The notes below the pieces were generated by a model, which saw only the letters and a program-made list of their open reading frames with translations, made no database searches and was not told the origin of the DNA. A program made the translations under genes and the position numbers. DNA of 64,000 bases from a virus (lineage: Duplodnaviria; Caudoviricetes). Location of the stretch: the IMG/VR virus record IMGVR_UViG_3300008259_003073, one strand, 5' to 3'. Position 1 is the first letter of the stretch. Each line of letters begins with the position of its first letter. Positions 1-64,000 of this stretch are shown here, in pieces.

Positions 1-163
1 TCTTTTTATCCAGCTTCCAAAAGATGTTTTTACGATTCACCTTATCTACCTCAATGAATAGAACCGAATGAACTTTTACTTTACAAACTCTAATGGATTT
101 TGAACCCGTCTTTCCGTTCTTTGAGACACGGACTTCAACGATTTGATTAGATAAATTTTCCAT
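1..163 (-). CDS. small hypothetical protein, runs off window edge
   Basis: Hand translation MENLSNQIVEVRVSKNGKTGSKSIRVCKVK..., open to position 1; not in ORF track. Confidence 0.6.
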   Translation of the reverse strand, partial: MENLSNQIVEVRVSKNGKTGSKSIRVCKVKVHSVLFIEVDKVNRKNIFWKLDKK

Positions 164-168
164 AGGGA

Positions 169-345
169 TTAAGATAATTGCCAGTTATATTTTGATGTGA
201 GGTATTCCAAATCGGATTCTTCTTCATCGGATAGGGATTCGTTGGTATCGATTCTTCGTTGATACTCTTCAAAGGTATCGTAATCGGTGTTGTATTCTAG
301 AATCTGGGCTTCTCTTATGGATTCTCTTTCTTGAGGGGTTAACAT
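169..345 (-). CDS. small acidic hypothetical protein (58 aa)
   Basis: Hand translation MLTPQERESIREAQILEYNTDYDTFEEYQ...NWQLS*; first gene after promoter at 382-412. Confidence 0.65.
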   Translation of the reverse strand: MLTPQERESIREAQILEYNTDYDTFEEYQRRIDTNESLSDEEESDLEYLTSKYNWQLS

Positions 346-381
346 AGGGTTAGGGGTTAGGGTTTACGACTTATTACAGGG

Positions 382-412
382 TAAATATAGTAAAAAGATG
401 GCAAAAATCCAA
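382..412 (-). promoter_or_regulatory. Bacteroidota-type sigma70 promoter (TTGG-N19-TATATTTA)
   Basis: Resembles Bacteroidota -33 TTTG / -7 TAnnTTTG consensus; same 19-nt spacer at five other sites. Confidence 0.7.
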
Positions 413-450
413 GTGTTTTTGGAAATAATTTTTAATACTATCAAAAAAAT

Positions 451-1008
451 TTAGGTACGACGCTGATTCCCCCAGCCCCCGCTGAATACCCATTCGTTAC
501 CATCCCAATACTCAAATCCTGGTAGTTTTGATTTATATTCAAAATCTTTGAAATAGTCTGCAATATAAAGATATTCATAATCATCCTTAAATAAATCAAT
601 TAAATAATACATCGATAAAGTACCATATGAATTTTTATGGGTTATAGCATTAGAAACTGAATATAAGATTTGATTATCATAAAAATTTACTCTACCCCAA
701 AATAAATCATCCATAAAAAAATCAAAGTATTTGGAGAAAGAATACGCTTCTAAATCATTTAGAATCTTAATTTCTAAATTATTTGTTTGAGTTGTAATCT
801 TTAGTTTACTTAACTGTTTTTTTCTCTTAATTGAAATTGGTTTGAGTTTTAATCTTGCAGATTTTGTTTGATACCATCTATCACCATAGGGAACCCACCC
901 ATTCTCAAACATAAATTGAGATGTTTCATTTTCACGCAATGATTCTAAATATATCAATGGGTTTTCTCCATCGAATACAGAATTATTGTGATTAAATATT
1001 AGTTTCAT
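451..1008 (-). CDS. ATE1/Bpt-like aminoacyl-tRNA-protein transferase (GNAT fold), putative
   Basis: N-terminal FENGW..GDRWY and C-terminal GTLSMYYLI...YEYLYIADY...YKSKLPGFEYWDGNEW resemble ATE_N/ATE_C motifs. Confidence 0.6.
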   Translation of the reverse strand: MKLIFNHNNSVFDGENPLIYLESLRENETSQFMFENGWVPYGDRWYQTKSARLKLKPISIKRKKQLSKLKITTQTNNLEIKILNDLEAYSFSKYFDFFMDDLFWGRVNFYDNQILYSVSNAITHKNSYGTLSMYYLIDLFKDDYEYLYIADYFKDFEYKSKLPGFEYWDGNEWVFSGGWGNQRRT

Positions 1009-1705
1009 TGATTATGTCTTTATCGAATTTATTATATTCTTCCGACCGTTTTTTGTTTGATTCTCCTGATTCTAAATCCGTATGGTCATAGTTCATTATA
1101 TCAGTATCAGGTGTGACCCATCGTTTATTTCTCTCCGCGGTCCATAATGTTGTGTTATATTTTCTGTTAATTACAATCTCTTCTTTGACCGTAAAAGATG
1201 GGTCATGCATTATAAGTCTATTGTTTGGTTGAATTGCAAAATTACCATTTTCCATTGCAATAAAATGACCACATTTGTGTTGTGATGGGAACTCACTCAA
1301 TCCAAAATCAGTATCACTCATATCATCTGAAGACCCCCAGTCCAAAGTGAATAAATACCTTCCGTAGTATTGAACTCTTCTTCTTGAAGTAAATTTACAG
1401 GTTTTATTCTTTAACATTGGAAAACAAGTAGCACCCACATGATATGAAAATGAATCCCATAATACAAGTTCATCTAACTCCTGTTCCGGTGCATCTTCTT
1501 TCCAACAAAACGCATGTATTGGCATTCTCCACCACAATGCCCCATCTTCCATAATAAAATGAAACAATGGTGCTTGTGCAGGTATTGATGACATCCCAAA
1601 TATATAACATGGGAATTTTTTATCAAAAGAATCTTCTTGATTTCTTAAAAAGTTTCCCCTTATAAATGCTTCAACTACTGGTATTGGGGTATTTAAATAT
1701 GACAT
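992..1705 (-). CDS. conserved phage hypothetical protein
   Basis: 237-aa ORF; YLNTPIP...LWWRMPIHAF...LWDSFSY...YLFTLDW...HKCGH...QPNNR pattern typical of a phage family of unknown function. Confidence 0.75.
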   Translation of the reverse strand: MSYLNTPIPVVEAFIRGNFLRNQEDSFDKKFPCYIFGMSSIPAQAPLFHFIMEDGALWWRMPIHAFCWKEDAPEQELDELVLWDSFSYHVGATCFPMLKNKTCKFTSRRRVQYYGRYLFTLDWGSSDDMSDTDFGLSEFPSQHKCGHFIAMENGNFAIQPNNRLIMHDPSFTVKEEIVINRKYNTTLWTAERNKRWVTPDTDIMNYDHTDLESGESNKKRSEEYNKFDKDIINETNI

Positions 1706-1706
1706 A

Positions 1707-2186
1707 TTATTTTATGTGTTCTTCCTCTTTACAAACTTTTTCCAATTGTGATAAAATGTATTTTGGTTTTTCATTTAAAAATACATAACATCTCCATATT
1801 TTTTGTTTTTCAAAGTAAATATGTTTTTCCATATATGCAGGAATTGCAGCATTGGTTGGAATTCGTTTTACTGGATTATCAAAGTGAAGTGTGATTAAAA
1901 CTGTAAGATTTTCAGTATCATCCCATCTTCTTTCCTGTTCTTCCAACAATCTCCACTCACCACGATTTAGGTATTGGTCTTGAAGAATAGAATTTAAGTA
2001 AGAAAATGTTTGTTTTAGGTTTTCCATATTATCGGAGAATGATGCTGCAGGTGCACCATGTCCTTTATCGTAGATGTTTTTATAATAATCATCCGCATCC
2101 GATGTTTTGATGTTGGGTTCTTTGTAAAAATCCATTGAACCTCTGTTTACATTCGTCATCCTGTGCAAATGAAAGGAATGAAACAA
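1707..2186 (-). CDS. hypothetical protein (start uncertain)
   Basis: 159-aa ORF abutting next gene. Confidence 0.65.
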   Translation of the reverse strand: MFHSFHLHRMTNVNRGSMDFYKEPNIKTSDADDYYKNIYDKGHGAPAASFSDNMENLKQTFSYLNSILQDQYLNRGEWRLLEEQERRWDDTENLTVLITLHFDNPVKRIPTNAAIPAYMEKHIYFEKQKIWRCYVFLNEKPKYILSQLEKVCKEEEHIK

Positions 2187-2221
2187 TTAAGAAACTAATA
2201 AGGGTAATGGTTTTTTTCATA

Positions 2222-2461
2222 TTATTTATTTAATTTATTTAAATATCTGGTGAAGTAGATGTATACCCCAAAAAATGAACCCGCTATACAATACAAAACG
2301 AAGTTCGCTTTCCATAAACTTCCCGTCAGTAGCAGCAGGGAATACTGTACGGCATCGAACCCAAACGGATTGAAGAATAGTGCCAGCATCAATGCCATAT
2401 CTTTGTACATCAGTACTCTCGTACTTTTGTTCTTTAATTTGTTTATTGTCTTTACTATCAC
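2222..2461 (-). CDS. small membrane protein
   Basis: Two hydrophobic segments (LMLALFFNPFGFDAVQY; NFVLYCIAGSFFGVYIYF); GTG start; motif at 2509-2516 upstream. Confidence 0.7.
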   Translation of the reverse strand: MIVKTINKLKNKSTRVLMYKDMALMLALFFNPFGFDAVQYSLLLLTGSLWKANFVLYCIAGSFFGVYIYFTRYLNKLNK

Positions 2462-2532
2462 CTTCGTCCATGTATGTGTTTATTTGGTTAAAAATAGGTA
2501 ACCTTTGGTATAAATATACAACCATATTATTT

Positions 2533-3942
2533 TTAGAGAATCATTCTCGAACCAATCAATATATTACTTAAAAAAGGTGAACCTGCGGCAGTATTACCAC
2601 TCAATTTGTAGTTAATACTGAAACCAAATCTTTTACTGATTTTATAATCAAAGGAACTTCCTAATAAAAATCCTATATTTCTATTTACCGTCGTAGTTTT
2701 ACTTACGGTATTGTACGCTATTGGTGATAACATAGTAAATACTTGAGGTGATATTGTTAATTTTTTACTATATTGATATGGTTTAGTCCAAAACCCAACT
2801 GCTGATGTTGATAAACTATATCCATACTTACCAGTTGCATCTTTAATTAAAAGGTTAATCACCCCCAAATTATAACCAAGCACTCCATATTTTTGAGTTG
2901 GTTTAATATGAGTATATCCTAATAAATTCATATAAGTCCCATTTAAATACGCAAATGCAGATGAATATGAATGTATAGTATTTAACTTGCCTTCTGAAAA
3001 ATCTAATTTAGTATACCCTCCACCTACAATAAATGTTTTCAAATCACTCATAACAACAGCAGTTGCAGAATAACTTTCATCACCTGCCATAGATGCTTTA
3101 GATATACCTACTGTAGCAGATTGTAACCATCTACCATCCGCAGATTCTATTGTAGATAAGTCAGATGCTAATAACATCGGATTGGAAGAAACTGCTTTTT
3201 CTTTTTTCTTCTCTTCTTTTTTCTCTTCTTTAGATTCTTCTTTCTTTTCCTCTGATTTTGATTCTTCTTTCTTTTCTTCAGATTTACTTTCCGATTTACT
3301 TTCTTCTTTTGATTCGGATTTGTTTTCAGAAGATTCGGATTTGCTTTCTGATTTTGTTTCAGATTTGGATTCACTCTTTTGTTCCGATGAAGATGATGAA
3401 CTACCACTCTTATTTTCGGAAGATGAAGATGAACTGCTCGATGAAGATGAACTGCTTCCACCACTATTCGATGATGCGGATGAACTACTTTGAGCAGGAG
3501 GTGGTGTACTACTTCCACTAGATGGTGCAGGTGGTGGTGTTGTAGGTGGTGGAGGTGGAACAACTACGGTAGATGCCGCAGATGAAGCAGCTGAACTTGC
3601 AGCTTGAGATGCTGCAGTACTTGCCGTTTGTGCCACTGCATTTGTAACTGTTTGTTGAACCACTGGAGTATTGATAACAGGACAAGTAAATGCTTCGTAT
3701 GTAGCTTTAGTTGTAAATAACCAAGTTTGAATTACTCCCATTTGTACTTCTAATGGTGTAAAAGTTCTTACTTGATTATAAAATGAAACAGTAGCATTAC
3801 CATTTATTATAGTAGTTGTAGCTAGTTTTGTTTCACCCGTACATCTATCTATAAATGTTTGGGTATAGGTTTGCCCTTCGGCTTTAAATGCCGTTATAAA
3901 TGTAACAATTAATAGTAAAATGGATACTACCCATTTTTTCAT
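2533..3942 (-). CDS. exported protein: N-terminal domain, Ser/Pro/Glu-Lys low-complexity linker, C-terminal putative outer-membrane beta-barrel
   Basis: Signal peptide followed by Q; long S/P/EK-rich linker; C-terminal amphipathic strands similar to 10975..11862. Confidence 0.75.
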   Translation of the reverse strand: MKKWVVSILLLIVTFITAFKAEGQTYTQTFIDRCTGETKLATTTIINGNATVSFYNQVRTFTPLEVQMGVIQTWLFTTKATYEAFTCPVINTPVVQQTVTNAVAQTASTAASQAASSAASSAASTVVVPPPPPTTPPPAPSSGSSTPPPAQSSSSASSNSGGSSSSSSSSSSSSSENKSGSSSSSSEQKSESKSETKSESKSESSENKSESKEESKSESKSEEKKEESKSEEKKEESKEEKKEEKKKEKAVSSNPMLLASDLSTIESADGRWLQSATVGISKASMAGDESYSATAVVMSDLKTFIVGGGYTKLDFSEGKLNTIHSYSSAFAYLNGTYMNLLGYTHIKPTQKYGVLGYNLGVINLLIKDATGKYGYSLSTSAVGFWTKPYQYSKKLTISPQVFTMLSPIAYNTVSKTTTVNRNIGFLLGSSFDYKISKRFGFSINYKLSGNTAAGSPFLSNILIGSRMIL

Positions 3943-4373
3943 TAGTTGTTTTGAATTCTACTTCGAGTGGGTTGATTATTTGTTGGAGTAGTTGTTCTTT
4001 GTTGAATTCTACTCGGTTGTAAATTTTGTTGATTAGGTCTAGTTTCTAATCGTGGTCTATTTGGGTATACATTATCAGTTGATGTTCTACTAGGTCTTTC
4101 TCCAATCGTAGTTTTTCTCTCATATCTTGTGGGTTGATGTGGTTGAACTCTGTTTGGGTAAACATAGTATGGAGGGATTGCTCTATATAAATATAAATTG
4201 CGATAGTTCCATCCCCAATCATTCCAACTCCAATAAGGATTATTACCCCAACCTAACCCAAATGTGTTAGTATTGCAATCACAATCTCTATAAACTACGC
4301 GTTGTTGTGTAGTACAAGATGTTAATAAAATTGTTGCAATTAAAATTAGTACAAATACAACTGCCTTTTTCAT
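3942..4373 (-). CDS. lipoprotein with disordered Arg/Gln/Thr-rich tail
   Basis: Lipobox ILLTS-C; W/Y/G-rich middle; low-complexity C-terminus. Confidence 0.7.
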   Translation of the reverse strand: MKKAVVFVLILIATILLTSCTTQQRVVYRDCDCNTNTFGLGWGNNPYWSWNDWGWNYRNLYLYRAIPPYYVYPNRVQPHQPTRYERKTTIGERPSRTSTDNVYPNRPRLETRPNQQNLQPSRIQQRTTTPTNNQPTRSRIQNN

Positions 4374-4393
4374 AGGTATATTATTTAGTTACC

Positions 4394-4401
4394 TATAAAT
4401 A
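4394..4401 (-). promoter_or_regulatory. putative phage late-type promoter motif (coding strand TATTTATA)
   Basis: Directly after terminator, about 20 nt upstream of start 4373; motif recurs upstream of other genes. Confidence 0.5.
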
Positions 4402-4402
4402 T

Positions 4403-4429
4403 AAAAAAAGGGAGTATTACCTCCCTTTT
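4403..4429 (-). terminator. intrinsic terminator of TBDT-lipoprotein operon
   Basis: Stem aaaagggag/ctccctttt, 6-nt loop, T-run on minus strand. Confidence 0.85.
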
Positions 4430-4433
4430 AATT

Positions 4434-5419
4434 TTAATTTCCTTTAGATGGGAATCTAGTCCATCCATTACTCCAAATAGGTTTATCTAATTCAGGTATT
4501 ACCACATCTATCTCCTTATTACTTTTTGAAAGTGCTAATGTTTTCAATTGTTCACTTGTCAAAATTGTAGTTGCCTTACTGATAAAGTTTAAGGTAGGAT
4601 TAAATGTTCCTACTGAATTGTTTTCAAATACTGAAACTCCATCTTTTACAAATCCAGCAGTTTCATTACTTTCCAAACTTAAACCACCTTTCATCCATCC
4701 CCATACAATACTATTCTTCATTGTGAATTGAGTTGCTCTCCTAAATCTCAAACCTAAATTGTGGTTTGCTAATGCAGTAGATACATTCGGTCCAATCAAA
4801 ATCATATTGTAAAGTTTTGGATGTGTATACGGTTGTGCAGGTGAACCCGTTCCATCGTTATCACATTCAACACCATTTCCGGCATCACCACTATCTACGA
4901 ATTGTGGGTCTCTTTTTGCCACACCATTTGTGATTGTTCCAGTGTATCCAAAATCAAAATCAAAATCATCATCTGCGGTTGCGAATGCGTATAGATTTCT
5001 TGCAGATACCGTTCCACCAAAGAATTCAAATGCATGGTTTTTGCTCTGCCCAATATAACGATGCCTCCCCAATCACCAGGTGCTCTTTCTCCAACTGCTT
5101 TACCTGATGTAAATACGATTGGTTTTGTTGCAGTTCCTTCTGCTACAATTTGTGCTCCTCTTTCAATTACCAATGCACCCTTCTCACTTATATCGGATAC
5201 GATTGTTGTACCAGGTTGAATAATTAGTTTTGCTCCATCGGTTACATATACATAACCTTTCAATGTCCAAACTTTATCCGCAGTTAAAGTTGTTGTTGTG
5301 TTGATGTTGCCAGTAAGTGTTGTTGAGGTTGGGATGTTGATTGGACCATCTCCTCCACCCAATTCTTTATCGCAACTCATTAATCCGAATGCTAAAATAG
5401 CTACTAATAGTTTTTTCAT
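4434..5419 (-). pseudogene. TBDT-associated beta-helix surface lipoprotein, split by internal deletion/frameshift near 5035
   Basis: 5' part (FGLMS-C...GDWGGIVILGRAKT) and 3' part (AFEFFGGTV...DDDFDFDFGY...DAGNGVECDND) are halves of one family in different frames. Confidence 0.75.
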
Positions 5420-7893
5420 AATGTTAAATTTAGTGTTAATGAAACTGTTTGTTCGTTGTTTGTTTTAATTAAATCTCTGTTTTGTAACTTTTGGTAAAAG
5501 ATTGATGGTTGAGCAAATACATCACCTATTGCCAATTTTAATTCTCCTTTTGGAAGTTTGTGTAAGAATGTAATATCTAATACATCTCTACTATTTTCAA
5601 AGATATCAGGATACCCCTGAAATCCTACTGCCGATATTCTATCTCCAACCCTATTATAGGTTATATTAAGGGTTTCATTCTTTTTGTGTATATTCACCCC
5701 ACCGTTTAACACATAGGTTGACTGTCCTTGTAATTGTCTTTTAACACCATTCACTTCAACTTCGGAATTCATTATCGATGTATTTGCGTATATATCAAAC
5801 CAACCATTTATCTTTTTTCTTGCTTCCAATTCAACACCATATAGGATAGCTGAATTTGGATTGGTGTAAGTTAGGAGGAGGTTGGATGGAACCGAACCAT
5901 CTGCTACAATTTGTTCTATTGGATTGATGAAGTTCTTACCAAATAGGGAAAGTGAAACATTCTCACCTGTATTCGGATACCATTCGTATTTTAAGTCAGC
6001 ATTGTATATATCAGTTTTCTCTAAATTAGAGTTACCCAATAGTTGTGCATTTCTAACAAAATCATAATACGCAAAATTAGCAACTTCTCTGAATTCTGGT
6101 CTTACTAATGTTTTACTTACCGAAAATCTATACTTTGTTTTTTCTTCGTTGTATGAAAGGTTTAAGGATGGTAATATATCCAAATACTCTCTATCTACAT
6201 TTACTTTCTGTCCACTAAAATCTGCAGTTGATACATCGAATAAATTATACTCACCTCTTAATCCTGTGTTTAATTTCCATTTACCGAATTCCGTATCATA
6301 CATTGTGTATAACGAACCCAAATCAAAATCAGCAGTATATCTATCAGTATTGTTTGTTATCTCATCTAACATATCAGTTGATAGGTTACGGAATACTCTA
6401 GCATTAAATCCTCGTATCTTTTTTAGGTAACCACCACCCACTTTAATCTTACCAAACTCTTTGTTGATATTACCATTCAAAGAGTTCTCATCCATCACAC
6501 TCCAAAAACGATATGTATCTCTCCACGCAGTTTGATATGGTTCATCTACCCCCAATGATTTTGTAATTGGATTAACTCTATAATCGGGTTGTTCTCTGAA
6601 AGTGTATGTATATCCTACATTGAAATCTAATGTTTTAACTTTACCATCTAATTGAGAACTGATTACAACATTGTTAATATGATTTGATGCAGTAGATAAA
6701 ACATTCTGCACATTATCAAAGTTATCACCAGTACGAGTTAGGTATGTATCATCGGTTTGGTAGTTCACTAATGTTTTCCAACTATATCTATTCTCACCCA
6801 AATAGGTCAAATTGAATAAACCATTTGTGGAAAACCTTTTTGTGAATAGAACATCTTTGTAATCATAAGCCAGTTCGGTTGATGATTGATAATCCTTTCT
6901 ATCAATGTTATTTATTGTAAATGAGTTCCTTACGGTAGAACTGAATAAGGAGTTCCATTTTCCGTTTACATACCCGAATGATACACCACCATTTAAGTTC
7001 TGAATAGATTGGATTGTTTCAGTTGATGGATTATCAAATAGTTTAGTGTAAGCTCTCTTATCACCATTACCACTAATTCGGTATTTGTATGTAGATGGGA
7101 ATGTGGAGGGGAAATCGGTAGCTTGAACTAACTTAAAATCTCTAAAAGTTGAAACCGAACCCCAACCACTTCCCGATGATATATTAAAAAAGTTATCAGA
7201 TACTTCTTTAGTTGTTATCTGAACCAATCCACCTGCCCAATCACCTGGTAGATTTGCCGATGCTGATTTAGCAACTATTATGTTATCAATTAGTGATGTG
7301 GGGATTATATCAAATGAGAATGCTCTCCTATCGGGTTCGGTTGATGGTAGTGGGGTTTTGTTTAGTAGTGCTGAATTATATCTATCTGCCAATCCTCTTA
7401 CTAATACAAACTTATCGTTTTGTATAGTTACACCACTTACTCTTTTAAGTGCATCACCCACATTTCTATCGGGTGTCTTTTTGATAAATTCTATGGATAA
7501 TCCATCTGATACAACATTACTATTTCGTATTGATTTAACAATAGTTATATCATTTACTTTTTGGGATATTGCCTGTACTGTAACCTCTGTTAATTCTGTA
7601 CTACTTTCTTCAAGTATTATATCAAAGGTTATGTCAGATGTTATATTTAATTCTTTTGTAAAATTCTGATACCCTATGTATGTTGCGGTTATGATGTATG
7701 TACCAGATTTTACATTTAATTTATACTCTGCATTTTCATTTGAGATAGTAGTGTATGTAGTTCCATCGGTGTGTTTGAAACTGATGTGGGAAAAATATAT
7801 ACTTTCCGTTTTGGATTTGGTTATACCACCTATGTTTATTTGTCCAATTGCTAAAGTTGGAATTAGTAGCAAAAATAAGAGAAACGATTTCAT
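5416..7893 (-). CDS. TonB-dependent outer-membrane transporter (carboxypeptidase-regulatory-like N domain, plug, barrel)
   Basis: Signal peptide; GTYIITATYIGY; plug DALKRVSGVTI...VRGLADRYN...FSFDIIP...IDNIIVAKS; barrel GLRGEY, PSLNL, RPEFRE, terminal LTLNLTL. Confidence 0.92.
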   Translation of the reverse strand: MKSFLLFLLLIPTLAIGQINIGGITKSKTESIYFSHISFKHTDGTTYTTISNENAEYKLNVKSGTYIITATYIGYQNFTKELNITSDITFDIILEESSTELTEVTVQAISQKVNDITIVKSIRNSNVVSDGLSIEFIKKTPDRNVGDALKRVSGVTIQNDKFVLVRGLADRYNSALLNKTPLPSTEPDRRAFSFDIIPTSLIDNIIVAKSASANLPGDWAGGLVQITTKEVSDNFFNISSGSGWGSVSTFRDFKLVQATDFPSTFPSTYKYRISGNGDKRAYTKLFDNPSTETIQSIQNLNGGVSFGYVNGKWNSLFSSTVRNSFTINNIDRKDYQSSTELAYDYKDVLFTKRFSTNGLFNLTYLGENRYSWKTLVNYQTDDTYLTRTGDNFDNVQNVLSTASNHINNVVISSQLDGKVKTLDFNVGYTYTFREQPDYRVNPITKSLGVDEPYQTAWRDTYRFWSVMDENSLNGNINKEFGKIKVGGGYLKKIRGFNARVFRNLSTDMLDEITNNTDRYTADFDLGSLYTMYDTEFGKWKLNTGLRGEYNLFDVSTADFSGQKVNVDREYLDILPSLNLSYNEEKTKYRFSVSKTLVRPEFREVANFAYYDFVRNAQLLGNSNLEKTDIYNADLKYEWYPNTGENVSLSLFGKNFINPIEQIVADGSVPSNLLLTYTNPNSAILYGVELEARKKINGWFDIYANTSIMNSEVEVNGVKRQLQGQSTYVLNGGVNIHKKNETLNITYNRVGDRISAVGFQGYPDIFENSRDVLDITFLHKLPKGELKLAIGDVFAQPSIFYQKLQNRDLIKTNNEQTVSLTLNLTL

Positions 7894-7939
7894 TAAGTTA
7901 TTTAAGTTAGTTCCTCAATAACTATGAACCCGTTTCTCT

Positions 7940-7973
7940 AAAGTGGTTAAGCAAATGTTAACAAATAATTAAA
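7940..7973 (-). promoter_or_regulatory. Pho-box-like triple direct repeat, 11-bp period
   Basis: Minus strand TTTAATTA-TTT-GTTAACAT-TTG-CTTAACCA, about 50 nt upstream of TBDT start. Confidence 0.6.
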
Positions 7974-8178
7974 TTACTATTCGTTTATCTATATTGTGTT
8001 TTTCGTAAAAGTTATTAAGTGTTTTAATTAAATCAATAATCATATCTTTTGCTTCCTTTTGTGATTTCACATCGGCTCTTGCAAAAGTTGTTTTGGGTAA
8101 AATGGTAGATATTACTTCCCTAGCAGCCCCACCTGTTACTGATACTACTTTTTCATCAATAGGTTTCTTCACTGACAT
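7969..8178 (-). CDS. hypothetical protein (69 aa)
   Basis: ORF track; tightly packed. Confidence 0.65.
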   Translation of the reverse strand: MSVKKPIDEKVVSVTGGAAREVISTILPKTTFARADVKSQKEAKDMIIDLIKTLNNFYEKHNIDKRIVI

Positions 8179-8185
8179 ATAAACA

Positions 8186-8905
8186 TTAATTTGGAAATAT
8201 ACCTTTCTTAATCATTCTATCCAAAATTCTAGCACAAGCAATATCCAATGCCTTTTTAGTTGCAATTGAAATAGTTGATTGGTTGAATTTTACTTCATCA
8301 ACAGTCGCATCAGATAATAGTGTTAATTCTCTCGTTGTAGTTGCCTCACCCAATCCAGATGCTCCAAATACTACACCAGTCTCTGCGTTTGTGAAACGAA
8401 CTTGCAAACCGATACGAGTAACCACCATATTCTTAACACCATCCTTTAAGTTTACGGTCTCATCTTCTGATATTGAATAATCGTAACATTCAATTGTCAC
8501 AAAGTATTCTGCTAAATTGATTTTACCAAACCCATCCAACTGGTTTTCAGAAATACCAGCTTGAGATGCTTGGAATTGTTTAACCATTCGGTTCTTAATT
8601 TCCGTTTTATCTTCGGTAAATTTGAAACGATTGAGGTTTTCCAAGTACTCCATTGAGATGTTTGCTACACCCAAACCTACTCTTTTCTCTTTGAGTTCTG
8701 GATATAGTTCATACATCTCATCACTAATACCTGCTTTTAGAATTTGAATTGGAATTTGACGACCTTCGTAATCTAAAAATTGAGAGATGTCAATGGCAGT
8801 TTCAAATGATGCTTTGTATTGTTCAGTCTTTGTAGTTCCTACGGTTTGAGCTACCACAACACTGCTTAACAAACAAAAACTTAATAATGCGAATAATTTT
8901 TTCAT
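8186..8905 (-). CDS. CsgG/HfaB-like exported protein
   Basis: Signal peptide + Q; GVANISMEYLENLNRFKFTED resembles CsgG 'ml..aL..tgrF.vvER' helix-strand; VRFTNAETGVVFGASG strand. Confidence 0.65.
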   Translation of the reverse strand: MKKLFALLSFCLLSSVVVAQTVGTTKTEQYKASFETAIDISQFLDYEGRQIPIQILKAGISDEMYELYPELKEKRVGLGVANISMEYLENLNRFKFTEDKTEIKNRMVKQFQASQAGISENQLDGFGKINLAEYFVTIECYDYSISEDETVNLKDGVKNMVVTRIGLQVRFTNAETGVVFGASGLGEATTTRELTLLSDATVDEVKFNQSTISIATKKALDIACARILDRMIKKGIFPN

Positions 8906-8920
8906 ACATATGTCTTTTCT

Positions 8921-8928
8921 TATAAATA
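8921..8928 (-). promoter_or_regulatory. putative phage late-type promoter motif (TATTTATA)
   Basis: Between terminator and start 8905, same layout as 4394. Confidence 0.5.
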
Positions 8929-8930
8929 TA

Positions 8931-8960
8931 AAAAAAGGGAGAAACTATAATTTCTCCCTT
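8931..8960 (-). terminator. intrinsic terminator
   Basis: Stem aagggagaaa/tttctccctt, 6-nt loop, T-run on minus strand. Confidence 0.85.
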
Positions 8961-9000
8961 AAAATATATCTGCCCTTCCTACAGTTAAAAGATATATTTG

Positions 9001-9246
9001 TTATCCTTCTTCTTCAGATTTTCCTTTTTTTCCGAAAATCTTACCAGCTTCGGCAATACCGAATGAACCCAATGTAATGATTACGAATGAATTGAAAATA
9101 GTATCACTAATTTCTAGTGTATTTCCCATAATACCAGTTACAATATCTGCACCAGCAAATATCGCCATAACTGCGAATGAACCGAATCCAACGATTGATT
9201 TTTCGTTGTAATCATTGTTGTCTTTGAAAATGTCTTTAAATGCCAT
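9001..9246 (-). CDS. small two-TM membrane protein (holin-like size)
   Basis: Two hydrophobic helices, charged C-terminus. Confidence 0.7.
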   Translation of the reverse strand: MAFKDIFKDNNDYNEKSIVGFGSFAVMAIFAGADIVTGIMGNTLEISDTIFNSFVIITLGSFGIAEAGKIFGKKGKSEEEG

Positions 9247-9283
9247 AGTTTTTAATTTAAATTGTTAATACTATGTAACCCAT

Positions 9284-9895
9284 TTATCCCACCATTTCGG
9301 CGTCTTCGTCTTTAATCTTTCCACACTTCAAACACTCTTCATCCCCATCTCCATCTACATCACCCCAAATGTGTTCACATTGTCTGTGTGCGAAGTATTC
9401 ATCAATCTTACCATCACCATCGAAATCTAAACCATCCATAGTTCCGTCACCATCCTCATCGATTTCAACACCAACTTTAGTTTGTTTTTCTTCAGTTTTA
9501 GGTAGTATTACTACATTTTCTTCAGCATTTTTAAACTCTGTAGTTGGTAACACCAATGGTGCTATAGACATTGGTACTATTGGAGTATTTGGCATATCAG
9601 CAGTATTACTTAATGATGTACCATCTTCCTCATCCATTTTCTGAACTAACATCTTATCCTTATCAGTATCACTAAACCAATAGTCAATGATTTTACCATA
9701 AGAACCAATGAATGCACCTAATAACAATAGAAGAAGTTCTTTCCATTCTCCACTAATTACGGTTTGGCCTAAAATAGCACCAAAGATACCCATAATGATG
9801 ACCATAAAGCCACCCAATACAATAGCAGTGATGAACCATCTGCGTTTCATCATACTAGCTAATAACTCTCTAAATCCACTTGGTTTTTGTTCCAT
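9284..9895 (-). CDS. two-TM membrane protein with C-terminal Dx[DN]xDG Ca-binding motifs
   Basis: TM segments then DEDGDGTMDG, DFDGDGKIDE, DVDGDGDEE and C...CxxC; start taken at MEQK. Confidence 0.7.
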   Translation of the reverse strand: MEQKPSGFRELLASMMKRRWFITAIVLGGFMVIIMGIFGAILGQTVISGEWKELLLLLLGAFIGSYGKIIDYWFSDTDKDKMLVQKMDEEDGTSLSNTADMPNTPIVPMSIAPLVLPTTEFKNAEENVVILPKTEEKQTKVGVEIDEDGDGTMDGLDFDGDGKIDEYFAHRQCEHIWGDVDGDGDEECLKCGKIKDEDAEMVG

Positions 9896-9900
9896 ATTAT

Positions 9901-10218
9901 TTACCATTTAGGGGCTGTTTCTTTGAACTCATCACCTTCTTTTTTCTTAACTGGTTCTGCAGCTGGTTTTTCTACAACTTTTTCTCTTTCGATAATTTTA
10001 GTTGTTCCACCACTGGCTGATTGTTGTTGTTCGTTTGAGTTTGTAATGTTAATTACTGGAGCAGGAGCTGCTGCAGGGGCTGGTTCATCTCCACCACCTG
10101 TTATTTGGGTAATACCCCAAGTACCTAAACCCATAACTGCGGTTGTTAGTACGCCTATAATTGTCTTTTTTAATCCAGACAATGTTCCATCGTTGTGACC
10201 TTCTGTTTCTTCTGACAT
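9901..10218 (-). CDS. single-TM protein with Pro/Ala linker
   Basis: IIGVLTTAVMGLGTWGI helix; PAPAAAPAP. Confidence 0.7.
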   Translation of the reverse strand: MSEETEGHNDGTLSGLKKTIIGVLTTAVMGLGTWGITQITGGGDEPAPAAAPAPVINITNSNEQQQSASGGTTKIIEREKVVEKPAAEPVKKKEGDEFKETAPKW

Positions 10219-10244
10219 CTTATTACTGTTTTTTGTTTATTTAA

Positions 10245-10616
10245 TTATAATTTATTGAAATCTACTATTCCCAATTGATTATTTTTCAAATCAAATAAGC
10301 CAATTCTATATGCAGATGACGGTAATGCGGTGGTGTATACCTTTAAGATATTATCACCTACCTTTACATTCATCGTTTCTTTAGATACTACCCTATTGGA
10401 TATATCAAAAATCTTAATTGTAACTGGTTGTGCAATATCTACTTTAACATTCATTGCAACTTCGGTAGTTACGAATGATGTCTCTAATTTGATGCCAACT
10501 GAATTTTGTATTTTCAGTTCTTCATTAACTTCTGTGATTGGTTGTTCGATTATAGTATCATCAATGCATCCACCCAATCCAAATATTAGTAATACTACTA
10601 TAAGTATTCTTTTCAT
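10245..10616 (-). CDS. lipoprotein with T9SS-CTD/FlgD-like Ig domain
   Basis: Lipobox FGLGG-C; VTIKIFDISNRVV...GDN...ALPSSAYRIGL pattern. Confidence 0.6.
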   Translation of the reverse strand: MKRILIVVLLIFGLGGCIDDTIIEQPITEVNEELKIQNSVGIKLETSFVTTEVAMNVKVDIAQPVTIKIFDISNRVVSKETMNVKVGDNILKVYTTALPSSAYRIGLFDLKNNQLGIVDFNKL

Positions 10617-10617
10617 T

Positions 10618-10971
10618 TTATTTAGTTATTATTAATGTTTTTCCAATTTCGGTTTTCGTAACATCTTCCAATAACAAATATAAATATCGTTTTTCTAATG
10701 AATTCGTATAAATCTTCTTTACATTTTCACCAGAAGTTCCCTTAAATCTTTCTCTACTAATAACTTGTCCACTTTCTTTATCAATTAAAGTTAATGTATA
10801 AGTTCCATCGGACGGTAAATCGAAATGCATATCTTGACCATTAACCACTCTATTCTCTTTCAAACTAAATATTTTTTGAGTAGTAGGTAGTGGGGGTGTA
10901 GGTAATTCAGGTTCGGTACAAGATACCACAACTCCTACACAAACCAACAATATAATTTTTATCCACTTCAT
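10618..10971 (-). CDS. lipoprotein with T9SS-CTD/FlgD-like Ig domain
   Basis: Lipobox VVVS-C; FDLPSDGTYTLTLID..SGQVI...GEN...SLEKRYLYLLL..KTLIITK. Confidence 0.6.
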   Translation of the reverse strand: MKWIKIILLVCVGVVVSCTEPELPTPPLPTTQKIFSLKENRVVNGQDMHFDLPSDGTYTLTLIDKESGQVISRERFKGTSGENVKKIYTNSLEKRYLYLLLEDVTKTEIGKTLIITK

Positions 10972-10974
10972 ATC

Positions 10975-11862
10975 TTAAAATTGAAAGTTCGTTCCTATCA
11001 TAAACATTATTGGATTTGCTTTTTTATATCCTGCGGTTTCTGATAATTTATCCCAAGTTGTGTTGTATCTGATATTGGTATTCAAAACAAATCTTCTCGT
11101 TATTTTCCAATCCATAGATGTACCATAATATAAGTCCAAATTGAAATCATTAAAGTATGCTAAATCGGATGCAGTACCATCTTTGAATACTTTGTATACA
11201 TCACTCATAGCAAACATCTGTGGTGAGATATTAACCACCTTTGTTTTTATTGTATATGTGTACATCACCATACCTTTGTAAGTTATTTGGGAAGATGCGG
11301 GTAGTATTGGATATATGTTTTTCACCCAATTACCATTTTCATCAACAATAAACTTACCTTCCCATTTACCTTCATACTCCCCCCAAAATGATTTACCTGC
11401 GGTTAAACTATATCCAAATGTTCCCCACTTTTTAGTTCTAAACACATCTACTATTGAAAGATTAATATTCTTTTGAAAATCAAAATCGGTTGAATAAAAT
11501 GTTTGTAGAGTAGTTGTTCTGTTTTGAGTATTTCTCGATAAACCATATCCTACACCATAATAGTTCCACGCGGGATTTATAGATGTTGCAAATGAGTGCC
11601 CCCACTGTCCGTTCATTGATGATTTACTATATCCTAAATTTAATGTGGTGGAAATCTGTCTACCAATTATACCAATTGATAGATTTGATGATGAAAGAAC
11701 ATCTTTTGAAAAATCAATATAAGATTGTAGTATACCCACATCATTCCAATCATCACTCTCTCCAAATAATTCTTTGGGTGATAGTTGTAGAGTATCTGGT
11801 GTTTGTGCGTTTGAAACAAAACCTATACAAAGTAAGGATAATATGATTATTACTTTTTTCAT
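10975..11862 (-). CDS. putative outer-membrane beta-barrel protein
   Basis: Signal peptide + Q; amphipathic strands; terminal Phe (GTNFQF). Confidence 0.7.
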   Translation of the reverse strand: MKKVIIILSLLCIGFVSNAQTPDTLQLSPKELFGESDDWNDVGILQSYIDFSKDVLSSSNLSIGIIGRQISTTLNLGYSKSSMNGQWGHSFATSINPAWNYYGVGYGLSRNTQNRTTTLQTFYSTDFDFQKNINLSIVDVFRTKKWGTFGYSLTAGKSFWGEYEGKWEGKFIVDENGNWVKNIYPILPASSQITYKGMVMYTYTIKTKVVNISPQMFAMSDVYKVFKDGTASDLAYFNDFNLDLYYGTSMDWKITRRFVLNTNIRYNTTWDKLSETAGYKKANPIMFMIGTNFQF

Positions 11863-14162
11863 TATTTAATTCTTACTTTTAATTGTTTTCCATCTTTATT
11901 TACCGCATCAGTTGTTGATACTGATGTTAAACCTAATATATTTGTTGTGTTATTTAATAATGTAAAGATAACTCTATATTCAGTTGTATTATCCAACACC
12001 CCATTACCATTTGTTATTAGTGAACCGATGTTTATAAAACTACCTCTGTTGTTTCCATAATTAGTAGGATTACCTTTTGTTGTAAATTCTACCTTTTCAA
12101 ATTTTAATTTAGTGTTATCATAATTTAATTGGAATTGAGTCCCAACTAACTGTTCTTGTAATGGGTCTACTGATAGAGTTGCAATCACGTTATTACCTAC
12201 AACCTCACTCATTATTATCACATTTACTTCATTTGTAATCGTATTACCCATTAAACTCATAGTTCTAACAGAATTACCACTAACACTTTGTAATGCAGAA
12301 TGAGACATATTAACATCACCCTTCCAAAACACATTATAGTTAAAACTATTTAGTAAAGATGTGGTACTTAAATTTATTGGTGAATATACACTATTAGTTG
12401 AATTAGGTTTCGTATTCCAATTTAACTTTGTAATCAAATCATATTCAGATTTTGGTAGTATCTTCATATAATCAGATAAGTTATTAGAACCATTTCCGAT
12501 TATTTCTTCACCCACCAAATGTTGTATTAGTTTGTATGTATCTCTTTCATCAAATATACCATTCCCATCTACATCTGCGTTCATAAACTGAATACCACTA
12601 CTAAACTCCAGTCCATTTTCATTTCCGAACAAACCTCTATTAGATAATTCTTTGAATGCAATGAATACATCTGATACCGTCACAACATTGTTGTATAATG
12701 ATGCTACATTAGTTGTACTTAACTCTACTCCATGTGATTTGTAGTTTTGTGATTGGGTAAATGTAAACTCTGCTTGTAATCCCCAAAAGAAACTTGCTCT
12801 TCTTATGTTAGATGTGAATGATGAACCTGCAAAGTTAAATTCCGTTGGTGTATAAATCCAATAGGCAGCCCAATACATATCCTCCCATTGATATGTTACA
12901 GGTCCATCCCACAAATCAAATAATTTTAAATTAGTAAGACTATTTGGTGAAACACCTACTGGAAATTCTCTCTTATCAATTAGGATTTGGTATCTCTGAT
13001 TTGATGTTTCGTAATCATACACCACACACCATTCAACTTGTCCACCGGATGTAGTTCCTCTAAATCCATTTCCAGCAACCTTTACGGTATCTAAATCAGA
13101 TGTCATATCTACTCTACCCAATCCATTTAGAGTTCTACTTACATTAGTTGTGGGTGAATACTGATTATTACTTTGTGCTAATAACTTTGTGGTAAATTTA
13201 GTTTCATCTATACTCTGACCGAATGTAAAATTAAATTGTGCTCTTAATACATCTCCATTTGAGTGAGTTACACTATTGGTATAGAATTCAGTAAATGTTG
13301 CATCATCGGGATTAGTCCAAGTTCCATATTCAATTACATAAGGGTTATTCCAATTGTTTGATAAATCATTCCAACACGATGCACCATTCCATTTTGCTAC
13401 TGCATAGTTCTCACTACCATTACTACCATTGGGTTCGCCACCACACCAGTTGTTATATACACCTTGAATGTTTCCATTAGTTTGTCCATTTTGGGTTTTC
13501 ATCAATGTCCCCTTTTCAGGTCCAGCATCTATTACCCATCTACCATCTATAACTTCATCCGTTGCTGCGAACCACACATTTGTAGCAGGAACATTTACTC
13601 GGATAAATTCTTCTTCAGATGTAGATGTTATTGTTACTAAATACCCTTGTTGTCCTTTGAATGTTGTTGCCAATGACCTACTTCTCGCGTTTGTGTAAGT
13701 AGTTCTATCTGCAGTAGCAGTTAGTGGTCTATAAAAGTGCCCATTGACTCCATTGTAAAAAAATCCAACTGGGTTGACAGTTGCAGCCACTGATATTTGA
13801 ACATTACCTTTTACTGAACCCGTATTTACTTTTAGGTTTGCTAATGCAATGTTGATATTAGCCATTGTACCAGTTACTACTAAACGAGTCTTATTACCAG
13901 GTAGAGTAAATCCACTTGCAGGTGATAATCCATCCAATCTATCCAAATAAAAAGTAGTACCAGATGGTGGGTTAACTAAACTGATTGATGCAAGTAGAGT
14001 TTCAGTTGCCCCAAATCCGCTTAATACGAACCCACTTGCATCTTGTCCGTTGGTTGATTGAGTAAATGATTTAGGGTCTGGTGCAGAAACGGTTTGAGAA
14101 TACCCCTGGATTTGTACTAATAGTATAAAAATAAGAGCAAAAACAAACCGTTTCATAATCAT
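11862..14162 (-). CDS. exported C-type lectin + dockerin-like + C-terminal cohesin-like protein
   Basis: WCGGEPNG...ENYAV..WNG..CWNDL (CTL); ADVDGNGIFDERD and KGDVN (dockerin-like); GTQFQLNYDNTKLKF (cohesin-like). Confidence 0.75.
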   Translation of the reverse strand: MIMKRFVFALIFILLVQIQGYSQTVSAPDPKSFTQSTNGQDASGFVLSGFGATETLLASISLVNPPSGTTFYLDRLDGLSPASGFTLPGNKTRLVVTGTMANINIALANLKVNTGSVKGNVQISVAATVNPVGFFYNGVNGHFYRPLTATADRTTYTNARSRSLATTFKGQQGYLVTITSTSEEEFIRVNVPATNVWFAATDEVIDGRWVIDAGPEKGTLMKTQNGQTNGNIQGVYNNWCGGEPNGSNGSENYAVAKWNGASCWNDLSNNWNNPYVIEYGTWTNPDDATFTEFYTNSVTHSNGDVLRAQFNFTFGQSIDETKFTTKLLAQSNNQYSPTTNVSRTLNGLGRVDMTSDLDTVKVAGNGFRGTTSGGQVEWCVVYDYETSNQRYQILIDKREFPVGVSPNSLTNLKLFDLWDGPVTYQWEDMYWAAYWIYTPTEFNFAGSSFTSNIRRASFFWGLQAEFTFTQSQNYKSHGVELSTTNVASLYNNVVTVSDVFIAFKELSNRGLFGNENGLEFSSGIQFMNADVDGNGIFDERDTYKLIQHLVGEEIIGNGSNNLSDYMKILPKSEYDLITKLNWNTKPNSTNSVYSPINLSTTSLLNSFNYNVFWKGDVNMSHSALQSVSGNSVRTMSLMGNTITNEVNVIIMSEVVGNNVIATLSVDPLQEQLVGTQFQLNYDNTKLKFEKVEFTTKGNPTNYGNNRGSFINIGSLITNGNGVLDNTTEYRVIFTLLNNTTNILGLTSVSTTDAVNKDGKQLKVRIK

Positions 14163-14163
14163 G

Positions 14164-15813
14164 TTATTCTATTACCAAGTTAATTCTATTTCCACTTGCA
14201 TCAACTGCGTCTGCTAATACAAAGAAGAATAAACCAGTAGTGTTTGTTAACGCAACTTTAGGAGTGAATATTAATTTATATGGAGTACCTTTTTTAATTC
14301 TTGCAGTTTTCAGCTGGTCAATGGAACCAAATGTCAATCTACCACCATCGTTGGTTGAGAAATTGGTTACGGTATTTCCTGCATCAAATATAATGTTATC
14401 CAAATTTAATTTATTATTATCATAATCCATAATAACTTGTAATCCTGCCAATCCTTCTTTTGTTAAATTTGTAGTTAATACAACCTTATTATTTTCCAAA
14501 GTAATTGATACATTTAATTTAGCAGTTTCTAAATCTTCGGTTTTATACGCCATTATAGATGGTACACTCATAGATTTTTTTAAATTCACCTCACCATTAA
14601 TTGAATTTGTGAATTGTCCAGCTGCTATTCTACTTGCAATTACCGATGGGTCAGATGAATGTGACCAGTTTAAATCACCACCCCATGCAAATACCGCGTA
14701 GACCTCTTTGATTGGTGTATCAATAGTTACCTTATACTTTGGAATACCATCTAACCAACTTTGATTTAATAAACCACTAAACCATCTCCAAGATGTTGCA
14801 GTGTTTGTTGGTATAAATGCGTTTGTAGATACATCTTGCCCCATCACATACGCAAATGAGTAATATGAATCTGATTCATTAAATGTATCATCGTTTTTAG
14901 TAATGTTACCCACTTTCTTTTCCAAATTAGAGTATGTAAAGAAGTTTGGAGTTCCACTAATATCAGTTTGTGAATGTCCTAAAAAGGCCTTATATGAATC
15001 AGATACTGTAATTACATTGTTCATCCAAGCTTTTGATGATGCAGGTGATACAAATACACCAACCTCATCCCCAACTTTAACTTGCGTTGTGAAAAGTGCT
15101 TCACCACTCGAATCTAATGGTAATTGTGCAATTGATTGTTGTGAAAAATCAATAGTACCATCCGTTTTCAACTTCATTAACTGAACATAATGGTCTGTAA
15201 TAGTGTATCCTTGTGGGAATAAAACTCTAACTTTAAATTGAGACGTGTTACCCGTTACATTTGTTAATGATAAATTCGTAGCATTACGGGTGATAGGTGC
15301 GATATTTGCAGATGCATCACTAATAGCATACGCCAAATCCAACTTATGAATATCGTTGTAAGTATTTTGGTCTTTTAACACAAACTTTTGAGTTGCTATA
15401 TCACCATTGATTGCAGCATCGGTTCTTTGAACGGTTAATTGTCCAACATTCCAATCTGAATTTACTGCATACCCCCAAGGTGTAGTTTGATATTGTTCAT
15501 ATAAGCTAGTAGCTGCCTTATTTGGAGCTGGAGTGAATTTGTAGTTATCCCATCCAGTATAGAATGTTTGAACTGAATTACCTTGTGAGAATACCGTACT
15601 ATTTGACACCATTGCCAGTGCTTTGTTATTAAACGAATATCTCAACCAAAAATAACGAGGAGTTGTAGTTCCTCTATCTATGGTATATTTTACAGTCAGA
15701 GTATCACCAACTTGATAAGGAGGTGCTGGTGTTACGGATTGTGATACGGTTATTTGACTGAAGGATGCTAGCGATATTAAAAATACCGCTAAAAACAATA
15801 AGAATTTTTTCAT
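14164..15813 (-). CDS. exported dockerin-like/cohesin-like protein, paralog of 11862..14162
   Basis: Signal peptide + Q; NNVITVSD; GGDLNWSHS; C-terminal AGLQVIMDYDNNKLNL cohesin-like. Confidence 0.7.
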   Translation of the reverse strand: MKKFLLFLAVFLISLASFSQITVSQSVTPAPPYQVGDTLTVKYTIDRGTTTPRYFWLRYSFNNKALAMVSNSTVFSQGNSVQTFYTGWDNYKFTPAPNKAATSLYEQYQTTPWGYAVNSDWNVGQLTVQRTDAAINGDIATQKFVLKDQNTYNDIHKLDLAYAISDASANIAPITRNATNLSLTNVTGNTSQFKVRVLFPQGYTITDHYVQLMKLKTDGTIDFSQQSIAQLPLDSSGEALFTTQVKVGDEVGVFVSPASSKAWMNNVITVSDSYKAFLGHSQTDISGTPNFFTYSNLEKKVGNITKNDDTFNESDSYYSFAYVMGQDVSTNAFIPTNTATSWRWFSGLLNQSWLDGIPKYKVTIDTPIKEVYAVFAWGGDLNWSHSSDPSVIASRIAAGQFTNSINGEVNLKKSMSVPSIMAYKTEDLETAKLNVSITLENNKVVLTTNLTKEGLAGLQVIMDYDNNKLNLDNIIFDAGNTVTNFSTNDGGRLTFGSIDQLKTARIKKGTPYKLIFTPKVALTNTTGLFFFVLADAVDASGNRINLVIE

Positions 15814-15814
15814 T

Positions 15815-16468
15815 TTATTTTTCCTCAAATAGATTAGTTATAAGTTTTTCCGAAGCTTTCTTTAAGGCGTTACTTAAAGATGTTTGGTTGAACTTACCAC
15901 CTTCATCTACTATGAGAGTTGACATAGAGATTTCGGATGATGATTCTTCAACCATAACCTCTTTTGCCTTTTTGCCATCCTTATAAAGTGTTCCCTTTAA
16001 TCTGATGACAACTTCTTCTTCATTTTTGTGAAATACGGAGATGTTTTTCTTTGTTGTTAAAACATCTAAATATACAATTTGTACCTGTAACTTATTTGAT
16101 GCCGACTGGGACAACCCCAATCCTCGTTCTTGTAAATACTCTTCTAGTACGTTTTTAACACCAAATTCTAATTGTCTGTTTCCAGCTAATTTTCCAATTT
16201 TTACATTGTTTGTTACTGATTCAACCCAAATATGGTCATCTGCATTATACCATATGTTATTTGGATTATCTTTCCATCCACCATCAAGTTTTATAGTAAG
16301 CCATCTAACAATTGCAGCAGTTGTTTCTGTTTTACCAGTAAACTGCAAATAGACCATATAAACTTGAAAAGAAAATCCCAGTGCTACTATTGAAGCACAC
16401 ATCCACAATACTAGGGATGCTAAATAATTACCTATGGTTGGTAAGGCAACTGTTTTTATATAATTCAT
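15815..16468 (-). CDS. membrane-anchored protein with CsgG-like domain
   Basis: N-terminal TM helix; GVKNVLEEYLQE matches GVANISMEYLEN of 8186..8905. Confidence 0.55.
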   Translation of the reverse strand: MNYIKTVALPTIGNYLASLVLWMCASIVALGFSFQVYMVYLQFTGKTETTAAIVRWLTIKLDGGWKDNPNNIWYNADDHIWVESVTNNVKIGKLAGNRQLEFGVKNVLEEYLQERGLGLSQSASNKLQVQIVYLDVLTTKKNISVFHKNEEEVVIRLKGTLYKDGKKAKEVMVEESSSEISMSTLIVDEGGKFNQTSLSNALKKASEKLITNLFEEK

Positions 16469-16522
16469 AAAGATTATAGTTTTTAATTAAAAACAAAATT
16501 AAATAACCTTTATTGTACTACA

Positions 16523-16530
16523 TATAAATA
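16523..16530 (-). promoter_or_regulatory. putative phage late-type promoter motif (TATTTATA)
   Basis: Intergenic, upstream of the 16468-9001 surface-protein run. Confidence 0.45.
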
Positions 16531-16536
16531 TGAATA

Positions 16537-17370
16537 TTATCCTAATAAGTGATAATATTCTTTAAAATGTTTAATTCTATCTGCTAATCCAATTGTACCA
16601 CCATTTACTCTTTTAGTAATAGATGTTACTACTGCATCAGTTGAACCACCATCGGCTAATTTGTTTAATCCATTTTTGGACCAGAACCATGCAGCTGATA
16701 ATAATGCGTATTTTCCACTTACCACATCAGGATTGGAAGTAATATTTTCTCCAATTGCAGTACCAAATTGAGTATAGTTATCCTTTCCTGTCAATTGGAT
16801 ATATCCTCTACCTCTAAACTTATACCCATCACCACTTGCTTCGGTTCCGTTTGCCATACGATTTGCATATACTTTATTTGCAATTTTTTCTGGTTTTCTT
16901 TCGTAAGGTAACGCAGATTCCAATGTTGGAAAATATTTCTTAAAAATACCATTCAAACCTTTTGCAGAATAGTTTAGATTTTCTTGTGTTGCTCTGAATC
17001 CGCCACTTTCGTGTCCACATTGTGCCAAAAAGTGTGCCAATCTCAATGGAGTATTGATTTGGAATTTAGCCGCAGTATCAGGAATCATTGAGATTACTGC
17101 ATCAGGAATATGTCCTTTTAGTTTTTCCAACTTCAATGGTCCTGAAGATACAATTGGTGCAGATGGTGTATGTGTTGGTGCGTTTCCTCCCATTATTTTT
17201 GCCCAAGTTGCCGGTCCTACAATACCATCGGGTGTTAAACCATTTTTTGCCTGCCATTCTTTTACGGCTGCTTCGGTTTTAGGTCCAAAGTTAGTTACCG
17301 CAGGTGAAATACCTAATTTCTCCTGCATTAATTTTACGTTTTCGTTGTTATCTCCTTTTTTAAGTAGCAT
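16537..17370 (-). CDS. endolysin: peptidoglycan-binding domain + GH19 lysozyme
   Basis: FGPKTEAAVKEWQAKNGLTPDGIVGPATW (PG_binding_1); AHFLAQCGHESGGF, YRGRGYIQLTG equivalent FRGRGYIQLTGKDNY, ITKRVNGG (GH19). Confidence 0.93.
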   Translation of the reverse strand: MLLKKGDNNENVKLMQEKLGISPAVTNFGPKTEAAVKEWQAKNGLTPDGIVGPATWAKIMGGNAPTHTPSAPIVSSGPLKLEKLKGHIPDAVISMIPDTAAKFQINTPLRLAHFLAQCGHESGGFRATQENLNYSAKGLNGIFKKYFPTLESALPYERKPEKIANKVYANRMANGTEASGDGYKFRGRGYIQLTGKDNYTQFGTAIGENITSNPDVVSGKYALLSAAWFWSKNGLNKLADGGSTDAVVTSITKRVNGGTIGLADRIKHFKEYYHLLG

Positions 17371-17382
17371 AATTATTTGAGT

Positions 17383-18153
17383 TTAATATTTGGTTACAAC
17401 TTTATAATCAAGTATAGATATTGGTTTGACGATGATTTCGTTCCATAAAGAAGTTTTATTTTGTTTACATTCTTCCCAATTTCTACAAAGATTGTTCTCA
17501 TTATCAGGATAAGAGAAACGGAATAAATTAGCTGCTCTGTTTCCTTTATCAGTTGCGAACGATTTCACATCCGATTGAAATGCTGCTACCAACTTACCTT
17601 TTAGTTTAACCAAAACTTTACTTTCAGGTCTAAAAAACTCTTTCTGTTGTACGGTAAAAGTTGATAACGCGTAAGTGTAACCTGATTCTAAACTATCTAC
17701 CAAATTTTTCATACCTTCCGGTGATGTCCAATGCATCGTTATAACTTCAGTATCGGAGTTTCCGTATGTATCTTCAGTAAATTGTTTATCTAATAAGATA
17801 TAGGGTTCAATTGCCCCTCTACTTTGAAAAAATGCTATCTTATCGTTTTCTATATTAATAATGTATTTTGAAAATTCATCCTTCAACCCCCAAACTCTAT
17901 GGTTTATAAAATCTTCTATGAAATCCAATACATTCTTTTTTGTAAGGTCTGAATATAATTCAGTTTCAACATATAATTGATACCCAAAATATTTGTTTAT
18001 TAGTCCAACTAATTGAGAGTTATTATCAACAATACCACCCCTCACATCATATCCATCGTGTTGGAGTTGTAAAAATTCATTAGCAATAGCTTCCCACTCA
18101 CTTATAGTATGGAAAGTTGCTTCTGGTTTTTGGTATCCTCTAACTGGGTACAT
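17383..18153 (-). CDS. hypothetical protein with possible ADP-ribosyltransferase-fold C-domain
   Basis: MHWTSPEG / LSTFT / WNEIIVKP spaced like ART H-S/T-E strands. Confidence 0.4.
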   Translation of the reverse strand: MYPVRGYQKPEATFHTISEWEAIANEFLQLQHDGYDVRGGIVDNNSQLVGLINKYFGYQLYVETELYSDLTKKNVLDFIEDFINHRVWGLKDEFSKYIINIENDKIAFFQSRGAIEPYILLDKQFTEDTYGNSDTEVITMHWTSPEGMKNLVDSLESGYTYALSTFTVQQKEFFRPESKVLVKLKGKLVAAFQSDVKSFATDKGNRAANLFRFSYPDNENNLCRNWEECKQNKTSLWNEIIVKPISILDYKVVTKY

Positions 18154-18165
18154 ATTTAATATATA

Positions 18166-19887
18166 TTAAACTTTGTATTTCTTTTTTAATAAGTCTATAT
18201 GACTATACCCAGCCGTAGAAACTACTTTATATCCTTTATCTTCCCACTTTTTCATCTTACGAACTAAATTTTCATCTCTTGCATCATTAAATGCAACCTG
18301 AATATCATTTACTTTTGTTGGTTTATCTCCATTATCTTCTGGAAATGCCAATCTATATAAGGTATTTCTATCTCTTTTAGTTGGTTTATCGAAATTTTTA
18401 ATTGGTGGAAGTCCAGCTTCTTTAGCTGCATCTTGTAAAAATTGTTTACCTTCATCATCCAAATAATCTTCAGCAGCCATGTCATCCCCTTGCCCAACCA
18501 TACTGGCCCAGTTACCTGCTAATACAACATTATGTGGTAATCCTGTTTTATTTTCCTGATATTTGTATAATTCAGATTGGTCATTATATACATCCATCTC
18601 ATCACCATCCCAACTTTCATTTGTAAAATTTGGATAATGCTTTTTCAGTTCATCGTGAATAAATTCTTGTTCGGAACCTTCTACATAATTACCCGCACTA
18701 TCTCCACCTTCTCCCATAAATACAATTTTAGTATCTTTGGGATATGTGTCTTTAACATCATCTATTACTTGTTTAGCACCTTCGATATTATCGTGTTCTA
18801 CACCAAAAATAGTTGAACCCTTTTTAGTTTGGATTGTTCCCATTTCTTCTCCTTCGGAAGAAACTCTTTTAGTTAGTTTAGACTTTTTTTTTTCAGCGGT
18901 TGCTATTGGTGCTGGTCCACCTGCTGCTCCCGTATCTGCTTTTTTGGCTCTGATACCAATCTTTTCTGCAAATTCATTTGAACGCTTTACCAATGGTTCG
19001 ATTGGTTCATCAATGACCCTAACTTTCATTGGTATTGGGTTATCAGGATTTGCAGCATTGTGTGCTACAATTGCAGCCCATCTATGGTGTCCATCCAATA
19101 CATACCCATCATTAGAAACGTAAATAGGTGCGGTTATCTTTTCGTATGCTGGGTGGGATGGGTCAGCCAATACTTTACTCATTCCTGCCACTTTTACTCC
19201 CACTAATTCACTTTGAGTTGCTTTTAGTCTATCTGCAGGAACTTCTACTGGGTCTGATACTTTAACACCATCTTTTTCCAACATTTTTTTGAAAAACTCT
19301 TCAGTATCTGCCTCTCCATTTTCATCTTTTGGAAGTTTATCAGCAGGTGAACCTGGGACAGGAGTACCTTTAAATTGTGGCATATCCTCACGAGGGATAC
19401 CTTTATTACCATCACAATATAAGTTAGTTCCTGGAATAGTTACTTTACATAAATTGAAGTTTGGTGCTTTTTCACCTTTAGCTTTTGCTTCAGCTCCCAA
19501 TTGTGCCAACTTATCTATAACAGTAGATATTTGTTGTCTTTCGATTGGGGTTACTTGTGAAAGAGATTTAGCCGATGTATCCATCCCTGGCATCAAATCC
19601 TTCAGCTTTGGCATTCCACTATCCTTTGGAGTTTCAGCCGATGATTTAAAATCCCCTGCACCCAGTTTTTGTCCTGGTTTAGTTGGTGCAGTGTTTTTTG
19701 GAGTTTGTTTGGATTGAGGTTCTCCTTTTGGTAATTGACCGTTATTAGATGCTTTAGCTTGCTCAATCTCTGCAGGAGTAGGTTTGTCATGTTTATTCGG
19801 GTCCATTTTTTGAACCACATAAACATTACCAGTTTTTTTGTTTTTTACAACATCTTCTTCCTTTAGTAGTGATTTAAGCTTTATCAT
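18166..19887 (-). CDS. ParB/Srx-like domain protein, probable virion internal protein
   Basis: LKATQSEL...IYVSNDGYVLDGHHRWAA ParB-like motif; N-terminal MIKLKSLLKE. Confidence 0.6.
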   Translation of the reverse strand: MIKLKSLLKEEDVVKNKKTGNVYVVQKMDPNKHDKPTPAEIEQAKASNNGQLPKGEPQSKQTPKNTAPTKPGQKLGAGDFKSSAETPKDSGMPKLKDLMPGMDTSAKSLSQVTPIERQQISTVIDKLAQLGAEAKAKGEKAPNFNLCKVTIPGTNLYCDGNKGIPREDMPQFKGTPVPGSPADKLPKDENGEADTEEFFKKMLEKDGVKVSDPVEVPADRLKATQSELVGVKVAGMSKVLADPSHPAYEKITAPIYVSNDGYVLDGHHRWAAIVAHNAANPDNPIPMKVRVIDEPIEPLVKRSNEFAEKIGIRAKKADTGAAGGPAPIATAEKKKSKLTKRVSSEGEEMGTIQTKKGSTIFGVEHDNIEGAKQVIDDVKDTYPKDTKIVFMGEGGDSAGNYVEGSEQEFIHDELKKHYPNFTNESWDGDEMDVYNDQSELYKYQENKTGLPHNVVLAGNWASMVGQGDDMAAEDYLDDEGKQFLQDAAKEAGLPPIKNFDKPTKRDRNTLYRLAFPEDNGDKPTKVNDIQVAFNDARDENLVRKMKKWEDKGYKVVSTAGYSHIDLLKKKYKV

Positions 19888-19888
19888 T

Positions 19889-20017
19889 TTATCTACCTTG
19901 TCCTCTATATTTTTTAGGTTTCTCTTCGTATTTTGAGTAGGATTTTTTGGCTACTCCAGTTTTCTTTTTACCAAACGAAATCTTTCTAGATGATTCTGAA
20001 CTACCTTTCTTCGCCAT
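19889..20017 (-). CDS. small basic protein (42 aa, KYRGQG C-terminus)
   Basis: Hand translation MAKKGSSESSRKISFGKKKTGVAKKSYSKYEEKPKKYRGQGR*; fills the gap exactly. Confidence 0.75.
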   Translation of the reverse strand: MAKKGSSESSRKISFGKKKTGVAKKSYSKYEEKPKKYRGQGR

Positions 20018-20023
20018 CGAATA

Positions 20024-20323
20024 TTACTTTTTAGTATTTGCGTTTTTGTTTTGAGAAGGTTTTCTACCTCTACGGGCGCCATCTCCTTTAGCAGCACTTA
20101 CCACATCTTTAGATTGTTTTACTACCTCTTTAGCAGCGGTTGCAACATCTTTAACTTCTTCTGCAATTCGTTTTGCTCGTACTTTTACTTCTTCTACTTT
20201 TTCTTCAATAGCATCTGGAATTAAGTCTCCATCTTTATCTTCATATATCTTTGTTTTTTTAAGATAAATTGTAGTTGCTGCAATTACAGTTGCTAATACT
20301 AAAATAACGATAAATGTTGTCAT
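20024..20323 (-). CDS. N-terminally anchored coiled-coil protein with basic tail
   Basis: TM helix, DKDGDLIPD motif, K/R-rich end. Confidence 0.7.
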   Translation of the reverse strand: MTTFIVILVLATVIAATTIYLKKTKIYEDKDGDLIPDAIEEKVEEVKVRAKRIAEEVKDVATAAKEVVKQSKDVVSAAKGDGARRGRKPSQNKNANTKK

Positions 20324-20365
20324 GATTTTTGGTTTATAGTAAACGATTTATTTTAAATATAAGTA

Positions 20366-20689
20366 TTAAATTTTTTTGAAAAATACTTGTCCATAAAATT
20401 CATAATTTTTATGAACTGATATTTCATCTCCCACTTCAATAGCTTCATCTTCATCTCTGTAGATGGCATCGACTGGACATTCAGGTATACACGCACCACA
20501 TAAGATACATTCTTCCGGATTGATATAAAGTTGTCCTCCTGGAAATAATTCTTTATTCTTACCCCCACTACCAACCTCATATCCCATTCCCGTAATATTA
20601 ATTGGTCCATTAATACAATCTACTGGGCATACATCAACACATGCAGTATCCATACAATCAACACAACTAGCGCCAATGATAAAACTCAT
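20366..20689 (-). CDS. dicluster ferredoxin (7Fe/8Fe type)
   Basis: CVDCMDTACVDVCPVDC and YINPEECILCGACIPECPVDAI. Confidence 0.9.
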   Translation of the reverse strand: MSFIIGASCVDCMDTACVDVCPVDCINGPINITGMGYEVGSGGKNKELFPGGQLYINPEECILCGACIPECPVDAIYRDEDEAIEVGDEISVHKNYEFYGQVFFKKI

Positions 20690-20692
20690 ATT

Positions 20693-20941
20693 TTATAACC
20701 AAGATGATGGTGAAATTGAAGATTTTGATTTATCAACAATTGTTCTTTCCGAAAGTGGTGAACCCAAAGGTCTTTGATAAATAGTCTCACCCTTATCAGG
20801 TGATTCGTAGATATATTTGCCTTCTACTAATTTCATATATTCTTCTATTTTTTGTTGATGTTCGTAATACAATTTTCTAACTTGTTTACCCAATTCCATA
20901 TCGTTTGAATACTCTTTAACTAATTCAATTACCTCTTTCAT
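20693..20941 (-). CDS. hypothetical protein
   Basis: Start MKEVIEL overlaps upstream stop (ATGA). Confidence 0.7.
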   Translation of the reverse strand: MKEVIELVKEYSNDMELGKQVRKLYYEHQQKIEEYMKLVEGKYIYESPDKGETIYQRPLGSPLSERTIVDKSKSSISPSSWL

Positions 20942-21417
20942 AGTGCTAAATTTAAATATTTTTCCAATAACCAAGATGATGATTGAACTTTATCACCAAG
21001 CCCCCATACCGAATCAATTCCTAATAAATCACACACTGAATTTTCAGGAGTAGTAGTTTCGGTTCTATCACCACCATTACCAAATGCAACGGCACCTTTT
21101 GATAGTTCACCATGTTCTCTTATATACTTTCTTCTGGAAGCATCGATAAAATCAACTGCAGTATTATCTAAATGGTCCTTTGGGTTCATAACATAAACCC
21201 AATCTACATTTTTAAGATTACTCATTATGAATGCTCTTTCTTTTTCATCCATAAATGCTTTACCTTTTTTTCGTTTTAGCCATGCATCATTATTTAACCC
21301 AATCCAAACTTCATCTGCAAGTTCTTTTGCGTTATTGATACATTCAATGTGACCTTTATGGACCGGGTCAAACCCACCACTAATTAAGATAACTTTGTAT
21401 TTTTTAGTCTTCGCCAT
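20938..21417 (-). CDS. cytidylyltransferase-like nucleotidyltransferase (RfaE/TagD family)
   Basis: ISGGFDPVHKGH (HxGH), ERAFIMSNLKNVD, FGNGGDR, KVQSSS. Confidence 0.88.
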   Translation of the reverse strand: MAKTKKYKVILISGGFDPVHKGHIECINNAKELADEVWIGLNNDAWLKRKKGKAFMDEKERAFIMSNLKNVDWVYVMNPKDHLDNTAVDFIDASRRKYIREHGELSKGAVAFGNGGDRTETTTPENSVCDLLGIDSVWGLGDKVQSSSWLLEKYLNLAL

Positions 21418-21652
21418 ATAATGAGAATCGTTTAATTTCTTTCTCTACTTCCGCTTGCTTAACTATTTCTACGGTTCCTTTTCTTGCTTCAATATAAAAA
21501 TTAGTATCTCCATCTTGTTGATACCATCCTTCTAACGCGTCAGTTAGAGATGGGTAAATAGTTTTTTTAGAACCATCGGCAAATACCCATCTATCTCCAG
21601 GTGGTACTCTTTTAAGAACGAGTATTCTTTCTTCTTTAATTTCCTTTTCCAT
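21404..21652 (-). CDS. hypothetical protein
   Basis: 82-aa ORF, overlapping neighbours. Confidence 0.7.
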   Translation of the reverse strand: MEKEIKEERILVLKRVPPGDRWVFADGSKKTIYPSLTDALEGWYQQDGDTNFYIEARKGTVEIVKQAEVEKEIKRFSLYGED

Positions 21653-22763
21653 TTTTTATTAAATTTAAAACATCTTCTTTTTTATGATAACTATTCAATA
21701 ACTCTTTAAATAATTTAGTATTATTTTTTAACTTTTCACCGTATTTTCCCATAAGATAACTATGAATCAGATTATTATCATTTAATTTATATTTTAATTC
21801 TTTTAAGAAAATTGATGTATCAATCACCGACTGTTCCATAGCTGAATACGATAGAATACCATCCGCGTACCCAACCGTTTGTGGTACTTCTTTTTCTTGA
21901 TTATAAAATTCACAATTTAAAAACCAAAACCCCATGTCAACCAAATGTTTAAATAATTTAGTTGGTCCATACCAAATAAAGAAAATTTCTTCTTCTGAAA
22001 AACATATAGCTTTTAGTGTTTTTTCGGTAATATATTGTCTACCATGCATTTTATTATCCGGATTTTCTTCATTTCCGTTTGAATGTAATGTTTCAAAAAT
22101 TACATTACAAACACTAGTTGTAAAATCTAGATATGATGTTATGTGGGTATTTCCCCAATGACCAAACAAAGTGTATGGTTGTAATAATAATTTTAAATTG
22201 TAATCATTTGAGTTATATGATGTGAAATCAAATTGTACTATGTTTTTAATTTGTAAATATAAATAATTTCGATGATTTTTGTGTGAATTAACACCATCAA
22301 TTGGCTTATGATATATTCCTAATAAATTATTTTTTTTATCAAATTTGTAATAATTTAGAAAATTAAATCCATACTGATAATAGAAATATATCAAATTAAA
22401 TATGGGTTCATAATAAAAATTAGGATGCTCAAATGAAATAGATGCCGAAGATAAACATATATTTCCGGCATCTAAATATTCCTTTAAAGCTTGATTACTT
22501 ACATGATAATTTTCTACAGTTTGTGTTTGTATCAGTCTATCAAATCCTGTAAAATTCTTCCATTCTTGAAAAGTATGAAATAATCGTATCTTATAATCAC
22601 ATTCCTCTATATCTTTATATTTATGTGAAAATATGTACTCATCATTTTTATAAAAAAATGAAAAAGTATTTGAATCATTTTCCAAATTAAATTTGCCATC
22701 AGAAAATGCGTATAGTAATGCTATACAATCTTCATACGAACAATATAGAAGACCTATTTTCAT
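21636..22763 (-). CDS. hypothetical protein, possibly glycan-related
   Basis: 375-aa AT-rich ORF; CNVIFET...YITEKTLKAI resembles GT-B-like C-termini. Confidence 0.55.
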   Translation of the reverse strand: MKIGLLYCSYEDCIALLYAFSDGKFNLENDSNTFSFFYKNDEYIFSHKYKDIEECDYKIRLFHTFQEWKNFTGFDRLIQTQTVENYHVSNQALKEYLDAGNICLSSASISFEHPNFYYEPIFNLIYFYYQYGFNFLNYYKFDKKNNLLGIYHKPIDGVNSHKNHRNYLYLQIKNIVQFDFTSYNSNDYNLKLLLQPYTLFGHWGNTHITSYLDFTTSVCNVIFETLHSNGNEENPDNKMHGRQYITEKTLKAICFSEEEIFFIWYGPTKLFKHLVDMGFWFLNCEFYNQEKEVPQTVGYADGILSYSAMEQSVIDTSIFLKELKYKLNDNNLIHSYLMGKYGEKLKNNTKLFKELLNSYHKKEDVLNLIKNGKGN

Positions 22764-22969
22764 TAAAATACTTCAATAATTCTAGTTTCACTAACTTTTA
22801 CTACTTCATATTCTAAATTAACACCTTCTGATACAAATTTGTTAACCAATTTTGCTTCTGCTTCTGTTACCGAAAGTGCATCTACTAAATAGTTTTCTTT
22901 GTTCTTTTTGATTTTACCTTTCGCATCTTCTACTTCCACTGCTACTAGTACTGAATAAAACTTTGCCAT
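22763..22969 (-). CDS. DUF4494-like protein
   Basis: KKNKENYLVDALSVTEAEAK matches the Bacteroidota DUF4494 motif. Confidence 0.7.
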   Translation of the reverse strand: MAKFYSVLVAVEVEDAKGKIKKNKENYLVDALSVTEAEAKLVNKFVSEGVNLEYEVVKVSETRIIEVF

Positions 22970-23005
22970 AATTTTTGTTTTTTATTTGTTGTTTGATTTA
23001 AATTT

Positions 23006-24649
<1,644 letters not shown>

Positions 24650-24653
24650 TCAA

Positions 24654-24684
24654 CGAATATAATAGAAATATTTTAATTTTCCAA
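24654..24684 (-). promoter_or_regulatory. Bacteroidota-type promoter (TTGG-N19-TATATTCG) of groL
   Basis: Consensus match, 19-nt spacer. Confidence 0.7.
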
Positions 24685-24685
24685 G

Positions 24686-24856
24686 CTATCTCCCTCTTCT
24701 TATTCGAATTTCTAATTCTTTTAAATAGGATGCTTTCCATTTATGTTCAACAGATATAGGTCCATGTGGAAATTTACTTAAATCATATTTCCAAATAGAA
24801 ACACAATCCCTATCTTCAAAAATATGCTCAAATTTTTTAGATTTTTCTAAACTCAT
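24686..24856 (-). CDS. small hypothetical protein (56 aa)
   Basis: Hand translation MSLEKSKKFEHIFEDRDCVSIWKYDLSKFPHGPISVEHKW...RRGR*; overlaps upstream stop. Confidence 0.7.
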   Translation of the reverse strand: MSLEKSKKFEHIFEDRDCVSIWKYDLSKFPHGPISVEHKWKASYLKELEIRIRRGR

Positions 24857-25614
24857 TGATTAAAATATTCTGAATTAGTTTGTATAATGTAATCTGCAAA
24901 AGATTTATGCATTCTGGTTGACCAATGATGGTCACCCTGTACACCAATTTCACCATTCGTTTCTTTCCATACATCATTCAATGATTCCCAGAACCCTAAA
25001 TTATAAGTTATTTCATTCTTACCGATTACACATCCTGCACCATACTCATCTGTCCAACTATAATATAATAATTTAAATGGTACATACGATTGTACTGATT
25101 TTAAAATACAATTCCAATTATCTACAAATGCTTTAGACGTATTTATCATTTGAGATATGTTCGCAAAATTAGGTTCTTTATCAGGTGCGTTGGGTTGAAA
25201 TATTTTTGGATTGATATAATCTAATGGAGATTCCAAACGCCACTCTTCATCAGCCATGAGTGACCTGTCTTTTGTAATAGATGTATACGCGGCTCCTCCA
25301 ATCATTGAATTCATGTTTAAATTCGATATTTTATTAGCGGACAAATCATCGGACCATTCTACATCTACATATGGGGTTTCTAATGGTAATCTAAATCTAC
25401 TCAATGTTGGTAACATTAAAATAACAATATCATTTGATTGTATTTTATGTAATTTCTGTAAAAATATGTCAAATATAGTTTGAATATCTCTACTACCACG
25501 CGAGGATACATAATAATGCTCACCAATAAATTGCTTACAAATTTTAGAAATCCAAGCATTTGGGCCTCCGCCTGTGAAACTATCTCCTATAATCCAAAGT
25601 TTTCTATTATCCAT
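24853..25614 (-). CDS. SGNH/GDSL-like hypothetical protein
   Basis: LWIIGDSFT block I; C-terminal GDHHW (DxH). Confidence 0.6.
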   Translation of the reverse strand: MDNRKLWIIGDSFTGGGPNAWISKICKQFIGEHYYVSSRGSRDIQTIFDIFLQKLHKIQSNDIVILMLPTLSRFRLPLETPYVDVEWSDDLSANKISNLNMNSMIGGAAYTSITKDRSLMADEEWRLESPLDYINPKIFQPNAPDKEPNFANISQMINTSKAFVDNWNCILKSVQSYVPFKLLYYSWTDEYGAGCVIGKNEITYNLGFWESLNDVWKETNGEIGVQGDHHWSTRMHKSFADYIIQTNSEYFNQ

Positions 25615-25618
25615 TTTG

Positions 25619-25649
25619 TAAATATAGTAATAAAAATTAAATTTGCCAA
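25619..25649 (-). promoter_or_regulatory. Bacteroidota-type promoter (TTGG-N19-TATATTTA)
   Basis: Consensus match, 19-nt spacer. Confidence 0.65.
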
Positions 25650-26668
25650 GTCCTTATACCAAATTTATTCCAAGTAAATGGTTGATGATGCCCCATATTT
25701 AATTTATTTAACTCATTTATCACTTTATATTTAGTATTAGTTGGACAATAGAAAAACATAAATCCTCCTCCTCCTGCTCCACTTATTTTTCCACCAGTGG
25801 AACCTGCTTTGATTGCTGTTTCGTATAACAATTCTATTTCAGGTGTACTGATTCCCTTTGCTAACATTTTCTTTTGTTGAAATCCGTAATCTAGTATTTC
25901 ACCTAACCCATCTATATTACCCTTAATTAAACAATCCTTTATCATTTTAGCCTGCTCAACTAATGCATGTAATGAAAGTAAAGATGTTGTATTATTATTG
26001 TTTATCTTCTGTAATTGTTCCGTCAATACATCAGAACTATTTCTAGTAAAGTTTGTAAAATAAAGTAAAATGTTATTTTCCAATTCATCTTGTACTTTAT
26101 CTTTAATTCTGATTGGATTTACAATTACGTCGTTTCCTCTAAATTCCATATAGTTGAATCCACCAAATGCTGCCGCGTATTGGTCTTGCTTACCACCATT
26201 TTCTTTCAATTCAACTCTTTCAATTTGAATTGCCATTTCAGCAATATCATATTCTCCCAATGGTAAGTTGAATAATTCCATGTAAACACCAATTAAAGAA
26301 ACTATAAGAGTAGATGAAGTGCCTAACCCACTACCTGTTGGTACATCTTGATTTGAAATTATATCACATCCAAATGGTTCTATATTAAATCGTTTACAGA
26401 TGTGATTGTGAGTTGCTTTAAAGAGTTTCAATCCGTAAGAACAATCCAATTCATCACTGAAATCGTGCTCTTCGTATTCATCCTTATTTACCCATTTAAA
26501 TGTAACTTTGGTATCATCCCTCAATTCTAAAGAAGTATGGGTAAATAAACGAATAGTTGTATTGATTACTGCACCGACATGACTTTTTGTATATGATGGC
26601 ATATCGGTTCCTCCACCTCCAAAACTAATTCGAAATGGAACTTTACTCCTATATATCTTCTTCTTCAT
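25637..26668 (-). CDS. hddA: GHMP sugar kinase, D-glycero-D-manno-heptose-7-phosphate kinase (HddA-like)
   Basis: PFRISFGGGGTD, DVPTGSGLGTSS, GGKQDQYAAAFGG, GGKISGAGGGGF. Confidence 0.85.
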   Translation of the reverse strand: MKKKIYRSKVPFRISFGGGGTDMPSYTKSHVGAVINTTIRLFTHTSLELRDDTKVTFKWVNKDEYEEHDFSDELDCSYGLKLFKATHNHICKRFNIEPFGCDIISNQDVPTGSGLGTSSTLIVSLIGVYMELFNLPLGEYDIAEMAIQIERVELKENGGKQDQYAAAFGGFNYMEFRGNDVIVNPIRIKDKVQDELENNILLYFTNFTRNSSDVLTEQLQKINNNNTTSLLSLHALVEQAKMIKDCLIKGNIDGLGEILDYGFQQKKMLAKGISTPEIELLYETAIKAGSTGGKISGAGGGGFMFFYCPTNTKYKVINELNKLNMGHHQPFTWNKFGIRTWQI

Positions 26669-27209
26669 CGGGTATTCCATTTTCTGCATACCAATTTTTT
26701 ACGTTACGTTCTCCTACTAATAGGAAAAAACAATTATAACAAAGTGGTCTAATATTATCCAATACCCTATTGTTTAAATTCCCATCCAAAAAATCAATTA
26801 AAAGAGGCATTTTACCATCTGTAATTCTTTCTTCACTAAATCCGCAACTAGAACATACCTTTGGAACATACCCACTATCAAATAATTTATTTTTAAATTT
26901 ATGTAATGGATATTTTAAATGTTTTCCAGCAATCAAATCATCTATGTGATATTTTTTATTTCGAATAGTTTTGGTTCGTTCTATCCCAACACCAAACGGA
27001 TTTTTTAAATCTTCAAATATACCATATAATTTAGCATACTTTTTATATGTGTTGTAAGATACACCCAATACTCTAGCTGCTTCAAATGCCGATTTGGATT
27101 GAGCCTGTGCTGCTTTTATTTGAGATTCTAAAATTGGTTTTGCACCTAATCCTCTTTTTGTGATTCTAATTTCAAGATTAGGAAAAAATCCATCTGTTTC
27201 ATTTTCCAT
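26649..27209 (-). CDS. HTH + degenerate HNH-like protein
   Basis: AFEAARVLGVSYNTYKKY; CSSCG...LLIDFLDGNLNNRVLDNIRPLCYNC. Confidence 0.65.
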   Translation of the reverse strand: MENETDGFFPNLEIRITKRGLGAKPILESQIKAAQAQSKSAFEAARVLGVSYNTYKKYAKLYGIFEDLKNPFGVGIERTKTIRNKKYHIDDLIAGKHLKYPLHKFKNKLFDSGYVPKVCSSCGFSEERITDGKMPLLIDFLDGNLNNRVLDNIRPLCYNCFFLLVGERNVKNWYAENGIPDEEEDI

Positions 27210-27263
27210 ACTAATAACAATTAAATATATACATATAAGTATATCAAAAGTTATTTTTTAGAA

Positions 27264-27710
27264 TCATACAATATGTTTTATTAGATTTTTAAAAGTATCA
27301 TCAACTGAATATGATGTATCTAAATTTATAAAAAATTCAATTGGTTTTTCGTAATCTAATGCGAAAAAATCTTCCCTACCTCTAATTTTTTTTGTGTGAC
27401 AATAAATTTCTTGTACTTTACATTCAGATTTAAGTTGCTCTCTCATTTCTCTATATGGAGAAACTAAACTAATCACAACATCATTGCCACAATTATCCAA
27501 ATATTTAGCAATGTCAAATGCTTTTTGAATGTTACGCTCTCTTCCTTCTTTAGAATAATCTTTGTTAGGGAATACTTCTCTCAATTGGTCACCATCTATG
27601 TGAAATACAGATTTACGCCAATTCTTTTTATCGGTTTGTAACCACATTTGTAACTTTTTAGCCAAAGTGGTTTTTCCACTTCCTGGTTGGCCTGTAAATA
27701 GATAAATCAT
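27264..27710 (-). CDS. cysC: adenylyl-sulfate (APS) kinase-like
   Basis: FTGQPGSGKTT, IDGDQLR, YSKEGRERN, VVISLVSPY, YEKP. Confidence 0.85.
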   Translation of the reverse strand: MIYLFTGQPGSGKTTLAKKLQMWLQTDKKNWRKSVFHIDGDQLREVFPNKDYSKEGRERNIQKAFDIAKYLDNCGNDVVISLVSPYREMREQLKSECKVQEIYCHTKKIRGREDFFALDYEKPIEFFINLDTSYSVDDTFKNLIKHIV

Positions 27711-28375
27711 AACTTATTATATAACAACGATTTTAGTTTGTTTACGTTTTCTTCTTTTGGAGCTGGAGGTGTTTCATGTTTAACGTGTCTAACCTTTAGT
27801 GCTATGTTTGGATATTTTTTAGATAATGATTGAACTGCTGATATATTTTTATGTGAATCGTCTATAAAAAATACATCGGTTACACCATCTTTTATTTTAT
27901 CTTCAATCCAATCTGCTTTTTTCTGTGGATTTGCATCTGCTAATGCAACTACATATATACCAGTTAATCCAATATCAGCTAAATATCGTTTGATTGGCAT
28001 GTAAGCACCTCTTGCAGTTAGTATTACAATTTCTGAACCACCAACTCTTACGATGTTTTTAAGTAATCGTGTAACTCCTTTAATTTCCTGTGGTTGGTTT
28101 ACTTTATCAAAATCAGAAAAATCAAATTTATCACCTTTTTTTGGTTCATACACTGCGTACTCTCCAGGTGTCAATTTTGATTTTTTTCCGTTTTTGTGTG
28201 TAATGTATATGTGTGAATTTGTTTGAACTAAAGTATCATCGAAATCAAATACTCGTAACTTATCGGATTTAGCTTCGCTTAAAGAATTAAATGCAAATGC
28301 GTTTAATCCGGAATATACTTTTCCGAACTCTACCTTCATCCCATTCCACATTACTGATGTAAAATTATTAACCAT
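27707..28375 (-). CDS. HAD-superfamily phosphatase
   Basis: VFDFDDTL, ILTAR, K..WI, FIDDS. Confidence 0.8.
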   Translation of the reverse strand: MVNNFTSVMWNGMKVEFGKVYSGLNAFAFNSLSEAKSDKLRVFDFDDTLVQTNSHIYITHKNGKKSKLTPGEYAVYEPKKGDKFDFSDFDKVNQPQEIKGVTRLLKNIVRVGGSEIVILTARGAYMPIKRYLADIGLTGIYVVALADANPQKKADWIEDKIKDGVTDVFFIDDSHKNISAVQSLSKKYPNIALKVRHVKHETPPAPKEENVNKLKSLLYNKL

Positions 28376-28685
28376 TTAAAACTTGCTTCTTTGTTTTTGG
28401 TATAGCCTTTTCTAACTTATCATTTTCTTTAGTTAGATACTCCACTTTAACACTCAATGCAGCTACTTCTTTTGTAAGTTGTAATACCATATTACGAAGT
28501 TCATCTTTTTCTCTGGATGACTCTTGTAATAAAGTTTCTAATTTAGTAATGCGGTCTTTGCAATCATGCTTAATAAAATCATCATCTCTTTCTTTCTTTT
28601 GAGCTCGTTTCTCATAATAACGAAACGCAGATGCTCCACCTAATACTGTTATTGCGGTGATTAATACCGAGTACATATTTTCCAT
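28368..28685 (-). CDS. N-anchored coiled-coil membrane protein
   Basis: Hydrophobic N-terminus then heptad repeats. Confidence 0.7.
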   Translation of the reverse strand: MENMYSVLITAITVLGGASAFRYYEKRAQKKERDDDFIKHDCKDRITKLETLLQESSREKDELRNMVLQLTKEVAALSVKVEYLTKENDKLEKAIPKTKKQVLNG

Positions 28686-29059
28686 TATTCTCCGTCTAAT
28701 TTATGGAAGCCAGTATTGGCTTGGTTAATGAATTGCATTGCTTGTGAAATGTGGTCGGAAATCCAACCTGGAAGATTCATTTCTTTAGTTCCTATCTTGC
28801 CTTTGAGTTCGTTGGCGTTTTTTATTATATCTTCCAATTGACCCATAGCCATGCCTACTTCGTGGTCACCGCCTGAATCGGCTTCGTTAAGTTTATGTTT
28901 AAGTAATTCTGTCATTTTATTAAACACCTGCTCCCCACCATCTTCTCCTAAACGATACGCTCCTCCCAGCTTCTCATACACTTTGATTTTATGAGACATT
29001 GGAATATTTTTTTCATTTACAGCTTTCCAAGCTTTTGGATTGGTTACTTCAAACTTCAT
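28685..29059 (-). CDS. hypothetical protein
   Basis: 124-aa ORF; TATTTATA motif upstream at 29083-29090. Confidence 0.7.
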   Translation of the reverse strand: MKFEVTNPKAWKAVNEKNIPMSHKIKVYEKLGGAYRLGEDGGEQVFNKMTELLKHKLNEADSGGDHEVGMAMGQLEDIIKNANELKGKIGTKEMNLPGWISDHISQAMQFINQANTGFHKLDGE

Positions 29060-29105
29060 ATTATATTTGTTGTATATACTGATATAAATATAAATTTTTA
29101 TTTAA

Positions 29106-29798
29106 TTAACCTTTTTTAACAGATACAAAACTTAAAAAAGCATATCTTCCATATCCACCAACTACTTCTTTAACCTCATGGTATGGATTGTGTTTTGTAA
29201 AATCTAAAACTGCTACATTTCCAAATAATGGTGCAATTGTTTCTGTATCGTTAAATACTAAATTGCCACCCCATTCTGGATTATAATCGGAATCGTTTAA
29301 ATAAATTAATACAACGCATATTCTACCATCAACATACCCATCTTGATGTTTTTTTAAAAAAGAACCAGAATCATAATACGTTACAGAAGAATTATTATCC
29401 AATTCGCCTTCAATACCATATAATTCTTTTACTATTTTATCTGCTAATCTTTTAAAATCATCATTTATATCTGCGTTATGGAAATAATACCATTTTTGAA
29501 AAGAAGCGGCGGACGGGGATAAATCCATTTTGGATGAAATTTCATCCATAGTGAGTTTGGCGGTTTCCCAATTTGTGCAATCCTTCTGTATTTGAATTCT
29601 TCCACTATTAAATTCCGATTTAAATTCATCTTTAGCAACTCCATCTACACGAATTCCTCTAATTTTATTTTTTAAATTTTTTGTTTCATTGCAAATATAT
29701 CTTGAATAATGTTCTAAATCTTCCGAAAAAATATCGTAATCTTTCATATTAAAATATGTGTATCCTTTTTCTTGTAGTTGTTGTTTAAGTAATTCCAT
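29106..29798 (-). CDS. 2OG-Fe(II) oxygenase (prolyl-hydroxylase-like)
   Basis: HQDG, VLIYLN, WGGNL, H.V, R.AF. Confidence 0.88.
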   Translation of the reverse strand: MELLKQQLQEKGYTYFNMKDYDIFSEDLEHYSRYICNETKNLKNKIRGIRVDGVAKDEFKSEFNSGRIQIQKDCTNWETAKLTMDEISSKMDLSPSAASFQKWYYFHNADINDDFKRLADKIVKELYGIEGELDNNSSVTYYDSGSFLKKHQDGYVDGRICVVLIYLNDSDYNPEWGGNLVFNDTETIAPLFGNVAVLDFTKHNPYHEVKEVVGGYGRYAFLSFVSVKKG

Positions 29799-29799
29799 T

Positions 29800-30690
29800 T
29801 TAATTTATTTTATTTAATTCTTTTTGAAATACAGAGTATGATTGTTTTTTGAATTCTTCTTTTCTATCAATTCGTTTGATTATAGAATCATAATGAGTTC
29901 TATTTCTATAAATATAATTTTCACAAACAATATAGTTTTTTAATTTAAATTGATGTATGTTTGCACCTGATTGATTCAATTTTTCAATACCCCACATTAA
30001 AAATGTGTCATCTGGCCCGTATGCTCCCATCGATTCCGGCAATGGTATTCTATCTAATAGGGGTTTTGATAAAAGGGTAAACCACCCAGCTCCAAATTTT
30101 GTTCTAGGTTGACCTGGTACATTATTAAAAACGGTTTCCAATCCAACATCACCCACTTCACCACAATCTACAAACGGATTGTTTGTTTTACAATAATCCA
30201 ATGGTTTATTTAAATAATTAGAATTAACTAAACAATCCCAAGTCGTATCCCAATACTTAACAATTTCTGGTGTAATAAAATATTTATCAACATTATCAAT
30301 TACATCAATTGCGTTTTCCATATAAAACAATATCCTCTCATCAAAACAAATATCAGTATCCAACCAAATAAAGTGAGTTGCATCTTTACATTCTAAATGT
30401 GCGTATCGTTTGGTTTGTAGTGCACCGATAATTTCATCTCTAATCTGATATGTAGATTTACCAGCCCAGTCAGTTAATGATTTTAGTGAATTAAATCTAT
30501 CTATAAAAAATTGCTTATCTACTTTAGAATTTTCCCAATCAAATAGATAATCCGAAACTGAAAATGAAATATAAAATTCATAATTATCACCATCTATATG
30601 TTTAGATGCTTTATTCAAGTCGATTAATACTCTCTCTAAATCATCCAATTCATGTGGCATTACGAATGATGTAATAACTATTTTTTTCAT
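29800..30690 (-). CDS. GT-A fold glycosyltransferase
   Basis: FIWLDTDI (DxD); YGPDDTF. Confidence 0.65.
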   Translation of the reverse strand: MKKIVITSFVMPHELDDLERVLIDLNKASKHIDGDNYEFYISFSVSDYLFDWENSKVDKQFFIDRFNSLKSLTDWAGKSTYQIRDEIIGALQTKRYAHLECKDATHFIWLDTDICFDERILFYMENAIDVIDNVDKYFITPEIVKYWDTTWDCLVNSNYLNKPLDYCKTNNPFVDCGEVGDVGLETVFNNVPGQPRTKFGAGWFTLLSKPLLDRIPLPESMGAYGPDDTFLMWGIEKLNQSGANIHQFKLKNYIVCENYIYRNRTHYDSIIKRIDRKEEFKKQSYSVFQKELNKIN

Positions 30691-31463
30691 TTATATTTGT
30701 TTTCTATTAACTTTTTAAGTTCTTCATTTCTATCATACTGATGAACTAACACATATGGAATTGTTTCGTTAATTACCATTTCGTTTTCAATAAAATATGT
30801 TTTCTTTTCAAACCTTTTATCTTTTGATAGAGTATCGACTTGTAGTGCAAAATCGGAATTTACTTCAATTTTGTCTTTTAATAAACTATTATTAACTATT
30901 AAATTCAATGCACTTTGGTCGGTGAAATGTCTCGTATCTCCAGCTTGAGATACTAGCCAATTCAACATTAACAAATCTTTTACTGATTGATACTTACCAG
31001 CAATAACTCCAACATTTGCAATAGTTTTTCCTTTTATAGATTCCCAAAATATAGGTCCATATCCCTCATGTATATTTTTGTGTGCCCAAGGTTCGTTTTC
31101 ATTAGTAATACATTCTGATGCAACTATGATTTCTGATTTTAAATTTTTAGATAACCATTCTGTTGGATTTAATTGCCATACAATATCTCTAACATCAGTT
31201 GTTATAATATGCCCCCATTCTCTTTCATCATTCTGTAAGAACCACCACATATCAATCAATCGTTTCATATGGGGATGTCCTTGTAATTCAGCACCATAGC
31301 ATTCCCAACCCTTTGCAGAAAGATATTCAATGGTTTCATTTGGTAGGTTGTAACATATCATTATCTTATCACCACCAAATCCACAATCGTTTAGGGATTC
31401 AACATATATCTTAATTTTTTCTGGCAAATAGTTTGCTATAGCCGATATAACCAAATCTTTCAT
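30687..31463 (-). CDS. GT-A fold glycosyltransferase
   Basis: IITTDVRD, NVGVIAG, DQSALN, VHQYDR. Confidence 0.7.
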   Translation of the reverse strand: MKDLVISAIANYLPEKIKIYVESLNDCGFGGDKIMICYNLPNETIEYLSAKGWECYGAELQGHPHMKRLIDMWWFLQNDEREWGHIITTDVRDIVWQLNPTEWLSKNLKSEIIVASECITNENEPWAHKNIHEGYGPIFWESIKGKTIANVGVIAGKYQSVKDLLMLNWLVSQAGDTRHFTDQSALNLIVNNSLLKDKIEVNSDFALQVDTLSKDKRFEKKTYFIENEMVINETIPYVLVHQYDRNEELKKLIENKYK

Positions 31464-31464
31464 A

Positions 31465-32124
31465 TTATGGAATTAATAATACATCTCTACCACAATCAAT
31501 AGAACTATAATTAAATATAGTTTCCATATCTCGTATTAGTTGTTGTTCCGCATCTTTATACCAATTAGTTTCAAATAATATGTATGGTCTTTGATTTGTG
31601 GTTTGCATCCAATCAAACATACCACGTATCACCTTAACATCATATCCTTCTGCATCTATTTTTATAAAATTAACTTTTTCAATTTTATTTTCAGCTACCC
31701 ATTCAGAAAATGTTACACAATTTATAGTATACTTTTCATGTGAATGTATTTCCATTCCCTCTTTATAAATTTTATTGTAACCCAAATTTTGATTAGATGC
31801 TAATATTGTAACTTCCGAAGTTTCATTCCCTAATGCTTTATCAACTATTGTTATATTTGAATATTTTTCAAATTTATTTTTACATTCACTTACCAAATAT
31901 GGTACAGGTTCAAATAATATTACATTTTCTAAAAAATCATATCCCAAATCATCTAGTATCATTTTACTAAATAATCCAGTATTTGCACCAACATCTACAA
32001 ATGCATCGCCTTTGTTTAGATATGATTTTACTAAATCAACATTGGCTTGTATTTCGGGTCTTAACCAATTTTCCCATTCATTTAATTCCATATTATTATA
32101 ATTTATTTTCCGTATTTTTGCCAA
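31465..32124 (-). CDS. FkbM-family methyltransferase
   Basis: FVDVGANTG, FEP, ALG, IKIDAEGYD. Confidence 0.9.
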   Translation of the reverse strand: MAKIRKINYNNMELNEWENWLRPEIQANVDLVKSYLNKGDAFVDVGANTGLFSKMILDDLGYDFLENVILFEPVPYLVSECKNKFEKYSNITIVDKALGNETSEVTILASNQNLGYNKIYKEGMEIHSHEKYTINCVTFSEWVAENKIEKVNFIKIDAEGYDVKVIRGMFDWMQTTNQRPYILFETNWYKDAEQQLIRDMETIFNYSSIDCGRDVLLIP

Positions 32125-32849
32125 TCGTTATGCATGAATAATCCTTCATTGTGGCCAACTTTAAATGTAGATTCGGCCCACCATTTTGCTATATTACCTT
32201 CCAATGCGATACCATCTCCGGCAAATTTATTTACTACATCTAAATAAAATTGTTTTTTATATAAACATGGATTGTTTGTCCAATTACCGTAACGAGATGT
32301 TGTCCAAAACATATCTTCTGTTTTATTTATATAATCACCAAATTCAATATCAGGTTCACACCAATGTAAAGAATCCAATAAATGTGGAGATGTACATTGT
32401 GAGTTATCATCATAGTATGTTAACTCTTGTCCTTGATACCTAAATGAAAAATGTGGATAACCTGGATTCTTTCTGTGTCTTAAACGAACAACATCCATCC
32501 CCATTTCAATTGCCTGATAACTTTTCTTTAATGTGTTATATGTGGTTTCCCTATTTTCAATTAAATTCCAATCATGCTCCAATACCAATACATAATCCGA
32601 TTGTGCGTTTTGAGTTAGTTTAATAAATCCTTGCCCTATACCTACGTTTTGATTCAATCCTATGCAATCTAATCCAAAATGTTTTGCAATTTGATAATCT
32701 TGCTCATTGAATTCTTGAAATAATATAGTAGTATCGTTTACCATATCAAACAATCCATTGTTATAATATGTGGTTAATGTATCAACTAATACTTGCCCAC
32801 TATTCCAGGAAAGTATTCCTATACTAATTGGTAATTTATCCATGTACAA
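32103..32849 (-). CDS. GT2-like glycosyltransferase
   Basis: NVGIGQGF, YVLVLEHDW, WTNNP. Confidence 0.65.
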   Translation of the reverse strand: MYMDKLPISIGILSWNSGQVLVDTLTTYYNNGLFDMVNDTTILFQEFNEQDYQIAKHFGLDCIGLNQNVGIGQGFIKLTQNAQSDYVLVLEHDWNLIENRETTYNTLKKSYQAIEMGMDVVRLRHRKNPGYPHFSFRYQGQELTYYDDNSQCTSPHLLDSLHWCEPDIEFGDYINKTEDMFWTTSRYGNWTNNPCLYKKQFYLDVVNKFAGDGIALEGNIAKWWAESTFKVGHNEGLFMHNDWQKYGK

Positions 32850-33474
32850 ATAATTTTAAAAAGTTAACTTGGTCTTCCATTTTTCTAGCATCCCATTCTT
32901 TCTCATCCGAAGTTGTACTCATTTCAGTTTCAACTTTGAAGTTTCTCAATATACCTTTTGGTGCTGGATTTTTATCTTTTATAAAATTATCGCCATACCA
33001 TATTTTAATATTTTCTGGAATGTTAATCCAATACTTTTTATGCAACATAATGAAACATCCCCATCCCCAATCATTGATTCCAGATTTCCAAACATCTATG
33101 AAAGGTCCTCTTTCTTCATCAATAGGTTCTTTGTAATTACCTTCACCCATTCCAATAATACCATACTGGGAAAGAACATCTTCGGTTATTACTTCAAAAA
33201 TATTTGGGTCAAAGTTAATATCATCGTTTAGTATCGCTATACTATTATTTTTAGCTAGTTTAACTCCTAAATTCCAAGCGGGGTTTACATAAATGTTTTC
33301 TTCTACTTGAACTAATTTAACTTTATCTAATCCTTCAAAATGTTCAAAGAATTTGCCGGCGTTATCTATTAATATAATTTCATCTACAAATTCACATTTT
33401 ATCAAATCAAATAATAGTTTTCCAATTCTATTTGATTTCCAAAGTGTTGGGATTACTATTGAATATTTTTGCAT
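32836..33474 (-). CDS. GT2 glycosyltransferase
   Basis: SIVIPT, IILIDN, AWNLG, ILNDD, WYGD. Confidence 0.8.
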   Translation of the reverse strand: MQKYSIVIPTLWKSNRIGKLLFDLIKCEFVDEIILIDNAGKFFEHFEGLDKVKLVQVEENIYVNPAWNLGVKLAKNNSIAILNDDINFDPNIFEVITEDVLSQYGIIGMGEGNYKEPIDEERGPFIDVWKSGINDWGWGCFIMLHKKYWINIPENIKIWYGDNFIKDKNPAPKGILRNFKVETEMSTTSDEKEWDARKMEDQVNFLKLFVHG

Positions 33475-33476
33475 AA

Positions 33477-34037
33477 TTATTTTTTAATAATTTCCAATAT
33501 GATATCATCGTATCTGTTTTTGTTTTTTGTCAAATCAAATACTTTATATACATAATTTAAACTATGTACCTCATCAATTAATTTATTTAAATCGGAGTTG
33601 GATTGAATGTCTTCGATAATAAGTTTACCACCCAATTTTACTTTACTGAACCAATTTTTTATAGAGTATATTTGACTATCGATTGTATGTGGTCCATCAT
33701 CTATTAGATAATCGATTGAATCATTTTCAAACATATCTAATACATCTTGCGTATATGCATCTGCTTCTATAATCTGTATATCTCCCATTTTTCTAATATC
33801 ATCCGCCATACCTTCTGGTAAATTATAAAATGGGTCTATACCAGTTATTTCCGAATTTATAAACCAATCTCTTAATAGTTTCATAGAAGGGCCTCTATGT
33901 ACGCCTATTTCCAGTATTTTTAATTTATCATTTCTTTTTAGTGTAAATTCTTCCGAATAATACCCATTTATATAGTCGTGTGTCGTTCCTTTATCACTTT
34001 TAATTTCAGAAACTTCGTAAAATTCAGCAAATGTCAT
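33477..34037 (-). CDS. class I SAM-dependent O-methyltransferase (Methyltransf_24-like)
   Basis: SDK...H.Y...Y, ILEIGV..G.S, LIDDGPH, GGKLIIED. Confidence 0.85.
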   Translation of the reverse strand: MTFAEFYEVSEIKSDKGTTHDYINGYYSEEFTLKRNDKLKILEIGVHRGPSMKLLRDWFINSEITGIDPFYNLPEGMADDIRKMGDIQIIEADAYTQDVLDMFENDSIDYLIDDGPHTIDSQIYSIKNWFSKVKLGGKLIIEDIQSNSDLNKLIDEVHSLNYVYKVFDLTKNKNRYDDIILEIIKK

Positions 34038-35032
34038 AATTTATTTTTCCAAAATGAGTAAATACCTTTATCAAGCTCGTATGATGGCCAGATAAATTGT
34101 TCTCTTTTAGGTTGATGTGATGCCCAAACCCACATATCCCACAATCCTTCATCTAAAGAAGTTTTATGTTCAAATCCTAATATATTAATTGATTTTTGAA
34201 AAGTTGGAATTGACCTTTTAACTTCGTGTCTACCCTCTTTATAAACAACTTCACCACTACCTATGATTGCTCTCAATAATGAATTTGCTTTGTTTATACT
34301 CCATTCCTCAATACCGCCCAAATTAATAATTTGTTTAGATGCTTCGGGTCTAATTGCCGAGTTCCACAATGGTTCTACAATATCATCTACACAACTAAAC
34401 GCTCTGGTTTGTTCACCATCTCCAAATATCGTCATTGGTTCTCCATTTAAATGCTGATACATCCAAATACCCAATACATTTCGATACTTGTCCCAAATGT
34501 TTTGATTGATACCATACACATTATGTGGTCTGATAATACACCAGTCTAAACCATGTTGTTCTCCTGCAATTTGTATATCCATCTCACATCCATATTTTGC
34601 AACTCCATACGGGTCGATTGGTTTAGGTGTGTGTGTTTCATCAAATAATCCACCTTCTCCATGACCATATACTGCAAGGGTTGAAGTGAATATCAATCGT
34701 TTAACATTATGTTTAATACATTGGTTAACTACTCTTGCAGTTGCAACCAAATTGTTTTCGTAATTATATTGTCTGATAAATGGTGATAACCCTTCTGCTG
34801 CGTATGCTGCAAAATGGAACACATAGTCAAATTTGTGAATTTCAAAACAATTTTCAATTGGGTGTGTTACCAAATTCATTTGCCAAAATTCTACTGTTGG
34901 GTTTACATTTTCTCTATATCCACCACTTAAATCATCAATTCCAACTATATGAACTTCTGGATGTTTTTCGGTTAACCAATCTGCTAATCTACTACCTAAT
35001 AGCCCCGCTACTCCCGTTATTAAAACTTTCAT
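34034..35032 (-). CDS. NAD-dependent nucleotide-sugar epimerase/dehydratase
   Basis: LITGVAGLLG, DDLSGG, TST.AVYG, YGVAK (YxxxK), RPHNVYG. Confidence 0.93.
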   Translation of the reverse strand: MKVLITGVAGLLGSRLADWLTEKHPEVHIVGIDDLSGGYRENVNPTVEFWQMNLVTHPIENCFEIHKFDYVFHFAAYAAEGLSPFIRQYNYENNLVATARVVNQCIKHNVKRLIFTSTLAVYGHGEGGLFDETHTPKPIDPYGVAKYGCEMDIQIAGEQHGLDWCIIRPHNVYGINQNIWDKYRNVLGIWMYQHLNGEPMTIFGDGEQTRAFSCVDDIVEPLWNSAIRPEASKQIINLGGIEEWSINKANSLLRAIIGSGEVVYKEGRHEVKRSIPTFQKSINILGFEHKTSLDEGLWDMWVWASHQPKREQFIWPSYELDKGIYSFWKNKL

Positions 35033-35879
35033 AATTTTCTATTAATTTATTTACTACTTGAATTTGTGTGTAATTATGCAACACTTTCATCATTCCGTTA
35101 TGTGCAATTCTTTCCCTTTCCTCTTCGTTTTCATTGTAATAGTTCATCTTCTCTATACAATCGAACATCTCATCGTAATATACAATATCTTCCCCTTCTA
35201 CAAACATTTCAGATAAACCAGTTTCATCTGGCAACCTATCAGTTAATATCATCTTACCACACGCCATTCCTTCAAAGATTCTACGGGTAATTTCTTTCCA
35301 TCTACTATTCTGAATTACTATTAAACCAGTATTCAAAAATTCCGTATGTTCTTTAGGTCCTAATCCATTTCTATTACCAACTGCTCCCTCTGCCCAATTT
35401 GTAAGATAATCTAAAAATTGGGAATTTCCAAGTCCTCGTGTAGTTACTGCAACATATTGTGGTTCTAAATTCATTGGAAACTGAACTTTAGTATCTGCGA
35501 AATGATTTATCCATTCAGCATTTATACCTCTGTTTCTATATTCTTGTGCAGATTGTTTATCGGGTGTGATTGTGTAATGGAAACGATTTGCTTTAGGATA
35601 ATTTCTTTCAAAGTTTTGTGGGTCATCACCACTTTCTTGTATCCAAAATGCAGGAACTAAATCCTTATTAAGATATTGTGAATCAAATCTACCCCAATCC
35701 ATAAACAATACGATATCTGTTTGTGGTTTGGAATTTACCCAATTCTTTAAATCAGTATCATTTGTTTTGATTATTTGAGTTTCCCACCCTCTTTCTTTAA
35801 ATTCATTTACTAATGCCAATGGAGTAGACCATACTTCCCCATCTCTATAATCGTATATGAATGTTATTTTATTTTGCAT
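34992..35879 (-). CDS. GT-B glycosyltransferase (CgeB / Glycos_transf_1_2-like)
   Basis: RRIFEGMACG..ILTD, ERIAHNG...HNYT. Confidence 0.8.
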   Translation of the reverse strand: MQNKITFIYDYRDGEVWSTPLALVNEFKERGWETQIIKTNDTDLKNWVNSKPQTDIVLFMDWGRFDSQYLNKDLVPAFWIQESGDDPQNFERNYPKANRFHYTITPDKQSAQEYRNRGINAEWINHFADTKVQFPMNLEPQYVAVTTRGLGNSQFLDYLTNWAEGAVGNRNGLGPKEHTEFLNTGLIVIQNSRWKEITRRIFEGMACGKMILTDRLPDETGLSEMFVEGEDIVYYDEMFDCIEKMNYYNENEEERERIAHNGMMKVLHNYTQIQVVNKLIENYESFNNGSSGAIR

Positions 35880-36498
35880 ATTCTTCTCTTTTAAATAAAA
35901 CCTGATAATGATTAGTTACTTCTAAATTATATGGTGAATATGGTTTCCAATTTACACCATTTTGAATATAATCGGTTTCTGCTGAAAACCTGTTTGTATT
36001 TATATTTTTTACATCTATCGTTTTCGCGTAGTCCGCTTTCATCCACCAAAAGTTACCAGAATATATTGTCCATTTTCCAGCATTACCAAGTAAGACACCG
36101 TATGTATTAAAATCAGTTTTTTCAAATAATTTAAAAACATTTCTGGTTTTTTCTATATTAAAATAATTCATAAGATGTCTCCAAGATGCAACATTTGTGT
36201 TTCCTTGTTTGGATGCACCTTTAGTATGAAAATACAAAATATAATCCGAATCTGCAAATTTTTCTACATCTTTTTGTATTAATTCCAATGTAACAAATTC
36301 ATTACCTCTCGCTCTGACATCCCTTACATTTTTAAATTTAGTCAACAGATGGTATATTGATTTATTTTCTTCTGCAAGAGAAATCCCTATATTTAAAATA
36401 TAGGGAAAATCAAAATGTTTTTTTAATAAAGAAATCTGCTCTTCCACTATTGATTCTACCCCGTCTATTGCGTATATGTGATAATAGACGTGTACCAT
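35869..36498 (-). CDS. conserved glycan-cluster protein (probable glycosyltransferase)
   Basis: YYHI, NEFVTL, LYFHTKG, YSGNFWW motifs; cluster context. Confidence 0.6.
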   Translation of the reverse strand: MVHVYYHIYAIDGVESIVEEQISLLKKHFDFPYILNIGISLAEENKSIYHLLTKFKNVRDVRARGNEFVTLELIQKDVEKFADSDYILYFHTKGASKQGNTNVASWRHLMNYFNIEKTRNVFKLFEKTDFNTYGVLLGNAGKWTIYSGNFWWMKADYAKTIDVKNINTNRFSAETDYIQNGVNWKPYSPYNLEVTNHYQVLFKREEYAK

Positions 36499-37124
36499 TA
36501 TAGTGTATCGTAATAATTGTTTTGTCTTTCTTGCCTATCAATTGTTTTTGGATGTATAATACAATACACTTCATCTGATGGGAAATTGGTGTATGATTGA
36601 AACCCAACAATTCTTTCATGTACTTTACCACTCCAACCAATTGTTTCTGGATTGTTTTTGTAGATACGAGTCTGAACATCTGGGAAGTTAACCCATCCTT
36701 TCTCATTAACATTCCATCCCCATTTTTGAATATGTGCTTCAGTTAATCCTTCGACTGTATTGATTCTCGGAACTACTATCAAATCCTTATCAGTATTAGC
36801 TTCTAATAGCTCTTCCAAATTATAGATTAAATCATTTGATAGGTACTCATCGGCATCTAATTGAAATATCCATTCACCTTTACAATGTGAATTTAAAAAG
36901 TTTTTCCATTGTGCAAAATCATTATCAAATTCAGATTCAATTAAAGTGATGTAATTTGCATTAGCTTGCAATTCTAAATACTCAATCATTTCCGTAGAAG
37001 ATTTTGGAGTATCTAAAAGGACTACTATTTCCGAATTTTCACCTTTATAGTTTATCAGTTGTGTAATTAACCTTATAATTTCTTCATGCTCATTACAAGC
37101 CGTTATTGCGTAACTTAATTTCAT
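36498..37124 (-). CDS. GT2 glycosyltransferase
   Basis: LSYAITACNE, FAQWKN, WIFQLDADE, VHE. Confidence 0.85.
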   Translation of the reverse strand: MKLSYAITACNEHEEIIRLITQLINYKGENSEIVVLLDTPKSSTEMIEYLELQANANYITLIESEFDNDFAQWKNFLNSHCKGEWIFQLDADEYLSNDLIYNLEELLEANTDKDLIVVPRINTVEGLTEAHIQKWGWNVNEKGWVNFPDVQTRIYKNNPETIGWSGKVHERIVGFQSYTNFPSDEVYCIIHPKTIDRQERQNNYYDTL

Positions 37125-37125
37125 T

Positions 37126-37587
37126 TTAATCTTCGTTGTGTTGAATTTTTATATCATCTAAACCGTCACCAGTTGTATATGGTGGATTATATGTATTATT
37201 TGTATAATGCCATGCTGAACCACTTGGGTATCCATATGTGGTTGATGTACTCATACCATTGGGTGTGATGATTGTACTAATACTGCTACCTGGTGTACTT
37301 GCAATTGTTATACCAGGTGTTGATGGAGTTACAAATCCAGGTGATGGTGCCGTTCCGTTTGGTTTGACACATGGTATCTCTACATTTGGATAATAAGTGT
37401 GAGGTTCTTGCCATCTTGGAAATGGTTGTGTATTTGGAACATCCGCTCCAGTATATCCAATGGGTTGTGTATCGTTAACCTCTGCCAATTTTGCTTTTAG
37501 TATATCCCACTGCATTGGGGTAATGTTATACTGATGTACTCCTTCAGTAAATCCTTGTAACCAAATTACAAATTCTTTTGATGTCAT
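37126..37587 (-). CDS. hypothetical protein with low-complexity tail
   Basis: EFVIWLQGF N-domain followed by P/T/S-rich region. Confidence 0.7.
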   Translation of the reverse strand: MTSKEFVIWLQGFTEGVHQYNITPMQWDILKAKLAEVNDTQPIGYTGADVPNTQPFPRWQEPHTYYPNVEIPCVKPNGTAPSPGFVTPSTPGITIASTPGSSISTIITPNGMSTSTTYGYPSGSAWHYTNNTYNPPYTTGDGLDDIKIQHNED

Positions 37588-38066
37588 AACTGTGTATTTT
37601 CGTTATTTTGTTCTTTAATAGTTTTTATTGATTTTTTTACATTAGGAGTCAATCCTTCAATATCCATTTCTAATTCAGTTATTCTACCAAACCCACTTAT
37701 TTTATAAGTTCTATATGCTTCATTTGTTATTATAGGTACTTTAGAAACTACGGATGAATAAAACTTTTTTGCACCACCCTTCATTTCTAATTTATCTTCA
37801 TCTTCGTTTACAAATTTACCAAAAAATCTTTTTACTAAAGCCGGATTTATATTTGATACTTTAACTGCATGAACTACTCCTTTGGCTCTAGATACAAACA
37901 AAGTGTATATAATTGGTCCATCACCTATAGAGTATGATTGCTTTGTACCATCTACATATTCGTATTGCATTATCATATAGAATTTTCCACGCCTCATTCT
38001 TTCGGGTGATACTGATTTATCACCCTTATCTATGTACTTGCGATATATACGATTATATGCTGACAC
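37584..38066 (-). CDS. hypothetical protein, weak resemblance to T4 gp2 DNA end protector
   Basis: GKFY..Y...P.IY...; YRTY pattern. Confidence 0.35.
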   Translation of the reverse strand: MSAYNRIYRKYIDKGDKSVSPERMRRGKFYMIMQYEYVDGTKQSYSIGDGPIIYTLFVSRAKGVVHAVKVSNINPALVKRFFGKFVNEDEDKLEMKGGAKKFYSSVVSKVPIITNEAYRTYKISGFGRITELEMDIEGLTPNVKKSIKTIKEQNNENTQL

Positions 38067-39334
38067 TACTTATTTAACATTTTTAGTTTAGGTAATTGCA
38101 GTTGTTGAAACTTTGGTTGTATCTTACTATAAATACCATATTGATTCAAAATTCCATCAAACAATTTAGTCATTTTTTCCAATCCAAAGTTTTGTTTATT
38201 TTGTTTGCCCAATTGTAAAGATGCCGTTTTGTATTTTTCATAGTTCTTATAAACATCTTTTATAGATGATAATGCTTTTGAAATGTTTACATTAAACCAT
38301 TGTGATTCTTTTAATAAGAATTGGTCTGCTGCTGATTCATGTACTGGTTTTAATTCACCTTCCAATAAAACAGCTCCTTGCTTTAAGAAATCCAAATGTC
38401 CACTCCAATTAGATACAATTACAGGTTTACCCGTCAAACTGAACTCCAATAGGGGTCTACCAAACCCTTCACCTTTTGTGAAGTTTAACATTGCTTTTAC
38501 TTTCGGATGTTCATACAATCCGTTCATTTGAGCAGGTGTTAAATCACCATGCAACAAATAGATTGGAACTGATTTATAATCATTACCCAATACCTCTCTA
38601 ATTTTTTTAATAGTGGTTTCTCTATCCATTACAGAGAATCCTGCTGAAGATGTTTTAAGAACCAATGCGGGTTTTACCTTTTCATTTTTGAATGCCATTG
38701 CGAATGTTTTAATCATCATTCCCACATTCTTTCTATCTTCACCCAAATCACCTCTTAACCAATGTCCTACAAATAGGAATGCAAACTCTTCTTTGATTGA
38801 ATCCAATTCGGTAATATGCTCAAAGGTTTTGGTTCCAAAATCAGCTTCATCAAATCCTTCGAAGAGGATTTCAACAGGTTTTTGAATTCTGTGTTGTGCA
38901 ACTAATTGTCCACTTTGTTTATCTTGCTCATTATATACCGTATCTACTAAACTTTTCTTTGAATGTTCGGATGGAACTATAATTAAATCCATTCGATTGC
39001 ATCCATGAATCCAATCTAATGCACAATGTGTAGTTTCAATTGCTGCAGTAATTCCAATGTTATAAAACCCTAATGGTTGAAATTCATTTGGAACTGTAAC
39101 TTGAATATAAATGTCAGGTTTTTCTGTAATCTGTGGAATGATGTTATCTACCGCCCATTTATGAAATTCATTATCATAATTAAGAGCATCCATTGGGGTA
39201 TTCCCCCAACGAGTGCTAATAATTTTAATATCAAACTTATCTAATTTATATAAAGAGTGTAACAAATCTCTCGCGTGGTCACCATACCCACTTCTTGTTG
39301 CAATTGGTGCCTGAAATACTAATGTTGGTTTCAT
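38066..39334 (-). CDS. GT4-like glycosyltransferase
   Basis: TRSGYG, RKNVG, TKGEGFGRPLLE, PVIVSNWSG. Confidence 0.85.
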   Translation of the reverse strand: MKPTLVFQAPIATRSGYGDHARDLLHSLYKLDKFDIKIISTRWGNTPMDALNYDNEFHKWAVDNIIPQITEKPDIYIQVTVPNEFQPLGFYNIGITAAIETTHCALDWIHGCNRMDLIIVPSEHSKKSLVDTVYNEQDKQSGQLVAQHRIQKPVEILFEGFDEADFGTKTFEHITELDSIKEEFAFLFVGHWLRGDLGEDRKNVGMMIKTFAMAFKNEKVKPALVLKTSSAGFSVMDRETTIKKIREVLGNDYKSVPIYLLHGDLTPAQMNGLYEHPKVKAMLNFTKGEGFGRPLLEFSLTGKPVIVSNWSGHLDFLKQGAVLLEGELKPVHESAADQFLLKESQWFNVNISKALSSIKDVYKNYEKYKTASLQLGKQNKQNFGLEKMTKLFDGILNQYGIYSKIQPKFQQLQLPKLKMLNK

Positions 39335-39335
39335 A

Positions 39336-40718
39336 TTATAACTCTATTAACTTAAATTTTTTCTTTGGTTTCCAATTTTCAAATGCACCTTCCATACCAT
39401 CTGATAGTGTTTTACACATTGCTTCTCTGCTCAACAATCCATCACCTAACATCCACTTTCTTCCTTTTAATGCTGCTGCATCTCTATCTTCTTTTGGAGT
39501 TAAATACCATTCCATAATCAATGGTGATATATCTTCGAAATCAACCCTATCATCAAAAATATAAGGAGTAGGAACTGAACCCGTGGTTGAACGAACTGGC
39601 CAAATTGGTTTAACCCAATCTCCCCAAACTACACCTGCTTTTTTATGTCTATCATGTAATGAACCTATCTCTACATAATCTTCTGCGGTTAGTAATTTTC
39701 CAGTTGTAATATCTCTAAACCCACATTGGTCTTGCAATCCACCTGTTACCGTTACAATAATTGGAGTTCCTGCCATTACCGATTCTGCAGTTGCTAATCC
39801 AAATCCTTCGTTAGATGCTACGTTAATTGTTACATCTCCCAAATTATAAAGATAATTCAATTGTTCTTCTGTATATCGGTTTGGAGCGAATACTACATTT
39901 GTTTCAGATGAACAACACTCTGCTATAGTTCTCGGTAAATCCGTTCCATGCTCTTCAACTGGATTAGTGTGCATCAATAAACATACTTTACTTCTATGCT
40001 CTGGAGCTAATGCCTCCACAAATTTATCAAATGCAAGAATTACATCAATTGGTTGTTTTCTACGAATGTTTCTATTATTCCAATATAAAACAAAATCGTA
40101 TTCCTTTTCACCAAAGATTTCTTTTTTGAAATCAGCTGGTACTTCAACTGGCTTATACAAATCCGAATTGATACCATGCGGTACATAACTTACTTGCCAA
40201 TCAGCAGGTGGTGTCCAATGCTTTTCTTTATCCCATCCCCAAACTCTACGAGTAATCCCATAAGTTTGCTTTGAAATACATCCAATCCAATCACAACTTT
40301 CGTAATAATCTCTATTGTATTTTGGGTCTGGTAAATCATCCCAAATGTGATAAAAGAAAAGGGGAACTGATTGACGAATTTCATGTTCAATTTCATACAA
40401 CCAAATCCAATATCTAGGGTCAGTAAAGTGTAAGATAGCATCAGGCTTTTCTACCATCAATAATTGACGAATAATGCCTGGATTACCATAACCATCTGAT
40501 GGGTAAATTTTTACATTCGCATCTTTTACGCCAGTTTGTTCTCTAACACTTTCGTTTAAATCTAAAATCTTACCTGCTTCTGGATGTTTGATTGCTGCAC
40601 CTAATTGAACCCAATCATATTTATCAACCGTTCCCATAACTAATTGTTTGGAAACATTAGCTATACCACTCGACATTCGCAAGTCGTCCGATAATAATAA
40701 AATCTTCTTTTTTGCCAT
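39336..40718 (-). CDS. GT4-like glycosyltransferase
   Basis: SGIANV, VPHG, RNIRRK, SNEGFGL...E..MAGTPII. Confidence 0.85.
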   Translation of the reverse strand: MAKKKILLLSDDLRMSSGIANVSKQLVMGTVDKYDWVQLGAAIKHPEAGKILDLNESVREQTGVKDANVKIYPSDGYGNPGIIRQLLMVEKPDAILHFTDPRYWIWLYEIEHEIRQSVPLFFYHIWDDLPDPKYNRDYYESCDWIGCISKQTYGITRRVWGWDKEKHWTPPADWQVSYVPHGINSDLYKPVEVPADFKKEIFGEKEYDFVLYWNNRNIRRKQPIDVILAFDKFVEALAPEHRSKVCLLMHTNPVEEHGTDLPRTIAECCSSETNVVFAPNRYTEEQLNYLYNLGDVTINVASNEGFGLATAESVMAGTPIIVTVTGGLQDQCGFRDITTGKLLTAEDYVEIGSLHDRHKKAGVVWGDWVKPIWPVRSTTGSVPTPYIFDDRVDFEDISPLIMEWYLTPKEDRDAAALKGRKWMLGDGLLSREAMCKTLSDGMEGAFENWKPKKKFKLIEL

Positions 40719-40746
40719 AACTCTTTTTATAAATAATTATTGTTTT

Positions 40747-41613
40747 TTATATTTTTCCATCACAAATTCCTCTTTGTTTAAATTCACACCAATCACAAAG
40801 TTTTGATGGATATTTAGGATATTTTGAATCTACATTATATTCACCACTCTGGTCAAACACATTATTAACGAATTCAGTAAACCCTTTCCATGCCTTATTC
40901 ATAGATGGTTTACCACTAGCAGGTACGTGTCTACTGATACGAGGAATGTTATAATCTGTATTTTCGGATACCTTACGCTTTAAAATAATAAATTCTACAT
41001 CTATTATATCTTCTGATATGTTTAGTAATTCTGCGTAAAACTTTTTGTATAAAAGTAATTGAGTACTTTTAACCGAGTCTGCTTTTTGGGTTTTGGTCCA
41101 GCCTCTAGTTGAGGTTTTGAAATCCGTAATACGGTATCTACCCGTTGATTTACTTCTAACAATAAAGTCAATGAATCCTAAAAAGTTTACATTTTCTGCA
41201 ATTTTGGTATTGATTGGTTGCTCTATTGCAATCAACTCATCATCTTTTAATGAAAAAAAGTTGTTGAAATTTTTAGACTTCTGAAAGTAATCTAAAATAA
41301 GATTACCATCTTCTAAAAACTCAACTAACTCTTCTTTGGAACATATTGGATTTTGTCCTTCGTTTGATTCTTTTAAAAAGGATTCTCTCATTTTTTCTTT
41401 GAGAAACTCCTTTGTATTCATATTCTTATCTGCTTGCGATTTAGAAATACGCAAACATCTACTTAAATATTCTTGCAAAGTCTCATGCATTGCAGAACCA
41501 AATACGGTGTGGATGCTAGATGATGATTCTCTCAAACCATCTATGTAAGCCAGTTTGTATTGATGGGGACATGAAGACCACATACTGTATTGGGAAAACG
41601 AAACTCTTGCCAT
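40747..41613 (-). CDS. PD-(D/E)XK exonuclease, Cas4/AddB-like with Fe-S cysteines
   Basis: SSCPHQY, FGSAMHE, GFIDFI, ITDFKTS, QLLLY, LCDWCEF...C. Confidence 0.88.
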   Translation of the reverse strand: MARVSFSQYSMWSSCPHQYKLAYIDGLRESSSSIHTVFGSAMHETLQEYLSRCLRISKSQADKNMNTKEFLKEKMRESFLKESNEGQNPICSKEELVEFLEDGNLILDYFQKSKNFNNFFSLKDDELIAIEQPINTKIAENVNFLGFIDFIVRSKSTGRYRITDFKTSTRGWTKTQKADSVKSTQLLLYKKFYAELLNISEDIIDVEFIILKRKVSENTDYNIPRISRHVPASGKPSMNKAWKGFTEFVNNVFDQSGEYNVDSKYPKYPSKLCDWCEFKQRGICDGKI

Positions 41614-41629
41614 AGTGTGTTATTTAAAT

Positions 41630-41660
41630 ACAATATACACAATTTATTTCGTTTTTCCAA
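41630..41660 (-). promoter_or_regulatory. Bacteroidota-type promoter (TTGG-N19-TATATTGT)
   Basis: 19-nt spacer; weaker -7 match. Confidence 0.55.
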
Positions 41661-42495
41661 ATGTTTCTTCAATATAATTTTTTAATATATCAGTCCAAAT
41701 GTCACACGCTTCTAAATTTGGATGACCTGAATTTCCTTTAAAATAATGGTCACAATCATTAAATTCGGTAATACCTTTATCAAAAAAGAATTTAAGCATT
41801 GCTGGAATTTGTTTAAATATGTAATGATTACTAAATACATTATTTATTAAATTTTCATTAATGACATAACCACCTTCTCTTCTAGTAATATACCTTTCAA
41901 AATCTTCAAAATATGTTTTTATTTTAAATTCTTCATTTATGTTATCAGAATTAGATTCTTTTAGATAAAAATTTCCGTTATGCTCAAATGGTTTATGGTC
42001 ATTTATACCATCAAATATTATGTAAGGATATCCTTTTGATTCAAAATAAGAAGTTAGTGATAGTATATTTTGAAATGTTTTATATAATGCAAATGTTATG
42101 TTGTTGTATACATAAATCAATTCATCTTTATTTTTATAAATCCATTTTGATGCACCATTACCATCTTTAAAAGAATTCATATGTCTCTGAAAACATAATG
42201 GAGTTACATGCCATTCTTGTGGTGGGGTTCGCATATCATCATAATAGACATGGTATCTCAAACATTCTGTTAATTGAATAACAAATAATGAATTTTCTGC
42301 AATATCTTTTTTGATTTCGCAAAATTCTAAAGTTCTCCACGTAATGGTATCATTTCCACTACCACCTTTACCTATATTCACAACCTCTAAATTTAGTTTT
42401 TCTCCTAAAAATTTAGGCCATGCTCCTTCATTTCCTAGCATATGGCCTTCCGTAAAGGAACACCCATTTGCTACCAAATATTTTTTACCTAACAT
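41644..42495 (-). CDS. SGNH/GDSL-like hypothetical protein
   Basis: ANGCSFTEG, NIGKGGSGND, C-terminal GHP. Confidence 0.65.
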   Translation of the reverse strand: MLGKKYLVANGCSFTEGHMLGNEGAWPKFLGEKLNLEVVNIGKGGSGNDTITWRTLEFCEIKKDIAENSLFVIQLTECLRYHVYYDDMRTPPQEWHVTPLCFQRHMNSFKDGNGASKWIYKNKDELIYVYNNITFALYKTFQNILSLTSYFESKGYPYIIFDGINDHKPFEHNGNFYLKESNSDNINEEFKIKTYFEDFERYITRREGGYVINENLINNVFSNHYIFKQIPAMLKFFFDKGITEFNDCDHYFKGNSGHPNLEACDIWTDILKNYIEETFGKTK

Positions 42496-42947
42496 TAAAT
42501 CTTTAATTTTAGCTTCGTAATTTGTTTTTTATCAACGGCATATTTCTCACATACATATTTTATATGCTCTCTACCTTCTCTGGTTGCATATAGGACTTCA
42601 GCATAATCTATTGCATGTCTTTCTGAACAATCGTATTCTTTCTTAATTAAATCAACTAAAAATGATTCGTATTTTTCTTCTCCCTTTCCTTTGATGTATT
42701 TTAGATAATACTTGCCTTTGGGTATGATACTGATATACAACTTATACATTTCCCTCGGTTCTAATGTTTGAGTCAAAGGTAATATAGTTGCAATCAGTTC
42801 TACCCATTCTGGTTTCATAGAAAGAAATCTGTTAATCATAAAGTTGCTCCACGACTTAACATCTTCCTCTGTAAGTTTATCAAAATACTTTGGGTCTTGC
42901 TCCGATGTGATTGCAGCAATATGGTCAAATAGTTTTTTTCCTGCCAT
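42495..42947 (-). CDS. clamp-loader small subunit (T4 gp62-like)
   Basis: LFDHI...WSNFMINRFLS...YLKYIK...YDCS...A..Y; next to large subunit; start MAGKK. Confidence 0.7.
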   Translation of the reverse strand: MAGKKLFDHIAAITSEQDPKYFDKLTEEDVKSWSNFMINRFLSMKPEWVELIATILPLTQTLEPREMYKLYISIIPKGKYYLKYIKGKGEEKYESFLVDLIKKEYDCSERHAIDYAEVLYATREGREHIKYVCEKYAVDKKQITKLKLKI

Positions 42948-42949
42948 TA

Positions 42950-43186
42950 TTATACTATTGATGGTGGGGTGTCTCTTAATTCCAAAGGTAATAACTCTTG
43001 CAATGCTTTTCCACACTGGGTACAAAGATACATTTCAATTGGAATGATTGAATCTTGTGCATTGCCAGTCATTATTTTACTTAATTTTTTAAATCTATAT
43101 CCTGGCATAAATGTTTTATTTCCACATTCACATACCATATCTCTCGCATCATTTAGGCTGACACCATTCGGTAATCCTTGTTCCAT
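42950..43186 (-). CDS. small Zn-ribbon protein
   Basis: CECG...CTQCG. Confidence 0.75.
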   Translation of the reverse strand: MEQGLPNGVSLNDARDMVCECGNKTFMPGYRFKKLSKIMTGNAQDSIIPIEMYLCTQCGKALQELLPLELRDTPPSIV

Positions 43187-44133
43187 TATTTTATAATATT
43201 TAAAATTTGAATAATTGTACTCATAAACACTATTTCTTTATCTACTACTAATGCATCTTTGGATAATCCTTCTGCAATAGTTAAGATTACATTGGCAGTA
43301 TTACCTGCTGCGTATTCATCAACTCTACTATATAACATAGAATACATTTCCGAATAATCGTTTAATCTATTATCAGCAACTGCTTGTCTGATATTCATAA
43401 ACATATTTCTCTTATCATCATTTGCTTTTAACAAATCTACCAATTTTGTTTGGAAATTAGATTCAACCATAATTTGATGGTCTACTTTCAACTCTCCTTT
43501 TGCAGATTGTAATTGGCAAGTATTTAAGATTCTACGAATATCAGGATAATATGAACTGATAATATCAGCAACATTCTTAACATCGTATTTGATTTTTTCA
43601 GCATCTAAAATTCTAGTAACCTGAATTGCAACATCTTTCTTTGTAGGTGGTGTGATTGCAAATGTTTGGCATCTACTTTTGATTGGGTCAATAATCTTTT
43701 CGTGATAGTTACACGTTAAGATAAATCTACAATGTTTAGAGAATGTCTCCATTAAGTTACGCAAGATTGCCTGTGCGTTTGGAGTCATATAATCAAACTC
43801 ATCCAAAATGATAATCTTAAATCCTGCAAATCCCATAGAGGATGCGAAGTTCTTCACCTTATTACGAACTGTATCTACGTTGTTCTCATCCGATGCGTTG
43901 ATAATCATACTATCACATTTGATTGTATTTACAATTAGTTTTGCAAGTGTGGTTTTACCAGTTCCTGCTTTACCATGTAATAACAAATGTGGAATATCAT
44001 TATTATCCAAATACTGCTGAATGGTTTCCTTTACGGTTTCATTACCTACATATTCGGAAAGTGTTTGTGGGCGGTATTTCTCCACCCACAAACTATGCTC
44101 TCTCTTACTAATATCGTTTTGAAAAAAGCTCAT
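43186..44133 (-). CDS. clamp-loader large subunit (RFC / T4 gp44-like AAA+)
   Basis: LWVEKYRP, GKAGTGKTT, INASDE, ILDEFD, LTCNY, SRC, DIRR. Confidence 0.95.
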   Translation of the reverse strand: MSFFQNDISKREHSLWVEKYRPQTLSEYVGNETVKETIQQYLDNNDIPHLLLHGKAGTGKTTLAKLIVNTIKCDSMIINASDENNVDTVRNKVKNFASSMGFAGFKIIILDEFDYMTPNAQAILRNLMETFSKHCRFILTCNYHEKIIDPIKSRCQTFAITPPTKKDVAIQVTRILDAEKIKYDVKNVADIISSYYPDIRRILNTCQLQSAKGELKVDHQIMVESNFQTKLVDLLKANDDKRNMFMNIRQAVADNRLNDYSEMYSMLYSRVDEYAAGNTANVILTIAEGLSKDALVVDKEIVFMSTIIQILNIIK

Positions 44134-44138
44134 AATAA

Positions 44139-44444
44139 TTAGTTATTTTCTTTAGATTTTTCTCTCTCTAATTTTGATTCTTCCGAAATTGGTCTTGGGA
44201 AGATTGTGAACTGCATTCCATTTTGTTGAAAATTTAATCCTTGTCCTTCTATTGGTTGGATTCGTAATGTTAATGGTGATGGCTCTGAATTTTCATCTGA
44301 CCATGCAAACACTATAGGCTCATTATTAAAAAATTGAAAACACCATTCTACATCTGCGATTGGAGTTGCTTCAGATACACCAATAATATCTGCATCCTGA
44401 TTTTGTAATTTCTCTTCCGGAAATAATTCTAATTGCTTTTTCAT
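44139..44444 (-). CDS. hypothetical protein
   Basis: 101-aa ORF, tightly packed. Confidence 0.7.
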   Translation of the reverse strand: MKKQLELFPEEKLQNQDADIIGVSEATPIADVEWCFQFFNNEPIVFAWSDENSEPSPLTLRIQPIEGQGLNFQQNGMQFTIFPRPISEESKLEREKSKENN

Positions 44445-44482
44445 TGTATATAATTTATTTTTCGTAATTTAGTTTATTTTTT

Positions 44483-45229
44483 TTATATTTCAAAATTTTC
44501 TTTAATATATTTGTATAGATTTTTTGCGTATTCTTCATTTTGAAGTGATGTTGCATGTGTGTGACTATCTTTAAAATTTGGATAATCACCATCAAATCTA
44601 CTTTCATCGGTATATTCCGTCCCAACAAATGTACCATTCCAAATAAACGGAATTTGTTTTGATTTCAAATAATAAGTTATTAATTGGTGATTTTTATACC
44701 AATTTATAAAATCTTCTTTATCATTTGATGATGCAATTTTATTAGCCCATATCATTCTACCTTCTTTTTCTTCATCAAAATATCCCCAAGGATTTGGGTG
44801 GTATGGTTCTACATCACCATTATCTCTGTAGAATTCTCTCCTATGAGGATATGTGTACATCACCAATACTATTGATGGTTTTAATTCGTCTACCCAAGTT
44901 AAAATACTTCTGGCAATATAATCATTACTTCTACCACTTATACCCAAATTTAAATCAACACCATTTGGTATCATTCTAGATAAACAATGTGACCAAGTTT
45001 GTCTATCATGTACACCTATTCCTTCAGTGTGAGAACATCCAACTGACATTATTTTCAATCCTTTCTTTTTAGGTGAATCACCTCTAAATCCTAACTCATT
45101 GAATGTATAATAACAAGTTCCAGCATCTGAACCGTTTCCTAATAATTCTTTATTCTTTCTTTCTTTTAATAGCCACTTATAACTTGCTATATCAAATCCA
45201 TTTGGATTCCAAAATTTTAAACTTTCCAT
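44483..45229 (-). CDS. SGNH/GDSL-like hypothetical protein
   Basis: NELGFR, VGCSHTEG.G, NLGISGRSND, C-terminal HTH/HAT. Confidence 0.65.
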   Translation of the reverse strand: MESLKFWNPNGFDIASYKWLLKERKNKELLGNGSDAGTCYYTFNELGFRGDSPKKKGLKIMSVGCSHTEGIGVHDRQTWSHCLSRMIPNGVDLNLGISGRSNDYIARSILTWVDELKPSIVLVMYTYPHRREFYRDNGDVEPYHPNPWGYFDEEKEGRMIWANKIASSNDKEDFINWYKNHQLITYYLKSKQIPFIWNGTFVGTEYTDESRFDGDYPNFKDSHTHATSLQNEEYAKNLYKYIKENFEI

Positions 45230-45231
45230 AA

Positions 45232-47793
45232 TTAAAATGTAAAAAACTTTTTCGCAGTTTGTGTTTCAGTTGATGCTTTTTCCCACTTCAATGCTTTATA
45301 AAAATCATCTAATTTGTTTTCCAATTCTGCTTTGAAAATCATATCTCTATCTACATATTGTTCTACGAAGTCCATAATCTCTTTTGGGTCATTGTAATCT
45401 TTGAATGCAACTGTATCTAATCCTAATGGATTTTGCTTTAAATACACCCACTTAACCTTATCACCATCTCTAATTGGTTCGTGCTTAAACGGACAGTCAA
45501 AGAATTTCAACAATCGATTGTATGATATACCTGCTTTCACGTGTGCAGGAGTTCCTTTCTCAAAGTTAGCAATCTGTAATCCACTATCTTTTCTCCATTT
45601 ACCATTATCGTATTTACTTAATTCCTTAATGGCACCACCCTTTGCTATTTTATTAACAGGTAAAGTCATCATACTCTTTTTGAAATCCAATAACTTCTTA
45701 TCAACATAATCATTATCTTTTCCCATAAGAATATCCTTTAACATTCCGGACATATAATCCTGAAATGCTTTTGGGAATGATGAACGAACTACATCCAATC
45801 CTTTCACATCCAACTTATCACAAGGGATACCATTTTTCAAAATCATCCATTGTGCGTATCTTTTCTTTGCTACCCAAAATCCTGCTTTACTGATATATTC
45901 CTTCTTAATTTCAAATCTGTGTTTATCTTTTGGAATACAGAAGAATCTTTCCGCTAATAAATCATAAAATGAATTAAGGAATGATTGAGTTTCATCGGCT
46001 ATAATGTTGACCTCCTGTGCCATTCGGTTTTGGTCAAATGTCTTATATTCTGGATAACGATGTTTTACCAATGGTTCTGCCATCATATAAATGGAATCAG
46101 TATCGATGTATACATTATAATCTTCTTTCGTACCTAACTCCTTATTATATTTGATGTTAGCCATTTCTGCAGTTTTCTTAATTACAGTCTGACCCGTAAT
46201 CGTAACTGCCTCTGCATTATCAATATCATAGAAACGGAATGCTGGTAATCCCAATACTCCATACATTGAGTTTAGAAGAATCTTTTGTACCAACTGTCTT
46301 TTAGCATAGAATTCATACTTTTCGGTATCACCTGCTTCACCATATTGTTTTTCTAATTTACGAAATTCAACCCTCTGCTTAAACCATGTATCCAAAATAT
46401 CTGCAATCAATCCTGGTTTATCTTGATTATACAACACTCCGTTTGCAGCTACTCCTAAATTACTATCTTTGATTACATCTTTTAATTCTTCTTTGGTGTA
46501 ATCATATGTATCACCACCTGCACCTACAATCGTATACCTATCATTTCCACCTCTAACCCAATGTTCGGCATCCCAATCTTTAATCTTTCCAATTTTGGTT
46601 TCAGGTGAAATGTTTAGGGTCATAATGATTGATGGATATAGAGATGTTAAGTCCAAGTCATAAATCCAATCATACTTTCCAACAATGGGTTCTTTTACAT
46701 AAGCTCCGATAAACTTCTCTTCGTTATTATCACGAAGTGCCTGCATCTTTTCTTTCCTATCCTTCGGTTTGTTTGGTGCTACCAACCCTTTAGTTTTAAG
46801 ATATGCTAAACATGCTCCCTCCAAATACTTCGATGAAAACATATAATCTTCATACGGAACAAATCCTGCGTGGCAAATCGCTCTACATAATTCAATGAAT
46901 TGAAGTTTCTCATCCATTGATACAACCAAGTCCACATCGACAATGTTATATTCAATAAACTTCTCCAAATCATTCTCAAACAAATCATCCAAACTTCCTT
47001 CATACTCAACCTTACCTCTACCCAATTCTTTGGTAGCAATGTGATTTAGAGTATAGGATGATTCTAACCCATAGTTATAGTTCTTATAGAGATTGATATA
47101 ATCCAAAATAGATACACCCGCAAAACTCCACTTCTGTCTGTAAGGTGAATAAAAGGTTTGTCCAATCGGAGATAATCTTTTAGCATGTCCTTCCCCACAT
47201 ACATTCTTAATACGATTGTAAAGATATGGAATATCAAAGAAGTCAATGTTCCAACCTGTTAAAATAGTTGGATTGACTTCCTCATAATAATTAAGAAATG
47301 CAATTAGAAGATTTTTTTCATTATCAAAAATATGCAGTTTGACATCTCTACCATCTTTACTGAATTGTTTTGCATTGTTTTTAACTTTCCTTGCTTTATC
47401 TAATACAAATACATCGTACAATTTAGTTACACCATCATGTGATGCTATTGCAGTAATTTCATTTTGTGCAAATTGAGTATTAGGCAACCCACTAACCATT
47501 TCAACTTCTATATCAAAGGTCATTGTTCTGTTTCCTTTTGATGGAGTGTCGGAATCGTATATATCAACTAATACTCTAGTGGTTTCGGGTACATCTGATT
47601 CAAACAAATCTTCAGCTTCATCCTTTTCCCACTTTGAAATACGAGTCAATCTATCACCATGCATTGATGTATGCTGACCGTACGGGTCTTTCTTATATGC
47701 ATACTTTCGATATGGGAATGTTTGATAACCATTTTTATCATCCCATAGATGGATAAGATTTTGGGTTCTTTCGTAAAATATGTTCTGATACAT
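45232..47793 (-). CDS. polB: family B DNA polymerase (T4 gp43-like)
   Basis: Exo DIEV, GWNIDFFD, YNIVD; pol DLTSLYPS, KILLNSMYG, YIDTDS, KKRY. Confidence 0.97.
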   Translation of the reverse strand: MYQNIFYERTQNLIHLWDDKNGYQTFPYRKYAYKKDPYGQHTSMHGDRLTRISKWEKDEAEDLFESDVPETTRVLVDIYDSDTPSKGNRTMTFDIEVEMVSGLPNTQFAQNEITAIASHDGVTKLYDVFVLDKARKVKNNAKQFSKDGRDVKLHIFDNEKNLLIAFLNYYEEVNPTILTGWNIDFFDIPYLYNRIKNVCGEGHAKRLSPIGQTFYSPYRQKWSFAGVSILDYINLYKNYNYGLESSYTLNHIATKELGRGKVEYEGSLDDLFENDLEKFIEYNIVDVDLVVSMDEKLQFIELCRAICHAGFVPYEDYMFSSKYLEGACLAYLKTKGLVAPNKPKDRKEKMQALRDNNEEKFIGAYVKEPIVGKYDWIYDLDLTSLYPSIIMTLNISPETKIGKIKDWDAEHWVRGGNDRYTIVGAGGDTYDYTKEELKDVIKDSNLGVAANGVLYNQDKPGLIADILDTWFKQRVEFRKLEKQYGEAGDTEKYEFYAKRQLVQKILLNSMYGVLGLPAFRFYDIDNAEAVTITGQTVIKKTAEMANIKYNKELGTKEDYNVYIDTDSIYMMAEPLVKHRYPEYKTFDQNRMAQEVNIIADETQSFLNSFYDLLAERFFCIPKDKHRFEIKKEYISKAGFWVAKKRYAQWMILKNGIPCDKLDVKGLDVVRSSFPKAFQDYMSGMLKDILMGKDNDYVDKKLLDFKKSMMTLPVNKIAKGGAIKELSKYDNGKWRKDSGLQIANFEKGTPAHVKAGISYNRLLKFFDCPFKHEPIRDGDKVKWVYLKQNPLGLDTVAFKDYNDPKEIMDFVEQYVDRDMIFKAELENKLDDFYKALKWEKASTETQTAKKFFTF

Positions 47794-47802
47794 TTGTTAT
47801 TT

Positions 47803-49374
47803 TTAAGGTTTGTAGAAAATAAAGATTGGTTCATATTTGTAGGATGTACCACCTATTTTCATACTATTTTTCACTCCACTCAAATCAACTCCAGTCATTG
47901 GAGACATTGTCATTCTCAACTTACCTTTATACTCCATTCCTAATTCAACCAATATATCAATTGAATCTTGTTCTAAAGTAAACCACTTATCAGAACCAAC
48001 TTTAATATCGGCAATGTTCCAACAGATGTATCTATCGTTTCGTAAATACTCATACGCGGTTGTTAAAGTAGGTAGTAGGAATCCATCTCTCCAACTATCG
48101 TAGTTATTGAACTTCTTAAATGATTGAGATTCATCATCTGAATATCTCTCTCTATCAAAGTAAGGTGGTGATGTGAATACAAAATCTAGTTTACCTTTGT
48201 ATTTCTCAAATCTGGCATCTAAATGAATTATTTCAGAACCCGTTGTAAATATTTCATACGTTGATTTATGCCCCCAAAATGGATTTGCAGCTCCAGGTAC
48301 TTTACTATTAAAGAATTCACCTAAATACTCATACCTAGTCTTTTGAATTTCAGGAATAAAATTTTCAGTATTTGGGTCATTACCAATATAATGAATATTT
48401 CTATCATCCACACTCAATGCACCTAATATCCTACCACCCCAACCTGCTGATGGGTCATACACATTGATTACATCTTGCGTTTTAATGTGTTCTGTAAATC
48501 TTTGATACAGATACTTCGCAGTTAGTGGTGGAAAATTTACTGCTGCCTGTGTTCCCATACCAATACGGAATGCTGCAGTTGCTTCTGGAAAGATAGTTTG
48601 ACCAAACGGATATGTTTTAATCTGTATAGGTTGTTTTGGAATATCAACTAAATTGTCAATATTATCTCCCCAATCCGCAGTTTTAAGTGATGAGATATTC
48701 TCATACTTTAATATACCTGCTTTGTATAAATCCTTTACTTCCTGTGCAGTAATTGGTGGAGATGGAACTTTACTATCTGCCTGTGATAAACAAAATCCAT
48801 GTCCTTCTTGAACTTCACCCGCTGCCCATCTTTCAATCCATTCCTTACCACTCTGAATATGTGAGTTATGAAAATCTTTGTGATTTAAGTGTAGGGTTTT
48901 AGAAAAACGATACATACCATCTTGCCTAGTCAATCTTCGCATTTGCTTAATAAACTCTGGCAAATATGCATCATCTACAAATATATCATAAATGGATGGT
49001 TTTGGTTTATCGTATGAAGAACCACCAATACCAGTCTTATACATTGCAGGAAAAAATTGATTTACAGGAGTAGCGAATTTATTGAAGTTAAAAATTACTT
49101 CATTACCATCATCATCTCTTTCTTCAAACTTATCTACCTTATAGGTTTGTAGTTTAGAAAAGTTTTCTATGATTTCCGCTTCATCTATACCAATTCTTGG
49201 AGGTGCGTTTGTAGCTGCCCATCTTTCAACGGCAGTTTTACGAAAGAATGCCACCCACTCTCCAAATTTAGTGAATGGCATTTTCAATACATCTTCGTAT
49301 TTAAGATTTATTTCAGGCGAATAAATCCAATCGTTTCTTTCGTAAAAATACTTCTTTGTATAGTTGAAGCTCAT
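47803..49374 (-). CDS. SAM-dependent amino (N6A/N4C-type) DNA methyltransferase-fold protein with large N-terminal region
   Basis: YDPSAGWGGR (motif I), GNDPN, FTSPPYFDRERY (motif IV). Confidence 0.8.
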   Translation of the reverse strand: MSFNYTKKYFYERNDWIYSPEINLKYEDVLKMPFTKFGEWVAFFRKTAVERWAATNAPPRIGIDEAEIIENFSKLQTYKVDKFEERDDDGNEVIFNFNKFATPVNQFFPAMYKTGIGGSSYDKPKPSIYDIFVDDAYLPEFIKQMRRLTRQDGMYRFSKTLHLNHKDFHNSHIQSGKEWIERWAAGEVQEGHGFCLSQADSKVPSPPITAQEVKDLYKAGILKYENISSLKTADWGDNIDNLVDIPKQPIQIKTYPFGQTIFPEATAAFRIGMGTQAAVNFPPLTAKYLYQRFTEHIKTQDVINVYDPSAGWGGRILGALSVDDRNIHYIGNDPNTENFIPEIQKTRYEYLGEFFNSKVPGAANPFWGHKSTYEIFTTGSEIIHLDARFEKYKGKLDFVFTSPPYFDRERYSDDESQSFKKFNNYDSWRDGFLLPTLTTAYEYLRNDRYICWNIADIKVGSDKWFTLEQDSIDILVELGMEYKGKLRMTMSPMTGVDLSGVKNSMKIGGTSYKYEPIFIFYKP

Positions 49375-49375
49375 T

Positions 49376-50095
49376 TTATGCGGTTAATTGTACTTCTACC
49401 AAATAATAGTTTGCAGTGAAATCATCAATTTTGAATTCAACGTGCGCCAATCCTGAAGTAGATATTTTTAATACTACCGAAGTAGCTTCTTTGTTTGCAG
49501 AGAAAATCTCTTTGAGATACTTTGCGGAGAATGAAATAGGTTTAACTTCTTCACTATAATCTTTGTTAACTGAAAATTCAATTAGAGTTGAATTTACATT
49601 TGAATAACCTAATACAAGTTTCAATTCACTATTCTTTGTAAGAACGGTAAATGTGTCTACATCAGATAGTGCGTTTTTAGCTTTGATAAATTTGTCAATA
49701 AATTTACCATCAAATGCGATTTCAACATCAAATTCTGGTAGAGATTTCAAATCCGGAACTGATGGAATAACTGCTAAATCCGCTAATTGGAATTGAGCTT
49801 TTGTGTCATCACTTTTGATAAATAGACTTACAGCCTTTCCATCAACTTGCTGAACATCCAGTTCAACATCATCACCTACAACTGATAACAATTTTGTCAA
49901 TTGAGATGTTGTGTAAATACCTAAATTAGGTGTTGTTTGCGTGAAATTATCTAGTTGAATTTCACCTAATACCGTCTTATCATCGGAGATAAAACGAGTA
50001 ACCAATTTCCCATCTGCTGCTTTCCATGCAACCGATTCTACTAATCCTGCCAAATTGTACTTTTGGATAAATCTTGTAATTCTTGTTTTGTTCAT
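49376..50095 (-). CDS. DNA polymerase sliding clamp (gp45/PCNA-like)
   Basis: 239 aa, GIY...L..LLS, FSAKYLKEI; replisome context. Confidence 0.8.
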   Translation of the reverse strand: MNKTRITRFIQKYNLAGLVESVAWKAADGKLVTRFISDDKTVLGEIQLDNFTQTTPNLGIYTTSQLTKLLSVVGDDVELDVQQVDGKAVSLFIKSDDTKAQFQLADLAVIPSVPDLKSLPEFDVEIAFDGKFIDKFIKAKNALSDVDTFTVLTKNSELKLVLGYSNVNSTLIEFSVNKDYSEEVKPISFSAKYLKEIFSANKEATSVVLKISTSGLAHVEFKIDDFTANYYLVEVQLTA

Positions 50096-50118
50096 GTTTT
50101 TTAAAATTTAATTGTTTA

Positions 50119-50149
50119 CGAATATAATATATTTTTTTGGTATTTACAA
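50119..50149 (-). promoter_or_regulatory. Bacteroidota-type promoter (TTGT-N19-TATATTCG)
   Basis: 19-nt spacer, upstream of clamp gene. Confidence 0.65.
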
Positions 50150-50153
50150 GTCA

Positions 50154-51305
50154 TTATGGTTTTTTCCATATCCATACTGGCTCACAAAATGTTTTGTTTT
50201 TTGCTTCTTCCGCTTTTAATAAAGCTTCTTCTGTATATCTTTCCTCATCCCCTTCTATAATTGCTCCTGCACCTGCTGAACCTGGTCTCTTTGCCATCTC
50301 CATCCCTAAACACCCTTCATAGATACCTCCCAATGATTTGATGTAATCGTTCATAGGGTTTGTTATTTCTTGGTATCCTTTACCATCCCCTTTGGAAGAT
50401 GCATATACATCTGCAATGTTAATTGCTAAATACCCACCCTTTCTAATAGTAGGCCAAACCTTTTCGATTGTTTTATGTAAGAATAATTTATTCCATGCAT
50501 CAATGTTGTTGTATCGAACCCAACTTTGGGTATCGTCATAAGAATATCGTTCAACATTGAAATATGGGGGTGAGCTGAAAACAATGTCAAAATAATCGGT
50601 GTACTCACTATAATCCATGTCTTCAGCTGGAATTGGGTGATTTTCTTTTCTCGGGTCAATACCCACATAATGTTCTCCTTTTTCAGATGCCATAAATCCA
50701 CACAATCTATCTCCCCATCCCGCCGATATGTCTAACACATTTTTTGCACCTACCATATCGTAAAGTGCTTTGGCAACATTGGGTTTGAATTGTGAGCAAA
50801 TGTACTTTCTTAAACTCAAACAAACTCGCAGTTCGTTTCTTCCTACTTCATCAAATTTAAGAGTGTATAACCCACCCATTAAAGACGTCATAAAATCCTT
50901 ACTTGCCCACGTTCTATGAGGACCTGGCGAAACGGTGCCGTCTACACTCCAACGATTTGCTTGTTGAAAGAAATTGGATGCAGAGTTACCAGTGTTTAAC
51001 CTTTTTACAAATTGCTTCTTACCTCTGAATGTTAAAGGATAATTACTTTCCGATGCTTTACGAGGAAACCACTCACCCTCTTTAAGTAGTTCGTTGTAAC
51101 GAGTTCCTTTGAGAGCAAGGTATTCCTTTCTAGCTTCGGTTTCTGTGATTTCGGCATACGGTAATTCGTATTCCATACACAATTGCGCAAGAGAGTCTTT
51201 TACATCATCTCTGTCAAAAGTGCTTTTAATATAACTCCACTCTTCACTATTGATGTGAAGGTATGGAGCCATATTTTTGAACTTGTTAAAGTATTCTATA
51301 TACAT
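50154..51305 (-). CDS. second amino-MTase-fold protein, apparently with in-frame internal deletion
   Basis: QFKPNVAK, LDISAGWGDR, GIDP, FSSPPYFNVERY; very short motif II-IV spacing. Confidence 0.75.
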   Translation of the reverse strand: MYIEYFNKFKNMAPYLHINSEEWSYIKSTFDRDDVKDSLAQLCMEYELPYAEITETEARKEYLALKGTRYNELLKEGEWFPRKASESNYPLTFRGKKQFVKRLNTGNSASNFFQQANRWSVDGTVSPGPHRTWASKDFMTSLMGGLYTLKFDEVGRNELRVCLSLRKYICSQFKPNVAKALYDMVGAKNVLDISAGWGDRLCGFMASEKGEHYVGIDPRKENHPIPAEDMDYSEYTDYFDIVFSSPPYFNVERYSYDDTQSWVRYNNIDAWNKLFLHKTIEKVWPTIRKGGYLAINIADVYASSKGDGKGYQEITNPMNDYIKSLGGIYEGCLGMEMAKRPGSAGAGAIIEGDEERYTEEALLKAEEAKNKTFCEPVWIWKKP

Positions 51306-51315
51306 AACTTAATAA

Positions 51316-53586
51316 TTAATTATTCTGTAATTCCGTAACATAAGAATCTAAAACAACATTTCCACTTTTAAAAGAATAACTGCTATTATATTCAATTTCA
51401 AAATAAGAAAGTACAATTTTTAAATTTTCTCGTGCTTTCTTTGCGTTGTTGTAATCTTCTTCTTTTGCTTCATTATCGCTATCTTCAATGAATTCAATCT
51501 TTCTTTTATTTAGAGTATCATTGCAATTTGCAATCATTTCTTTCCAAAATAAGTCAAATGATTTTTGATTTAGTTTAAATTTATGTCTATTATCTTTATT
51601 AAACTCAAATATCCACATTTTATCACGAAGAACTCCACCATCCGAATCAGCTTCTAAATGCCCAACATCAAATTCTTCAACTTTACGAAGTATTCCATCA
51701 CGCGTATTAAAGATTTTAAAATTTGATAAATCGTTATTTTTTATTTCTTTTTTAAGAAAATTTAAAAATTTCAATCTTTCTTTTGAAGTAGTTGATGCAT
51801 CTATATATTCTAAATCTAAAACTGGTTTTACAACATCAATGAAAAATGTATCTATAACTGCATATATTTTTTCGATATTACCACCTTTAAAATGATATAA
51901 TGGACCAAATGTAGGCGTATCATTTCTATCATCTAAATCCGATGCTCTACATACATCTTTCCAATCATCAATATTATACTCAAATTTAAAAAATGATTTA
52001 GGTCCTTCATATAAATCAATTTCAAAATTCCAAACAAAATCTAACCACTTTTGAGTTGTAATTTCAATAACTCTATTAAGCACATCTGTAATATGTGTTT
52101 CGGATAGATTTTTGTTTTGTAATACAAAATCAATAGTATTTAATAATATTGGATAAAGTAATTCTTTTTGTTGTAATCTCAACTTATTAACAGTACCTAA
52201 ATTACCAGGTTTATCTATACCAATATTTTTAAGATATTCTCTAATTATTTCGGTTTCCTTTTGTAAATGAGTATTCCATAGTTGAATTATTTTCTCGTTA
52301 TTTAACCCAACATTTTTTTGTGAATTTTGAATTCTATTATATCCTAATGTAGCTTCAACCATATTAAAAACTTTTAGAAATTCGGATTCTAATTGCTTTA
52401 CATTTCGTTTGTTTCTTTCGGAATATTCAATATATTCGGCAACAGTCTCTTGAACTATTTTAGTTCCTTTATCAAACGGCCTAGCTAAACCATTATAAAA
52501 CCAATTTTGATAACGCTTTAAACCATAATCACTTTTAATATCCGCACCATTAATTTGAATTAAACATGATGTAAGAAAATGATAAATGTATCTATCATAT
52601 TCATTATATTCAGAACCATGAATATTATCATTAATTACTCTAAAAAATGGATTGTTTTTATCAGATTTTGCAAAACATGCGGATAAAATGGCTGGTTTAT
52701 GTACATCTCTTGGATTTTTACTATTATCATATACTACATTATCATGCCAAGCATCTTTTACCATAGTCATTGATAAATTCACATCCGATTGTCCGGCACC
52801 TCGTTTACCTTCTCTATGATACGATTCACTTTCACATCCATTACTTTTTCTTTCTAATATTACATTTGGTTTTAAATCAAGAATTGAATTAATTAATTTA
52901 AAATATCCATTCTCTTTTAACCAACTAACAGTTAAAAATTGATTTTTTGTAATTACAAAATCATCTTTAAAAGCACCTAATGCTAATTTTAAAAGATTTA
53001 ATAAATCTGAATTTTTACCGTTTTCCCATCTATTAGAATTTTTAATATATCTGTTTTCAACTTCATTAAATTCTCCTTTTTCATCAAGAACTTTCCATAC
53101 TTTTGAATCGGTAAAATAACTAAACCATCTCCATACTAATTGAAATTTACTTTCACCATCCCATATACCAACTAATTTAAATTCTCCATAAGTATCTGTA
53201 TTTATTTTTAAAGTTGGAATTGAACTGTGTGTAATCCAAGATATAAAACCATCACTAATACTATCGTAATCCCAAGTAGATGTTCCACAATCTTCGTTCT
53301 TATTAAGAGTTCTTATTACCGAAGATTTACCCCTTTGTCCTTTTGATGGTAAAAATATTGTTGTAGACATTACAGGTTTTACATTATACTGCACATCTCT
53401 AAAAGATATAGGTTCATAATGAAACAGTAAATCTCGATAGGTTAGTTCTTTCAATGTTCCCCACGTACTTGATGAGTTATTGAAGTTTTCTATTACATTT
53501 CTGATTTGTTCTTCTTTGGTGAGAACGATACCTGATAGATTAGCTCTGTCTAACAAAGCCTTATCAATTTTTTTTGAGTATCTCAT
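51316..53586 (-). CDS. divergent DUF262 (ParB-like) + C-terminal HNH protein (GmrSD-like architecture)
   Basis: P..GQR...W, WDGESK (DGQQR-like), DVGHLEADSDGG...NKDNRHK (HNH-like). Confidence 0.55.
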   Translation of the reverse strand: MRYSKKIDKALLDRANLSGIVLTKEEQIRNVIENFNNSSSTWGTLKELTYRDLLFHYEPISFRDVQYNVKPVMSTTIFLPSKGQRGKSSVIRTLNKNEDCGTSTWDYDSISDGFISWITHSSIPTLKINTDTYGEFKLVGIWDGESKFQLVWRWFSYFTDSKVWKVLDEKGEFNEVENRYIKNSNRWENGKNSDLLNLLKLALGAFKDDFVITKNQFLTVSWLKENGYFKLINSILDLKPNVILERKSNGCESESYHREGKRGAGQSDVNLSMTMVKDAWHDNVVYDNSKNPRDVHKPAILSACFAKSDKNNPFFRVINDNIHGSEYNEYDRYIYHFLTSCLIQINGADIKSDYGLKRYQNWFYNGLARPFDKGTKIVQETVAEYIEYSERNKRNVKQLESEFLKVFNMVEATLGYNRIQNSQKNVGLNNEKIIQLWNTHLQKETEIIREYLKNIGIDKPGNLGTVNKLRLQQKELLYPILLNTIDFVLQNKNLSETHITDVLNRVIEITTQKWLDFVWNFEIDLYEGPKSFFKFEYNIDDWKDVCRASDLDDRNDTPTFGPLYHFKGGNIEKIYAVIDTFFIDVVKPVLDLEYIDASTTSKERLKFLNFLKKEIKNNDLSNFKIFNTRDGILRKVEEFDVGHLEADSDGGVLRDKMWIFEFNKDNRHKFKLNQKSFDLFWKEMIANCNDTLNKRKIEFIEDSDNEAKEEDYNNAKKARENLKIVLSYFEIEYNSSYSFKSGNVVLDSYVTELQNN

Positions 53587-53628
53587 AATTCTATGAAGTT
53601 TAAAAGGTAATTCAACCCGTTATTAATA

Positions 53629-53659
53629 CAAATATAAGAAAAGTATTTCGAAATATCAA
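53629..53659 (-). promoter_or_regulatory. Bacteroidota-type promoter (TTGA-N19-TATATTTG)
   Basis: Perfect TAnnTTTG -7 element, 19-nt spacer. Confidence 0.75.
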
Positions 53660-53678
53660 GCACTTTCTCATTTACTTT

Positions 53679-54518
53679 TTAAGAAAAAATCCATCTTCCT
53701 CCAATGTTCCAAAATAGTATATCTCCATCTAATTTTTCAATGTTATCCGATAACCATTTCCACTGTTTAATATCCCAAAATTGATTGCAAGGAAATGGTG
53801 CTTCAAAATTATCTAACCTATCGTTAAATCCATACTCTGATTTTTCAATATGAACATTGGTTGGGTCATATACATTGTGTTGTACATACGTTCCTTTGAC
53901 CGTTCTGTAAGATGAAACACAAGTACTCCAAGCGTGTCTATCTGGTTTTTCCCAAAAGTTATTCCTTTGCCCTACGAATTTTTTAATCAATCCAGATGAT
54001 GTTACTCCCTCACCCGATGAAACTACTAAATGTTTAAAATCACCCTTTTCTTCCAAAACCCTTTCCATCTTTTTTTCCATGTAATCAACATAGAAACCAT
54101 CGTTGAATGCATAAGGTAATAACTGCCATTTTCCTACCGATGAATTTTTTAATTGAGCATACATTATATCCTGTATGTTGTTTTGAATAGGATTGAATAT
54201 CGTTTTGGGGTGTAGTGTTTTAACCTTTTCTATTAGGGCCTGGCTGATTACTTTATTGTCAGGATACGAATATATGAAGTCTATCCCTAACTCCTCACAT
54301 ATCGCAGCTAATGCCCAACCAGACCAACTTCCGTTTACTACCAAGTGGGTTAAAGGTTTTGACCTATCAACATACTTATCTACTAAATTATAGATTGCTT
54401 CAATTTTTCCCCAAGGTGGTAGTGATTCACCATCACCCATCAAATCATCTCGCTTAACCCAAACCTTTCTACCTTTCAATTCATACACCTCTAATGGTGT
54501 ATTTGTATTTAAAACCAT
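53679..54518 (-). CDS. fold-type II PLP enzyme (ACC deaminase / D-cysteine desulfhydrase-like)
   Basis: TPLE...VWVKRDDL...WGK (PLP Lys), VVSSGEGVTSSG, LFWNIGG. Confidence 0.8.
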   Translation of the reverse strand: MVLNTNTPLEVYELKGRKVWVKRDDLMGDGESLPPWGKIEAIYNLVDKYVDRSKPLTHLVVNGSWSGWALAAICEELGIDFIYSYPDNKVISQALIEKVKTLHPKTIFNPIQNNIQDIMYAQLKNSSVGKWQLLPYAFNDGFYVDYMEKKMERVLEEKGDFKHLVVSSGEGVTSSGLIKKFVGQRNNFWEKPDRHAWSTCVSSYRTVKGTYVQHNVYDPTNVHIEKSEYGFNDRLDNFEAPFPCNQFWDIKQWKWLSDNIEKLDGDILFWNIGGRWIFS

Positions 54519-55384
54519 ACTCTTTCGTGTCTTTTTAGATGGGCATCTTCTATAGTGTTTTCTTTACATTTATCAATTAGTTTTTTCAAATCATCTGCAA
54601 AGTTACTATTAACATACCCACCAATCTTACCTTTAATAATTGGTTGATTGTAACTCCAAGATACGTGTTCATAATATCTGATGTTTGGAAATTCTGTTAT
54701 TTGAGGTCTATGGTCGGATGTTAGCATATCAAAGTGTCCTTGCTTTAACTTACCACTTGCTATGAAATTAACTAACGCAGGATTACTGATTACTTCTCCT
54801 CTACTAATAGAAATTATATCAACTTCTTTTCGTATTTTTGAAAACAATACATCATCAAAATATCCCTTTGTACTATCATTTAAAGGTAGTGTAATTACAA
54901 TAGTTTTAGCAAATGCTAAATATCTATCCACTTCTTCTTGTGCAGTTTTGGTATTAACAACATTGAAATTTCCAATGTGTTTTTGTAACTCTTTACTGAT
55001 ACTACCGTTACCAAATATCAATACCGCATCATCTTCTTTAATCTTATCTTTAATCCAATTTGCACAAGGTACTGCAGTTGGTGATAATGCAACAACTCCG
55101 ATGTTCTTATCTTTACAATCTTTTAAGTTTACCATATCCACACCATGTGAACGACAAACTATCCATTCTAAATTTGGATACTTATTTAAAGTTTGTTTGC
55201 CAATCTTTGAAAACTTAACAGAAAGAACCTTAACTTCTGGATATGTATCTTTTGGTCTTTCGTATGCACCCAATACTTGTACATTCGGTAATCTTTCTAA
55301 AACGGATTCTACAATATCAGCTTTATCTTTTAATAATACATCGTTATACATTTGTAAACTTTTTAAGGGTTGATTTATTGTCAT
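54509..55384 (-). CDS. D-isomer-specific 2-hydroxyacid dehydrogenase-like
   Basis: SHGVDMVNL....KNI.V, IFGNGSI, TLPLNDSTKG, SISRGEVI, D..H. Confidence 0.8.
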   Translation of the reverse strand: MTINQPLKSLQMYNDVLLKDKADIVESVLERLPNVQVLGAYERPKDTYPEVKVLSVKFSKIGKQTLNKYPNLEWIVCRSHGVDMVNLKDCKDKNIGVVALSPTAVPCANWIKDKIKEDDAVLIFGNGSISKELQKHIGNFNVVNTKTAQEEVDRYLAFAKTIVITLPLNDSTKGYFDDVLFSKIRKEVDIISISRGEVISNPALVNFIASGKLKQGHFDMLTSDHRPQITEFPNIRYYEHVSWSYNQPIIKGKIGGYVNSNFADDLKKLIDKCKENTIEDAHLKRHERVWF

Positions 55385-56894
55385 ATTTTATAAATGATTC
55401 ATCAAAGTATTCTTTGATTTTATCTTTTTCTTGCTTTAAAAAATCGGTATGACATCCAACTTGAAATGTTTTTTTAGGTCTCCATAGAATTTCATCCGAT
55501 ATTTCACCCTCAAATGATTTCCGTAAAAGATATTTCATAATTTTTCCCCTACCATTTGCTTCATCTCTATATCGTGTTGGTGTTTGTAATCCAAATTCAA
55601 CTAAAGTTTTATCTAAAAACGGTGTTCTTAATTCAACAGTACCACCATACATCATTGCTTTGTTTGTTCTAATCAAATTACTTCTATGTAACTCTCTTAA
55701 CAATTGAACTCGTTTTGAATGATACAATTTTGGGTCTTGCCAACTCCATCGAAATACATCTCCGTAACTTGCAAATATCTCATCACTACCTTCACCACCA
55801 AACACAACTTTAAAACCACGATTGTCAATTTCTTTTGCCAAAAACAATTGTGCTACTGCTGGAGATATTTGAGTCCACTTCCAATCTTCGGATGCGTAAA
55901 TTGATTCTTTTAATTTATCAACTATTTCTTCTTTGGTAACATTTACTTCTATTAACTCAATACCAATTTCTTTACTGAATTCTCTTGCGTAATACAAGTC
56001 ATCTTTTAAGTTTGCTTTTCTTGTGCCAGATGTTACATTTACAACAAATGCTTTTAGATTTTTAACACGCTTACTCAACAGATATGTAATAATTACTGAA
56101 TCTATTCCACCACTTAAAATTGTACAAATAGGAACATCTGCTATTAACTCATTATCAACTGCTTTGTTTAATAACAAATTCAATTTAGATGTATAGTGTT
56201 CTAATCCTAAATCATTTGAATCAGTATCTTTTTTTAAGAAGTCATTGAAATTAAAATAAGTGTGGGTATGTGTATCACCTGTTTCCAAATAGTAAATCAT
56301 ACAAGTACCAGGTGTTACCGTTCGTATAATTTCTTCTTTTCTATCCTTTGAATTTTTATTTGCGTGATGATAATTTACTTTAAACGAATCCGTTAATGCT
56401 TTTATCTCACTAGCAAATGCTATTTTTCTATCAGCATCTTCCAAATAATAAAAAGGAAGTCTACCAATAAAATCTCTTCCTAAAAATAAAAAATTAGATT
56501 TTCTATCGTATATACAAAAACTGAACATACCATCCAATCGTTTCATAAAATCAATTGGTTCATGTCCAAATTTTTTGTACATCAATGCCAACAATTCGGT
56601 ATCTGAACTTTCTGTTTTTGTTTTGTATTCATTTCTTAAATACGAATACTCATCTATTGTATTTTTCCAAAGTTCTCCATTGAATACAACAACAACCTCC
56701 CCATCCACATCTTCAAATGGTTGGTTTGCTATTTCAGAAAGGTCTTGGATTGACAAACGATTATGAGCCATAAACAATCCGTTTAATGGTTCAATGACGG
56801 TAGAGTTATCCCGTCCTCTATGTATTATTTTTTTAAGAGATAACTCTACCTGTTCTTTACTATTAAATGCGTTTCCGCCGATTATTCCACACAT
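55344..56894 (-). CDS. asnB: asparagine synthetase B-like glutamine amidotransferase
   Basis: MCGI, HRGRD, HNRLSIQD, FNGE, SDTE, GMFSF, LSGGIDS, GEGSDEIF, ELRTPFLD. Confidence 0.9.
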   Translation of the reverse strand: MCGIIGGNAFNSKEQVELSLKKIIHRGRDNSTVIEPLNGLFMAHNRLSIQDLSEIANQPFEDVDGEVVVVFNGELWKNTIDEYSYLRNEYKTKTESSDTELLALMYKKFGHEPIDFMKRLDGMFSFCIYDRKSNFLFLGRDFIGRLPFYYLEDADRKIAFASEIKALTDSFKVNYHHANKNSKDRKEEIIRTVTPGTCMIYYLETGDTHTHTYFNFNDFLKKDTDSNDLGLEHYTSKLNLLLNKAVDNELIADVPICTILSGGIDSVIITYLLSKRVKNLKAFVVNVTSGTRKANLKDDLYYAREFSKEIGIELIEVNVTKEEIVDKLKESIYASEDWKWTQISPAVAQLFLAKEIDNRGFKVVFGGEGSDEIFASYGDVFRWSWQDPKLYHSKRVQLLRELHRSNLIRTNKAMMYGGTVELRTPFLDKTLVEFGLQTPTRYRDEANGRGKIMKYLLRKSFEGEISDEILWRPKKTFQVGCHTDFLKQEKDKIKEYFDESFIKYDNKSTLKKFTNV

Positions 56895-56912
56895 AACTAT
56901 TTTAGAAAAATT

Positions 56913-57176
56913 TTACTTTAAGTGCTCATTTAACGCATTCATATATGTTAATTTAGAAGATACACCAGTAAATCTTTCAACCTCTACACCGTTCTTTTCT
57001 ATCACAATTGTTGGTACTGAACGAATTGAGTATTTAGTTGCTTCATTATATGCCTCATCCACATCATAATCTTCAAATTTTACATTTGAAAATTGAGTTT
57101 TAACTTCGTTAATTACTGGTGCCAATGCTCTACATGGACCACACCAAGATGCACTAAATTTCTTTACTGTTAACAT
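56913..57176 (-). CDS. trxA: thioredoxin
   Basis: FSASWCGPC, IRSVPT. Confidence 0.95.
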   Translation of the reverse strand: MLTVKKFSASWCGPCRALAPVINEVKTQFSNVKFEDYDVDEAYNEATKYSIRSVPTIVIEKNGVEVERFTGVSSKLTYMNALNEHLK

Positions 57177-57345
57177 ATTTTTTATTTTTTGGTTTTCCTT
57201 TTAATTTTTCAATTAACTTAAATTTTCTAACTTGCTTTAATTTTCTGTCTAACGGATTTTCGTTTTCTTCAACTCTATTTAGCTTTTTTTCTAATTGAAG
57301 TAGTTTTTTAGCTACCTTTCCTTTGTCAATTTTGTTTTCACTCAT
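57154..57345 (-). CDS. small basic hypothetical protein
   Basis: Start MSENK; K-rich. Confidence 0.65.
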   Translation of the reverse strand: MSENKIDKGKVAKKLLQLEKKLNRVEENENPLDRKLKQVRKFKLIEKLKGKPKNKKYVNSKEI

Positions 57346-57364
57346 AGTATTGTTTTTTAATTGT

Positions 57365-59146
57365 TTATCCTTCACAACTTACACATTCTGGGTCCATTGC
57401 CTTTGCTGCAATATCACCTCTTAAAACTGATTCGGTTCTCATATAATATAATGTTTTTACTCCTTGTTTCCAAGCTTCCATATGAATTTGATTAATCCAC
57501 TTTGGTTCTGCGGTTGCAGGGAATGCCAAATTTAGGGAAACTGCTTGGTCGATATATTGTTGTCTAACACCTGCTTGTCTTACTAAATCTAATTGGTTGA
57601 TTTCTTTAAATGTTTTGAATACATCTTTAACTGAATTACATCTGTGTGCTCTTTCATCTATAGATACTTCTTTACATTCAAGTAACTTACCATCTGAAAA
57701 ACAGTAATCATCTAAAAAGTCCAAATCTTGTACTGAACCACCATCTGCTAAAATCTTATCCCATACCTCTTTGGTATTTTTTCCAATCTTACGAAGTACT
57801 CTTTCCAATTCAGGATTCTTTCTAATGAATGTACCCTTTGCAGTTTGTTCTGTAAACACATTTGCTGCCCAAGGTTCAATACCACTACTAACATTACCAC
57901 TCAATTTAGAGTTTGATACCGTAGGTGCTACTGCTCTCAAATGTGTATTTCTCATACCACTCTCTTTACACCATAGTGGTTCACCATATTCACTAGCTAA
58001 CCATCTACTTGCTCTTTCAGATTCAATCTTTAATTGAGAGAAAATCTTACGAGTTTCAAATTGAGCTTGTAAACCTTCAAATGGTAATCCTTTTTGTTGT
58101 AAGTAAGTGTGCCATCCCAATACACCTAATCCTAATGCTCTACCTCTTTCTGCTGAACGAACTGAATTCTCAAATCCTTTCATATTTTTAGCTCTTTGGA
58201 TAAATTCTTCCAACACACCATCTAAAAATATAGTAGAAGTATATATCAAATCGGTATCTTTCCACTCATCGTATTTAGCTAAATTCAGTGATGATAAACA
58301 GCAAACAAATGAATGTTGTTCATCGGTGTGTAGAACGATTTCAGAACAAATGTTGGTCATATGAACTTTCAATCCATTCTTTTTATACATTTCAGGATTT
58401 GCTTTGTTTACATTTCCCTTGTACATAATGTACGGTTCACCAGTTGCTTTTCTTTTCTGAAGTATCTTACCCCATTTTCTACGAGCTTCCGAATCACCTT
58501 CTTCTACCTTTCTCATAAACCTATCACTAACCACAACACATTGATGTAAGTTAAGTGATTGACGATTCACATCTCCCTTTGGTTCTCTGATTTCTAAAAA
58601 ATCTTCAAAATCCTTATGTTCTACTTTAATGTTTACCGATGCTGCTCCTCTACGAACTGAACCTTGATTTGTAGCAAGAATAGTTGAATCATAGATTTTA
58701 GCAAATGGTACAATACCATCGGATGTTCCGTTACCAGTAATTTTACTACCTGCTGGTCTAATCATATTGATACCAATACCAACACCACCACCATGCTTTG
58801 CCAACAACATCAATTCTAAATTTTTAGAACCAATTTCATAGATACTATCACCTACATCAATACCGAAACATGAGATTGGTAAACCTCTATCAGTACCAGT
58901 ATTTGATAATACAGGCGTTGCTAAACACAACCATCCTTTCCAAATGTAATCAAAGAACTTTGTTGCCAATTGTGGTTTCTCCAATCTTTTAGCAACTGCC
59001 GTAGCAACTCTCCAATATGCATCCTTTGGTTTTTCACCAGCTTGTAGGTAAGTTTTAGATATAGTTTTTACATATATCTCATTATTTCCCCAAGATGGGA
59101 AATCAACATCTACTTCCCATCCGTATTCTTCTCCGTAATTTCTCAT
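57365..59146 (-). CDS. nrdA: class I ribonucleotide reductase alpha subunit (no ATP-cone)
   Basis: ATPVLSN, PISCF, GGGVG, QGSVRRG, TNICSEI, CCLSSLN, RALGLG, APTVSNS, QAVSLN, KTLYY, C-terminal CVSC. Confidence 0.96.
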   Translation of the reverse strand: MRNYGEEYGWEVDVDFPSWGNNEIYVKTISKTYLQAGEKPKDAYWRVATAVAKRLEKPQLATKFFDYIWKGWLCLATPVLSNTGTDRGLPISCFGIDVGDSIYEIGSKNLELMLLAKHGGGVGIGINMIRPAGSKITGNGTSDGIVPFAKIYDSTILATNQGSVRRGAASVNIKVEHKDFEDFLEIREPKGDVNRQSLNLHQCVVVSDRFMRKVEEGDSEARRKWGKILQKRKATGEPYIMYKGNVNKANPEMYKKNGLKVHMTNICSEIVLHTDEQHSFVCCLSSLNLAKYDEWKDTDLIYTSTIFLDGVLEEFIQRAKNMKGFENSVRSAERGRALGLGVLGWHTYLQQKGLPFEGLQAQFETRKIFSQLKIESERASRWLASEYGEPLWCKESGMRNTHLRAVAPTVSNSKLSGNVSSGIEPWAANVFTEQTAKGTFIRKNPELERVLRKIGKNTKEVWDKILADGGSVQDLDFLDDYCFSDGKLLECKEVSIDERAHRCNSVKDVFKTFKEINQLDLVRQAGVRQQYIDQAVSLNLAFPATAEPKWINQIHMEAWKQGVKTLYYMRTESVLRGDIAAKAMDPECVSCEG

Positions 59147-59154
59147 AATCTTTT

Positions 59155-60168
59155 TTAAAATATATCATCCCAATTTTCACCTTCTCCTGCCTTTGAATAA
59201 TCAGTTGGTCTGATTGCAAAGAAGTCGGTATGTGTAACACCTCCCGTAAGATGATAAAACCAATCCAATTCAGATGCTTTCTTCTCATCAAATTCAAAGT
59301 AGTCATCTCCACCTTTGATGGGGGTGTATCCCAATTCTGCTAACTTCTCATTAACTCTTTTTGTAATGAATTCCTTTAGGTCATCTTTTTTAAGATTCTC
59401 CAAATCACCCATTTCAAAAATTTTATCAATGAATTTATGTTCCAAATCTCTAATAATTTCAGCTGCTTTGTAGATATCAGCTTTTGCTTCTTCTAACAAT
59501 TCAGGATACTCTTCACACATATGCCTGAATAACTGGCAACCCATCTTTGAATGTAGTGATTCATCTCTAACACTCCACTTCATTTGTTGTCCAATTCCTT
59601 TTAATAAGTTTCGCATTTGAAAACTATAAAGAACTGCAAATGATGAATAAAGTGCTACACCCTCTGTGAATGCTGAAAATATAGCAAGTGAACGTGCTAC
59701 CTCAACTCTAGCCTGATGATTTGTTTTTAAATCTTCAGGTGTCCATTCGGCAGTTACATTGGTTAGTAATTCAAATCTTTCTTTCATAACTTCATCATGC
59801 ATAAAACCTGCGAAGTCATCTAATCCCAATGTTTCATTTAGATAAGAATATGCAACTGAATGTATTGTTTCTTGAGAACCAAATGCCATTGCCATCTGAC
59901 GGATTTCATGCTTTGGAAACCATTTAGTAACCATACCAGTCCAATAATCAGAAACGGCACATTCGGTTTGAGCAAATCCTAAAAGTATATTACCTACTAA
60001 ATGCTTTTCTTCTTTTGTTAAATTCTCATTCCAATCTTTCACATCCATCTGCATTGGTATTTCAGTATGCAACCAAAATGCCTGCATTTGTTTCAACCAA
60101 CCCTCATTGTAATAATCTGGATATTCGAATGGTTTATATGGGATTCTTTCTGTAAATAATTTACTCAT
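59155..60168 (-). CDS. nrdB: class I ribonucleotide reductase beta subunit
   Basis: FWLHTEI, QTECAV, ETIHSVAY, EGVALYSSF, RDESLH, DFF...Y. Confidence 0.96.
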   Translation of the reverse strand: MSKLFTERIPYKPFEYPDYYNEGWLKQMQAFWLHTEIPMQMDVKDWNENLTKEEKHLVGNILLGFAQTECAVSDYWTGMVTKWFPKHEIRQMAMAFGSQETIHSVAYSYLNETLGLDDFAGFMHDEVMKERFELLTNVTAEWTPEDLKTNHQARVEVARSLAIFSAFTEGVALYSSFAVLYSFQMRNLLKGIGQQMKWSVRDESLHSKMGCQLFRHMCEEYPELLEEAKADIYKAAEIIRDLEHKFIDKIFEMGDLENLKKDDLKEFITKRVNEKLAELGYTPIKGGDDYFEFDEKKASELDWFYHLTGGVTHTDFFAIRPTDYSKAGEGENWDDIF

Positions 60169-60256
60169 ATTTTTAATTTATTTATGTTTTGAATTGTAGG
60201 TATAACTATCTAATGAACTTACAAATTTTCTATTTTCTTTAGAAAACTTTATACAA

Positions 60257-61615
60257 TTATCCCATATTCTCAACATACTTTTTGTGTAATAATTTTTTCT
60301 CTAATCCCTCTCCGTTTTTACTATCTTTTGTAGAAGCCATTCCATCAATTGAAGTTGCAGCGTATACATCCATAACTCCATGAAAGGTATCAATCTTTGC
60401 AGGAAATGTCATTCCATCAGGTCCAAATCGATTCTTAACGATGTGAATACGACCTGTGTTTGATAACTTATCCTTTGTTTTTCTACTAACACTCATAATA
60501 AAATCAGCAGTTTGTACTTTCTTATACGAGTCACCAACCGAATCAGCCTGAATAACTTCGTGGTCAATAGCTGCTCTATTGGTTTGGGTTGCAGTCCATA
60601 CTGGTATTTGTGCTTCACCACTCAATCCTCTCAACTCTTCATAGATTCCACCCAATTCAGCATATAATCCATCTCTATTACCATTACCCGATTTCAATAA
60701 GTCCGCGTAATCGATGATAATCAATTTAGGATTAAACCCAACCTGTCTTACTTTTTCAATATGAGCAGCAATTGTTTTTGCTGATGCAAATTGAGGTGGA
60801 TAGTATTTGATACGAACTCTACCTGGAATCTGTTTGATTTTACGAATAATCTCATTCTTTCTTTCCTTATGCTCCGATGTTTGGATACCTGTAAGAATTG
60901 TTGTGTATCTCTGCCCTACATAACTTTCGGATAATTCCAAAGTATAATGTAACACATCAATTCCTCTTTCCAATGCGGAACACGCTATTTTAGATAAGAA
61001 CCAACTTTTACCAATACCCGATGGTGCCATAACTACTCCTAATTCTCCAGGTCCTAGTCCACCATCCATTAGTTCATCGATAACATCCCATCCAGTTGGA
61101 CTAGAATCTCTCTTAACATCCTCCATAATGGATTCAAAGTTTTCAATATAATCCAATCCTAAATCAGATTCTACACCAACTTTGGATGCCGCCATCATCG
61201 TATCTATAATCTTATCGTAGTTTCCTGCTTTGAGCAAATCTACCGATTTTAGAAGGGCATCTTTAACTTTCTGATTTTTAGCAAATGTAAGGTATTCTTT
61301 CTTTACATAAGGTAAATCTTCTGAACCAACCTGTAAATATACATTTTTAAGTTGGTCAACTACCGTTTGTTTTAAACCTTTATCATCTATAGTTCCTACT
61401 TTAATTTTGAACACTTCCATTGTAGGAACTGCTCTGTACTCATTAAAGTAATCTAGTAGAGAATTTATAATCCATTGATTTGCTTGCGATTCAAAGAATG
61501 TAGGTTTAGTAATTTCGTTTACCTGTTCAAGAAACTTGACATCTGTTATAAGAGAAGCAACAACTTTAGATTGATACGATTGTCCATACTTTACCAATGT
61601 ATCTACTGCTTCCAT
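60257..61615 (-). CDS. dnaB: replicative DNA helicase (DnaB / T4 gp41-like)
   Basis: APSGIGKS, TLELSE, IIDYADLL, WTATQTNR, KNRFG. Confidence 0.93.
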   Translation of the reverse strand: MEAVDTLVKYGQSYQSKVVASLITDVKFLEQVNEITKPTFFESQANQWIINSLLDYFNEYRAVPTMEVFKIKVGTIDDKGLKQTVVDQLKNVYLQVGSEDLPYVKKEYLTFAKNQKVKDALLKSVDLLKAGNYDKIIDTMMAASKVGVESDLGLDYIENFESIMEDVKRDSSPTGWDVIDELMDGGLGPGELGVVMAPSGIGKSWFLSKIACSALERGIDVLHYTLELSESYVGQRYTTILTGIQTSEHKERKNEIIRKIKQIPGRVRIKYYPPQFASAKTIAAHIEKVRQVGFNPKLIIIDYADLLKSGNGNRDGLYAELGGIYEELRGLSGEAQIPVWTATQTNRAAIDHEVIQADSVGDSYKKVQTADFIMSVSRKTKDKLSNTGRIHIVKNRFGPDGMTFPAKIDTFHGVMDVYAATSIDGMASTKDSKNGEGLEKKLLHKKYVENMG

Positions 61616-61821
61616 TATTTTTTACGTTTCTTTCTTGCTAATTTTTTTTCTTCAATCGATAATTCGGCTACTTCCGCAACTACTTCGGTTTTGATTGGCT
61701 TTCTTAACGCTTTCCATTCTGATTTGGGTACGAACACCCAACCATATTGTAACACTTTTAAGTCTGCTTCTTCTTCTTTTACTCTGCGGATTTCTCCTTC
61801 TTTACTTTTGATACACTTCAT
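61615..61821 (-). CDS. small basic hypothetical protein
   Basis: 68-aa ORF abutting helicase. Confidence 0.7.
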   Translation of the reverse strand: MKCIKSKEGEIRRVKEEEADLKVLQYGWVFVPKSEWKALRKPIKTEVVAEVAELSIEEKKLARKKRKK

Positions 61822-61842
61822 CTGTTCCGTGTTTAATTTAAA

Positions 61843-62148
61843 TTATTTAACTACCATTAAAATTTCCGATTCTCTTAATAGGATATATTTGTTCCCACCA
61901 ATTTTAATTTCTTGTCCTTGATGGTATGGTGGGAGAATTACTTCATCACCTACTTCAACATTCATTGGAATCAATGTTCCACTTTGCGTATAAATGCCAG
62001 GTCCTGTTGATTCTACCTTTGCTCTTTTTACATCTTCACTTCTTACTGAATCGGGTATAATAATACCACCTGCAGTTTGTGAAACTTCTGGTGCTAATTC
62101 TGTTAGTAGAACTCTATCTCCTAACGGCTTTACTAATTTGTTTGTCAT
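61843..62148 (-). CDS. groS: co-chaperonin GroES
   Basis: KPLGDRVL, TAGGIIIPDS, GPG, VEVGDEV, LLRESEIL. Confidence 0.95.
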   Translation of the reverse strand: MTNKLVKPLGDRVLLTELAPEVSQTAGGIIIPDSVRSEDVKRAKVESTGPGIYTQSGTLIPMNVEVGDEVILPPYHQGQEIKIGGNKYILLRESEILMVVK

Positions 62149-62152
62149 TTTT

Positions 62153-63211
62153 TTAAAATTTTGCTATGTGAGAAAATGTGGATTGTAACCAGTCCGTAAC
62201 ATTTGGAAACGAATCCAATATACGGGCTTTCAATCCTACTTTTAGGAATTCTTGCTTACTGAACTTTGGTGGTGATTCTTCAAATCTATCTATAATTTTC
62301 ATTCGAAGATTACCACTAAATGTTGGTTCGGATAGTTGAAACAACTTACGATTTCTTTTTAATAATTCCAAGTTATTTTCAAACAATTCGTGTCCTTTTA
62401 CCTTTTTTGGTTGCGAGTTAATGTATTCTAACATAGAATCAGTAGTATGAACTTCCTCATCTGCTAATATTGGAAATGCTTTAAGAATAGTTTTCAATCC
62501 TAATCCTGAAATGCCCTCTACATTATCGGATTTATCACCATCAATTATTCTGAAATTGATAAAATTATGTGGGTGAATACCAAATTCCTCAATTACTTCG
62601 GGAATGTTGTAGATTTTCTTTTTAGATGGTGAATATACACTTACGTCTTTGTTGACTAATTGAATGAAATCCTTATCGGAACTCATTATTACAACCTTTT
62701 CGTTTTCTTTCTTTAATTGAGTAGCAATATATGCCATCACATCATCGGCTTCAATTCCATCGTAAATCATAATTGTAACAGGTAGAACCGAAAGTAATTC
62801 ACCTAATGCCGTCATTTGACGTTTCATAGATGCACCTTCTTCTTCAGGTGTCATTTCCATAGATGCAGCACGATTCAATCTCATTTTGATTTTATTCTTG
62901 CCTCTCTCTGATTTGTATCCGGAATATATTTCCTTTCTACTATTAGAGCCACCTTTACCGTCAAATACGATTACAACTCTTGTGGGGTTGATTGTTCGGA
63001 TGGCATAGCCGATACTTTTTAAAGTACCGACTATTCCTCCAATATGGTCACCATTTTCGTTAAGATTAGGTGCCGTTGACCAGGAACGAATGAAGGTATT
63101 AAGACCATCAATAACTAATGTTTTGGAGTTACGATGTAAATCTCCAAAATCATTATGTTCCCTATCTATTTGTTTTAGTATATCTAAATACTTTTTGTTA
63201 ATCTGACTCAT
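62153..63211 (-). CDS. rnh: 5'-3' exonuclease / T4 RNase H-like flap nuclease
   Basis: IDGLN, VFDG, YKSER, EADD, SSDKDFIQL, GDKSDNV.G..G.G.KT. Confidence 0.92.
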   Translation of the reverse strand: MSQINKKYLDILKQIDREHNDFGDLHRNSKTLVIDGLNTFIRSWSTAPNLNENGDHIGGIVGTLKSIGYAIRTINPTRVVIVFDGKGGSNSRKEIYSGYKSERGKNKIKMRLNRAASMEMTPEEEGASMKRQMTALGELLSVLPVTIMIYDGIEADDVMAYIATQLKKENEKVVIMSSDKDFIQLVNKDVSVYSPSKKKIYNIPEVIEEFGIHPHNFINFRIIDGDKSDNVEGISGLGLKTILKAFPILADEEVHTTDSMLEYINSQPKKVKGHELFENNLELLKRNRKLFQLSEPTFSGNLRMKIIDRFEESPPKFSKQEFLKVGLKARILDSFPNVTDWLQSTFSHIAKF

Positions 63212-64000
63212 TGGCTTCGTCCGTTGTAAGTTCAACTTCATCCGAATTGGAATTGTTTTTGTATAATAAAATTGTTGCTTCGCAAATTCTACGATAGATT
63301 TGGTCTTTTAGTTCTTCATCCTCTAATAATTTTGCAAAATCTTTAGATTGGAATTTGATTTCTTCACCACTTTCAATATCGACGTATGAATACCAAGCTC
63401 CACCTTGCTTTAATAATTTAGCATCTTTCATAACTGCTAACCATCCTCCGTAGTTATCAATACCTCTATCAAAGAAAATATCAAAATCTGCGTGTCTTAA
63501 TGGTGGTCCCATTCTGTTTTTGATAACCTGACAACGAACCTTAATACCTACGATTCTATCCCCTGCTTTCAATTGCCCCATATTCTTCAAACGAACTCTA
63601 ACAGATGCGTGAAATGCCAATGCCTTACCACCCGATGTTGTCCACGGGTCACCGAACATTGCGTTCATCTTCTGTCTCAATTGATTTGTGAATATAAGTG
63701 CAATAGATTGTCTACCAATCATATTGGTAATCTTTCTCATTGCTTTGGAAATGATAATTGCCTTATCAGTTGCGTAACCATCCTTACCATAATCGGCTTC
63801 TAACTCCTTATGTGTAGATGCTGCTGCTACTGAATCCACAACGATAGTTACTAATCTATCTTTATCACCTTTACGAACTTGCTCAATAATTGTTTCACAT
63901 GCTTCGAAAATACCTTCAACGGTATCAACTGAAACATATAGGAGTTTTGAAACATCTACTCCAATTGCTTCTAAAAATTCTCTACTAACTGCGGTTTCCG
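63198..64000 (-). CDS. recA: RecA/UvsX-like recombinase (5' part outside window)
   Basis: Frame open to 64000; IVVDSVAA, FTNQLR, TSGGKALAFHASVR, KNRMGPP, GGAWY. Confidence 0.93.
   Translation of the reverse strand, partial: ETAVSREFLEAIGVDVSKLLYVSVDTVEGIFEACETIIEQVRKGDKDRLVTIVVDSVAAASTHKELEADYGKDGYATDKAIIISKAMRKITNMIGRQSIALIFTNQLRQKMNAMFGDPWTTSGGKALAFHASVRVRLKNMGQLKAGDRIVGIKVRCQVIKNRMGPPLRHADFDIFFDRGIDNYGGWLAVMKDAKLLKQGGAWYSYVDIESGEEIKFQSKDFAKLLEDEELKDQIYRRICEATILLYKNNSNSDEVELTTDEANESD

Follow-up and report, generated by a model that had tools for sequence, protein, structure and literature searches.

A TonB-dependent transporter gene of a large freshwater Bacteroidota phage, probably switched on in phosphate-starved hosts

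Transporter and lipoprotein genes

The window analyzed here is a stretch of 64,000 nucleotides from a virus of the Caudoviricetes (IMG/VR record IMGVR_UViG_3300008259_003073). Its minus strand carries a gene for a TonB-dependent transporter (TBDT), the two parts of a lipoprotein gene, an array of short repeats and a promoter-like box (Table 1). The region 4434–7973 had been described in a first-pass annotation as encoding a TBDT, and a full-length one is indeed found there, as borne out by Pfam and by an AF2 model.

Table 1. Positions of the features discussed in the text.
Feature	Positions	Strand	Basis or remark
Candidate Pho box: three direct TTAA(T/C) units, 11-bp period	7946–7972	-	Unique pattern, promoter phasing
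Conserved motif M2 (TAGTTATTG), at the position of the Bacteroidota -7 box	7916–7924	-	Conserved across phage copies
TBDT, complete, 825 aa	5416–7893	-	Pfam, AF2 model
5' part of β-helix lipoprotein gene, lipobox MSC, ending at the deletion junction	5035–5419	-	Alignment
3' part of lipoprotein gene, in a different frame (ORF 4434–5072)	4434–5034	-	Alignment to L001, L002
Intrinsic terminator closing the cassette	4406–4429	-	9 pairs and T run
Nearest upstream terminator, followed by phage promoter-like TATATTTAT	8935–8960	-	Starts a transcription unit able to read into the cassette

The transporter is built from a signal peptide, a CarboxypepD_reg-like N-terminal domain, a plug and a β-barrel, with Pfam matches to CarbopepD_reg_2, Plug (E 1.8e-9) and OMP_b-brl_3 (E 5.6e-25). 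Having both plug and barrel, it belongs to the TBDT superfamily. A match to TIGR01782 (E 9e-53) lies under the cut-off of that model. The AF2 model has a pLDDT of 61.5, with the plug at low confidence, and its structural matches are FecA, BtuB, XusA and FyuA (E about 1e-14 to 1e-12). A candidate TonB box, TEVTVQA, was located by eye at about residues 100–106; the aligned positions are conserved, with the consensus EVVVR. The dN/dS values obtained against phage relatives range from 0.08 to 0.23, and the TBDT gene is therefore under selection in phages.

The TBDT stop codon and the start codon of the lipoprotein gene overlap by 4 nt (ATGA). The two genes had been taken for an intact unit, which does not hold for this window: compared to its relatives, it lacks 211 nt (about 70 codons plus 1 nt) at a junction near 5035/5034, and the lipoprotein gene is split into ORFs 4895–5419 and 4434–5072, the former continuing out of frame past the junction to a stop. 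Because of this deletion, only the transporter is intact in this assembly. A programmed frameshift or a homopolymer error at the A5 run of the gene was also considered and could be ruled out, the alignment revealing a 211-nt deletion. The lipoprotein is complete in the related phage loci L001 and L002 (398 aa), and its gene is intact (396–413 aa) in about 75 related phage loci, which are all those with a readable downstream gene. The loci L140 and L141, whose TBDTs are 100% identical to that of the window, continue into the segment that is absent here.

For the intact L001 lipoprotein, AF2 gives a right-handed β-helix (pLDDT 83.5), and PF28492 (Beta_helix_4) is annotated on both L001 and L002. 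PDB sequences searched with the lipoprotein profile gave no match, and Foldseek comparison of the L001 model with the PDB returned weak, generic β-helix matches only. The pair is not of the SusC/SusD type, its partner being a β-helix protein with no SusD Pfam match. Its layout is that of a Bacteroidota pair in which a three-domain TBDT is followed by a β-helix lipoprotein, the gene for the latter being disrupted in the window. The XusA–XusB pair of Bacteroides thetaiotaomicron (PDB 9gbc) likewise combines a TBDT with a non-SusD surface lipoprotein. In contrast to the phage pair, it is a siderophore system, with a TBDT identity of only about 12% and a match that stands among the generic TBDT ones.

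The repeat array and its promoter-like box

The triple TTAA(C/T) repeat with an exact spacing of 11 bp is present as first described, its units on the minus strand being TTAAT (7972–7968), TTAAC (7961–7957) and TTAAC (7950–7946), with TAAY cores beginning at 7971, 7960 and 7949. Unit 1 overlaps the TAA stop codon of ORF 7969–8178. This three-unit pattern has a single match on the two strands of the 64 kb, to be compared with the 0.04 predicted from shuffled sequences, of which 3 out of 100 contained any match. The array is thus real and non-random. Two of its units, 1 and 3, fit the consensus PyTTAAPyPy(T/A) (quoted in PMC10976474) as had been proposed, and unit 2 does not. The cyanobacterial SphR Pho box was not retained as the reference for this site. 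Since the relatives of the phage and the cellular homologues of the gene are Bacteroidota, it is Bacteroidota promoters that the array should be compared with, and the likeness to the SphR box is mere resemblance.

The TAAY cores of the window start 47, 36 and 25 nt upstream of M2, a -7-like box that is kept upstream of nearly all phage copies. A TAAY core occupies -36 in 42 out of 43 distinct upstream regions of phages, -47 in 32, -25 in 13 and -58 in 9; other offsets are occupied in 0–6 of the 43, except -44 (20 regions), which overlaps the -47 unit. The array is thus a feature of the orthologs in related phages as well. Of note, the presence of the proximal (-25) unit in only 13 of the 43 promoters counts against a Pho reading. 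A spacing of exactly 47 nt separates the first TAAY unit from M2 in 30 out of 33 loci; between M2 and the ATG, the phage loci have 25 to 32 nt. Like a Pho box, the array of the window consists of direct repeats with a 10–11 bp period, and it occupies a fixed promoter-adjacent position at which the proximal unit replaces the -35/-33 element, next to an atypical -7 box.

Other readings of these motifs were considered. One is a generic Bacteroidota or phage promoter in place of a regulator array. This reading was dropped because the other intergenic promoters of the phage look like a terminator followed by TATATTTAT, and because two-unit TAAY patterns show no enrichment in the rest of the window (33 seen vs 37 expected). 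A Fur box was dropped by eye, the cellular context being phosphate and not iron, as was an ECF-sigma promoter, for which the GGAAC motif would put the -10 element inside the start codon. A scan of positions 4300–9100 with Rfam (E <= 0.1) gave no match that would point to a riboswitch or to another known RNA in the leader.

Aligned with Aquirufa promoters, M2 falls on their -7 boxes, and it departs from the Bacteroidota -7 consensus TAnnTTTG. The phage form of the box, TAnTTATTG, fits neither this host consensus nor the TATATTTAT-type promoters of the phage itself, and it is thus uncertain which polymerase or sigma factor uses it. The cassette had been called self-contained, which is true of its downstream end only. 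A terminator closes it there, and one also follows the gene pair in L001, with the same sequence as in the window, and in L002, with a different one. On the upstream side, the window has no terminator insulating the cassette: the nearest one on the minus strand is that at 8960–8935, with none between 8935 and the TBDT gene, so that read-through from the genes at 8186–8905 and 7969–8178 is possible. Both this open upstream end and the atypical -7-like box count against a Pho reading.

These two features, as well as the loss of the proximal unit from most phage copies, would suit an array that is only a relic, with the genes expressed independently of phosphate, either by read-through or from a phage-controlled promoter together with the neighboring exported-envelope block. 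This looks quite improbable to us, since a unit at -36 and the spacing of exactly 47 nt are preserved in copies down to 62% protein identity despite changes in the intervening sequence, which indicates selection on the element. Moreover, a terminator often lies immediately before the array in other phage contexts, and the cassette must therefore carry its own promoter there.

Cellular homologues and their phosphate context

The closest cellular homologues found come from Aquirufa species (62–64% identity), in a search that used two peptide patterns only and may have missed closer relatives. In the tree, the phage and Aquirufa sequences group together with an SH-aLRT of 100, and those of the Chitinophagales fall outside this clade. 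The Aquirufa operon encodes, in this order, the TBDT, the lipoprotein, a phosphatase-superfamily enzyme of the Metalloenzyme/Phosphodiest type and PHO4 (PiT). The island around it contains a second PHO4 gene and a Porin_O_P gene, as well as Metallophos and GT (PlcP/Agt-like) genes. The cellular members of the pair thus lie within phosphate-acquisition clusters in Aquirufa.

In these bacteria, TAAY units with the 11-bp phasing, at a fixed 47, 36 and 25 nt before the -7 box, are found only upstream of the operons of this P island. The pattern TAAY-N7-TAAY-N21-TAnnTTTG has four matches in A. antheringensis, all inside the 23-kb island, and the reversed-pattern control has none. The same promoter sites recur in A. 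esocilacus, and in A. avitistagni three out of four matches are grouped close to the TBDT locus. Arrays of at least three units could be recognized in 14 of the 20 assessable bacterial TBDT upstream regions, the control pattern in 0 of 20. The strongest array of Sediminibacterium, with five units, adjoins the promoter of a Porin_O_P gene in S. goheungense. The units in Sediminibacterium sit one period closer to the -7 box than in Aquirufa and in the window. The comparison with Bacteroidota upstream regions suggested earlier thus turned out in favor of the proposal: the same phased array precedes recognized phosphate genes of the host lineage in Aquirufa and Sediminibacterium, namely those for PiT (PHO4), the phosphate porin (Porin_O_P), PlcP/Agt-like proteins and the TBDT. 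The PBP_like_2 genes found adjoin tonB-like genes and have no arrays, which makes them uninformative as a PstS control.

A counterpart is provided by Fjoh_0545/0546 in the phoBR operon of Flavobacterium johnsoniae, which are induced by a log2 fold change of 8–10 under Pi depletion (PMC8115612). Fjoh_0546 ("FII") is a lipoprotein with a pectin-lyase fold, and the cluster is called "PUSIV" (Lidbury et al. 2020, PMC8115612). Fjoh_0545 and the TBDT of the window have three Pfam domains in common (Plug, CarbopepD_reg_2 and OMP_b-brl_3), and Fjoh_0546, like the phage lipoprotein, is encoded downstream of the TBDT and has a pectin-lyase-like β-helix fold; this likeness is one of architecture and context, not of direct alignment. 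The setting is also shared, the pair of the window having cellular homologues among genes for PiT, an OprP-type porin, a phosphatase and lipid remodeling. Unlike Fjoh_0545/0546, the pair of the window is phage-borne, comes without phoBR, phosphatase or PiT, and has a broken lipoprotein gene. The text of PMC8115612 mentions no "Pho box" or cis-element for Fjoh_0545/0546.

As to the regulator, members of the OmpR/PhoB family are present in these bacterial genomes, with 12–50 PhoB-like receiver proteins in each. The best matches score under the TIGR02154 cut-off for PhoB, and in Sediminibacterium the porin array and its -7 box have opposite orientations, an uncommon arrangement for a class II activator; both observations count against a Pho reading. 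They would be compatible with a true operator of another regulator, either of the OmpR family or unrelated, that is dedicated to the island and responds perhaps to organophosphate, envelope stress or growth phase. The restriction of the Aquirufa array to one island, with no genome-wide regulon, points in the same direction. Such a regulator nevertheless appears unlikely, given that the genes behind the arrays (PiT, OprP-type porin, PlcP/Agt-like lipid remodeling, phosphatase-superfamily enzyme and TBDT with FII-type lipoprotein) match the experimental Pi-starvation set of F. johnsoniae nearly one-to-one.

The Pho-box reading of the array is well supported by these sequence comparisons. The idea put forward in the first-pass annotation, an outer-membrane uptake system of the phage under the phosphate-starvation regulator of the host, gains support from three independent comparisons, those with the homologue operons, with the shared phased array and with the F. 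johnsoniae pair. It seems likely that the phage carries a "moron" from a Bacteroidota Pho operon, made of a TBDT and a β-helix lipoprotein of the ElpS/"FII" type, in which the host-type array has been retained. A large freshwater Bacteroidota phage would then probably switch on an importer gene in its phosphate-starved host. The steps that follow, from the regulator and its action at low phosphate to transport and its benefit for the phage, are inferred. In the starved host, a phosphorylated PhoB-type (OmpR-family) regulator would bind the TAAY direct repeats at -47, -36 and -25, the proximal unit standing in for the -33 element, and would draw RNA polymerase to the weak -7-like box. The transporter would be exported, placed in the host outer membrane and powered by the host TonB-ExbBD. 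It would take up a phosphorus-containing substrate, which, speculatively, might be organic P or nucleic-acid fragments. Periplasmic phosphatases and PiT of the host would complete the uptake, which could help to supply phosphorus for the replication of a genome of about 200–300 kb.

A related pair is known from Caulobacter crescentus, where ElpS (CC0170), a surface lipoprotein induced by Pi starvation, is encoded beside the TBDR CC0171 (Le Blastier et al. 2010, PMC2996285). The ElpS/TBDR pair co-occurs in many bacteria, and ElpS stimulates phosphatase activity without being itself a phosphatase (PMC2996285). As in the phage pair, a surface lipoprotein gene adjoins a TBDR gene. Unlike the phage lipoprotein, ElpS is an alphaproteobacterial protein whose release depends on type II secretion; a relationship between the two would go through the 31–36% identity reported by Lidbury between FI–FIII and ElpS (PMC8115612).

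A mobile cassette among phages

At least 125 viral contigs of IMG/VR carry the gene pair. The flanking contexts differ among phages and conservation starts at the array: the pair is a mobile cassette. The TBDT gene is absent from the nearest genome record, G001, which is only about 32% complete, so that the absence is uninformative. Whole TBDTs had been regarded as unusual phage cargo, which does not apply to this phage lineage, and they have been reported in other large phages too (PMC9723777; bioRxiv 10.64898/2026.10.24.761521). Full-length 22-strand TBDTs are described in the large Bacteroidota phages Mar_Mega_1 and LR745206 (PMC9723777) and in Lak phages (bioRxiv 10.64898/2026.10.24.761521). 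The LR745206 protein and the TBDT of the window are 27.5% identical. The available parts of these sources annotate the proteins as SusC-like or carbohydrate-related, or without function, and describe no phosphate link, lipoprotein partner or regulatory element.

The phage copies of the TBDT are highly diversified, with 62–100% identity and two length classes, and the variant of the window keeps the TBDT while the lipoprotein is lost. Both the strong diversification and the tolerated loss would be explained if the phage TBDT replaced or masked a Pi-starvation TBDT of the host used for adsorption by the phage or its competitors, a form of conditional superinfection exclusion. Driven by the same Pho box, the phage copy would appear exactly when the host receptor does. 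TBDTs are indeed common phage receptors, and phage outer-membrane proteins have been proposed to remodel the receptor landscape (bioRxiv 10.64898/2026.10.24.761521). We give this receptor role only a very slim chance: the lipoprotein partner is intact in about 75 relatives, with its 4-nt overlap with the TBDT, and plug and barrel are under purifying selection, as would be the case for a working importer pair.

Marine cyanophages provide a textbook example of P-acquisition genes that a phage carries and the Pho system of the host controls. In cyanophages, host PhoBR controls pstS, and host PhoB binds the Pho-box promoters of phage S-PM2d (PMC10976474). For the control of pstS and phoA by host PhoBR, the same paper cites work on P-SSM2, and it describes predicted phage Pho boxes as unreliable without EMSA. 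The resemblance to cyanophage pstS and phoA lies in a host-derived P-acquisition gene placed behind a host-type Pho box, here a candidate one. In contrast to the periplasmic binding protein or phosphatase of cyanophages, the cargo of the window is an outer-membrane TonB-dependent importer pair from another host phylum, and its candidate box belongs to promoters of the Bacteroidota type (-33/-7).

A literature search found nothing comparable for Bacteroidota or for freshwater, and no description of a Bacteroidota Pho box. If the host-Pho reading is correct, widespread large freshwater phages (those of the viral contigs counted above) tune an outer-membrane importer to the P status of the host, and virus-driven P uptake would be extended to another phylum of hosts and another class of transporters. 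The TAAY/11-bp array would then define the Bacteroidota Pho box well enough for sequence-based prediction of the Pho regulon. The cassette (promoter, TBDT, lipoprotein and terminator) would also be a minimal portable version of the ElpS/FII-type system, to our knowledge biochemically unsolved, and a handy one for finding the substrate. The stretch of the window occurs in metagenomes of 13 studies. Its exact promoter and TBDT sequence was recovered on contigs of two freshwater metagenome runs, and relatives were found, as contigs only, in two estuary RNA libraries.

Architecture of the transporter cassette

The window is a portion of a large phage genome (G+C 32%), with genes all on the minus strand, among them those for GroEL, a family A DNA polymerase, ribonucleotide reductase and a DnaB-like helicase. 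Its DNA bears a weak similarity to Flavobacterium myophages, and its nearest related contigs are metagenomic, 180-290 kb in length.

The first-pass annotation had described a two-gene unit with its own terminator, encoding a TonB-dependent transporter (TBDT) and a surface lipoprotein. The terminator and the transporter are confirmed (see table), but the lipoprotein gene is split by a 211-nt deletion. The TBDT (825 aa) comprises a signal peptide, a CarboxypepD_reg-like domain, a plug and an OMP_b-brl_3 barrel, and matches TIGR01782 under the cut-off of that model. Its AF2 model (mean pLDDT 61.5, with a badly modelled plug) resembles the solved structures of FecA, BtuB, FyuA and XusA (E ~1e-14, 10-13% identity), which are TonB-dependent transporters generally; no iron- or B12-specific link was found among these matches. 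The dN/dS ratio of the transporter against its phage relatives is 0.08-0.23.

Coordinates of the features discussed (window positions unless a locus is named)
Feature	Position	Strand	Remark
TAAY array	7972-7946	-	three units
Unit 1, TTAAT	7972-7968	-	six bases to unit 2
Unit 2, TTAAC	7961-7957	-	six bases to unit 3
Unit 3, TTAAC	7950-7946	-
M2	7924-7916	-	conserved phage upstream motif TAnTTATTG
TBDT ORF	5416-7893	-	825 aa
Lipoprotein remnants	4895-5419; 4434-5072	-	frames differ
Deletion junction	~5035/5034		211 nt missing
Terminator	4429-4406	-
Exported neighbours	2533-4373; 7969-8905	-
Small ORF	7969-8178	-	69 aa
Endonuclease_NS gene with signal-peptide-like ATG	1707-2220	-	Pfam E 4.6e-15
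Telomere-like run	~346-365	-	CCCTAA-type, ~2.5 units
Terminator followed by TATATTTAT/TATATTTG/TATATTCG	8922-8930; 4395-4403; gaps at 16536, 29105, 53678, 50153, 24685
S. goheungense array	L146 8620-8701 (G005:C1:1104619-1104666)		five units, inverted
A. antheringensis divergent region	L139 9300-9731 (G002:C2:171300-171731)		array and -7 box

Relatives of the cassette were found on at least 125 IMG/VR contigs (62-91% identity), and public data contain more than 120 protein clusters at 80% identity or more. Across phage contigs, the conserved stretch begins shortly 5' of the repeat array and stops at the terminator, and the surrounding genes vary from contig to contig; from its sequence context, the cassette is judged to be mobile. 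The phage TBDTs fall into two length classes, of ~825 aa and of ~750 aa, the latter devoid of the CarboxypepD_reg-like N-terminal domain. This split separates L027, L034-L041, L048-L050, L057, L061 and L064-L075 from the remaining phage loci, and the lipoprotein partner accompanies both classes.

In these relatives the lipoprotein is 396-413 aa long, its gene is intact in about 75 loci, and its ATG shares 4 nt with the TBDT stop codon. Since two independent assemblies whose TBDT is 100% identical to that of the window continue into the missing segment (one of these contigs stopping at the distal deletion junction), the deletion reflects recent variation or else faulty assembly. No decay is seen in the remnants, whose dN is well under dS. 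The predicted model of the intact lipoprotein from L001, a related phage locus, is a right-handed parallel beta-helix (pLDDT 83.5), with only generic structural neighbours in the PDB and unnamed beta-helix lipoproteins in AlphaFold-DB. Homologues were detected in 100 of the 201 Bacteroidota genomes sampled.

Bacterial homologues and their phosphorus island

The nearest cellular homologues found belong to Aquirufa (Cytophagales; 62-64% identity), followed by Chitinophagaceae (36-41%); the scan relied on two peptide patterns alone, so that other cellular relatives may exist. The TBDT gene is followed by the lipoprotein gene in every cellular locus with sufficient downstream sequence. In a quick ML tree rooted on Chitinophagales sequences, phage and Aquirufa TBDTs form one clade separate from Chitinophagales (SH-aLRT 100), within which one phage subclade is the sister of Aquirufa (SH-aLRT 97). 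Two further TBDTs, from loci whose MAG labels name Rhizobium sp. and Asaia bogorensis (L104 and L106), are nested among Chitinophagaceae in this tree, and probably lie on mis-binned Bacteroidota contigs.

In A. antheringensis, the operon extends past the pair to genes for a Metalloenzyme/Phosphodiest-type enzyme and for a transporter of the PHO4 (PiT) family. A further PHO4 gene, accompanied by one for Porin_O_P, is located within 23 kb, as is a Metallophos and glycosyltransferase pair resembling PlcP/Agt lipid remodelling; a PhoA-like gene, phosphonate-type genes and a SusCD pair were recognized in this region by sequence inspection only. A similar set is known from F. johnsoniae, where the phoBR cluster includes Fjoh_0545 and Fjoh_0546 (lipoprotein FII, of pectin-lyase fold), both induced under Pi depletion (log2FC 8-10), as are PlcP, a glycosyltransferase, phosphatases and other TBDTs; no cis-element is mentioned for these genes (PMC8115612). 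The three Pfam domains of Fjoh_0545 are those of the window TBDT. In Caulobacter, the gene of the Pi-starvation lipoprotein ElpS adjoins a TonB-dependent receptor gene, and ElpS is tied to phosphatase activity, yet is no phosphatase itself (PMC2996285).

A repeat array shared by phage and bacterial promoters

The triple TTAA(C/T) repeat at 11-bp spacing reported in the first-pass annotation is recovered, its three-unit pattern having a single occurrence in the window where 0.04 would be expected; two-unit patterns show no enrichment elsewhere in the window. As had also been proposed, two units (1 and 3, not 2) fit PyTTAAPyPy(T/A), the cyanobacterial consensus given in PMC10976474. TAAY repeats and M2, a -7-like box, are the two conserved upstream motifs of the phage TBDT copies. 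The first repeat starts exactly 47 nt upstream of M2 in 30 of 33 phage loci, and 25-32 nt separate M2 from the ATG. Counted back from this box, TAAY occupies -36 in 42 of 43 distinct phage upstream regions, -47 in 32, -25 in 13 and -58 in 9; the -44 offset (20 regions) overlaps the -47 unit, and the remaining offsets are occupied in 0-6. In the window, -47, -36 and -25 are all occupied, the last of these units being gone from most phage copies. The -7-like box deviates from both the host consensus and the phage promoter consensus. In many phage contexts the array is directly preceded by a terminator; none was found in the window between 8935 and the cassette.

The suggested comparison with Bacteroidota upstream regions revealed a matching array before P-island operons in Aquirufa. 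The TBDT promoters there carry four TAAY units at 11-bp spacing, the last 25 nt ahead of a perfect -7 box (TAnnTTTG), and when the -7 boxes are aligned, the three window units coincide exactly with Aquirufa positions. The Sediminibacterium array is the same, shifted one period nearer the -7 box. A composite pattern (two TAAY units, 21 nt and a Bacteroidota -7 box) is matched four times in the genome of A. antheringensis (2.5 Mb), each time inside the P island, against none for the reversed control pattern. These sites precede the PlcP/Agt-like pair, the PiT-porin pair, the TBDT operon and a divergent small gene; they were found again in A. esocilacus, and in A. avitistagni three of four matches are grouped close to the TBDT locus. 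Strict arrays of at least three units occur in 14 of 20 assessable bacterial TBDT upstream regions (control pattern, 0/20). In S. goheungense, a Porin_O_P gene has the inverted array immediately beside its -7 box (TAATTTTG), a position which suggests that orientation is immaterial or that the array represses. In A. antheringensis, the array and -7 box facing away from the TBDT operon precede a long leader and then a 112-aa secreted protein, for which the Pfam search gave no match.

The homology and P-island origin of the cassette appear nearly certain, and the array is very likely a functional cis-element common to phages and bacteria. The cassette is interpreted as an importer pair from the host Pho regulon that has retained a Pho-box-type promoter. 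The proximal TAAY unit occupies the expected position of the -33 element, much as the E. coli Pho box stands in for the -35 element. In the mechanism rated most likely, P limitation would lead a host PhoB-type regulator to activate the cassette, and the TBDT would then mediate TonB-dependent import of some P-containing substrate. A Pi-responsive PhoB is a probable regulator of the array, the best Aquirufa candidate for the PhoB orthologue being encoded at G002:C1:90857-91522; a nutritional gain for the phage is an evenly balanced proposition. Control of phage genes by host PhoB is established in cyanophages (PMC10976474). TonB-dependent receptors are also described for Mar_Mega_1 and LR745206 (PMC9723777) and Lak phages (bioRxiv 10.64898/2026.10.24.761521); the LR745206 protein is 27.5% identical to the window TBDT. 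A non-exhaustive literature search retrieved no publication about a Bacteroidota Pho box, Aquirufa phages or a phosphate-linked phage TBDT.

Genes and sites around the cassette

The cassette is flanked by genes for an exported 143-aa lipoprotein, a 469-aa Ser-rich signal-peptide protein and a 239-aa secreted protein, which had no Pfam match above the curated cut-off; nor did the Pfam search match the 69-aa ORF in this block. In L001, an additional gene (178 aa) separates the 239-aa gene from the small ORF ahead of the TBDT. The Endonuclease_NS gene starts with TTG at 2186, a signal-peptide-like ATG (~2220) lying in a different frame. In L001 it encodes 200 aa with the signal peptide in frame, and the window sequence departs soon past this peptide; in the window assembly, the gene is possibly another secreted-protein gene that is disrupted. 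The short telomere-like run lies directly 5' of the ATG of ORF 345 and downstream. A repeated layout was also observed, in which a terminator is immediately followed by TATATTTAT, TATATTTG or TATATTCG; these sites probably serve the phage as ordinary promoters of the Bacteroidota -7 type, different from the TBDT promoter.

Follow-up and report, generated by a model that had tools for sequence, protein, structure and literature searches.

In the 64,000-nt stretch of phage DNA analyzed here (the window), nine consecutive minus-strand genes (g1–g9) ran from position 16468 to 9001, and a tenth, g10 (8905–8186), lay beyond a terminator (Table 1). ORF packing across g1–g10 was tight, with overlaps or gaps of 1–37 nt and all genes on the minus strand. 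The cassette reached position 2533, past the range of 8186–16530 given by an earlier reading of the sequence without database searches (the sequence-only reading), and the extension added a 143-aa lipoprotein gene and d469. Genes for DNA polymerase, RNR, DnaB, endolysin, and GroEL gave the region its phage context and shared a single strand.

Table 1. Features of the cassette and their positions in the window.
Feature	Coordinates	Strand	Description	Basis or remark
ATATTTATA motif	16523..16531	-	Candidate promoter element, ~54 nt upstream of g1	Recurrence in spacers
g1	15815..16468	-	217 aa; N-terminal anchor and predicted periplasmic alpha/beta domain, LptE/YajG/CsgG fold class	
g2	14164..15828	-	554 aa; predicted exported; N-terminal beta-rich region of unknown family, degenerate dockerin-like segment, C-terminal cohesin-like domain	
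g3	11862..14162	-	766 aa; putative exported modular adhesin	Lectin, dockerin-like and cohesin-like domains
g4	10975..11862	-	295 aa; predicted outer-membrane 12-stranded beta-barrel, autotransporter/FapF/NanC type, helix before barrel	AF2, Foldseek
g5	10618..10971	-	117 aa; predicted lipoprotein, T9SS-CTD-like beta-sandwich	Lipobox in 48/58 orthologs
g6	10245..10616	-	123 aa; predicted lipoprotein, T9SS-CTD-like beta-sandwich	Lipobox in 51/56 orthologs
g7	9901..10218	-	105 aa; putative bitopic inner-membrane protein, Pro/Ala- and charge-rich periplasmic tail	Sequence
g8	9284..9907	-	207 aa; putative inner-membrane protein, 1–2 helices, acidic DxDGDG-repeat and Cys/His-rich C-terminal region	
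g9	9001..9246	-	81 aa; two predicted membrane helices, charged C-terminus, holin-like topology	Sequence
Intrinsic terminator	8935..8960	-	Between g9 and g10	11-bp stem, 4-nt loop, T run
Second ATATTTATA copy	8921..8929	-	15 nt upstream of g10	
g10	8186..8905	-	239 aa; non-lipidated CsgG-superfamily protein	Profile, family, fold
Insertion	4434..7893	-	TonB-dependent transporter and broken surface-lipoprotein gene, inside the cassette	Domains, Aquirufa identity
143-aa lipoprotein	3942..4373	-	Lipobox LTSC	Terminator and motif upstream
d469	2533..3942	-	469 aa; signal peptide, small two-Cys N-terminal domain, linker, C-terminal barrel	

The terminator called earlier at 8935 proved to be real, and the hairpin followed by the motif was conserved upstream of g10 in several relatives. 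The promoter-like motif reported at 16523 was also present upstream of g1, but its eight copies in the window, all on the coding strand, were not above chance (8 vs 4.8 expected), and its promoter role is that of a candidate. Spacers between genes are rare here, and four of the eight copies occupied those immediately preceding g1, g10, the 143-aa lipoprotein gene (copy at 4394–4402), and a 79-aa gene. In relatives, ATATTTATA or close variants also preceded g1, g6, and g10; immediately before the major capsid gene, no copy was found in the four relatives examined.

Export signals were identified by a simple rule-based sequence scan, on which the localizations given here rest, and were counted as the distinct orthologs that keep the feature. 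Each cassette product carried either a signal, of the Sec or lipoprotein type, or a membrane anchor. A signal of the signal peptidase I type with Gln at +1 was kept in g2 (61/61), g3 (49/49), g4 (34/34), g10 (49/52), and d469 (51/52), and the N-terminal membrane anchor was kept in g1 (41/41) and g8 (51/51) and also found in g9. The hydrophobic segment of g7 was weaker and Gly/Thr-rich (32 of 59 orthologs at a strict threshold). The earlier observation that nine consecutive genes encode a signal peptide, a lipobox or a TM helix was borne out, and these signals were kept in relatives. Because the products appear to be exported, they are unlikely to be virion parts, as had been proposed.

Gene content was compared across 41 distinct related phage loci with enough flanking sequence, and gene presence included tblastn matches. 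Seven genes (g1, g2, g3, g5, g6, g10, and d469) were present and colinear in all 41 loci, so the synteny suggested as a check on the module holds among relatives. By the same searches, the composition of the cassette is variable: g4 was found in 20/41 loci and g9, which is short and divergent, in 14/41. The relatives were T4-like phages of 251–335 kb, and three of the four records checked were 97–100% complete (CheckV); the clade consists of widespread, very large (jumbo) freshwater phages of Bacteroidota. Near-identical DNA turned up in 11 studies, in a total of 18 freshwater or lake runs, and 6130 g10-like clusters indicated an abundant family. The g3 family was almost missing from 185,579 species genomes (a single short MAG contig), indicating that the module is phage-specific rather than a recent capture from a host. 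Two other lineages, represented by Flavobacterium phage immuto, which is cultured, and by TARA contigs of marine origin, had a reduced cassette. Its smaller core comprised genes for a cohesin protein and a g7-like anchor, the CsgG-fold g10, and d469-like and g1-like genes. In both lineages, the end of the g7-like gene adjoins or overlaps the g10-like gene, and the following gene begins on the g10-like stop codon.

The g3 product is a putative modular adhesin. The order in g3 was an N-terminal domain, a C-type lectin (~135–285), a middle domain, a dockerin-like Ca loop (~490–555), and a C-terminal cohesin-like domain (~645–766), and g2 was a paralog of the C-terminal half of g3 (BLASTP E 6e-17 over 331 aa). 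Within the window itself, matches to cohesin, dockerin, and lectin all fell below Pfam thresholds and were lifted only by orthologs. Lectin_C was matched by 24/25 g3 orthologs (best E 1e-6), the g3 profile matched the lectin CEL-I (E 1.6e-5), and the predicted sugar site (EPN243–245, E251, and WND264–266) was invariant, which confirmed the C-type lectin of the sequence-only reading. Its cohesin–dockerin pair fared unevenly. Cohesin, found in 9/25 g3 and 10/25 g2 orthologs (best E 5.2e-5 in g2) and just above the Pfam cut-off in the g3 variants of two relatives (L040 and L073), is moderately supported by these matches, but dockerin was matched by one of 25 g3 orthologs, making its assignment in g2 and g3 weak and any cohesin–dockerin pairing putative. 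The rear half of g3, with its dockerin-like and cohesin-like segments, was constant among relatives, and the glycan-binding head was exchangeable, being replaced by PA14 (E 1.8e-12) or by lectin plus LCCL (E 2e-14). Neither g2 nor g3 had a recognizable T9SS sorting domain, and no other outer-membrane route was identified for them; judged from sequence, both could remain periplasmic.

The sequence-only reading had called two CsgG-like genes, and this held for g10. Its assignment to the CsgG superfamily was confirmed by profile (E. coli CsgG, E 5.8e-4), family (Pfam CsgG in 15/41 family members, best E 1.9e-17), and predicted fold (AF2 pLDDT 76; best Foldseek match CsgG 4uv2/4uv3, E 4e-8, TM 0.59, followed by PelC, FlgT, and LptE), and its best BFVD match was a phage CsgG. 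It was also the most conserved cassette gene, with orthologs 70–97% identical. For g1, the evidence pointed only to the wider LptE/YajG/CsgG-type fold class: Pfam Lipoprotein_16 was matched below the cut-off (E 7.8e-5), the ESM Atlas model matched LptE and CsgG/LpoB clusters (TM 0.57–0.73), and hhalign against g10 matched 20 columns, a weak relationship. Both CsgG and cohesin, whose prediction had been named as a check, were detectable as folds or families. The known role of CsgG as an outer-membrane secretion pore probably does not extend to g10, because the lipid anchor is lacking and the two segments that correspond to the membrane hairpins of CsgG are shortened and rich in charged residues, both acidic and basic. 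The lipobox was absent throughout the g10 phage clade and kept in distant relatives, and CsgF was not found in complete relatives.

The beta-barrel call was confirmed for g4 by an AF2 model (pLDDT 67, pTM 0.65) that matched NanC, PcoB, FapF, NalP, and EspP in the PDB (Foldseek E 3e-7 to 1e-5) and mostly autotransporter domains among AFDB clusters; its C-terminal residue was Phe. The C-terminal domain of d469 was paralogous to g4 (BLASTP E 4e-7 over 195 aa), and both are predicted to be autotransporter-type 12-stranded barrels, g4 by its model and d469 through this paralogy. The signal peptide, N-terminal domain, linker (~170 aa, rich in Ser/Pro/Glu/Lys), and barrel of d469 together form an autotransporter-like layout. 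Being present in about half of the relatives, g4 is accessory, and d469 usually followed g10 directly; d469 homologs also followed the g10 homolog in immuto (a weak tblastn match) and the TARA contigs (by position and size only).

Among the smaller products, g5 and g6 were paralogs (E 1e-5). Their combined family matched DUF3244 in 18/41 and Por_Secre_tail in 12/41 members, all below threshold, and g6 aligned weakly but in register (E 0.008) with the true CTD on the cohesin protein of a marine relative. The N-terminus of g7, which had a weak DUF7196 match, was 56% identical to immuto gp016, the gene directly before the g10 homolog. Family searches with g8 gave no match, and two helices were predicted in 14/21 g9 orthologs.

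Between g10 and d469, the cassette was interrupted by a transporter gene (5416–7893; Plug, OMP_b-brl_3, and CarbopepD_reg domains) and a broken lipoprotein gene (4434–5419) with ~67 residues missing and a frame change relative to 400-aa orthologs. This insertion, present in 1/41 loci, looks host-derived and outside the conserved core. Its products were 62–64% identical to Aquirufa proteins, and the host is likely to be Aquirufa (Cytophagales) rather than Flavobacterium, which had been assumed earlier.

The reading that we favor, with moderate confidence, is that of an envelope module encoded by the phage, through which the infected Bacteroidota cell comes to display glycan-binding adhesins. 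In such a module, g1, g7, g8, and g9 would sit in the inner membrane, g10 would form a ring in the periplasm beneath the outer membrane, more like PelC or LptE than a curli pore, and g4 and d469 would be outer-membrane barrels, d469 presenting a small domain on a long flexible tether. The lipid-anchored domains of g5 and g6 would resemble the T9SS sorting domain, and together these envelope parts may bring g2 and g3 to the cell surface or keep them there, altering the binding properties of the infected cell. The lectin heads might bind the cell's own surface glycans, masking receptors and excluding further phages, or might bind neighboring cells or particles, favoring aggregation and keeping fresh hosts near the burst. 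The evidence does not separate these candidate functions (aggregation, receptor masking, and superinfection exclusion). A ligand that differs from one host strain to another would fit the exchange of heads among relatives.

The same resemblance of g5 and g6 to the T9SS C-terminal domain could mean that the module targets the host type IX secretion/gliding apparatus and not glycans as such, with g5 and g6 as decoys or adaptors that either jam the translocon and sortase, preventing display of surface adhesins used as phage receptors, or supply a sorting tag to g2 and g3, which have none. Loss of gliding or T9SS function makes Flavobacterium phage-resistant. The putative host genus has a T9SS (GldM, 5 PorP/SprF proteins, and a minimum of 10 cargo proteins with a CTD), the cohesin protein of the marine TARA contigs bears a true T9SS sorting domain (Por_Secre_tail), and phage-encoded T9SS cargo has a precedent (PMC7468147). 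We nevertheless regard this as unlikely: all CTD matches of g5 and g6 were below threshold, no bona fide CTD was found in five related phage records, no relation of the g4 and d469 barrels to PorP/SprF was found, and lectin head swapping, the CsgG-fold protein, and the barrels would be left unexplained. It is quite unlikely that all or part of the cassette is instead a lysis or lysis-timing unit co-transcribed behind the endolysin, with g9 as holin, g7 as a spanin-like partner of the outer-membrane lipoproteins g5 and g6, and g8 as regulator. The topologies of g9 (two helices, charged tail) and g7 (bitopic, periplasmic tail), the lipoproteins, and an endolysin gene directly upstream (16537–17370) would suit it, and CsgG-type genes of phage Melnitz have been proposed to act in lysis (PMC9004378). 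However, the endolysin was adjacent in only 8/41 relatives and lay ~8 kb away in immuto, g5 and g6 appear to be folded ~100-aa beta-sandwiches unlike short Pro-rich o-spanins, no PHROG lysis match was obtained, and lysis does not need 550–770-aa lectin/cohesin proteins, barrels or a CsgG-fold protein.

Glycan-binding heads next to an inserted TonB-dependent transporter and surface lipoprotein also recall the way in which Bacteroidota feed, via surface glycan binding. Surface lectins that gather glycans or glycan-coated particles for uptake, for example through this transporter, would supply a jumbo phage during its long infection cycle, but we consider such a nutrient-capture auxiliary module very unlikely, given that the transporter was confined to a single locus, its partner lipoprotein gene is broken in the window, and the core held no glycoside hydrolase. 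Receptor-binding proteins typically combine a constant stalk with exchangeable glycan-binding heads, and g2 and g3 might be such virion proteins with the remaining genes as assembly factors. This is highly improbable: tailed virions assemble in the cytoplasm, whereas predicted cleavable signal peptides were conserved in all g2 and g3 orthologs; the neighbors were lipoproteins, barrels, and membrane proteins, PHROG structural matches were absent, and the cassette was far from the capsid gene in relatives.

In accord with the earlier impression that the architecture was undescribed, our literature search found no paper describing the cassette. Its parts have analogs in known systems. One parallel is with PelC–PelB and LptE–LptD, since proteins of the CsgG/PelC/LptE fold (g10 and g1) are encoded beside barrels (d469 and g4). 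PelC and LptE are lipoproteins of the CsgG/LptE fold class that act as a ring or plug under or inside an outer-membrane barrel. The cassette differs in its small 12-stranded autotransporter-type barrels, the lack of a polysaccharide or LPS pathway, and the missing lipid anchor on g10, and the putative association of g10 and g1 with the barrels is suggested by gene order only. Cellulosomes likewise have cohesin-like modules and a Ca-loop dockerin-like segment on secreted multi-domain proteins, whereas the cassette shows weak matches, both modules on the same polypeptide, no enzymes, and a Gram-negative phage context. Type Va autotransporters share with d469 the succession of signal peptide, N-terminal domain, linker, and C-terminal 12-stranded barrel, and the g4 model matched the NalP, EspP, and BrkA barrels; however, d469 has a tiny passenger and a long, low-complexity linker, g4 has a barrel but no passenger, and neither barrel gave a Pfam Autotransporter match.

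Among phages, pelagimyophages (the HTVC008M group) and the Methylophilales phage Melnitz carry curli-like CsgG/CsgF genes, whose speculated roles include sibling-cell capture, uptake, and lysis control (PMC7029224, PMC9004378). These phages and ours encode a CsgG-superfamily protein without curli subunit genes, but theirs is a lipoprotein-type CsgG with a modeled barrel and CsgF, whereas g10 is non-lipidated, has short charged hairpins, and, in these Bacteroidota phages, is one member of a block of 10 to 13 genes that also encodes lectin/cohesin adhesins, barrels, and lipoproteins. 'Cryophage', a phage of Bacteroidota with encoded T9SS cargo (Bellas et al. 2020; PMC7468147), likewise directs variable proteins related to glycans, a PA14 protein among them, to the surface of its host (PMC7468147); its cargo is encoded by single genes that sit in flexible islands and bear a true type A sorting domain (PMC7468147), whereas the large cassette proteins lack a sorting domain and are accompanied by a conserved multi-gene envelope set. 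Homologs of g4, g5, g6, g8, and g9 were not detected in immuto (vB_FspM_immuto, NC_055915), where gp013–gp019 are annotated as hypothetical and no study of them was found in the literature. This reduced block, with lectin and cohesin on separate, smaller proteins, combines lectin, cohesin, g7-like, d469-like, and g1-like genes with a g10 homolog that is 53% identical. Immuto and its host are a cultured phage–host pair.

The ten genes of the cassette (g1 to g10) were found tightly packed on the minus strand where the sequence-only reading had placed them, as borne out by the ORF positions. A scan of IMG/VR with g3 retrieved 81 relatives, and gene counts were made on the 41 distinct loci whose flanking DNA was long enough. 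Seven genes, among them the downstream gene for a 469-aa barrel protein (d469), were present in every locus in constant order, confirming the co-conservation of the block. Paralog pairs were detected between g2 and g3 (E 6e-17), g4 and the C-terminal domain of d469 (E 4e-7), and g5 and g6 (E 1e-5). Among 185,579 species genomes the g3 family was almost entirely missing, with one 3.4-kb MAG contig as the single match. Distant CsgG-type relatives of g10 were present in approximately one-tenth of the sampled Bacteroidota genomes, and none was found in the Aquirufa genome searched. Judged from gene content and order, the cassette is a real, conserved and phage-specific gene set. It occupies approximately 3–5% of genomes of 250–335 kb, is colinear in dozens of divergent phages common in lakes, and has thousands of metagenomic g10 members (6130 g10-like protein clusters), indicating strong selection for it.

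Export signals were called by a rule-based scan, and the distinct orthologs keeping each feature were counted (see the table). Glutamine at position +1 is the pattern called the 'Q-rule' in Bacteroidetes. The predicted signals and anchors were conserved in orthologs, in support of the proposal that the cassette products are exported.

Positions, predicted features and occurrence of the cassette genes and of other elements in the window
Feature	Position (nt)	Length (aa)	Predicted feature	Orthologs keeping it	Distinct loci
g1	16468 (start)	217	at least one membrane helix	41/41	41/41
g2		554	cleavable signal ending in small residue/Gln	61/61	41/41
g3		766	cleavable signal ending in small residue/Gln	49/49	41/41
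g4		295	cleavable signal ending in small residue/Gln	34/34	20/41
g5		117	lipobox	48/58	41/41
g6		123	lipobox	51/56	41/41
g7		105	weaker Gly/Thr-rich hydrophobic segment	32/59 (strict threshold)	32/41 (more by blastp on ORFs)
g8	9284–9907	207	at least one membrane helix	51/51	36/41
g9 (short, divergent)		81	at least one membrane helix	21/21 (two in 14/21)	14/41
Terminator	8960–8935		11-bp hairpin and T run
g10	8186 (end)	239	cleavable signal ending in small residue/Gln	49/52	41/41
69-aa gene, between g10 and transporter	7969–8178	69	no export signal		nearest relatives only
TonB-dependent transporter and surface-lipoprotein gene	4434–7893		Plug, OMP_b-brl_3 and CarbopepD_reg domains in transporter		1/41
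143-aa lipoprotein, between transporter unit and d469		143	lipoprotein
d469	2533–3942 (-)	469	signal peptide, small two-Cys domain, ~170-aa Ser/Pro/Glu/Lys-rich linker, C-terminal g4-homologous domain		41/41
ATATTTATA copies, coding strand only	2509, 4394, 8921, 16523; also 4186, 10679, 29083, 29907
Adjacent endolysin					8/41
GroEL-type chaperonin gene	23006–24625
DNA polymerase gene	45232–47793

The presence of a lectin in g3 was confirmed by domain membership and site conservation. A C-type lectin domain (PF00059) at residues ~135–285 was matched in 24 of 25 orthologs (best E 1e-6); the ortholog in the related locus L073 reached 25.3 bits against a cut-off of 22.6, which the window copy narrowly missed at 20.9 bits. 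The lectin profile matched CEL-I (E 1.6e-5) and Mincle (E 1.2e-4), and the calcium- and sugar-site residues E243-P244-N245, E251 and W264-N265-D266 were invariant in the 25 orthologs. At the same head position, about a dozen relatives (L054, L058, L064 and L066 among them) had a PA14 domain instead (E 1.8e-12), and about ten (such as L040, L047, L062 and L073) had an added LCCL domain (E 2e-14), with the rear half of g3 kept throughout. This pattern looks like domain shuffling at one locus, and g3 is, by its domain content, a modular predicted glycan binder with exchangeable heads.

The rear half of g3 also gave cohesin-type matches. The cut-off of PF00963 is 24.1 bits, and the C-terminus of the window g3 scored 17.5 bits (E 0.0049); 9 of 25 g3 and 10 of 25 g2 orthologs matched with E values down to 2.3e-5, and the g3 variants in L040 (24.4 bits) and L073 (24.2 bits) just passed the cut-off. 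The g2 profile had only weak matches in PDB, to antibody V domains, with E of 0.03 and above. The dockerin proposed earlier needs correcting to a weak candidate: residues ~490–555 of g3 matched PF00404 with E 0.018 in the window and in 1 of 25 orthologs (E 0.0034), one DxDxNG...D calcium loop was intact and invariant, the first repeat had no loop, and the copy in g2 was degenerate. Complex prediction of g3 residues 480–565 with the cohesin-like domains of g2 and g3 in the presence of calcium, run without controls, gave a median score of 0.26, under the mark of 0.32, which says nothing for or against binding.

The call of g10 as CsgG-like held for the superfamily and fold but probably not for a curli-type pore. 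A family profile from 41 diverse relatives matched E. coli CsgG over residues 1–193 (E 5.8e-4), and 15 of the 41 members individually matched Pfam CsgG (PF03783; best E 1.9e-17), the window protein alone having no Pfam match. In a Foldseek search with the AF2 model (pLDDT 76), the top 15 PDB matches were all CsgG chains (4uv2, 4uv3, 6l7a/c; best E 4e-8, TM 0.59), followed by PelC, FlgT and LptE, and the top BFVD match was a phage CsgG. Thus, by profile and by its CsgG alpha/beta fold, g10 is a member of the CsgG/HfaB superfamily. In place of a lipobox, the window protein and 49 of 52 clade orthologs carry a signal of the signal peptidase I type that ends in Ala-Gln; the lipobox Cys was retained in distant relatives. 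CsgG builds its 36-stranded transmembrane barrel from two amphipathic hairpins; both corresponding segments of g10 were charged and shorter than in E. coli CsgG, the first, with many Glu, Asp and Lys residues, by ~4–6 residues and the second at only ~20 residues in all. No CsgF (PF10614) was found in five related phage records, three of which are 97–100% complete, and no CsgE or CsgA/B was among the Pfam scan results for the cassette. The lost lipobox, the short charged hairpins and the lack of CsgF disfavor a curli-type channel, and by analogy with non-pore members of the fold class, g10 would more likely form a periplasmic ring.

The description of g1 as a second CsgG-like protein was too strong. 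The protein consists of a membrane anchor and a conserved domain, and its match to Pfam Lipoprotein_16 (YajG; E 7.8e-5) scored 22.9 bits, below the cut-off of 25. Its ESM Atlas model (pLDDT 0.65) matched LptE (TM 0.57/0.73) and CsgG/LpoB (0.58), a broader LptE/CsgG-type resemblance, and hhalign of g1 with g10 aligned only 20 columns, covering one helix motif.

The β-barrel predicted in the cassette was recovered in g4, the model of which had ~12 long strands behind a helix. Fold matches were NanC, PcoB, FapF and the 12-stranded autotransporter barrels NalP, EspP and BrkA, and those in AFDB were mostly autotransporter domains. As modeled, g4 is a 12-stranded autotransporter-type barrel with a preceding helix, and the homologous C-terminal domain of d469 is assigned to the same type. 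Type Va autotransporters have a folded passenger that is exported through the barrel, whereas the only N-terminal domain of d469, carried on a low-complexity linker, is small, and g4 lacks one. Assignment to PorP/SprF (PF11751) was rejected after hhalign of the barrels against five Aquirufa PorP/SprF proteins gave a probability of 0.4%. The products of g5 and g6 are stand-alone β-sandwich lipoproteins without cargo. [quoted passage not shown] No significant match among PDB sequences was obtained with profiles of the g4/d469 barrel, g5/g6 or g1. Pfam, including PF03797, gave no match for g4, PHROGs gave none for any of the ten cassette proteins, and NCBIfam scans, including that of d469, gave nothing meaningful. 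In the C-terminal region of g8, which had no family match, a Cys/His cluster comes after three acidic repeats of the DxDGDG type; from these residues the region looks like a calcium or zinc site.

The cassette continues downstream of 8186. In nearly all relatives d469 follows g10. The transporter unit, carried by only 1 of 41 loci, is an insertion in the cassette. The partner surface-lipoprotein gene is broken in the window, with ~67 codons missing and a frame change relative to intact 400-aa orthologs (L045 and L062). The terminator claimed at 8935 was verified as a clean hairpin followed by a T run. As for the promoter-like motif at 16523, ATATTTATA does recur upstream of genes, but its total count was not above chance. 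The genes g1 and g10, the gene for the 143-aa lipoprotein and a 79-aa gene each have a copy 15–54 nt upstream, on the coding strand in every case. At two sites a GGGAG...CTCCC hairpin with its T run immediately precedes the motif, as a terminator would, and several relatives keep the hairpin with ATATTTATA upstream of g10; the copy within the 3' end of g5 is kept upstream of g6 in 39 of 56 relatives. In four relatives, no TATTTAT motif was found within 120 nt upstream of the major capsid gene, a weak test since that gene directly follows another gene. A sigma-70 promoter scan gave 53 sites, fewer than the 81 in shuffled sequence, and the Bacteroidota TTTG...TAnnTTTG pattern was at chance level.

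All but two of the 59 window ORFs of at least 150 aa are on the minus strand, and the GC content is ~32%. The genes include those for a family B DNA polymerase, ribonucleotide reductase, DnaB helicase, glycosyltransferases and an endolysin with PG_binding_1 and GH19 domains. At 86% identity across the cassette region, G001 (71 kb, rated 32% complete by CheckV) was the nearest record. More distant cassette-bearing relatives were contigs of 251–335 kb, three of them CheckV-rated 97–100% complete, with a T4-type Gp23 capsid gene, indicating that the window phage is a T4-like jumbo phage. The best cultured-phage match of the DNA polymerase was Microcystis phage Mel-JY01 (49% identical), followed by T4-like cyanophages (~33%). 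Also encoded in the window is a full-length chaperonin of the GroEL type (Cpn60_TCP1, E 7e-77).

Flavobacterium had been taken as the host. The transporter unit, however, shared 62–64% identity with proteins of Aquirufa, a genus of freshwater Cytophagales, and on this resemblance Aquirufa is the likely host genus. A contig of 3.4 kb (L107, JBIPMA010000251.1) assigned to a Schleiferiaceae MAG of Lake Mendota encodes a g3 homolog (59% identical); it is probably a mis-binned phage contig, and the bin is at best a weak host hint for that sub-lineage. Near-identical DNA was present in 18 sequencing runs on freshwater or lakes, which belong to 11 studies. In two estuary metatranscriptome runs of one study, short contigs of relatives (90–99% alike) covered parts of g1, g2, g3, g8/g9, g10, the transporter and the lysin; DNA carry-over is possible, and these contigs were not counted as evidence of expression.

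The anatomy first proposed was thus largely right, and a display mechanism is plausible from the predicted parts. The inner-membrane proteins g1, g7, g8 and g9, together with the CsgG-fold protein and the barrels, would form an envelope scaffold that puts g2 and g3 on the cell surface. There the heads may bind glycans in cis, so that receptors are masked and other phages excluded, or alternatively in trans, leading to aggregation or attachment; head swapping would fit a ligand that differs between host strains. We tentatively propose that this jumbo-phage clade builds its own trans-envelope display apparatus in the host from inner-membrane anchors, a ring of CsgG fold that is not a pore, barrels of the autotransporter type and split-off, lipid-anchored domains resembling T9SS tags, and that this apparatus mounts exchangeable lectin or PA14 adhesins on the infected cell via cohesin-type sockets, by which the phage reprograms adhesion between cells or to particles, or masks its own glycan receptor. 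Por_Secre_tail, the T9SS sorting domain, was found in none of 25 g3 and 25 g2 orthologs; these proteins thus lack the T9SS tag in this clade, and no other route across the outer membrane was identified.

An explanation centered on the host T9SS, in which g5 and g6 act as its decoys or adaptors, remains because the likely host genus has this system; we consider it rather improbable. The topology of g9 and g7 is compatible with holin or spanin, and these two may have a lysis role, but such a role cannot account for the whole gene set, and neither protein matched a lysis family in PHROGs or Pfam. That the cassette products are instead virion proteins is unlikely, as also judged in the sequence-only reading, since their signal peptides are conserved.

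Phage CsgG/CsgF pairs are known from pelagimyophages (PMC7029224) and Melnitz (PMC9004378), and T9SS cargo from 'Cryophage' (PMC7468147). The cassette genes go unmentioned in a 2025 publication on 'moraphages', large Bacteroidota phages of aquatic habitats to which no link from this clade was made. No description of the cassette was found in the literature, in agreement with the earlier view that the architecture looks undescribed. The trans-envelope apparatus, should this doubtful reading be true, would represent a previously undescribed type of surface machine encoded by a virus. Adhesive or receptor remodeling of infected Bacteroidota, if true, would bear on how large phages prevent superinfection or the loss of progeny on debris, on infection-altered particle attachment and aggregation and hence on freshwater carbon flow, and on how parts for secretion and anchoring, such as the CsgG fold, barrels of autotransporters, T9SS-like tags and cohesins, can be recombined.

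Neither megablast of the cassette region nor tblastn of g3 gave a match among 50,697 phage records, and g10 was the sole query that retrieved Flavobacterium phage vB_FspM_immuto from them. This phage has a reduced cassette that encodes, besides proteins of the lectin, cohesin, g7-like, d469-like and g1-like types, one of 363 aa and a homolog of g10 with 53% identity. The gene for the g7-like protein overlaps the one for the g10 homolog, on whose stop codon the following gene begins. The cassette is therefore testable in a cultured pair with a reduced version, Flavobacterium sp. LMO8 and phage immuto. Marine TARA contigs also had a reduced cassette, in which the g10 homolog keeps its lipobox and the cohesin protein, without full-length similarity to g2, ends in a true T9SS sorting domain. 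In the TARA contigs L084–L086, with the cohesin fused to a true Por_Secre_tail, an Endonuclease_NS gene lies within the cassette.

Follow-up and report, generated by a model that had tools for sequence, protein, structure and literature searches.

A swappable gene cassette beside methyltransferase-fold enzymes of a large freshwater phage is a candidate system for DNA base hypermodification

Why does a large phage carry an amidotransferase, a 2-hydroxyacid dehydrogenase and a PLP enzyme within its replication genes? Such a trio is encoded by IMGVR_UViG_3300008259_003073, a large uncultured freshwater phage, in a 64,000-nucleotide stretch of DNA that we refer to as the window. A preliminary description proposed that the trio and two methyltransferase-fold enzymes (MTase1 and MTase2) constitute a new pathway of base hypermodification. 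Sequence comparisons suggest that, most probably, the phage attaches a bulky group of a kind not yet described to its own DNA bases.

Results

The seven open reading frames of the block (47803-56894) are all present where the preliminary description had placed them, on the minus strand, as are all features of the block given below. Pfam searches find the claimed thioredoxin/RNR and PolB genes on its flanks. The genes of the trio do overlap, by 41 nt between the AsnB-type amidotransferase and the 2-hydroxyacid dehydrogenase (HADH) and by 10 nt between HADH and the PLP enzyme (PALP). The sliding clamp (49376..50095) was correctly recognized as PCNA-like, based on weak Pfam (PCNA_C, 2e-4) and NCBIfam (NF002222, 2e-7) matches. 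Clamp and MTase1 are syntenic in relatives; the clamp is a replication gene outside the proposed pathway.

The last gene of the trio (53679..54518), previously called ACC-deaminase-like, does encode a fold-type II PLP enzyme, but its family is instead that of gp52 of Pseudomonas phage M6 (phrog_7093). Residues 1-273 align over profile positions 1-278 of 279 at 2.4e-21, with the weak match to the generic Pfam PALP domain (2.5e-4) far below this, and identity to M6 gp52 is 28% over the full length. The family-specific C-terminal motif PFPCN..WD.K.W...FWNxG is common to both proteins. K38 is invariant in an alignment that includes gp52 and the fused PLP domains described below, and it corresponds to gp52 K36, named as the Schiff-base lysine (PMC8989533). 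For the sole characterized relative, gp52, biochemical experiments demonstrated decarboxylation of an amino acid that is joined to thymine in DNA (PMC8989533). By sequence, the window enzyme belongs to the M6 gp52/ViI gp226 family, and decarboxylase activity is putative here. Because decarboxylation of the gp52 type would take away the carboxylate that the AsnB-type enzyme requires, either the PALP does something else or the AsnB-type enzyme uses another carboxylate.

At the other end of the block, the 523-aa MTase1 (47803..49374) was rightly labelled a SAM-dependent transferase. It has motif I (DPSAGWGG), motif IV (SPPY), a Pfam N6_N4_Mtase match (4.7e-6), a 280-aa N-terminal domain and a class I methyltransferase domain in an AlphaFold model with a pLDDT of 89.8. 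The model is closest to Trm11/TrmN/METTL5-like amino-methyltransferase folds (Z 14-16), the nearest solved folds being tRNA m2G methyltransferases, and a fold search does not separate methyl transfer from aminocarboxypropyl transfer for this protein. Neither a THUMP nor another RNA-binding domain could be detected in this protein. From its motifs and Rossmann fold, MTase1 is a predicted amino-directed class I methyltransferase; methyl transfer to DNA is putative. SPPY is the form of motif IV usually seen in enzymes that act on N4 of cytosine.

Motifs and alignment identify MTase2 (50154..51305) as an SPPY class I paralogue. Motifs I and IV are present as described, but the window record alone lacks 26 aa (78 nt) between motifs II and IV, with the gap at 50630/50631. 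Sibling contigs L119 and L120 retain the 78 nt and encode an MTase2 of 409 aa, and contigs of public runs have 78 extra letters at this joint. All 24 public runs listed were either sequenced on Illumina or have no platform on record; none carries the label long-read, the data type in which the preliminary description had suggested looking for modification signals.

Natural fusions connect these enzyme families. P0198 joins an MTase-like and a gp52-like domain (phrog_7093, 1e-46), P0096 and P0113 combine MTase1-like and PALP domains in both orders, and P0119 and P0154 join an MTase-like domain to the GNAT of one of the cassettes described next. The fusion genes adjoin genes for integrases and ParB_N proteins, and nothing else nearby is a candidate for placing an amino acid on DNA, leaving SAM as the sole visible source of an amino-acid group.

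In ~55 related viral contigs, four alternative cassettes occupy one slot between thioredoxin and MTase2. The 5.5 kb AsnB-HADH-PALP block, which can include the 756-aa orphan p756, is one of these (type A; 9 loci plus the window, where its full extent is 51307..56814). Type B encodes a TS-like protein, AsnB-B and a PALP (18 loci), type C encodes AsnB-C and a GNAT (24 loci), and type D encodes another gp52-like PALP along with genes without assigned function (2 loci). By blastn, L031 is 95% identical to the window down to 56815, has no similarity over 56814-51307, and becomes similar again at 51306; one relative, 95% identical to the window at the nucleotide level in the flanking DNA, has AsnB and GNAT genes in the slot, and the swap borders are sharp. 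The AsnB-HADH-PALP block is a cleanly bounded, swappable cassette adjoining MTase2.

The preliminary description had suggested testing the synteny of the trio with the SPPY enzymes across phage genomes. In every one of the 45 loci with both a cassette and MTase2, no more than 2.5 kb separates the two, and in 32 of them the distance is at most 100 nt. Type C has nothing but the overlapping genes for AsnB-C, GNAT and MTase2. The trio of L121 has no SPPY gene within 8 kb, in partial agreement with the independent occurrence that the preliminary description had counted against its pathway, and MTase2 is absent within 20 kb in L020. The genes nearby in relatives (for MazG, an HD hydrolase, GmrSD_N+HNH and an enzyme of the TS family) are of the sort usually met in phages that replace or modify their bases.

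The p756 protein (51316..53586) falls in the segment without similarity to L031 and is exchanged along with the trio. Its earlier DUF262-HNH label found no confirmation. Searches with p756 returned no Pfam, PHROG or NCBIfam assignment, none of the seven family members (p756 and six homologues) has a Pfam match, and hhalign against the true GmrSD_N+HNH protein of L005 gives a probability of 0.1. The only invariant features are motif-like strings, WDGESKFQ (142-149) and FDxGH..NRH (639-668), and the structure model (pLDDT 50) is too poor for a fold search. A large orphan (p756, p543, p600 or p420) can accompany every cassette type; these are mutually unrelated and absent at several loci (L018, L023).

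Could the SPPY enzymes be ordinary orphan m4C/m6A methyltransferases beside a recombination hot spot, with the trio tailoring a handle made by another enzyme? MTase1-family genes do stand alone, in L127-L129 and in Vibrio, Staphylococcus and Bacteroides phages, which also bears in part on a condition that the preliminary description had set against its pathway. Cultured-phage members are annotated as DNA methylases, or as an N4-cytosine methylase in the case of a Vibrio phage homologue. It is common for anti-restriction methylases to come as several paralogues in one genome, each cassette type may carry a large orphan, and type B brings its own TS-family enzyme, which points to a nucleotide-level C5 handle rather than a SAM-derived one. 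Candidate handle-makers would be p756, the other large cassette orphans, or a gene beyond the window. However, the fusions to gp52-like PLP and GNAT domains sit in minimal surroundings where no other transferase is present, the overlapping genes of type C include only MTase2 besides AsnB-C and GNAT, and the large orphans are neither related to each other nor always present. We consider this explanation unlikely.

The AsnB-type label of the first gene of the trio (55344..56894) is sound, given matches to Pfam Asn_synthase (1e-50) and GATase_7 (3e-28) and to NCBIfam TIGR01536 (280 bits, cut-off 267). The protein also matches NCBIfam eps_aminotran_1 (1e-51), and among solved structures it comes closest to AsnB of E. 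coli (1ct9, 8e-47). With true asparagine synthetase B it shares the two-domain build, the Cys1 glutaminase site, SGGxDS and K450; the glutaminase residues C2, R50, N75, E77 and D99 and the PP-loop SGGxDS are invariant in the AsnB alignment. Unlike the true enzyme, it has D385 replaced, and its gene is swapped with two other AsnB types in one slot. A further comparison concerns T322, T323, R325 and C523, which PMC5775275, citing Boehlein 1997, links to beta-aspartyl-AMP formation and aspartate binding. Only one of the four is kept. Of the residues named there, T322 is retained, T323 is Q and R325 is S, and the chain stops opposite E. coli residue 497, with the C-terminal 50-60 residues, including C523, absent. 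All three AsnB types (35-42% pairwise identity) retain the glutaminase and PP-loop residues and lack R325, T323 and C523 of that set.

The middle gene (54509..55384) encodes a short, 291-aa D-isomer-specific 2-hydroxyacid dehydrogenase, as the preliminary description had it, with both Pfam domains (PF02826 2-Hacid_dh_C, 7e-13; PF00389 2-Hacid_dh, 2e-9). GxGxxS, R195, D219 and H240 are invariant across 22 family members, which come from metagenomes only, and the last three residues are consistent with a catalytic triad. The HADH gene has a PLP gene as its partner in every case found, and the trio (L121) or the HADH-PALP pair (L123) recurs in unrelated marine contigs.

Taken alone, the trio may instead be a small-molecule pathway, producing asparagine, or else some uncommon amino acid or amine, from a precursor of the aspartate or serine family, with none of its enzymes touching DNA; its product may be the donor for something else. 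The AsnB of the window does score just over the asparagine synthase equivalog cut-off, with E. coli AsnB as its nearest solved structure, and the marine loci place HADH-PALP next to a PanD-like aspartate decarboxylase (L123) and next to an amidohydrolase (L121). SbnA and SbnB, a fold-type II PLP enzyme and an NAD-dependent dehydrogenase that lead to diaminopropionate, offer a precedent. We nevertheless regard this as quite unlikely: R325, T323 and C523, of the aspartate-site residues in the cited account, are absent from AsnB, the PLP enzyme falls in the DNA-acting gp52 family rather than a metabolic PALP family, a DNA-methylase-like domain occurs in single proteins with PLP or GNAT domains, and the swapping of three divergent AsnB types with different partners would be odd for a housekeeping function.

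Highly improbable, in our assessment, is that the substrate of the trio is a sugar or glycan, with uronic acid amidation for the phage's large glycosylation islands as one example, or that the system modifies RNA such as tRNA. A glycan island does lie 10.6 kb downstream (25637-40718), AsnB-like amidotransferases and GNATs are frequent in glycan pathways, as the eps_aminotran_1 match recalls, and the solved folds nearest to MTase1 act on tRNA. Yet the trio lies outside the island, contrary to the glycan linkage that had been named as evidence against the pathway, and across the ~55 loci the cassette is always in the replication/nucleotide block and never within a glycan island. Mel-JY01 carries the island with neither cassette nor MTases, MTase1 is without a detected THUMP domain, and the PLP enzymes known from sugar pathways are of fold-type I rather than of the gp52 family.

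Discussion

What chemistry would tie together the family assignments, the catalytic residues, the exchange of cassettes, the adjacency and the fusions shown above? We propose that the block is a modular post-replicative system that hypermodifies the phage's own DNA bases. The SPPY paralogues MTase2 and MTase1 would be the constant part, aimed at an exocyclic amino nitrogen, and the cassette in the thioredoxin/MTase2 slot the variable part. An SPPY enzyme would transfer the 3-amino-3-carboxypropyl group of SAM, instead of or besides methyl, giving an alpha-amino-acid side chain on the base. In an uncertain order, the gp52-family PLP enzyme may then work on the alpha-amino-acid end, the dehydrogenase may handle the resulting 2-oxo or 2-hydroxy acid, and the AsnB-type enzyme may amidate a carboxylate with glutamine-derived ammonia, leaving a bulky neutral group. 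Sister cassettes would yield other ends: an acetyl-amide from AsnB plus GNAT, or an aminopropyl group from the PLP enzyme alone, as in the fusions. That an SPPY enzyme places a SAM-derived amino-acid group on an exocyclic nitrogen for the cassette to tailor has, we estimate, about an even chance of being right.

The general idea of base hypermodification by MTase-fold enzymes plus the trio gained support. It is favoured because of the gp52 kinship, the four-cassette slot with its sharp swap borders, the adjacency of MTase2, the fusions, the recurrence of trio and pair in marine contigs, the losses at the AsnB aspartate site (R325 and C523 among the residues cited), the typical neighbours and the CmoY precedent discussed below. 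It is weakened because MTase1-family genes are often alone, fusions are just 5 of the best 150 representatives of a family of 3779 representative clusters, the nearest folds are tRNA enzymes, and L121 and L020 lack SPPY and MTase2 genes, respectively. A bolder and rather doubtful extension is that a large MTase-fold family transfers the aminocarboxypropyl group of SAM (aminopropyl after decarboxylation) to DNA bases, which phages diversify with plug-in cassettes. The plug-in chemistries would be decarboxylation, acetylation, amidation and oxidation/reduction. If true, hypermodification of DNA would have a third general route in addition to those that start from 5-hydroxymethyl or 5-carboxymethyl handles, and DNA with aminocarboxypropyl groups would be described for the first time.

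How does the system compare with known ones? The preliminary description knew of no pathway with this combination, and the literature searched reports none, but M6 gp52 (PMC8989533) and CmoY (PMC12783734) precede parts of it. Aminocarboxypropyl modification of DNA was likewise not found in the searchable literature. Diphthamide (Dph2, Dph6) and acp3U/yW (Tyw2, TapT) biosynthesis use SAM as a 3-amino-3-carboxypropyl donor, the logic proposed here, and in diphthamide a PP-loop ATPase amidates the carboxylate of the SAM-derived group. TapT provides a precedent for this transfer in RNA (PMC12630136). Unlike the window system, these act on protein or RNA and belong to unrelated families (radical SAM, DTW, Trm5-like).

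Closer is the 5-carboxymethylcytosine system CmoA/CmoX/CmoY of Synechococcus phage S-B43, in which a methyltransferase-fold enzyme places a carboxylate derived from a SAM analogue on the base and an asparagine-synthetase homologue amidates it, so that AsnB homologues act on a DNA-base carboxylate; a candidate ligase cluster with a glutamine-hydrolysing domain is described as well (PMC12783734). The order proposed for the window is the same, handle installation by an MTase-fold enzyme followed by amidation, and both systems have an asparagine-synthetase-family ligase, a likeness by domain match rather than by alignment to CmoY/A0A7T0Q3R0. Unlike in Cmo, the window transferases carry the amino-directed SPPY motif rather than SPPC, and the Cmo system does not include PLP and dehydrogenase partners. 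Neither CmoA (TIGR00740) nor a C5-methyltransferase (PF00145) was matched in three complete relatives, whereas control genomes did match.

Thymidine hypermodification in Pseudomonas phage M6 and Salmonella phage ViI (PMC5889632, PMC8989533) differs from the window system, which has no radical SAM isomerase and in which the PLP enzyme is joined by SPPY transferases, AsnB and the HADH. Single-sequence queries with M6 gp54 and gp51 found no 5-hmdU DNA kinase or aGPT-Pplase in the complete relatives G001, G002, G004, G005 and G007. A tblastn search with the TS-like protein of type B as query found no TS-like hydroxymethylase in the window, Pfam flagged no TS-like gene in 53 of its larger minus-strand ORFs (~60% of these), and in complete relatives the single ThyA is canonical and bears PFNIASY. 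Lee et al. remarked on unexplained amidotransferases close to M6/ViI-type clusters (PMC5889632, PMC8989533). The two systems share a gp52-family PLP enzyme with its catalytic lysine and C-terminal motif, placement among replication and nucleotide genes, and modular tailoring genes (PLP, acetyltransferase) that vary between related phages.

Gene order and host

The window is AT-rich (~32% GC), and the minus strand carries nearly all of its genes, including all those given coordinates in the window here. The transcription order is RNR small, RNR large, thioredoxin (56913-57176), AsnB (55344-56894), the 2-hydroxyacid dehydrogenase HADH (54509-55384), the PLP enzyme PALP (53679-54518), p756, an orphan of 756 aa (51316-53586), MTase2 (50154-51305), a PCNA-like clamp (49376-50095) and MTase1 (47803-49374), followed by the family B DNA polymerase (PolB) and the clamp loader. 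Domain and profile matches, together with motifs, upheld the preliminary identification of AsnB, HADH, the clamp and both genes of methyltransferase fold, which carry SPPY as motif IV. The protein earlier labeled DUF262-HNH, p756, received no assignment from Pfam, PHROGs, NCBIfam, ESM Atlas or hhalign, nor from its AlphaFold model (pLDDT 50.5). Directly after PolB lies a 248-aa orphan (44483-45229) that occurs in the closest relatives only; in other relatives a clamp takes the same position.

Among named phages, the nearest is Microcystis phage Mel-JY01 (PolB identity 49%), which lacks all seven genes considered here and has only two small genes between thioredoxin and PolB. It shares part of a glycan island (25637-40718) that encodes several GT1/GT2/GT4 glycosyltransferases, an NDP-sugar epimerase, FkbM-type and other methyltransferases, a GHMP kinase and a 2OG oxygenase. 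The phage also encodes GroEL (Cpn60; 23006-24625) and GroES (Cpn10; 61843-62148). A CarboxypepD_reg, Plug and OMP_b-brl_3 architecture is typical of Bacteroidota, and because the phage encodes a TonB-dependent-receptor-like outer-membrane protein of this kind (825 aa; 5416-7893), its host may not be a cyanobacterium.

An exchangeable cassette

We retrieved 110 related loci from IMG/VR by searching with PALP and MTase1, then located all genes in them by tblastn. Between thioredoxin and MTase2, the same slot holds one of four types of cassette. Type A (AsnB-A, HADH and PALP, hereafter the trio) occurs in the window and nine loci, and type B, with a short protein of the thymidylate synthase family, AsnB-B (35% identical to AsnB-A) and PALP, in 18. 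Type C pairs AsnB-C (41% identical to AsnB-A) with a GNAT acetyltransferase whose gene overlaps MTase2 (24 loci), and type D combines a different gp52-like PALP with proteins without assigned function (two loci). MazG, an HD hydrolase, a P-loop-GNAT fusion and a true GmrSD_N+HNH protein are additional at some loci. In some type B relatives, the last of these is encoded directly 3' of PALP (L005:7293-8783), and a P-loop NTPase fused to GNAT is encoded ahead of the thymidylate-synthase-like gene (L005:2938-4110). A GIY-YIG (LEM-3-like) nuclease gene between MTase2 and PolB (L088:6113-6688) probably encodes a homing endonuclease.

The cassettes lie within 2.5 kb of MTase2 at 45 of the 45 loci with both, and within 100 nt at 32. 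Exchange is visible between close relatives. The 95% nucleotide similarity of the window to one related contig (L031) ends at 56815, 80 nt inside asnB, and resumes at 51306, the start of MTase2; in L031, 1.9 kb (AsnB-C and GNAT) stand in place of the 5.5 kb between these borders, and in a second contig (L039) 2.8 kb do. In the window's lineage p756 was exchanged along with the trio, and other type A loci (L018, L023) are without it. The large orphan proteins of different cassettes have no mutual similarity detectable by phmmer.

Among cultured phages, no carrier of the trio was found (AsnB matches are ≤31% identical, HADH has none, and PALP matches only M6-like phages), nor any carrier of the type C GNAT or of full-length MTase1. 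The gene cassette is real, conserved and exchangeable, and its swaps among near-identical genomes amount to a natural experiment on rapid change of phage DNA chemistry.

Enzymes of the cassette

PALP had been described as ACC-deaminase-like. Its Pfam PALP match is weak (2.5e-4), but its match to PHROG 7093 is full-length (2.4e-21), which places it in the family of gp52 of phage M6. Among 50,697 phage records, PALP matches only genes named ‘threonine dehydratase’ in M6-like phages of Pseudomonas, Bordetella and Sphaerotilus, and a sequence search against solved structures gave no match. The alignment shows no variation in the Schiff-base lysine (K38, equivalent to gp52 K36) or in a C-terminal motif specific to the family. 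M6 gp52 has been shown biochemically to be a PLP-dependent decarboxylase whose substrate is C-alpha-glycinylthymine in DNA (PMC8989533).

The glutaminase residues, the PP-loop and K450 are conserved in each of the three AsnB types; in all three, T323 and R325 are replaced and the C-terminal part bearing C523 is absent. In E. coli AsnB these three residues have roles in beta-aspartyl-AMP formation and aspartate binding, according to PMC5775275, which cites Boehlein 1997. Because of these replacements and the missing C-terminal part, the cassette AsnB is probably something other than a plain asparagine synthetase, judging from sequence and despite a score just above the NCBIfam cut-off for asparagine synthase.

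HADH forms a short clade known from metagenomes only, with its Arg/Asp/His triad intact, and its pairing with PALP persists beyond this phage clade. A marine locus (L121) encodes an amidohydrolase, HADH, PALP (40% identical) and AsnB-A (49% identical). Another (L123) encodes HADH, a PALP with 46% identity and then a PanD-like aspartate decarboxylase; a homologue of MTase2 lies at a distance of 4 kb, and PRPP-synthetase-like and NAMPT genes lie upstream of the pair (L123:91-6569).

MTase1, MTase2 and fusion proteins

The MTase2 gene of this record is 78 nt (26 aa) short in the stretch from motif II to motif IV. The gap, at 50630/50631, is in frame and its junction has no microhomology. The 78 nt are present in two sibling contigs (L119 and L120, 97-98% nucleotide identity; the intact allele of L119 is at 12282-13511) and in contigs of two public sequencing runs, X2 and X10. 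Run X13 has loose ends that match them, so the gap reflects either an allele peculiar to this record or an error of assembly.

The model of MTase1 (pLDDT 89.8) has a catalytic domain nearest to the amino-directed enzymes Trm11, TrmN/Trm14, METTL5 and N6AMT1 (Z 13-16); this predicted structure supports the fold only and is silent on the group transferred. A sequence search of the methyltransferase profile against solved structures gave no match. An exhaustive search for MTase1 yielded 3779 representative clusters, and the best 150 of these include five fusions, all of them metagenome proteins. P0198 joins a methyltransferase-like domain to a gp52-like domain (phrog_7093, 1e-46; 31% identical to gp52), P0096 and P0113 join MTase1-like and PALP domains, with both orders represented, and P0119 and P0154 join a methyltransferase-like domain to a GNAT resembling that of type C. 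Integrase and ParB_N genes adjoin these fusions, beside which no kinase, thymidylate synthase or aGPT-Pplase gene was found.

Proposed chemistry

To our knowledge, all known amino-acid-type DNA modifications start from 5-hydroxymethyl or 5-carboxymethyl pyrimidines. Homologues of CmoA, a C5-methyltransferase and M6 gp51 and gp54 were sought on relatives' contigs, and none occurs in three complete relatives (237-287 kb); the two searched for thymidylate synthase (G004, G005) have one canonical ThyA each. Judging from these relatives, neither known route, by 5-carboxymethylcytosine or by 5-hmdU, is therefore present, and we rejected both the CmoA/CmoX system and the M6-type kinase and transferase. 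Since the locus lacks these starting enzymes but retains tailoring enzymes, either fused to an amino-directed SAM-dependent transferase or next to one, a different handle is indicated. A gp52-type enzyme would need an alpha-amino acid on the base, and a GNAT an amine. The SPPY enzymes may transfer the 3-amino-3-carboxypropyl group of SAM; our main argument, from which we infer this, is that SAM is the only visible amino-acid source in the two-domain fusion.

The most likely reading, and one we hold with about as much belief as doubt, is that the SPPY SAM-dependent transferases set the handle of a DNA base modification, which the cassette then tailors. Against it, MTase1-family genes are frequently solitary. 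At the marine locus L121, no SPPY gene lies within 8 kb of the trio. In type B, the thymidylate-synthase-family enzyme suggests a C5 handle. The sequence of deamination, reduction and amidation in the preliminary description would account for HADH, at the price of a PALP reaction without precedent in its family; if PALP decarboxylates like gp52, AsnB loses its obvious carboxylate because PALP would remove it.

Occurrence and comparison with known systems

Lake metagenomes commonly contain this phage. In 17 runs at least half of the words sampled from the 9-kb stretch discussed here are present, and the 20 runs that contain it represent 15 studies dated 2019-2025; it should thus be possible to obtain material for chemical testing. 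Metatranscriptome contigs (run X18) span parts of all the genes, with DNA carry-over possible.

How restriction, CRISPR and other defences turn out is decided by phage DNA hypermodifications, which are also a source of DNA-labelling enzymes. The cassette would belong to this already known phenomenon. Our literature search found neither this gene combination nor aminocarboxypropylated DNA described in any paper, and SAM-derived aminocarboxypropylation of DNA, if confirmed, would be a new general route. M6 shares the gp52 decarboxylase family with PALP, whereas its gp51 and gp54 are without counterpart in the complete relatives. For AsnB homologues on DNA, there is, beside an untested glutamine-dependent cluster, the precedent of CmoY, which in the Cmo system acts on DNA as is proposed here for the cassette AsnB (PMC12783734).
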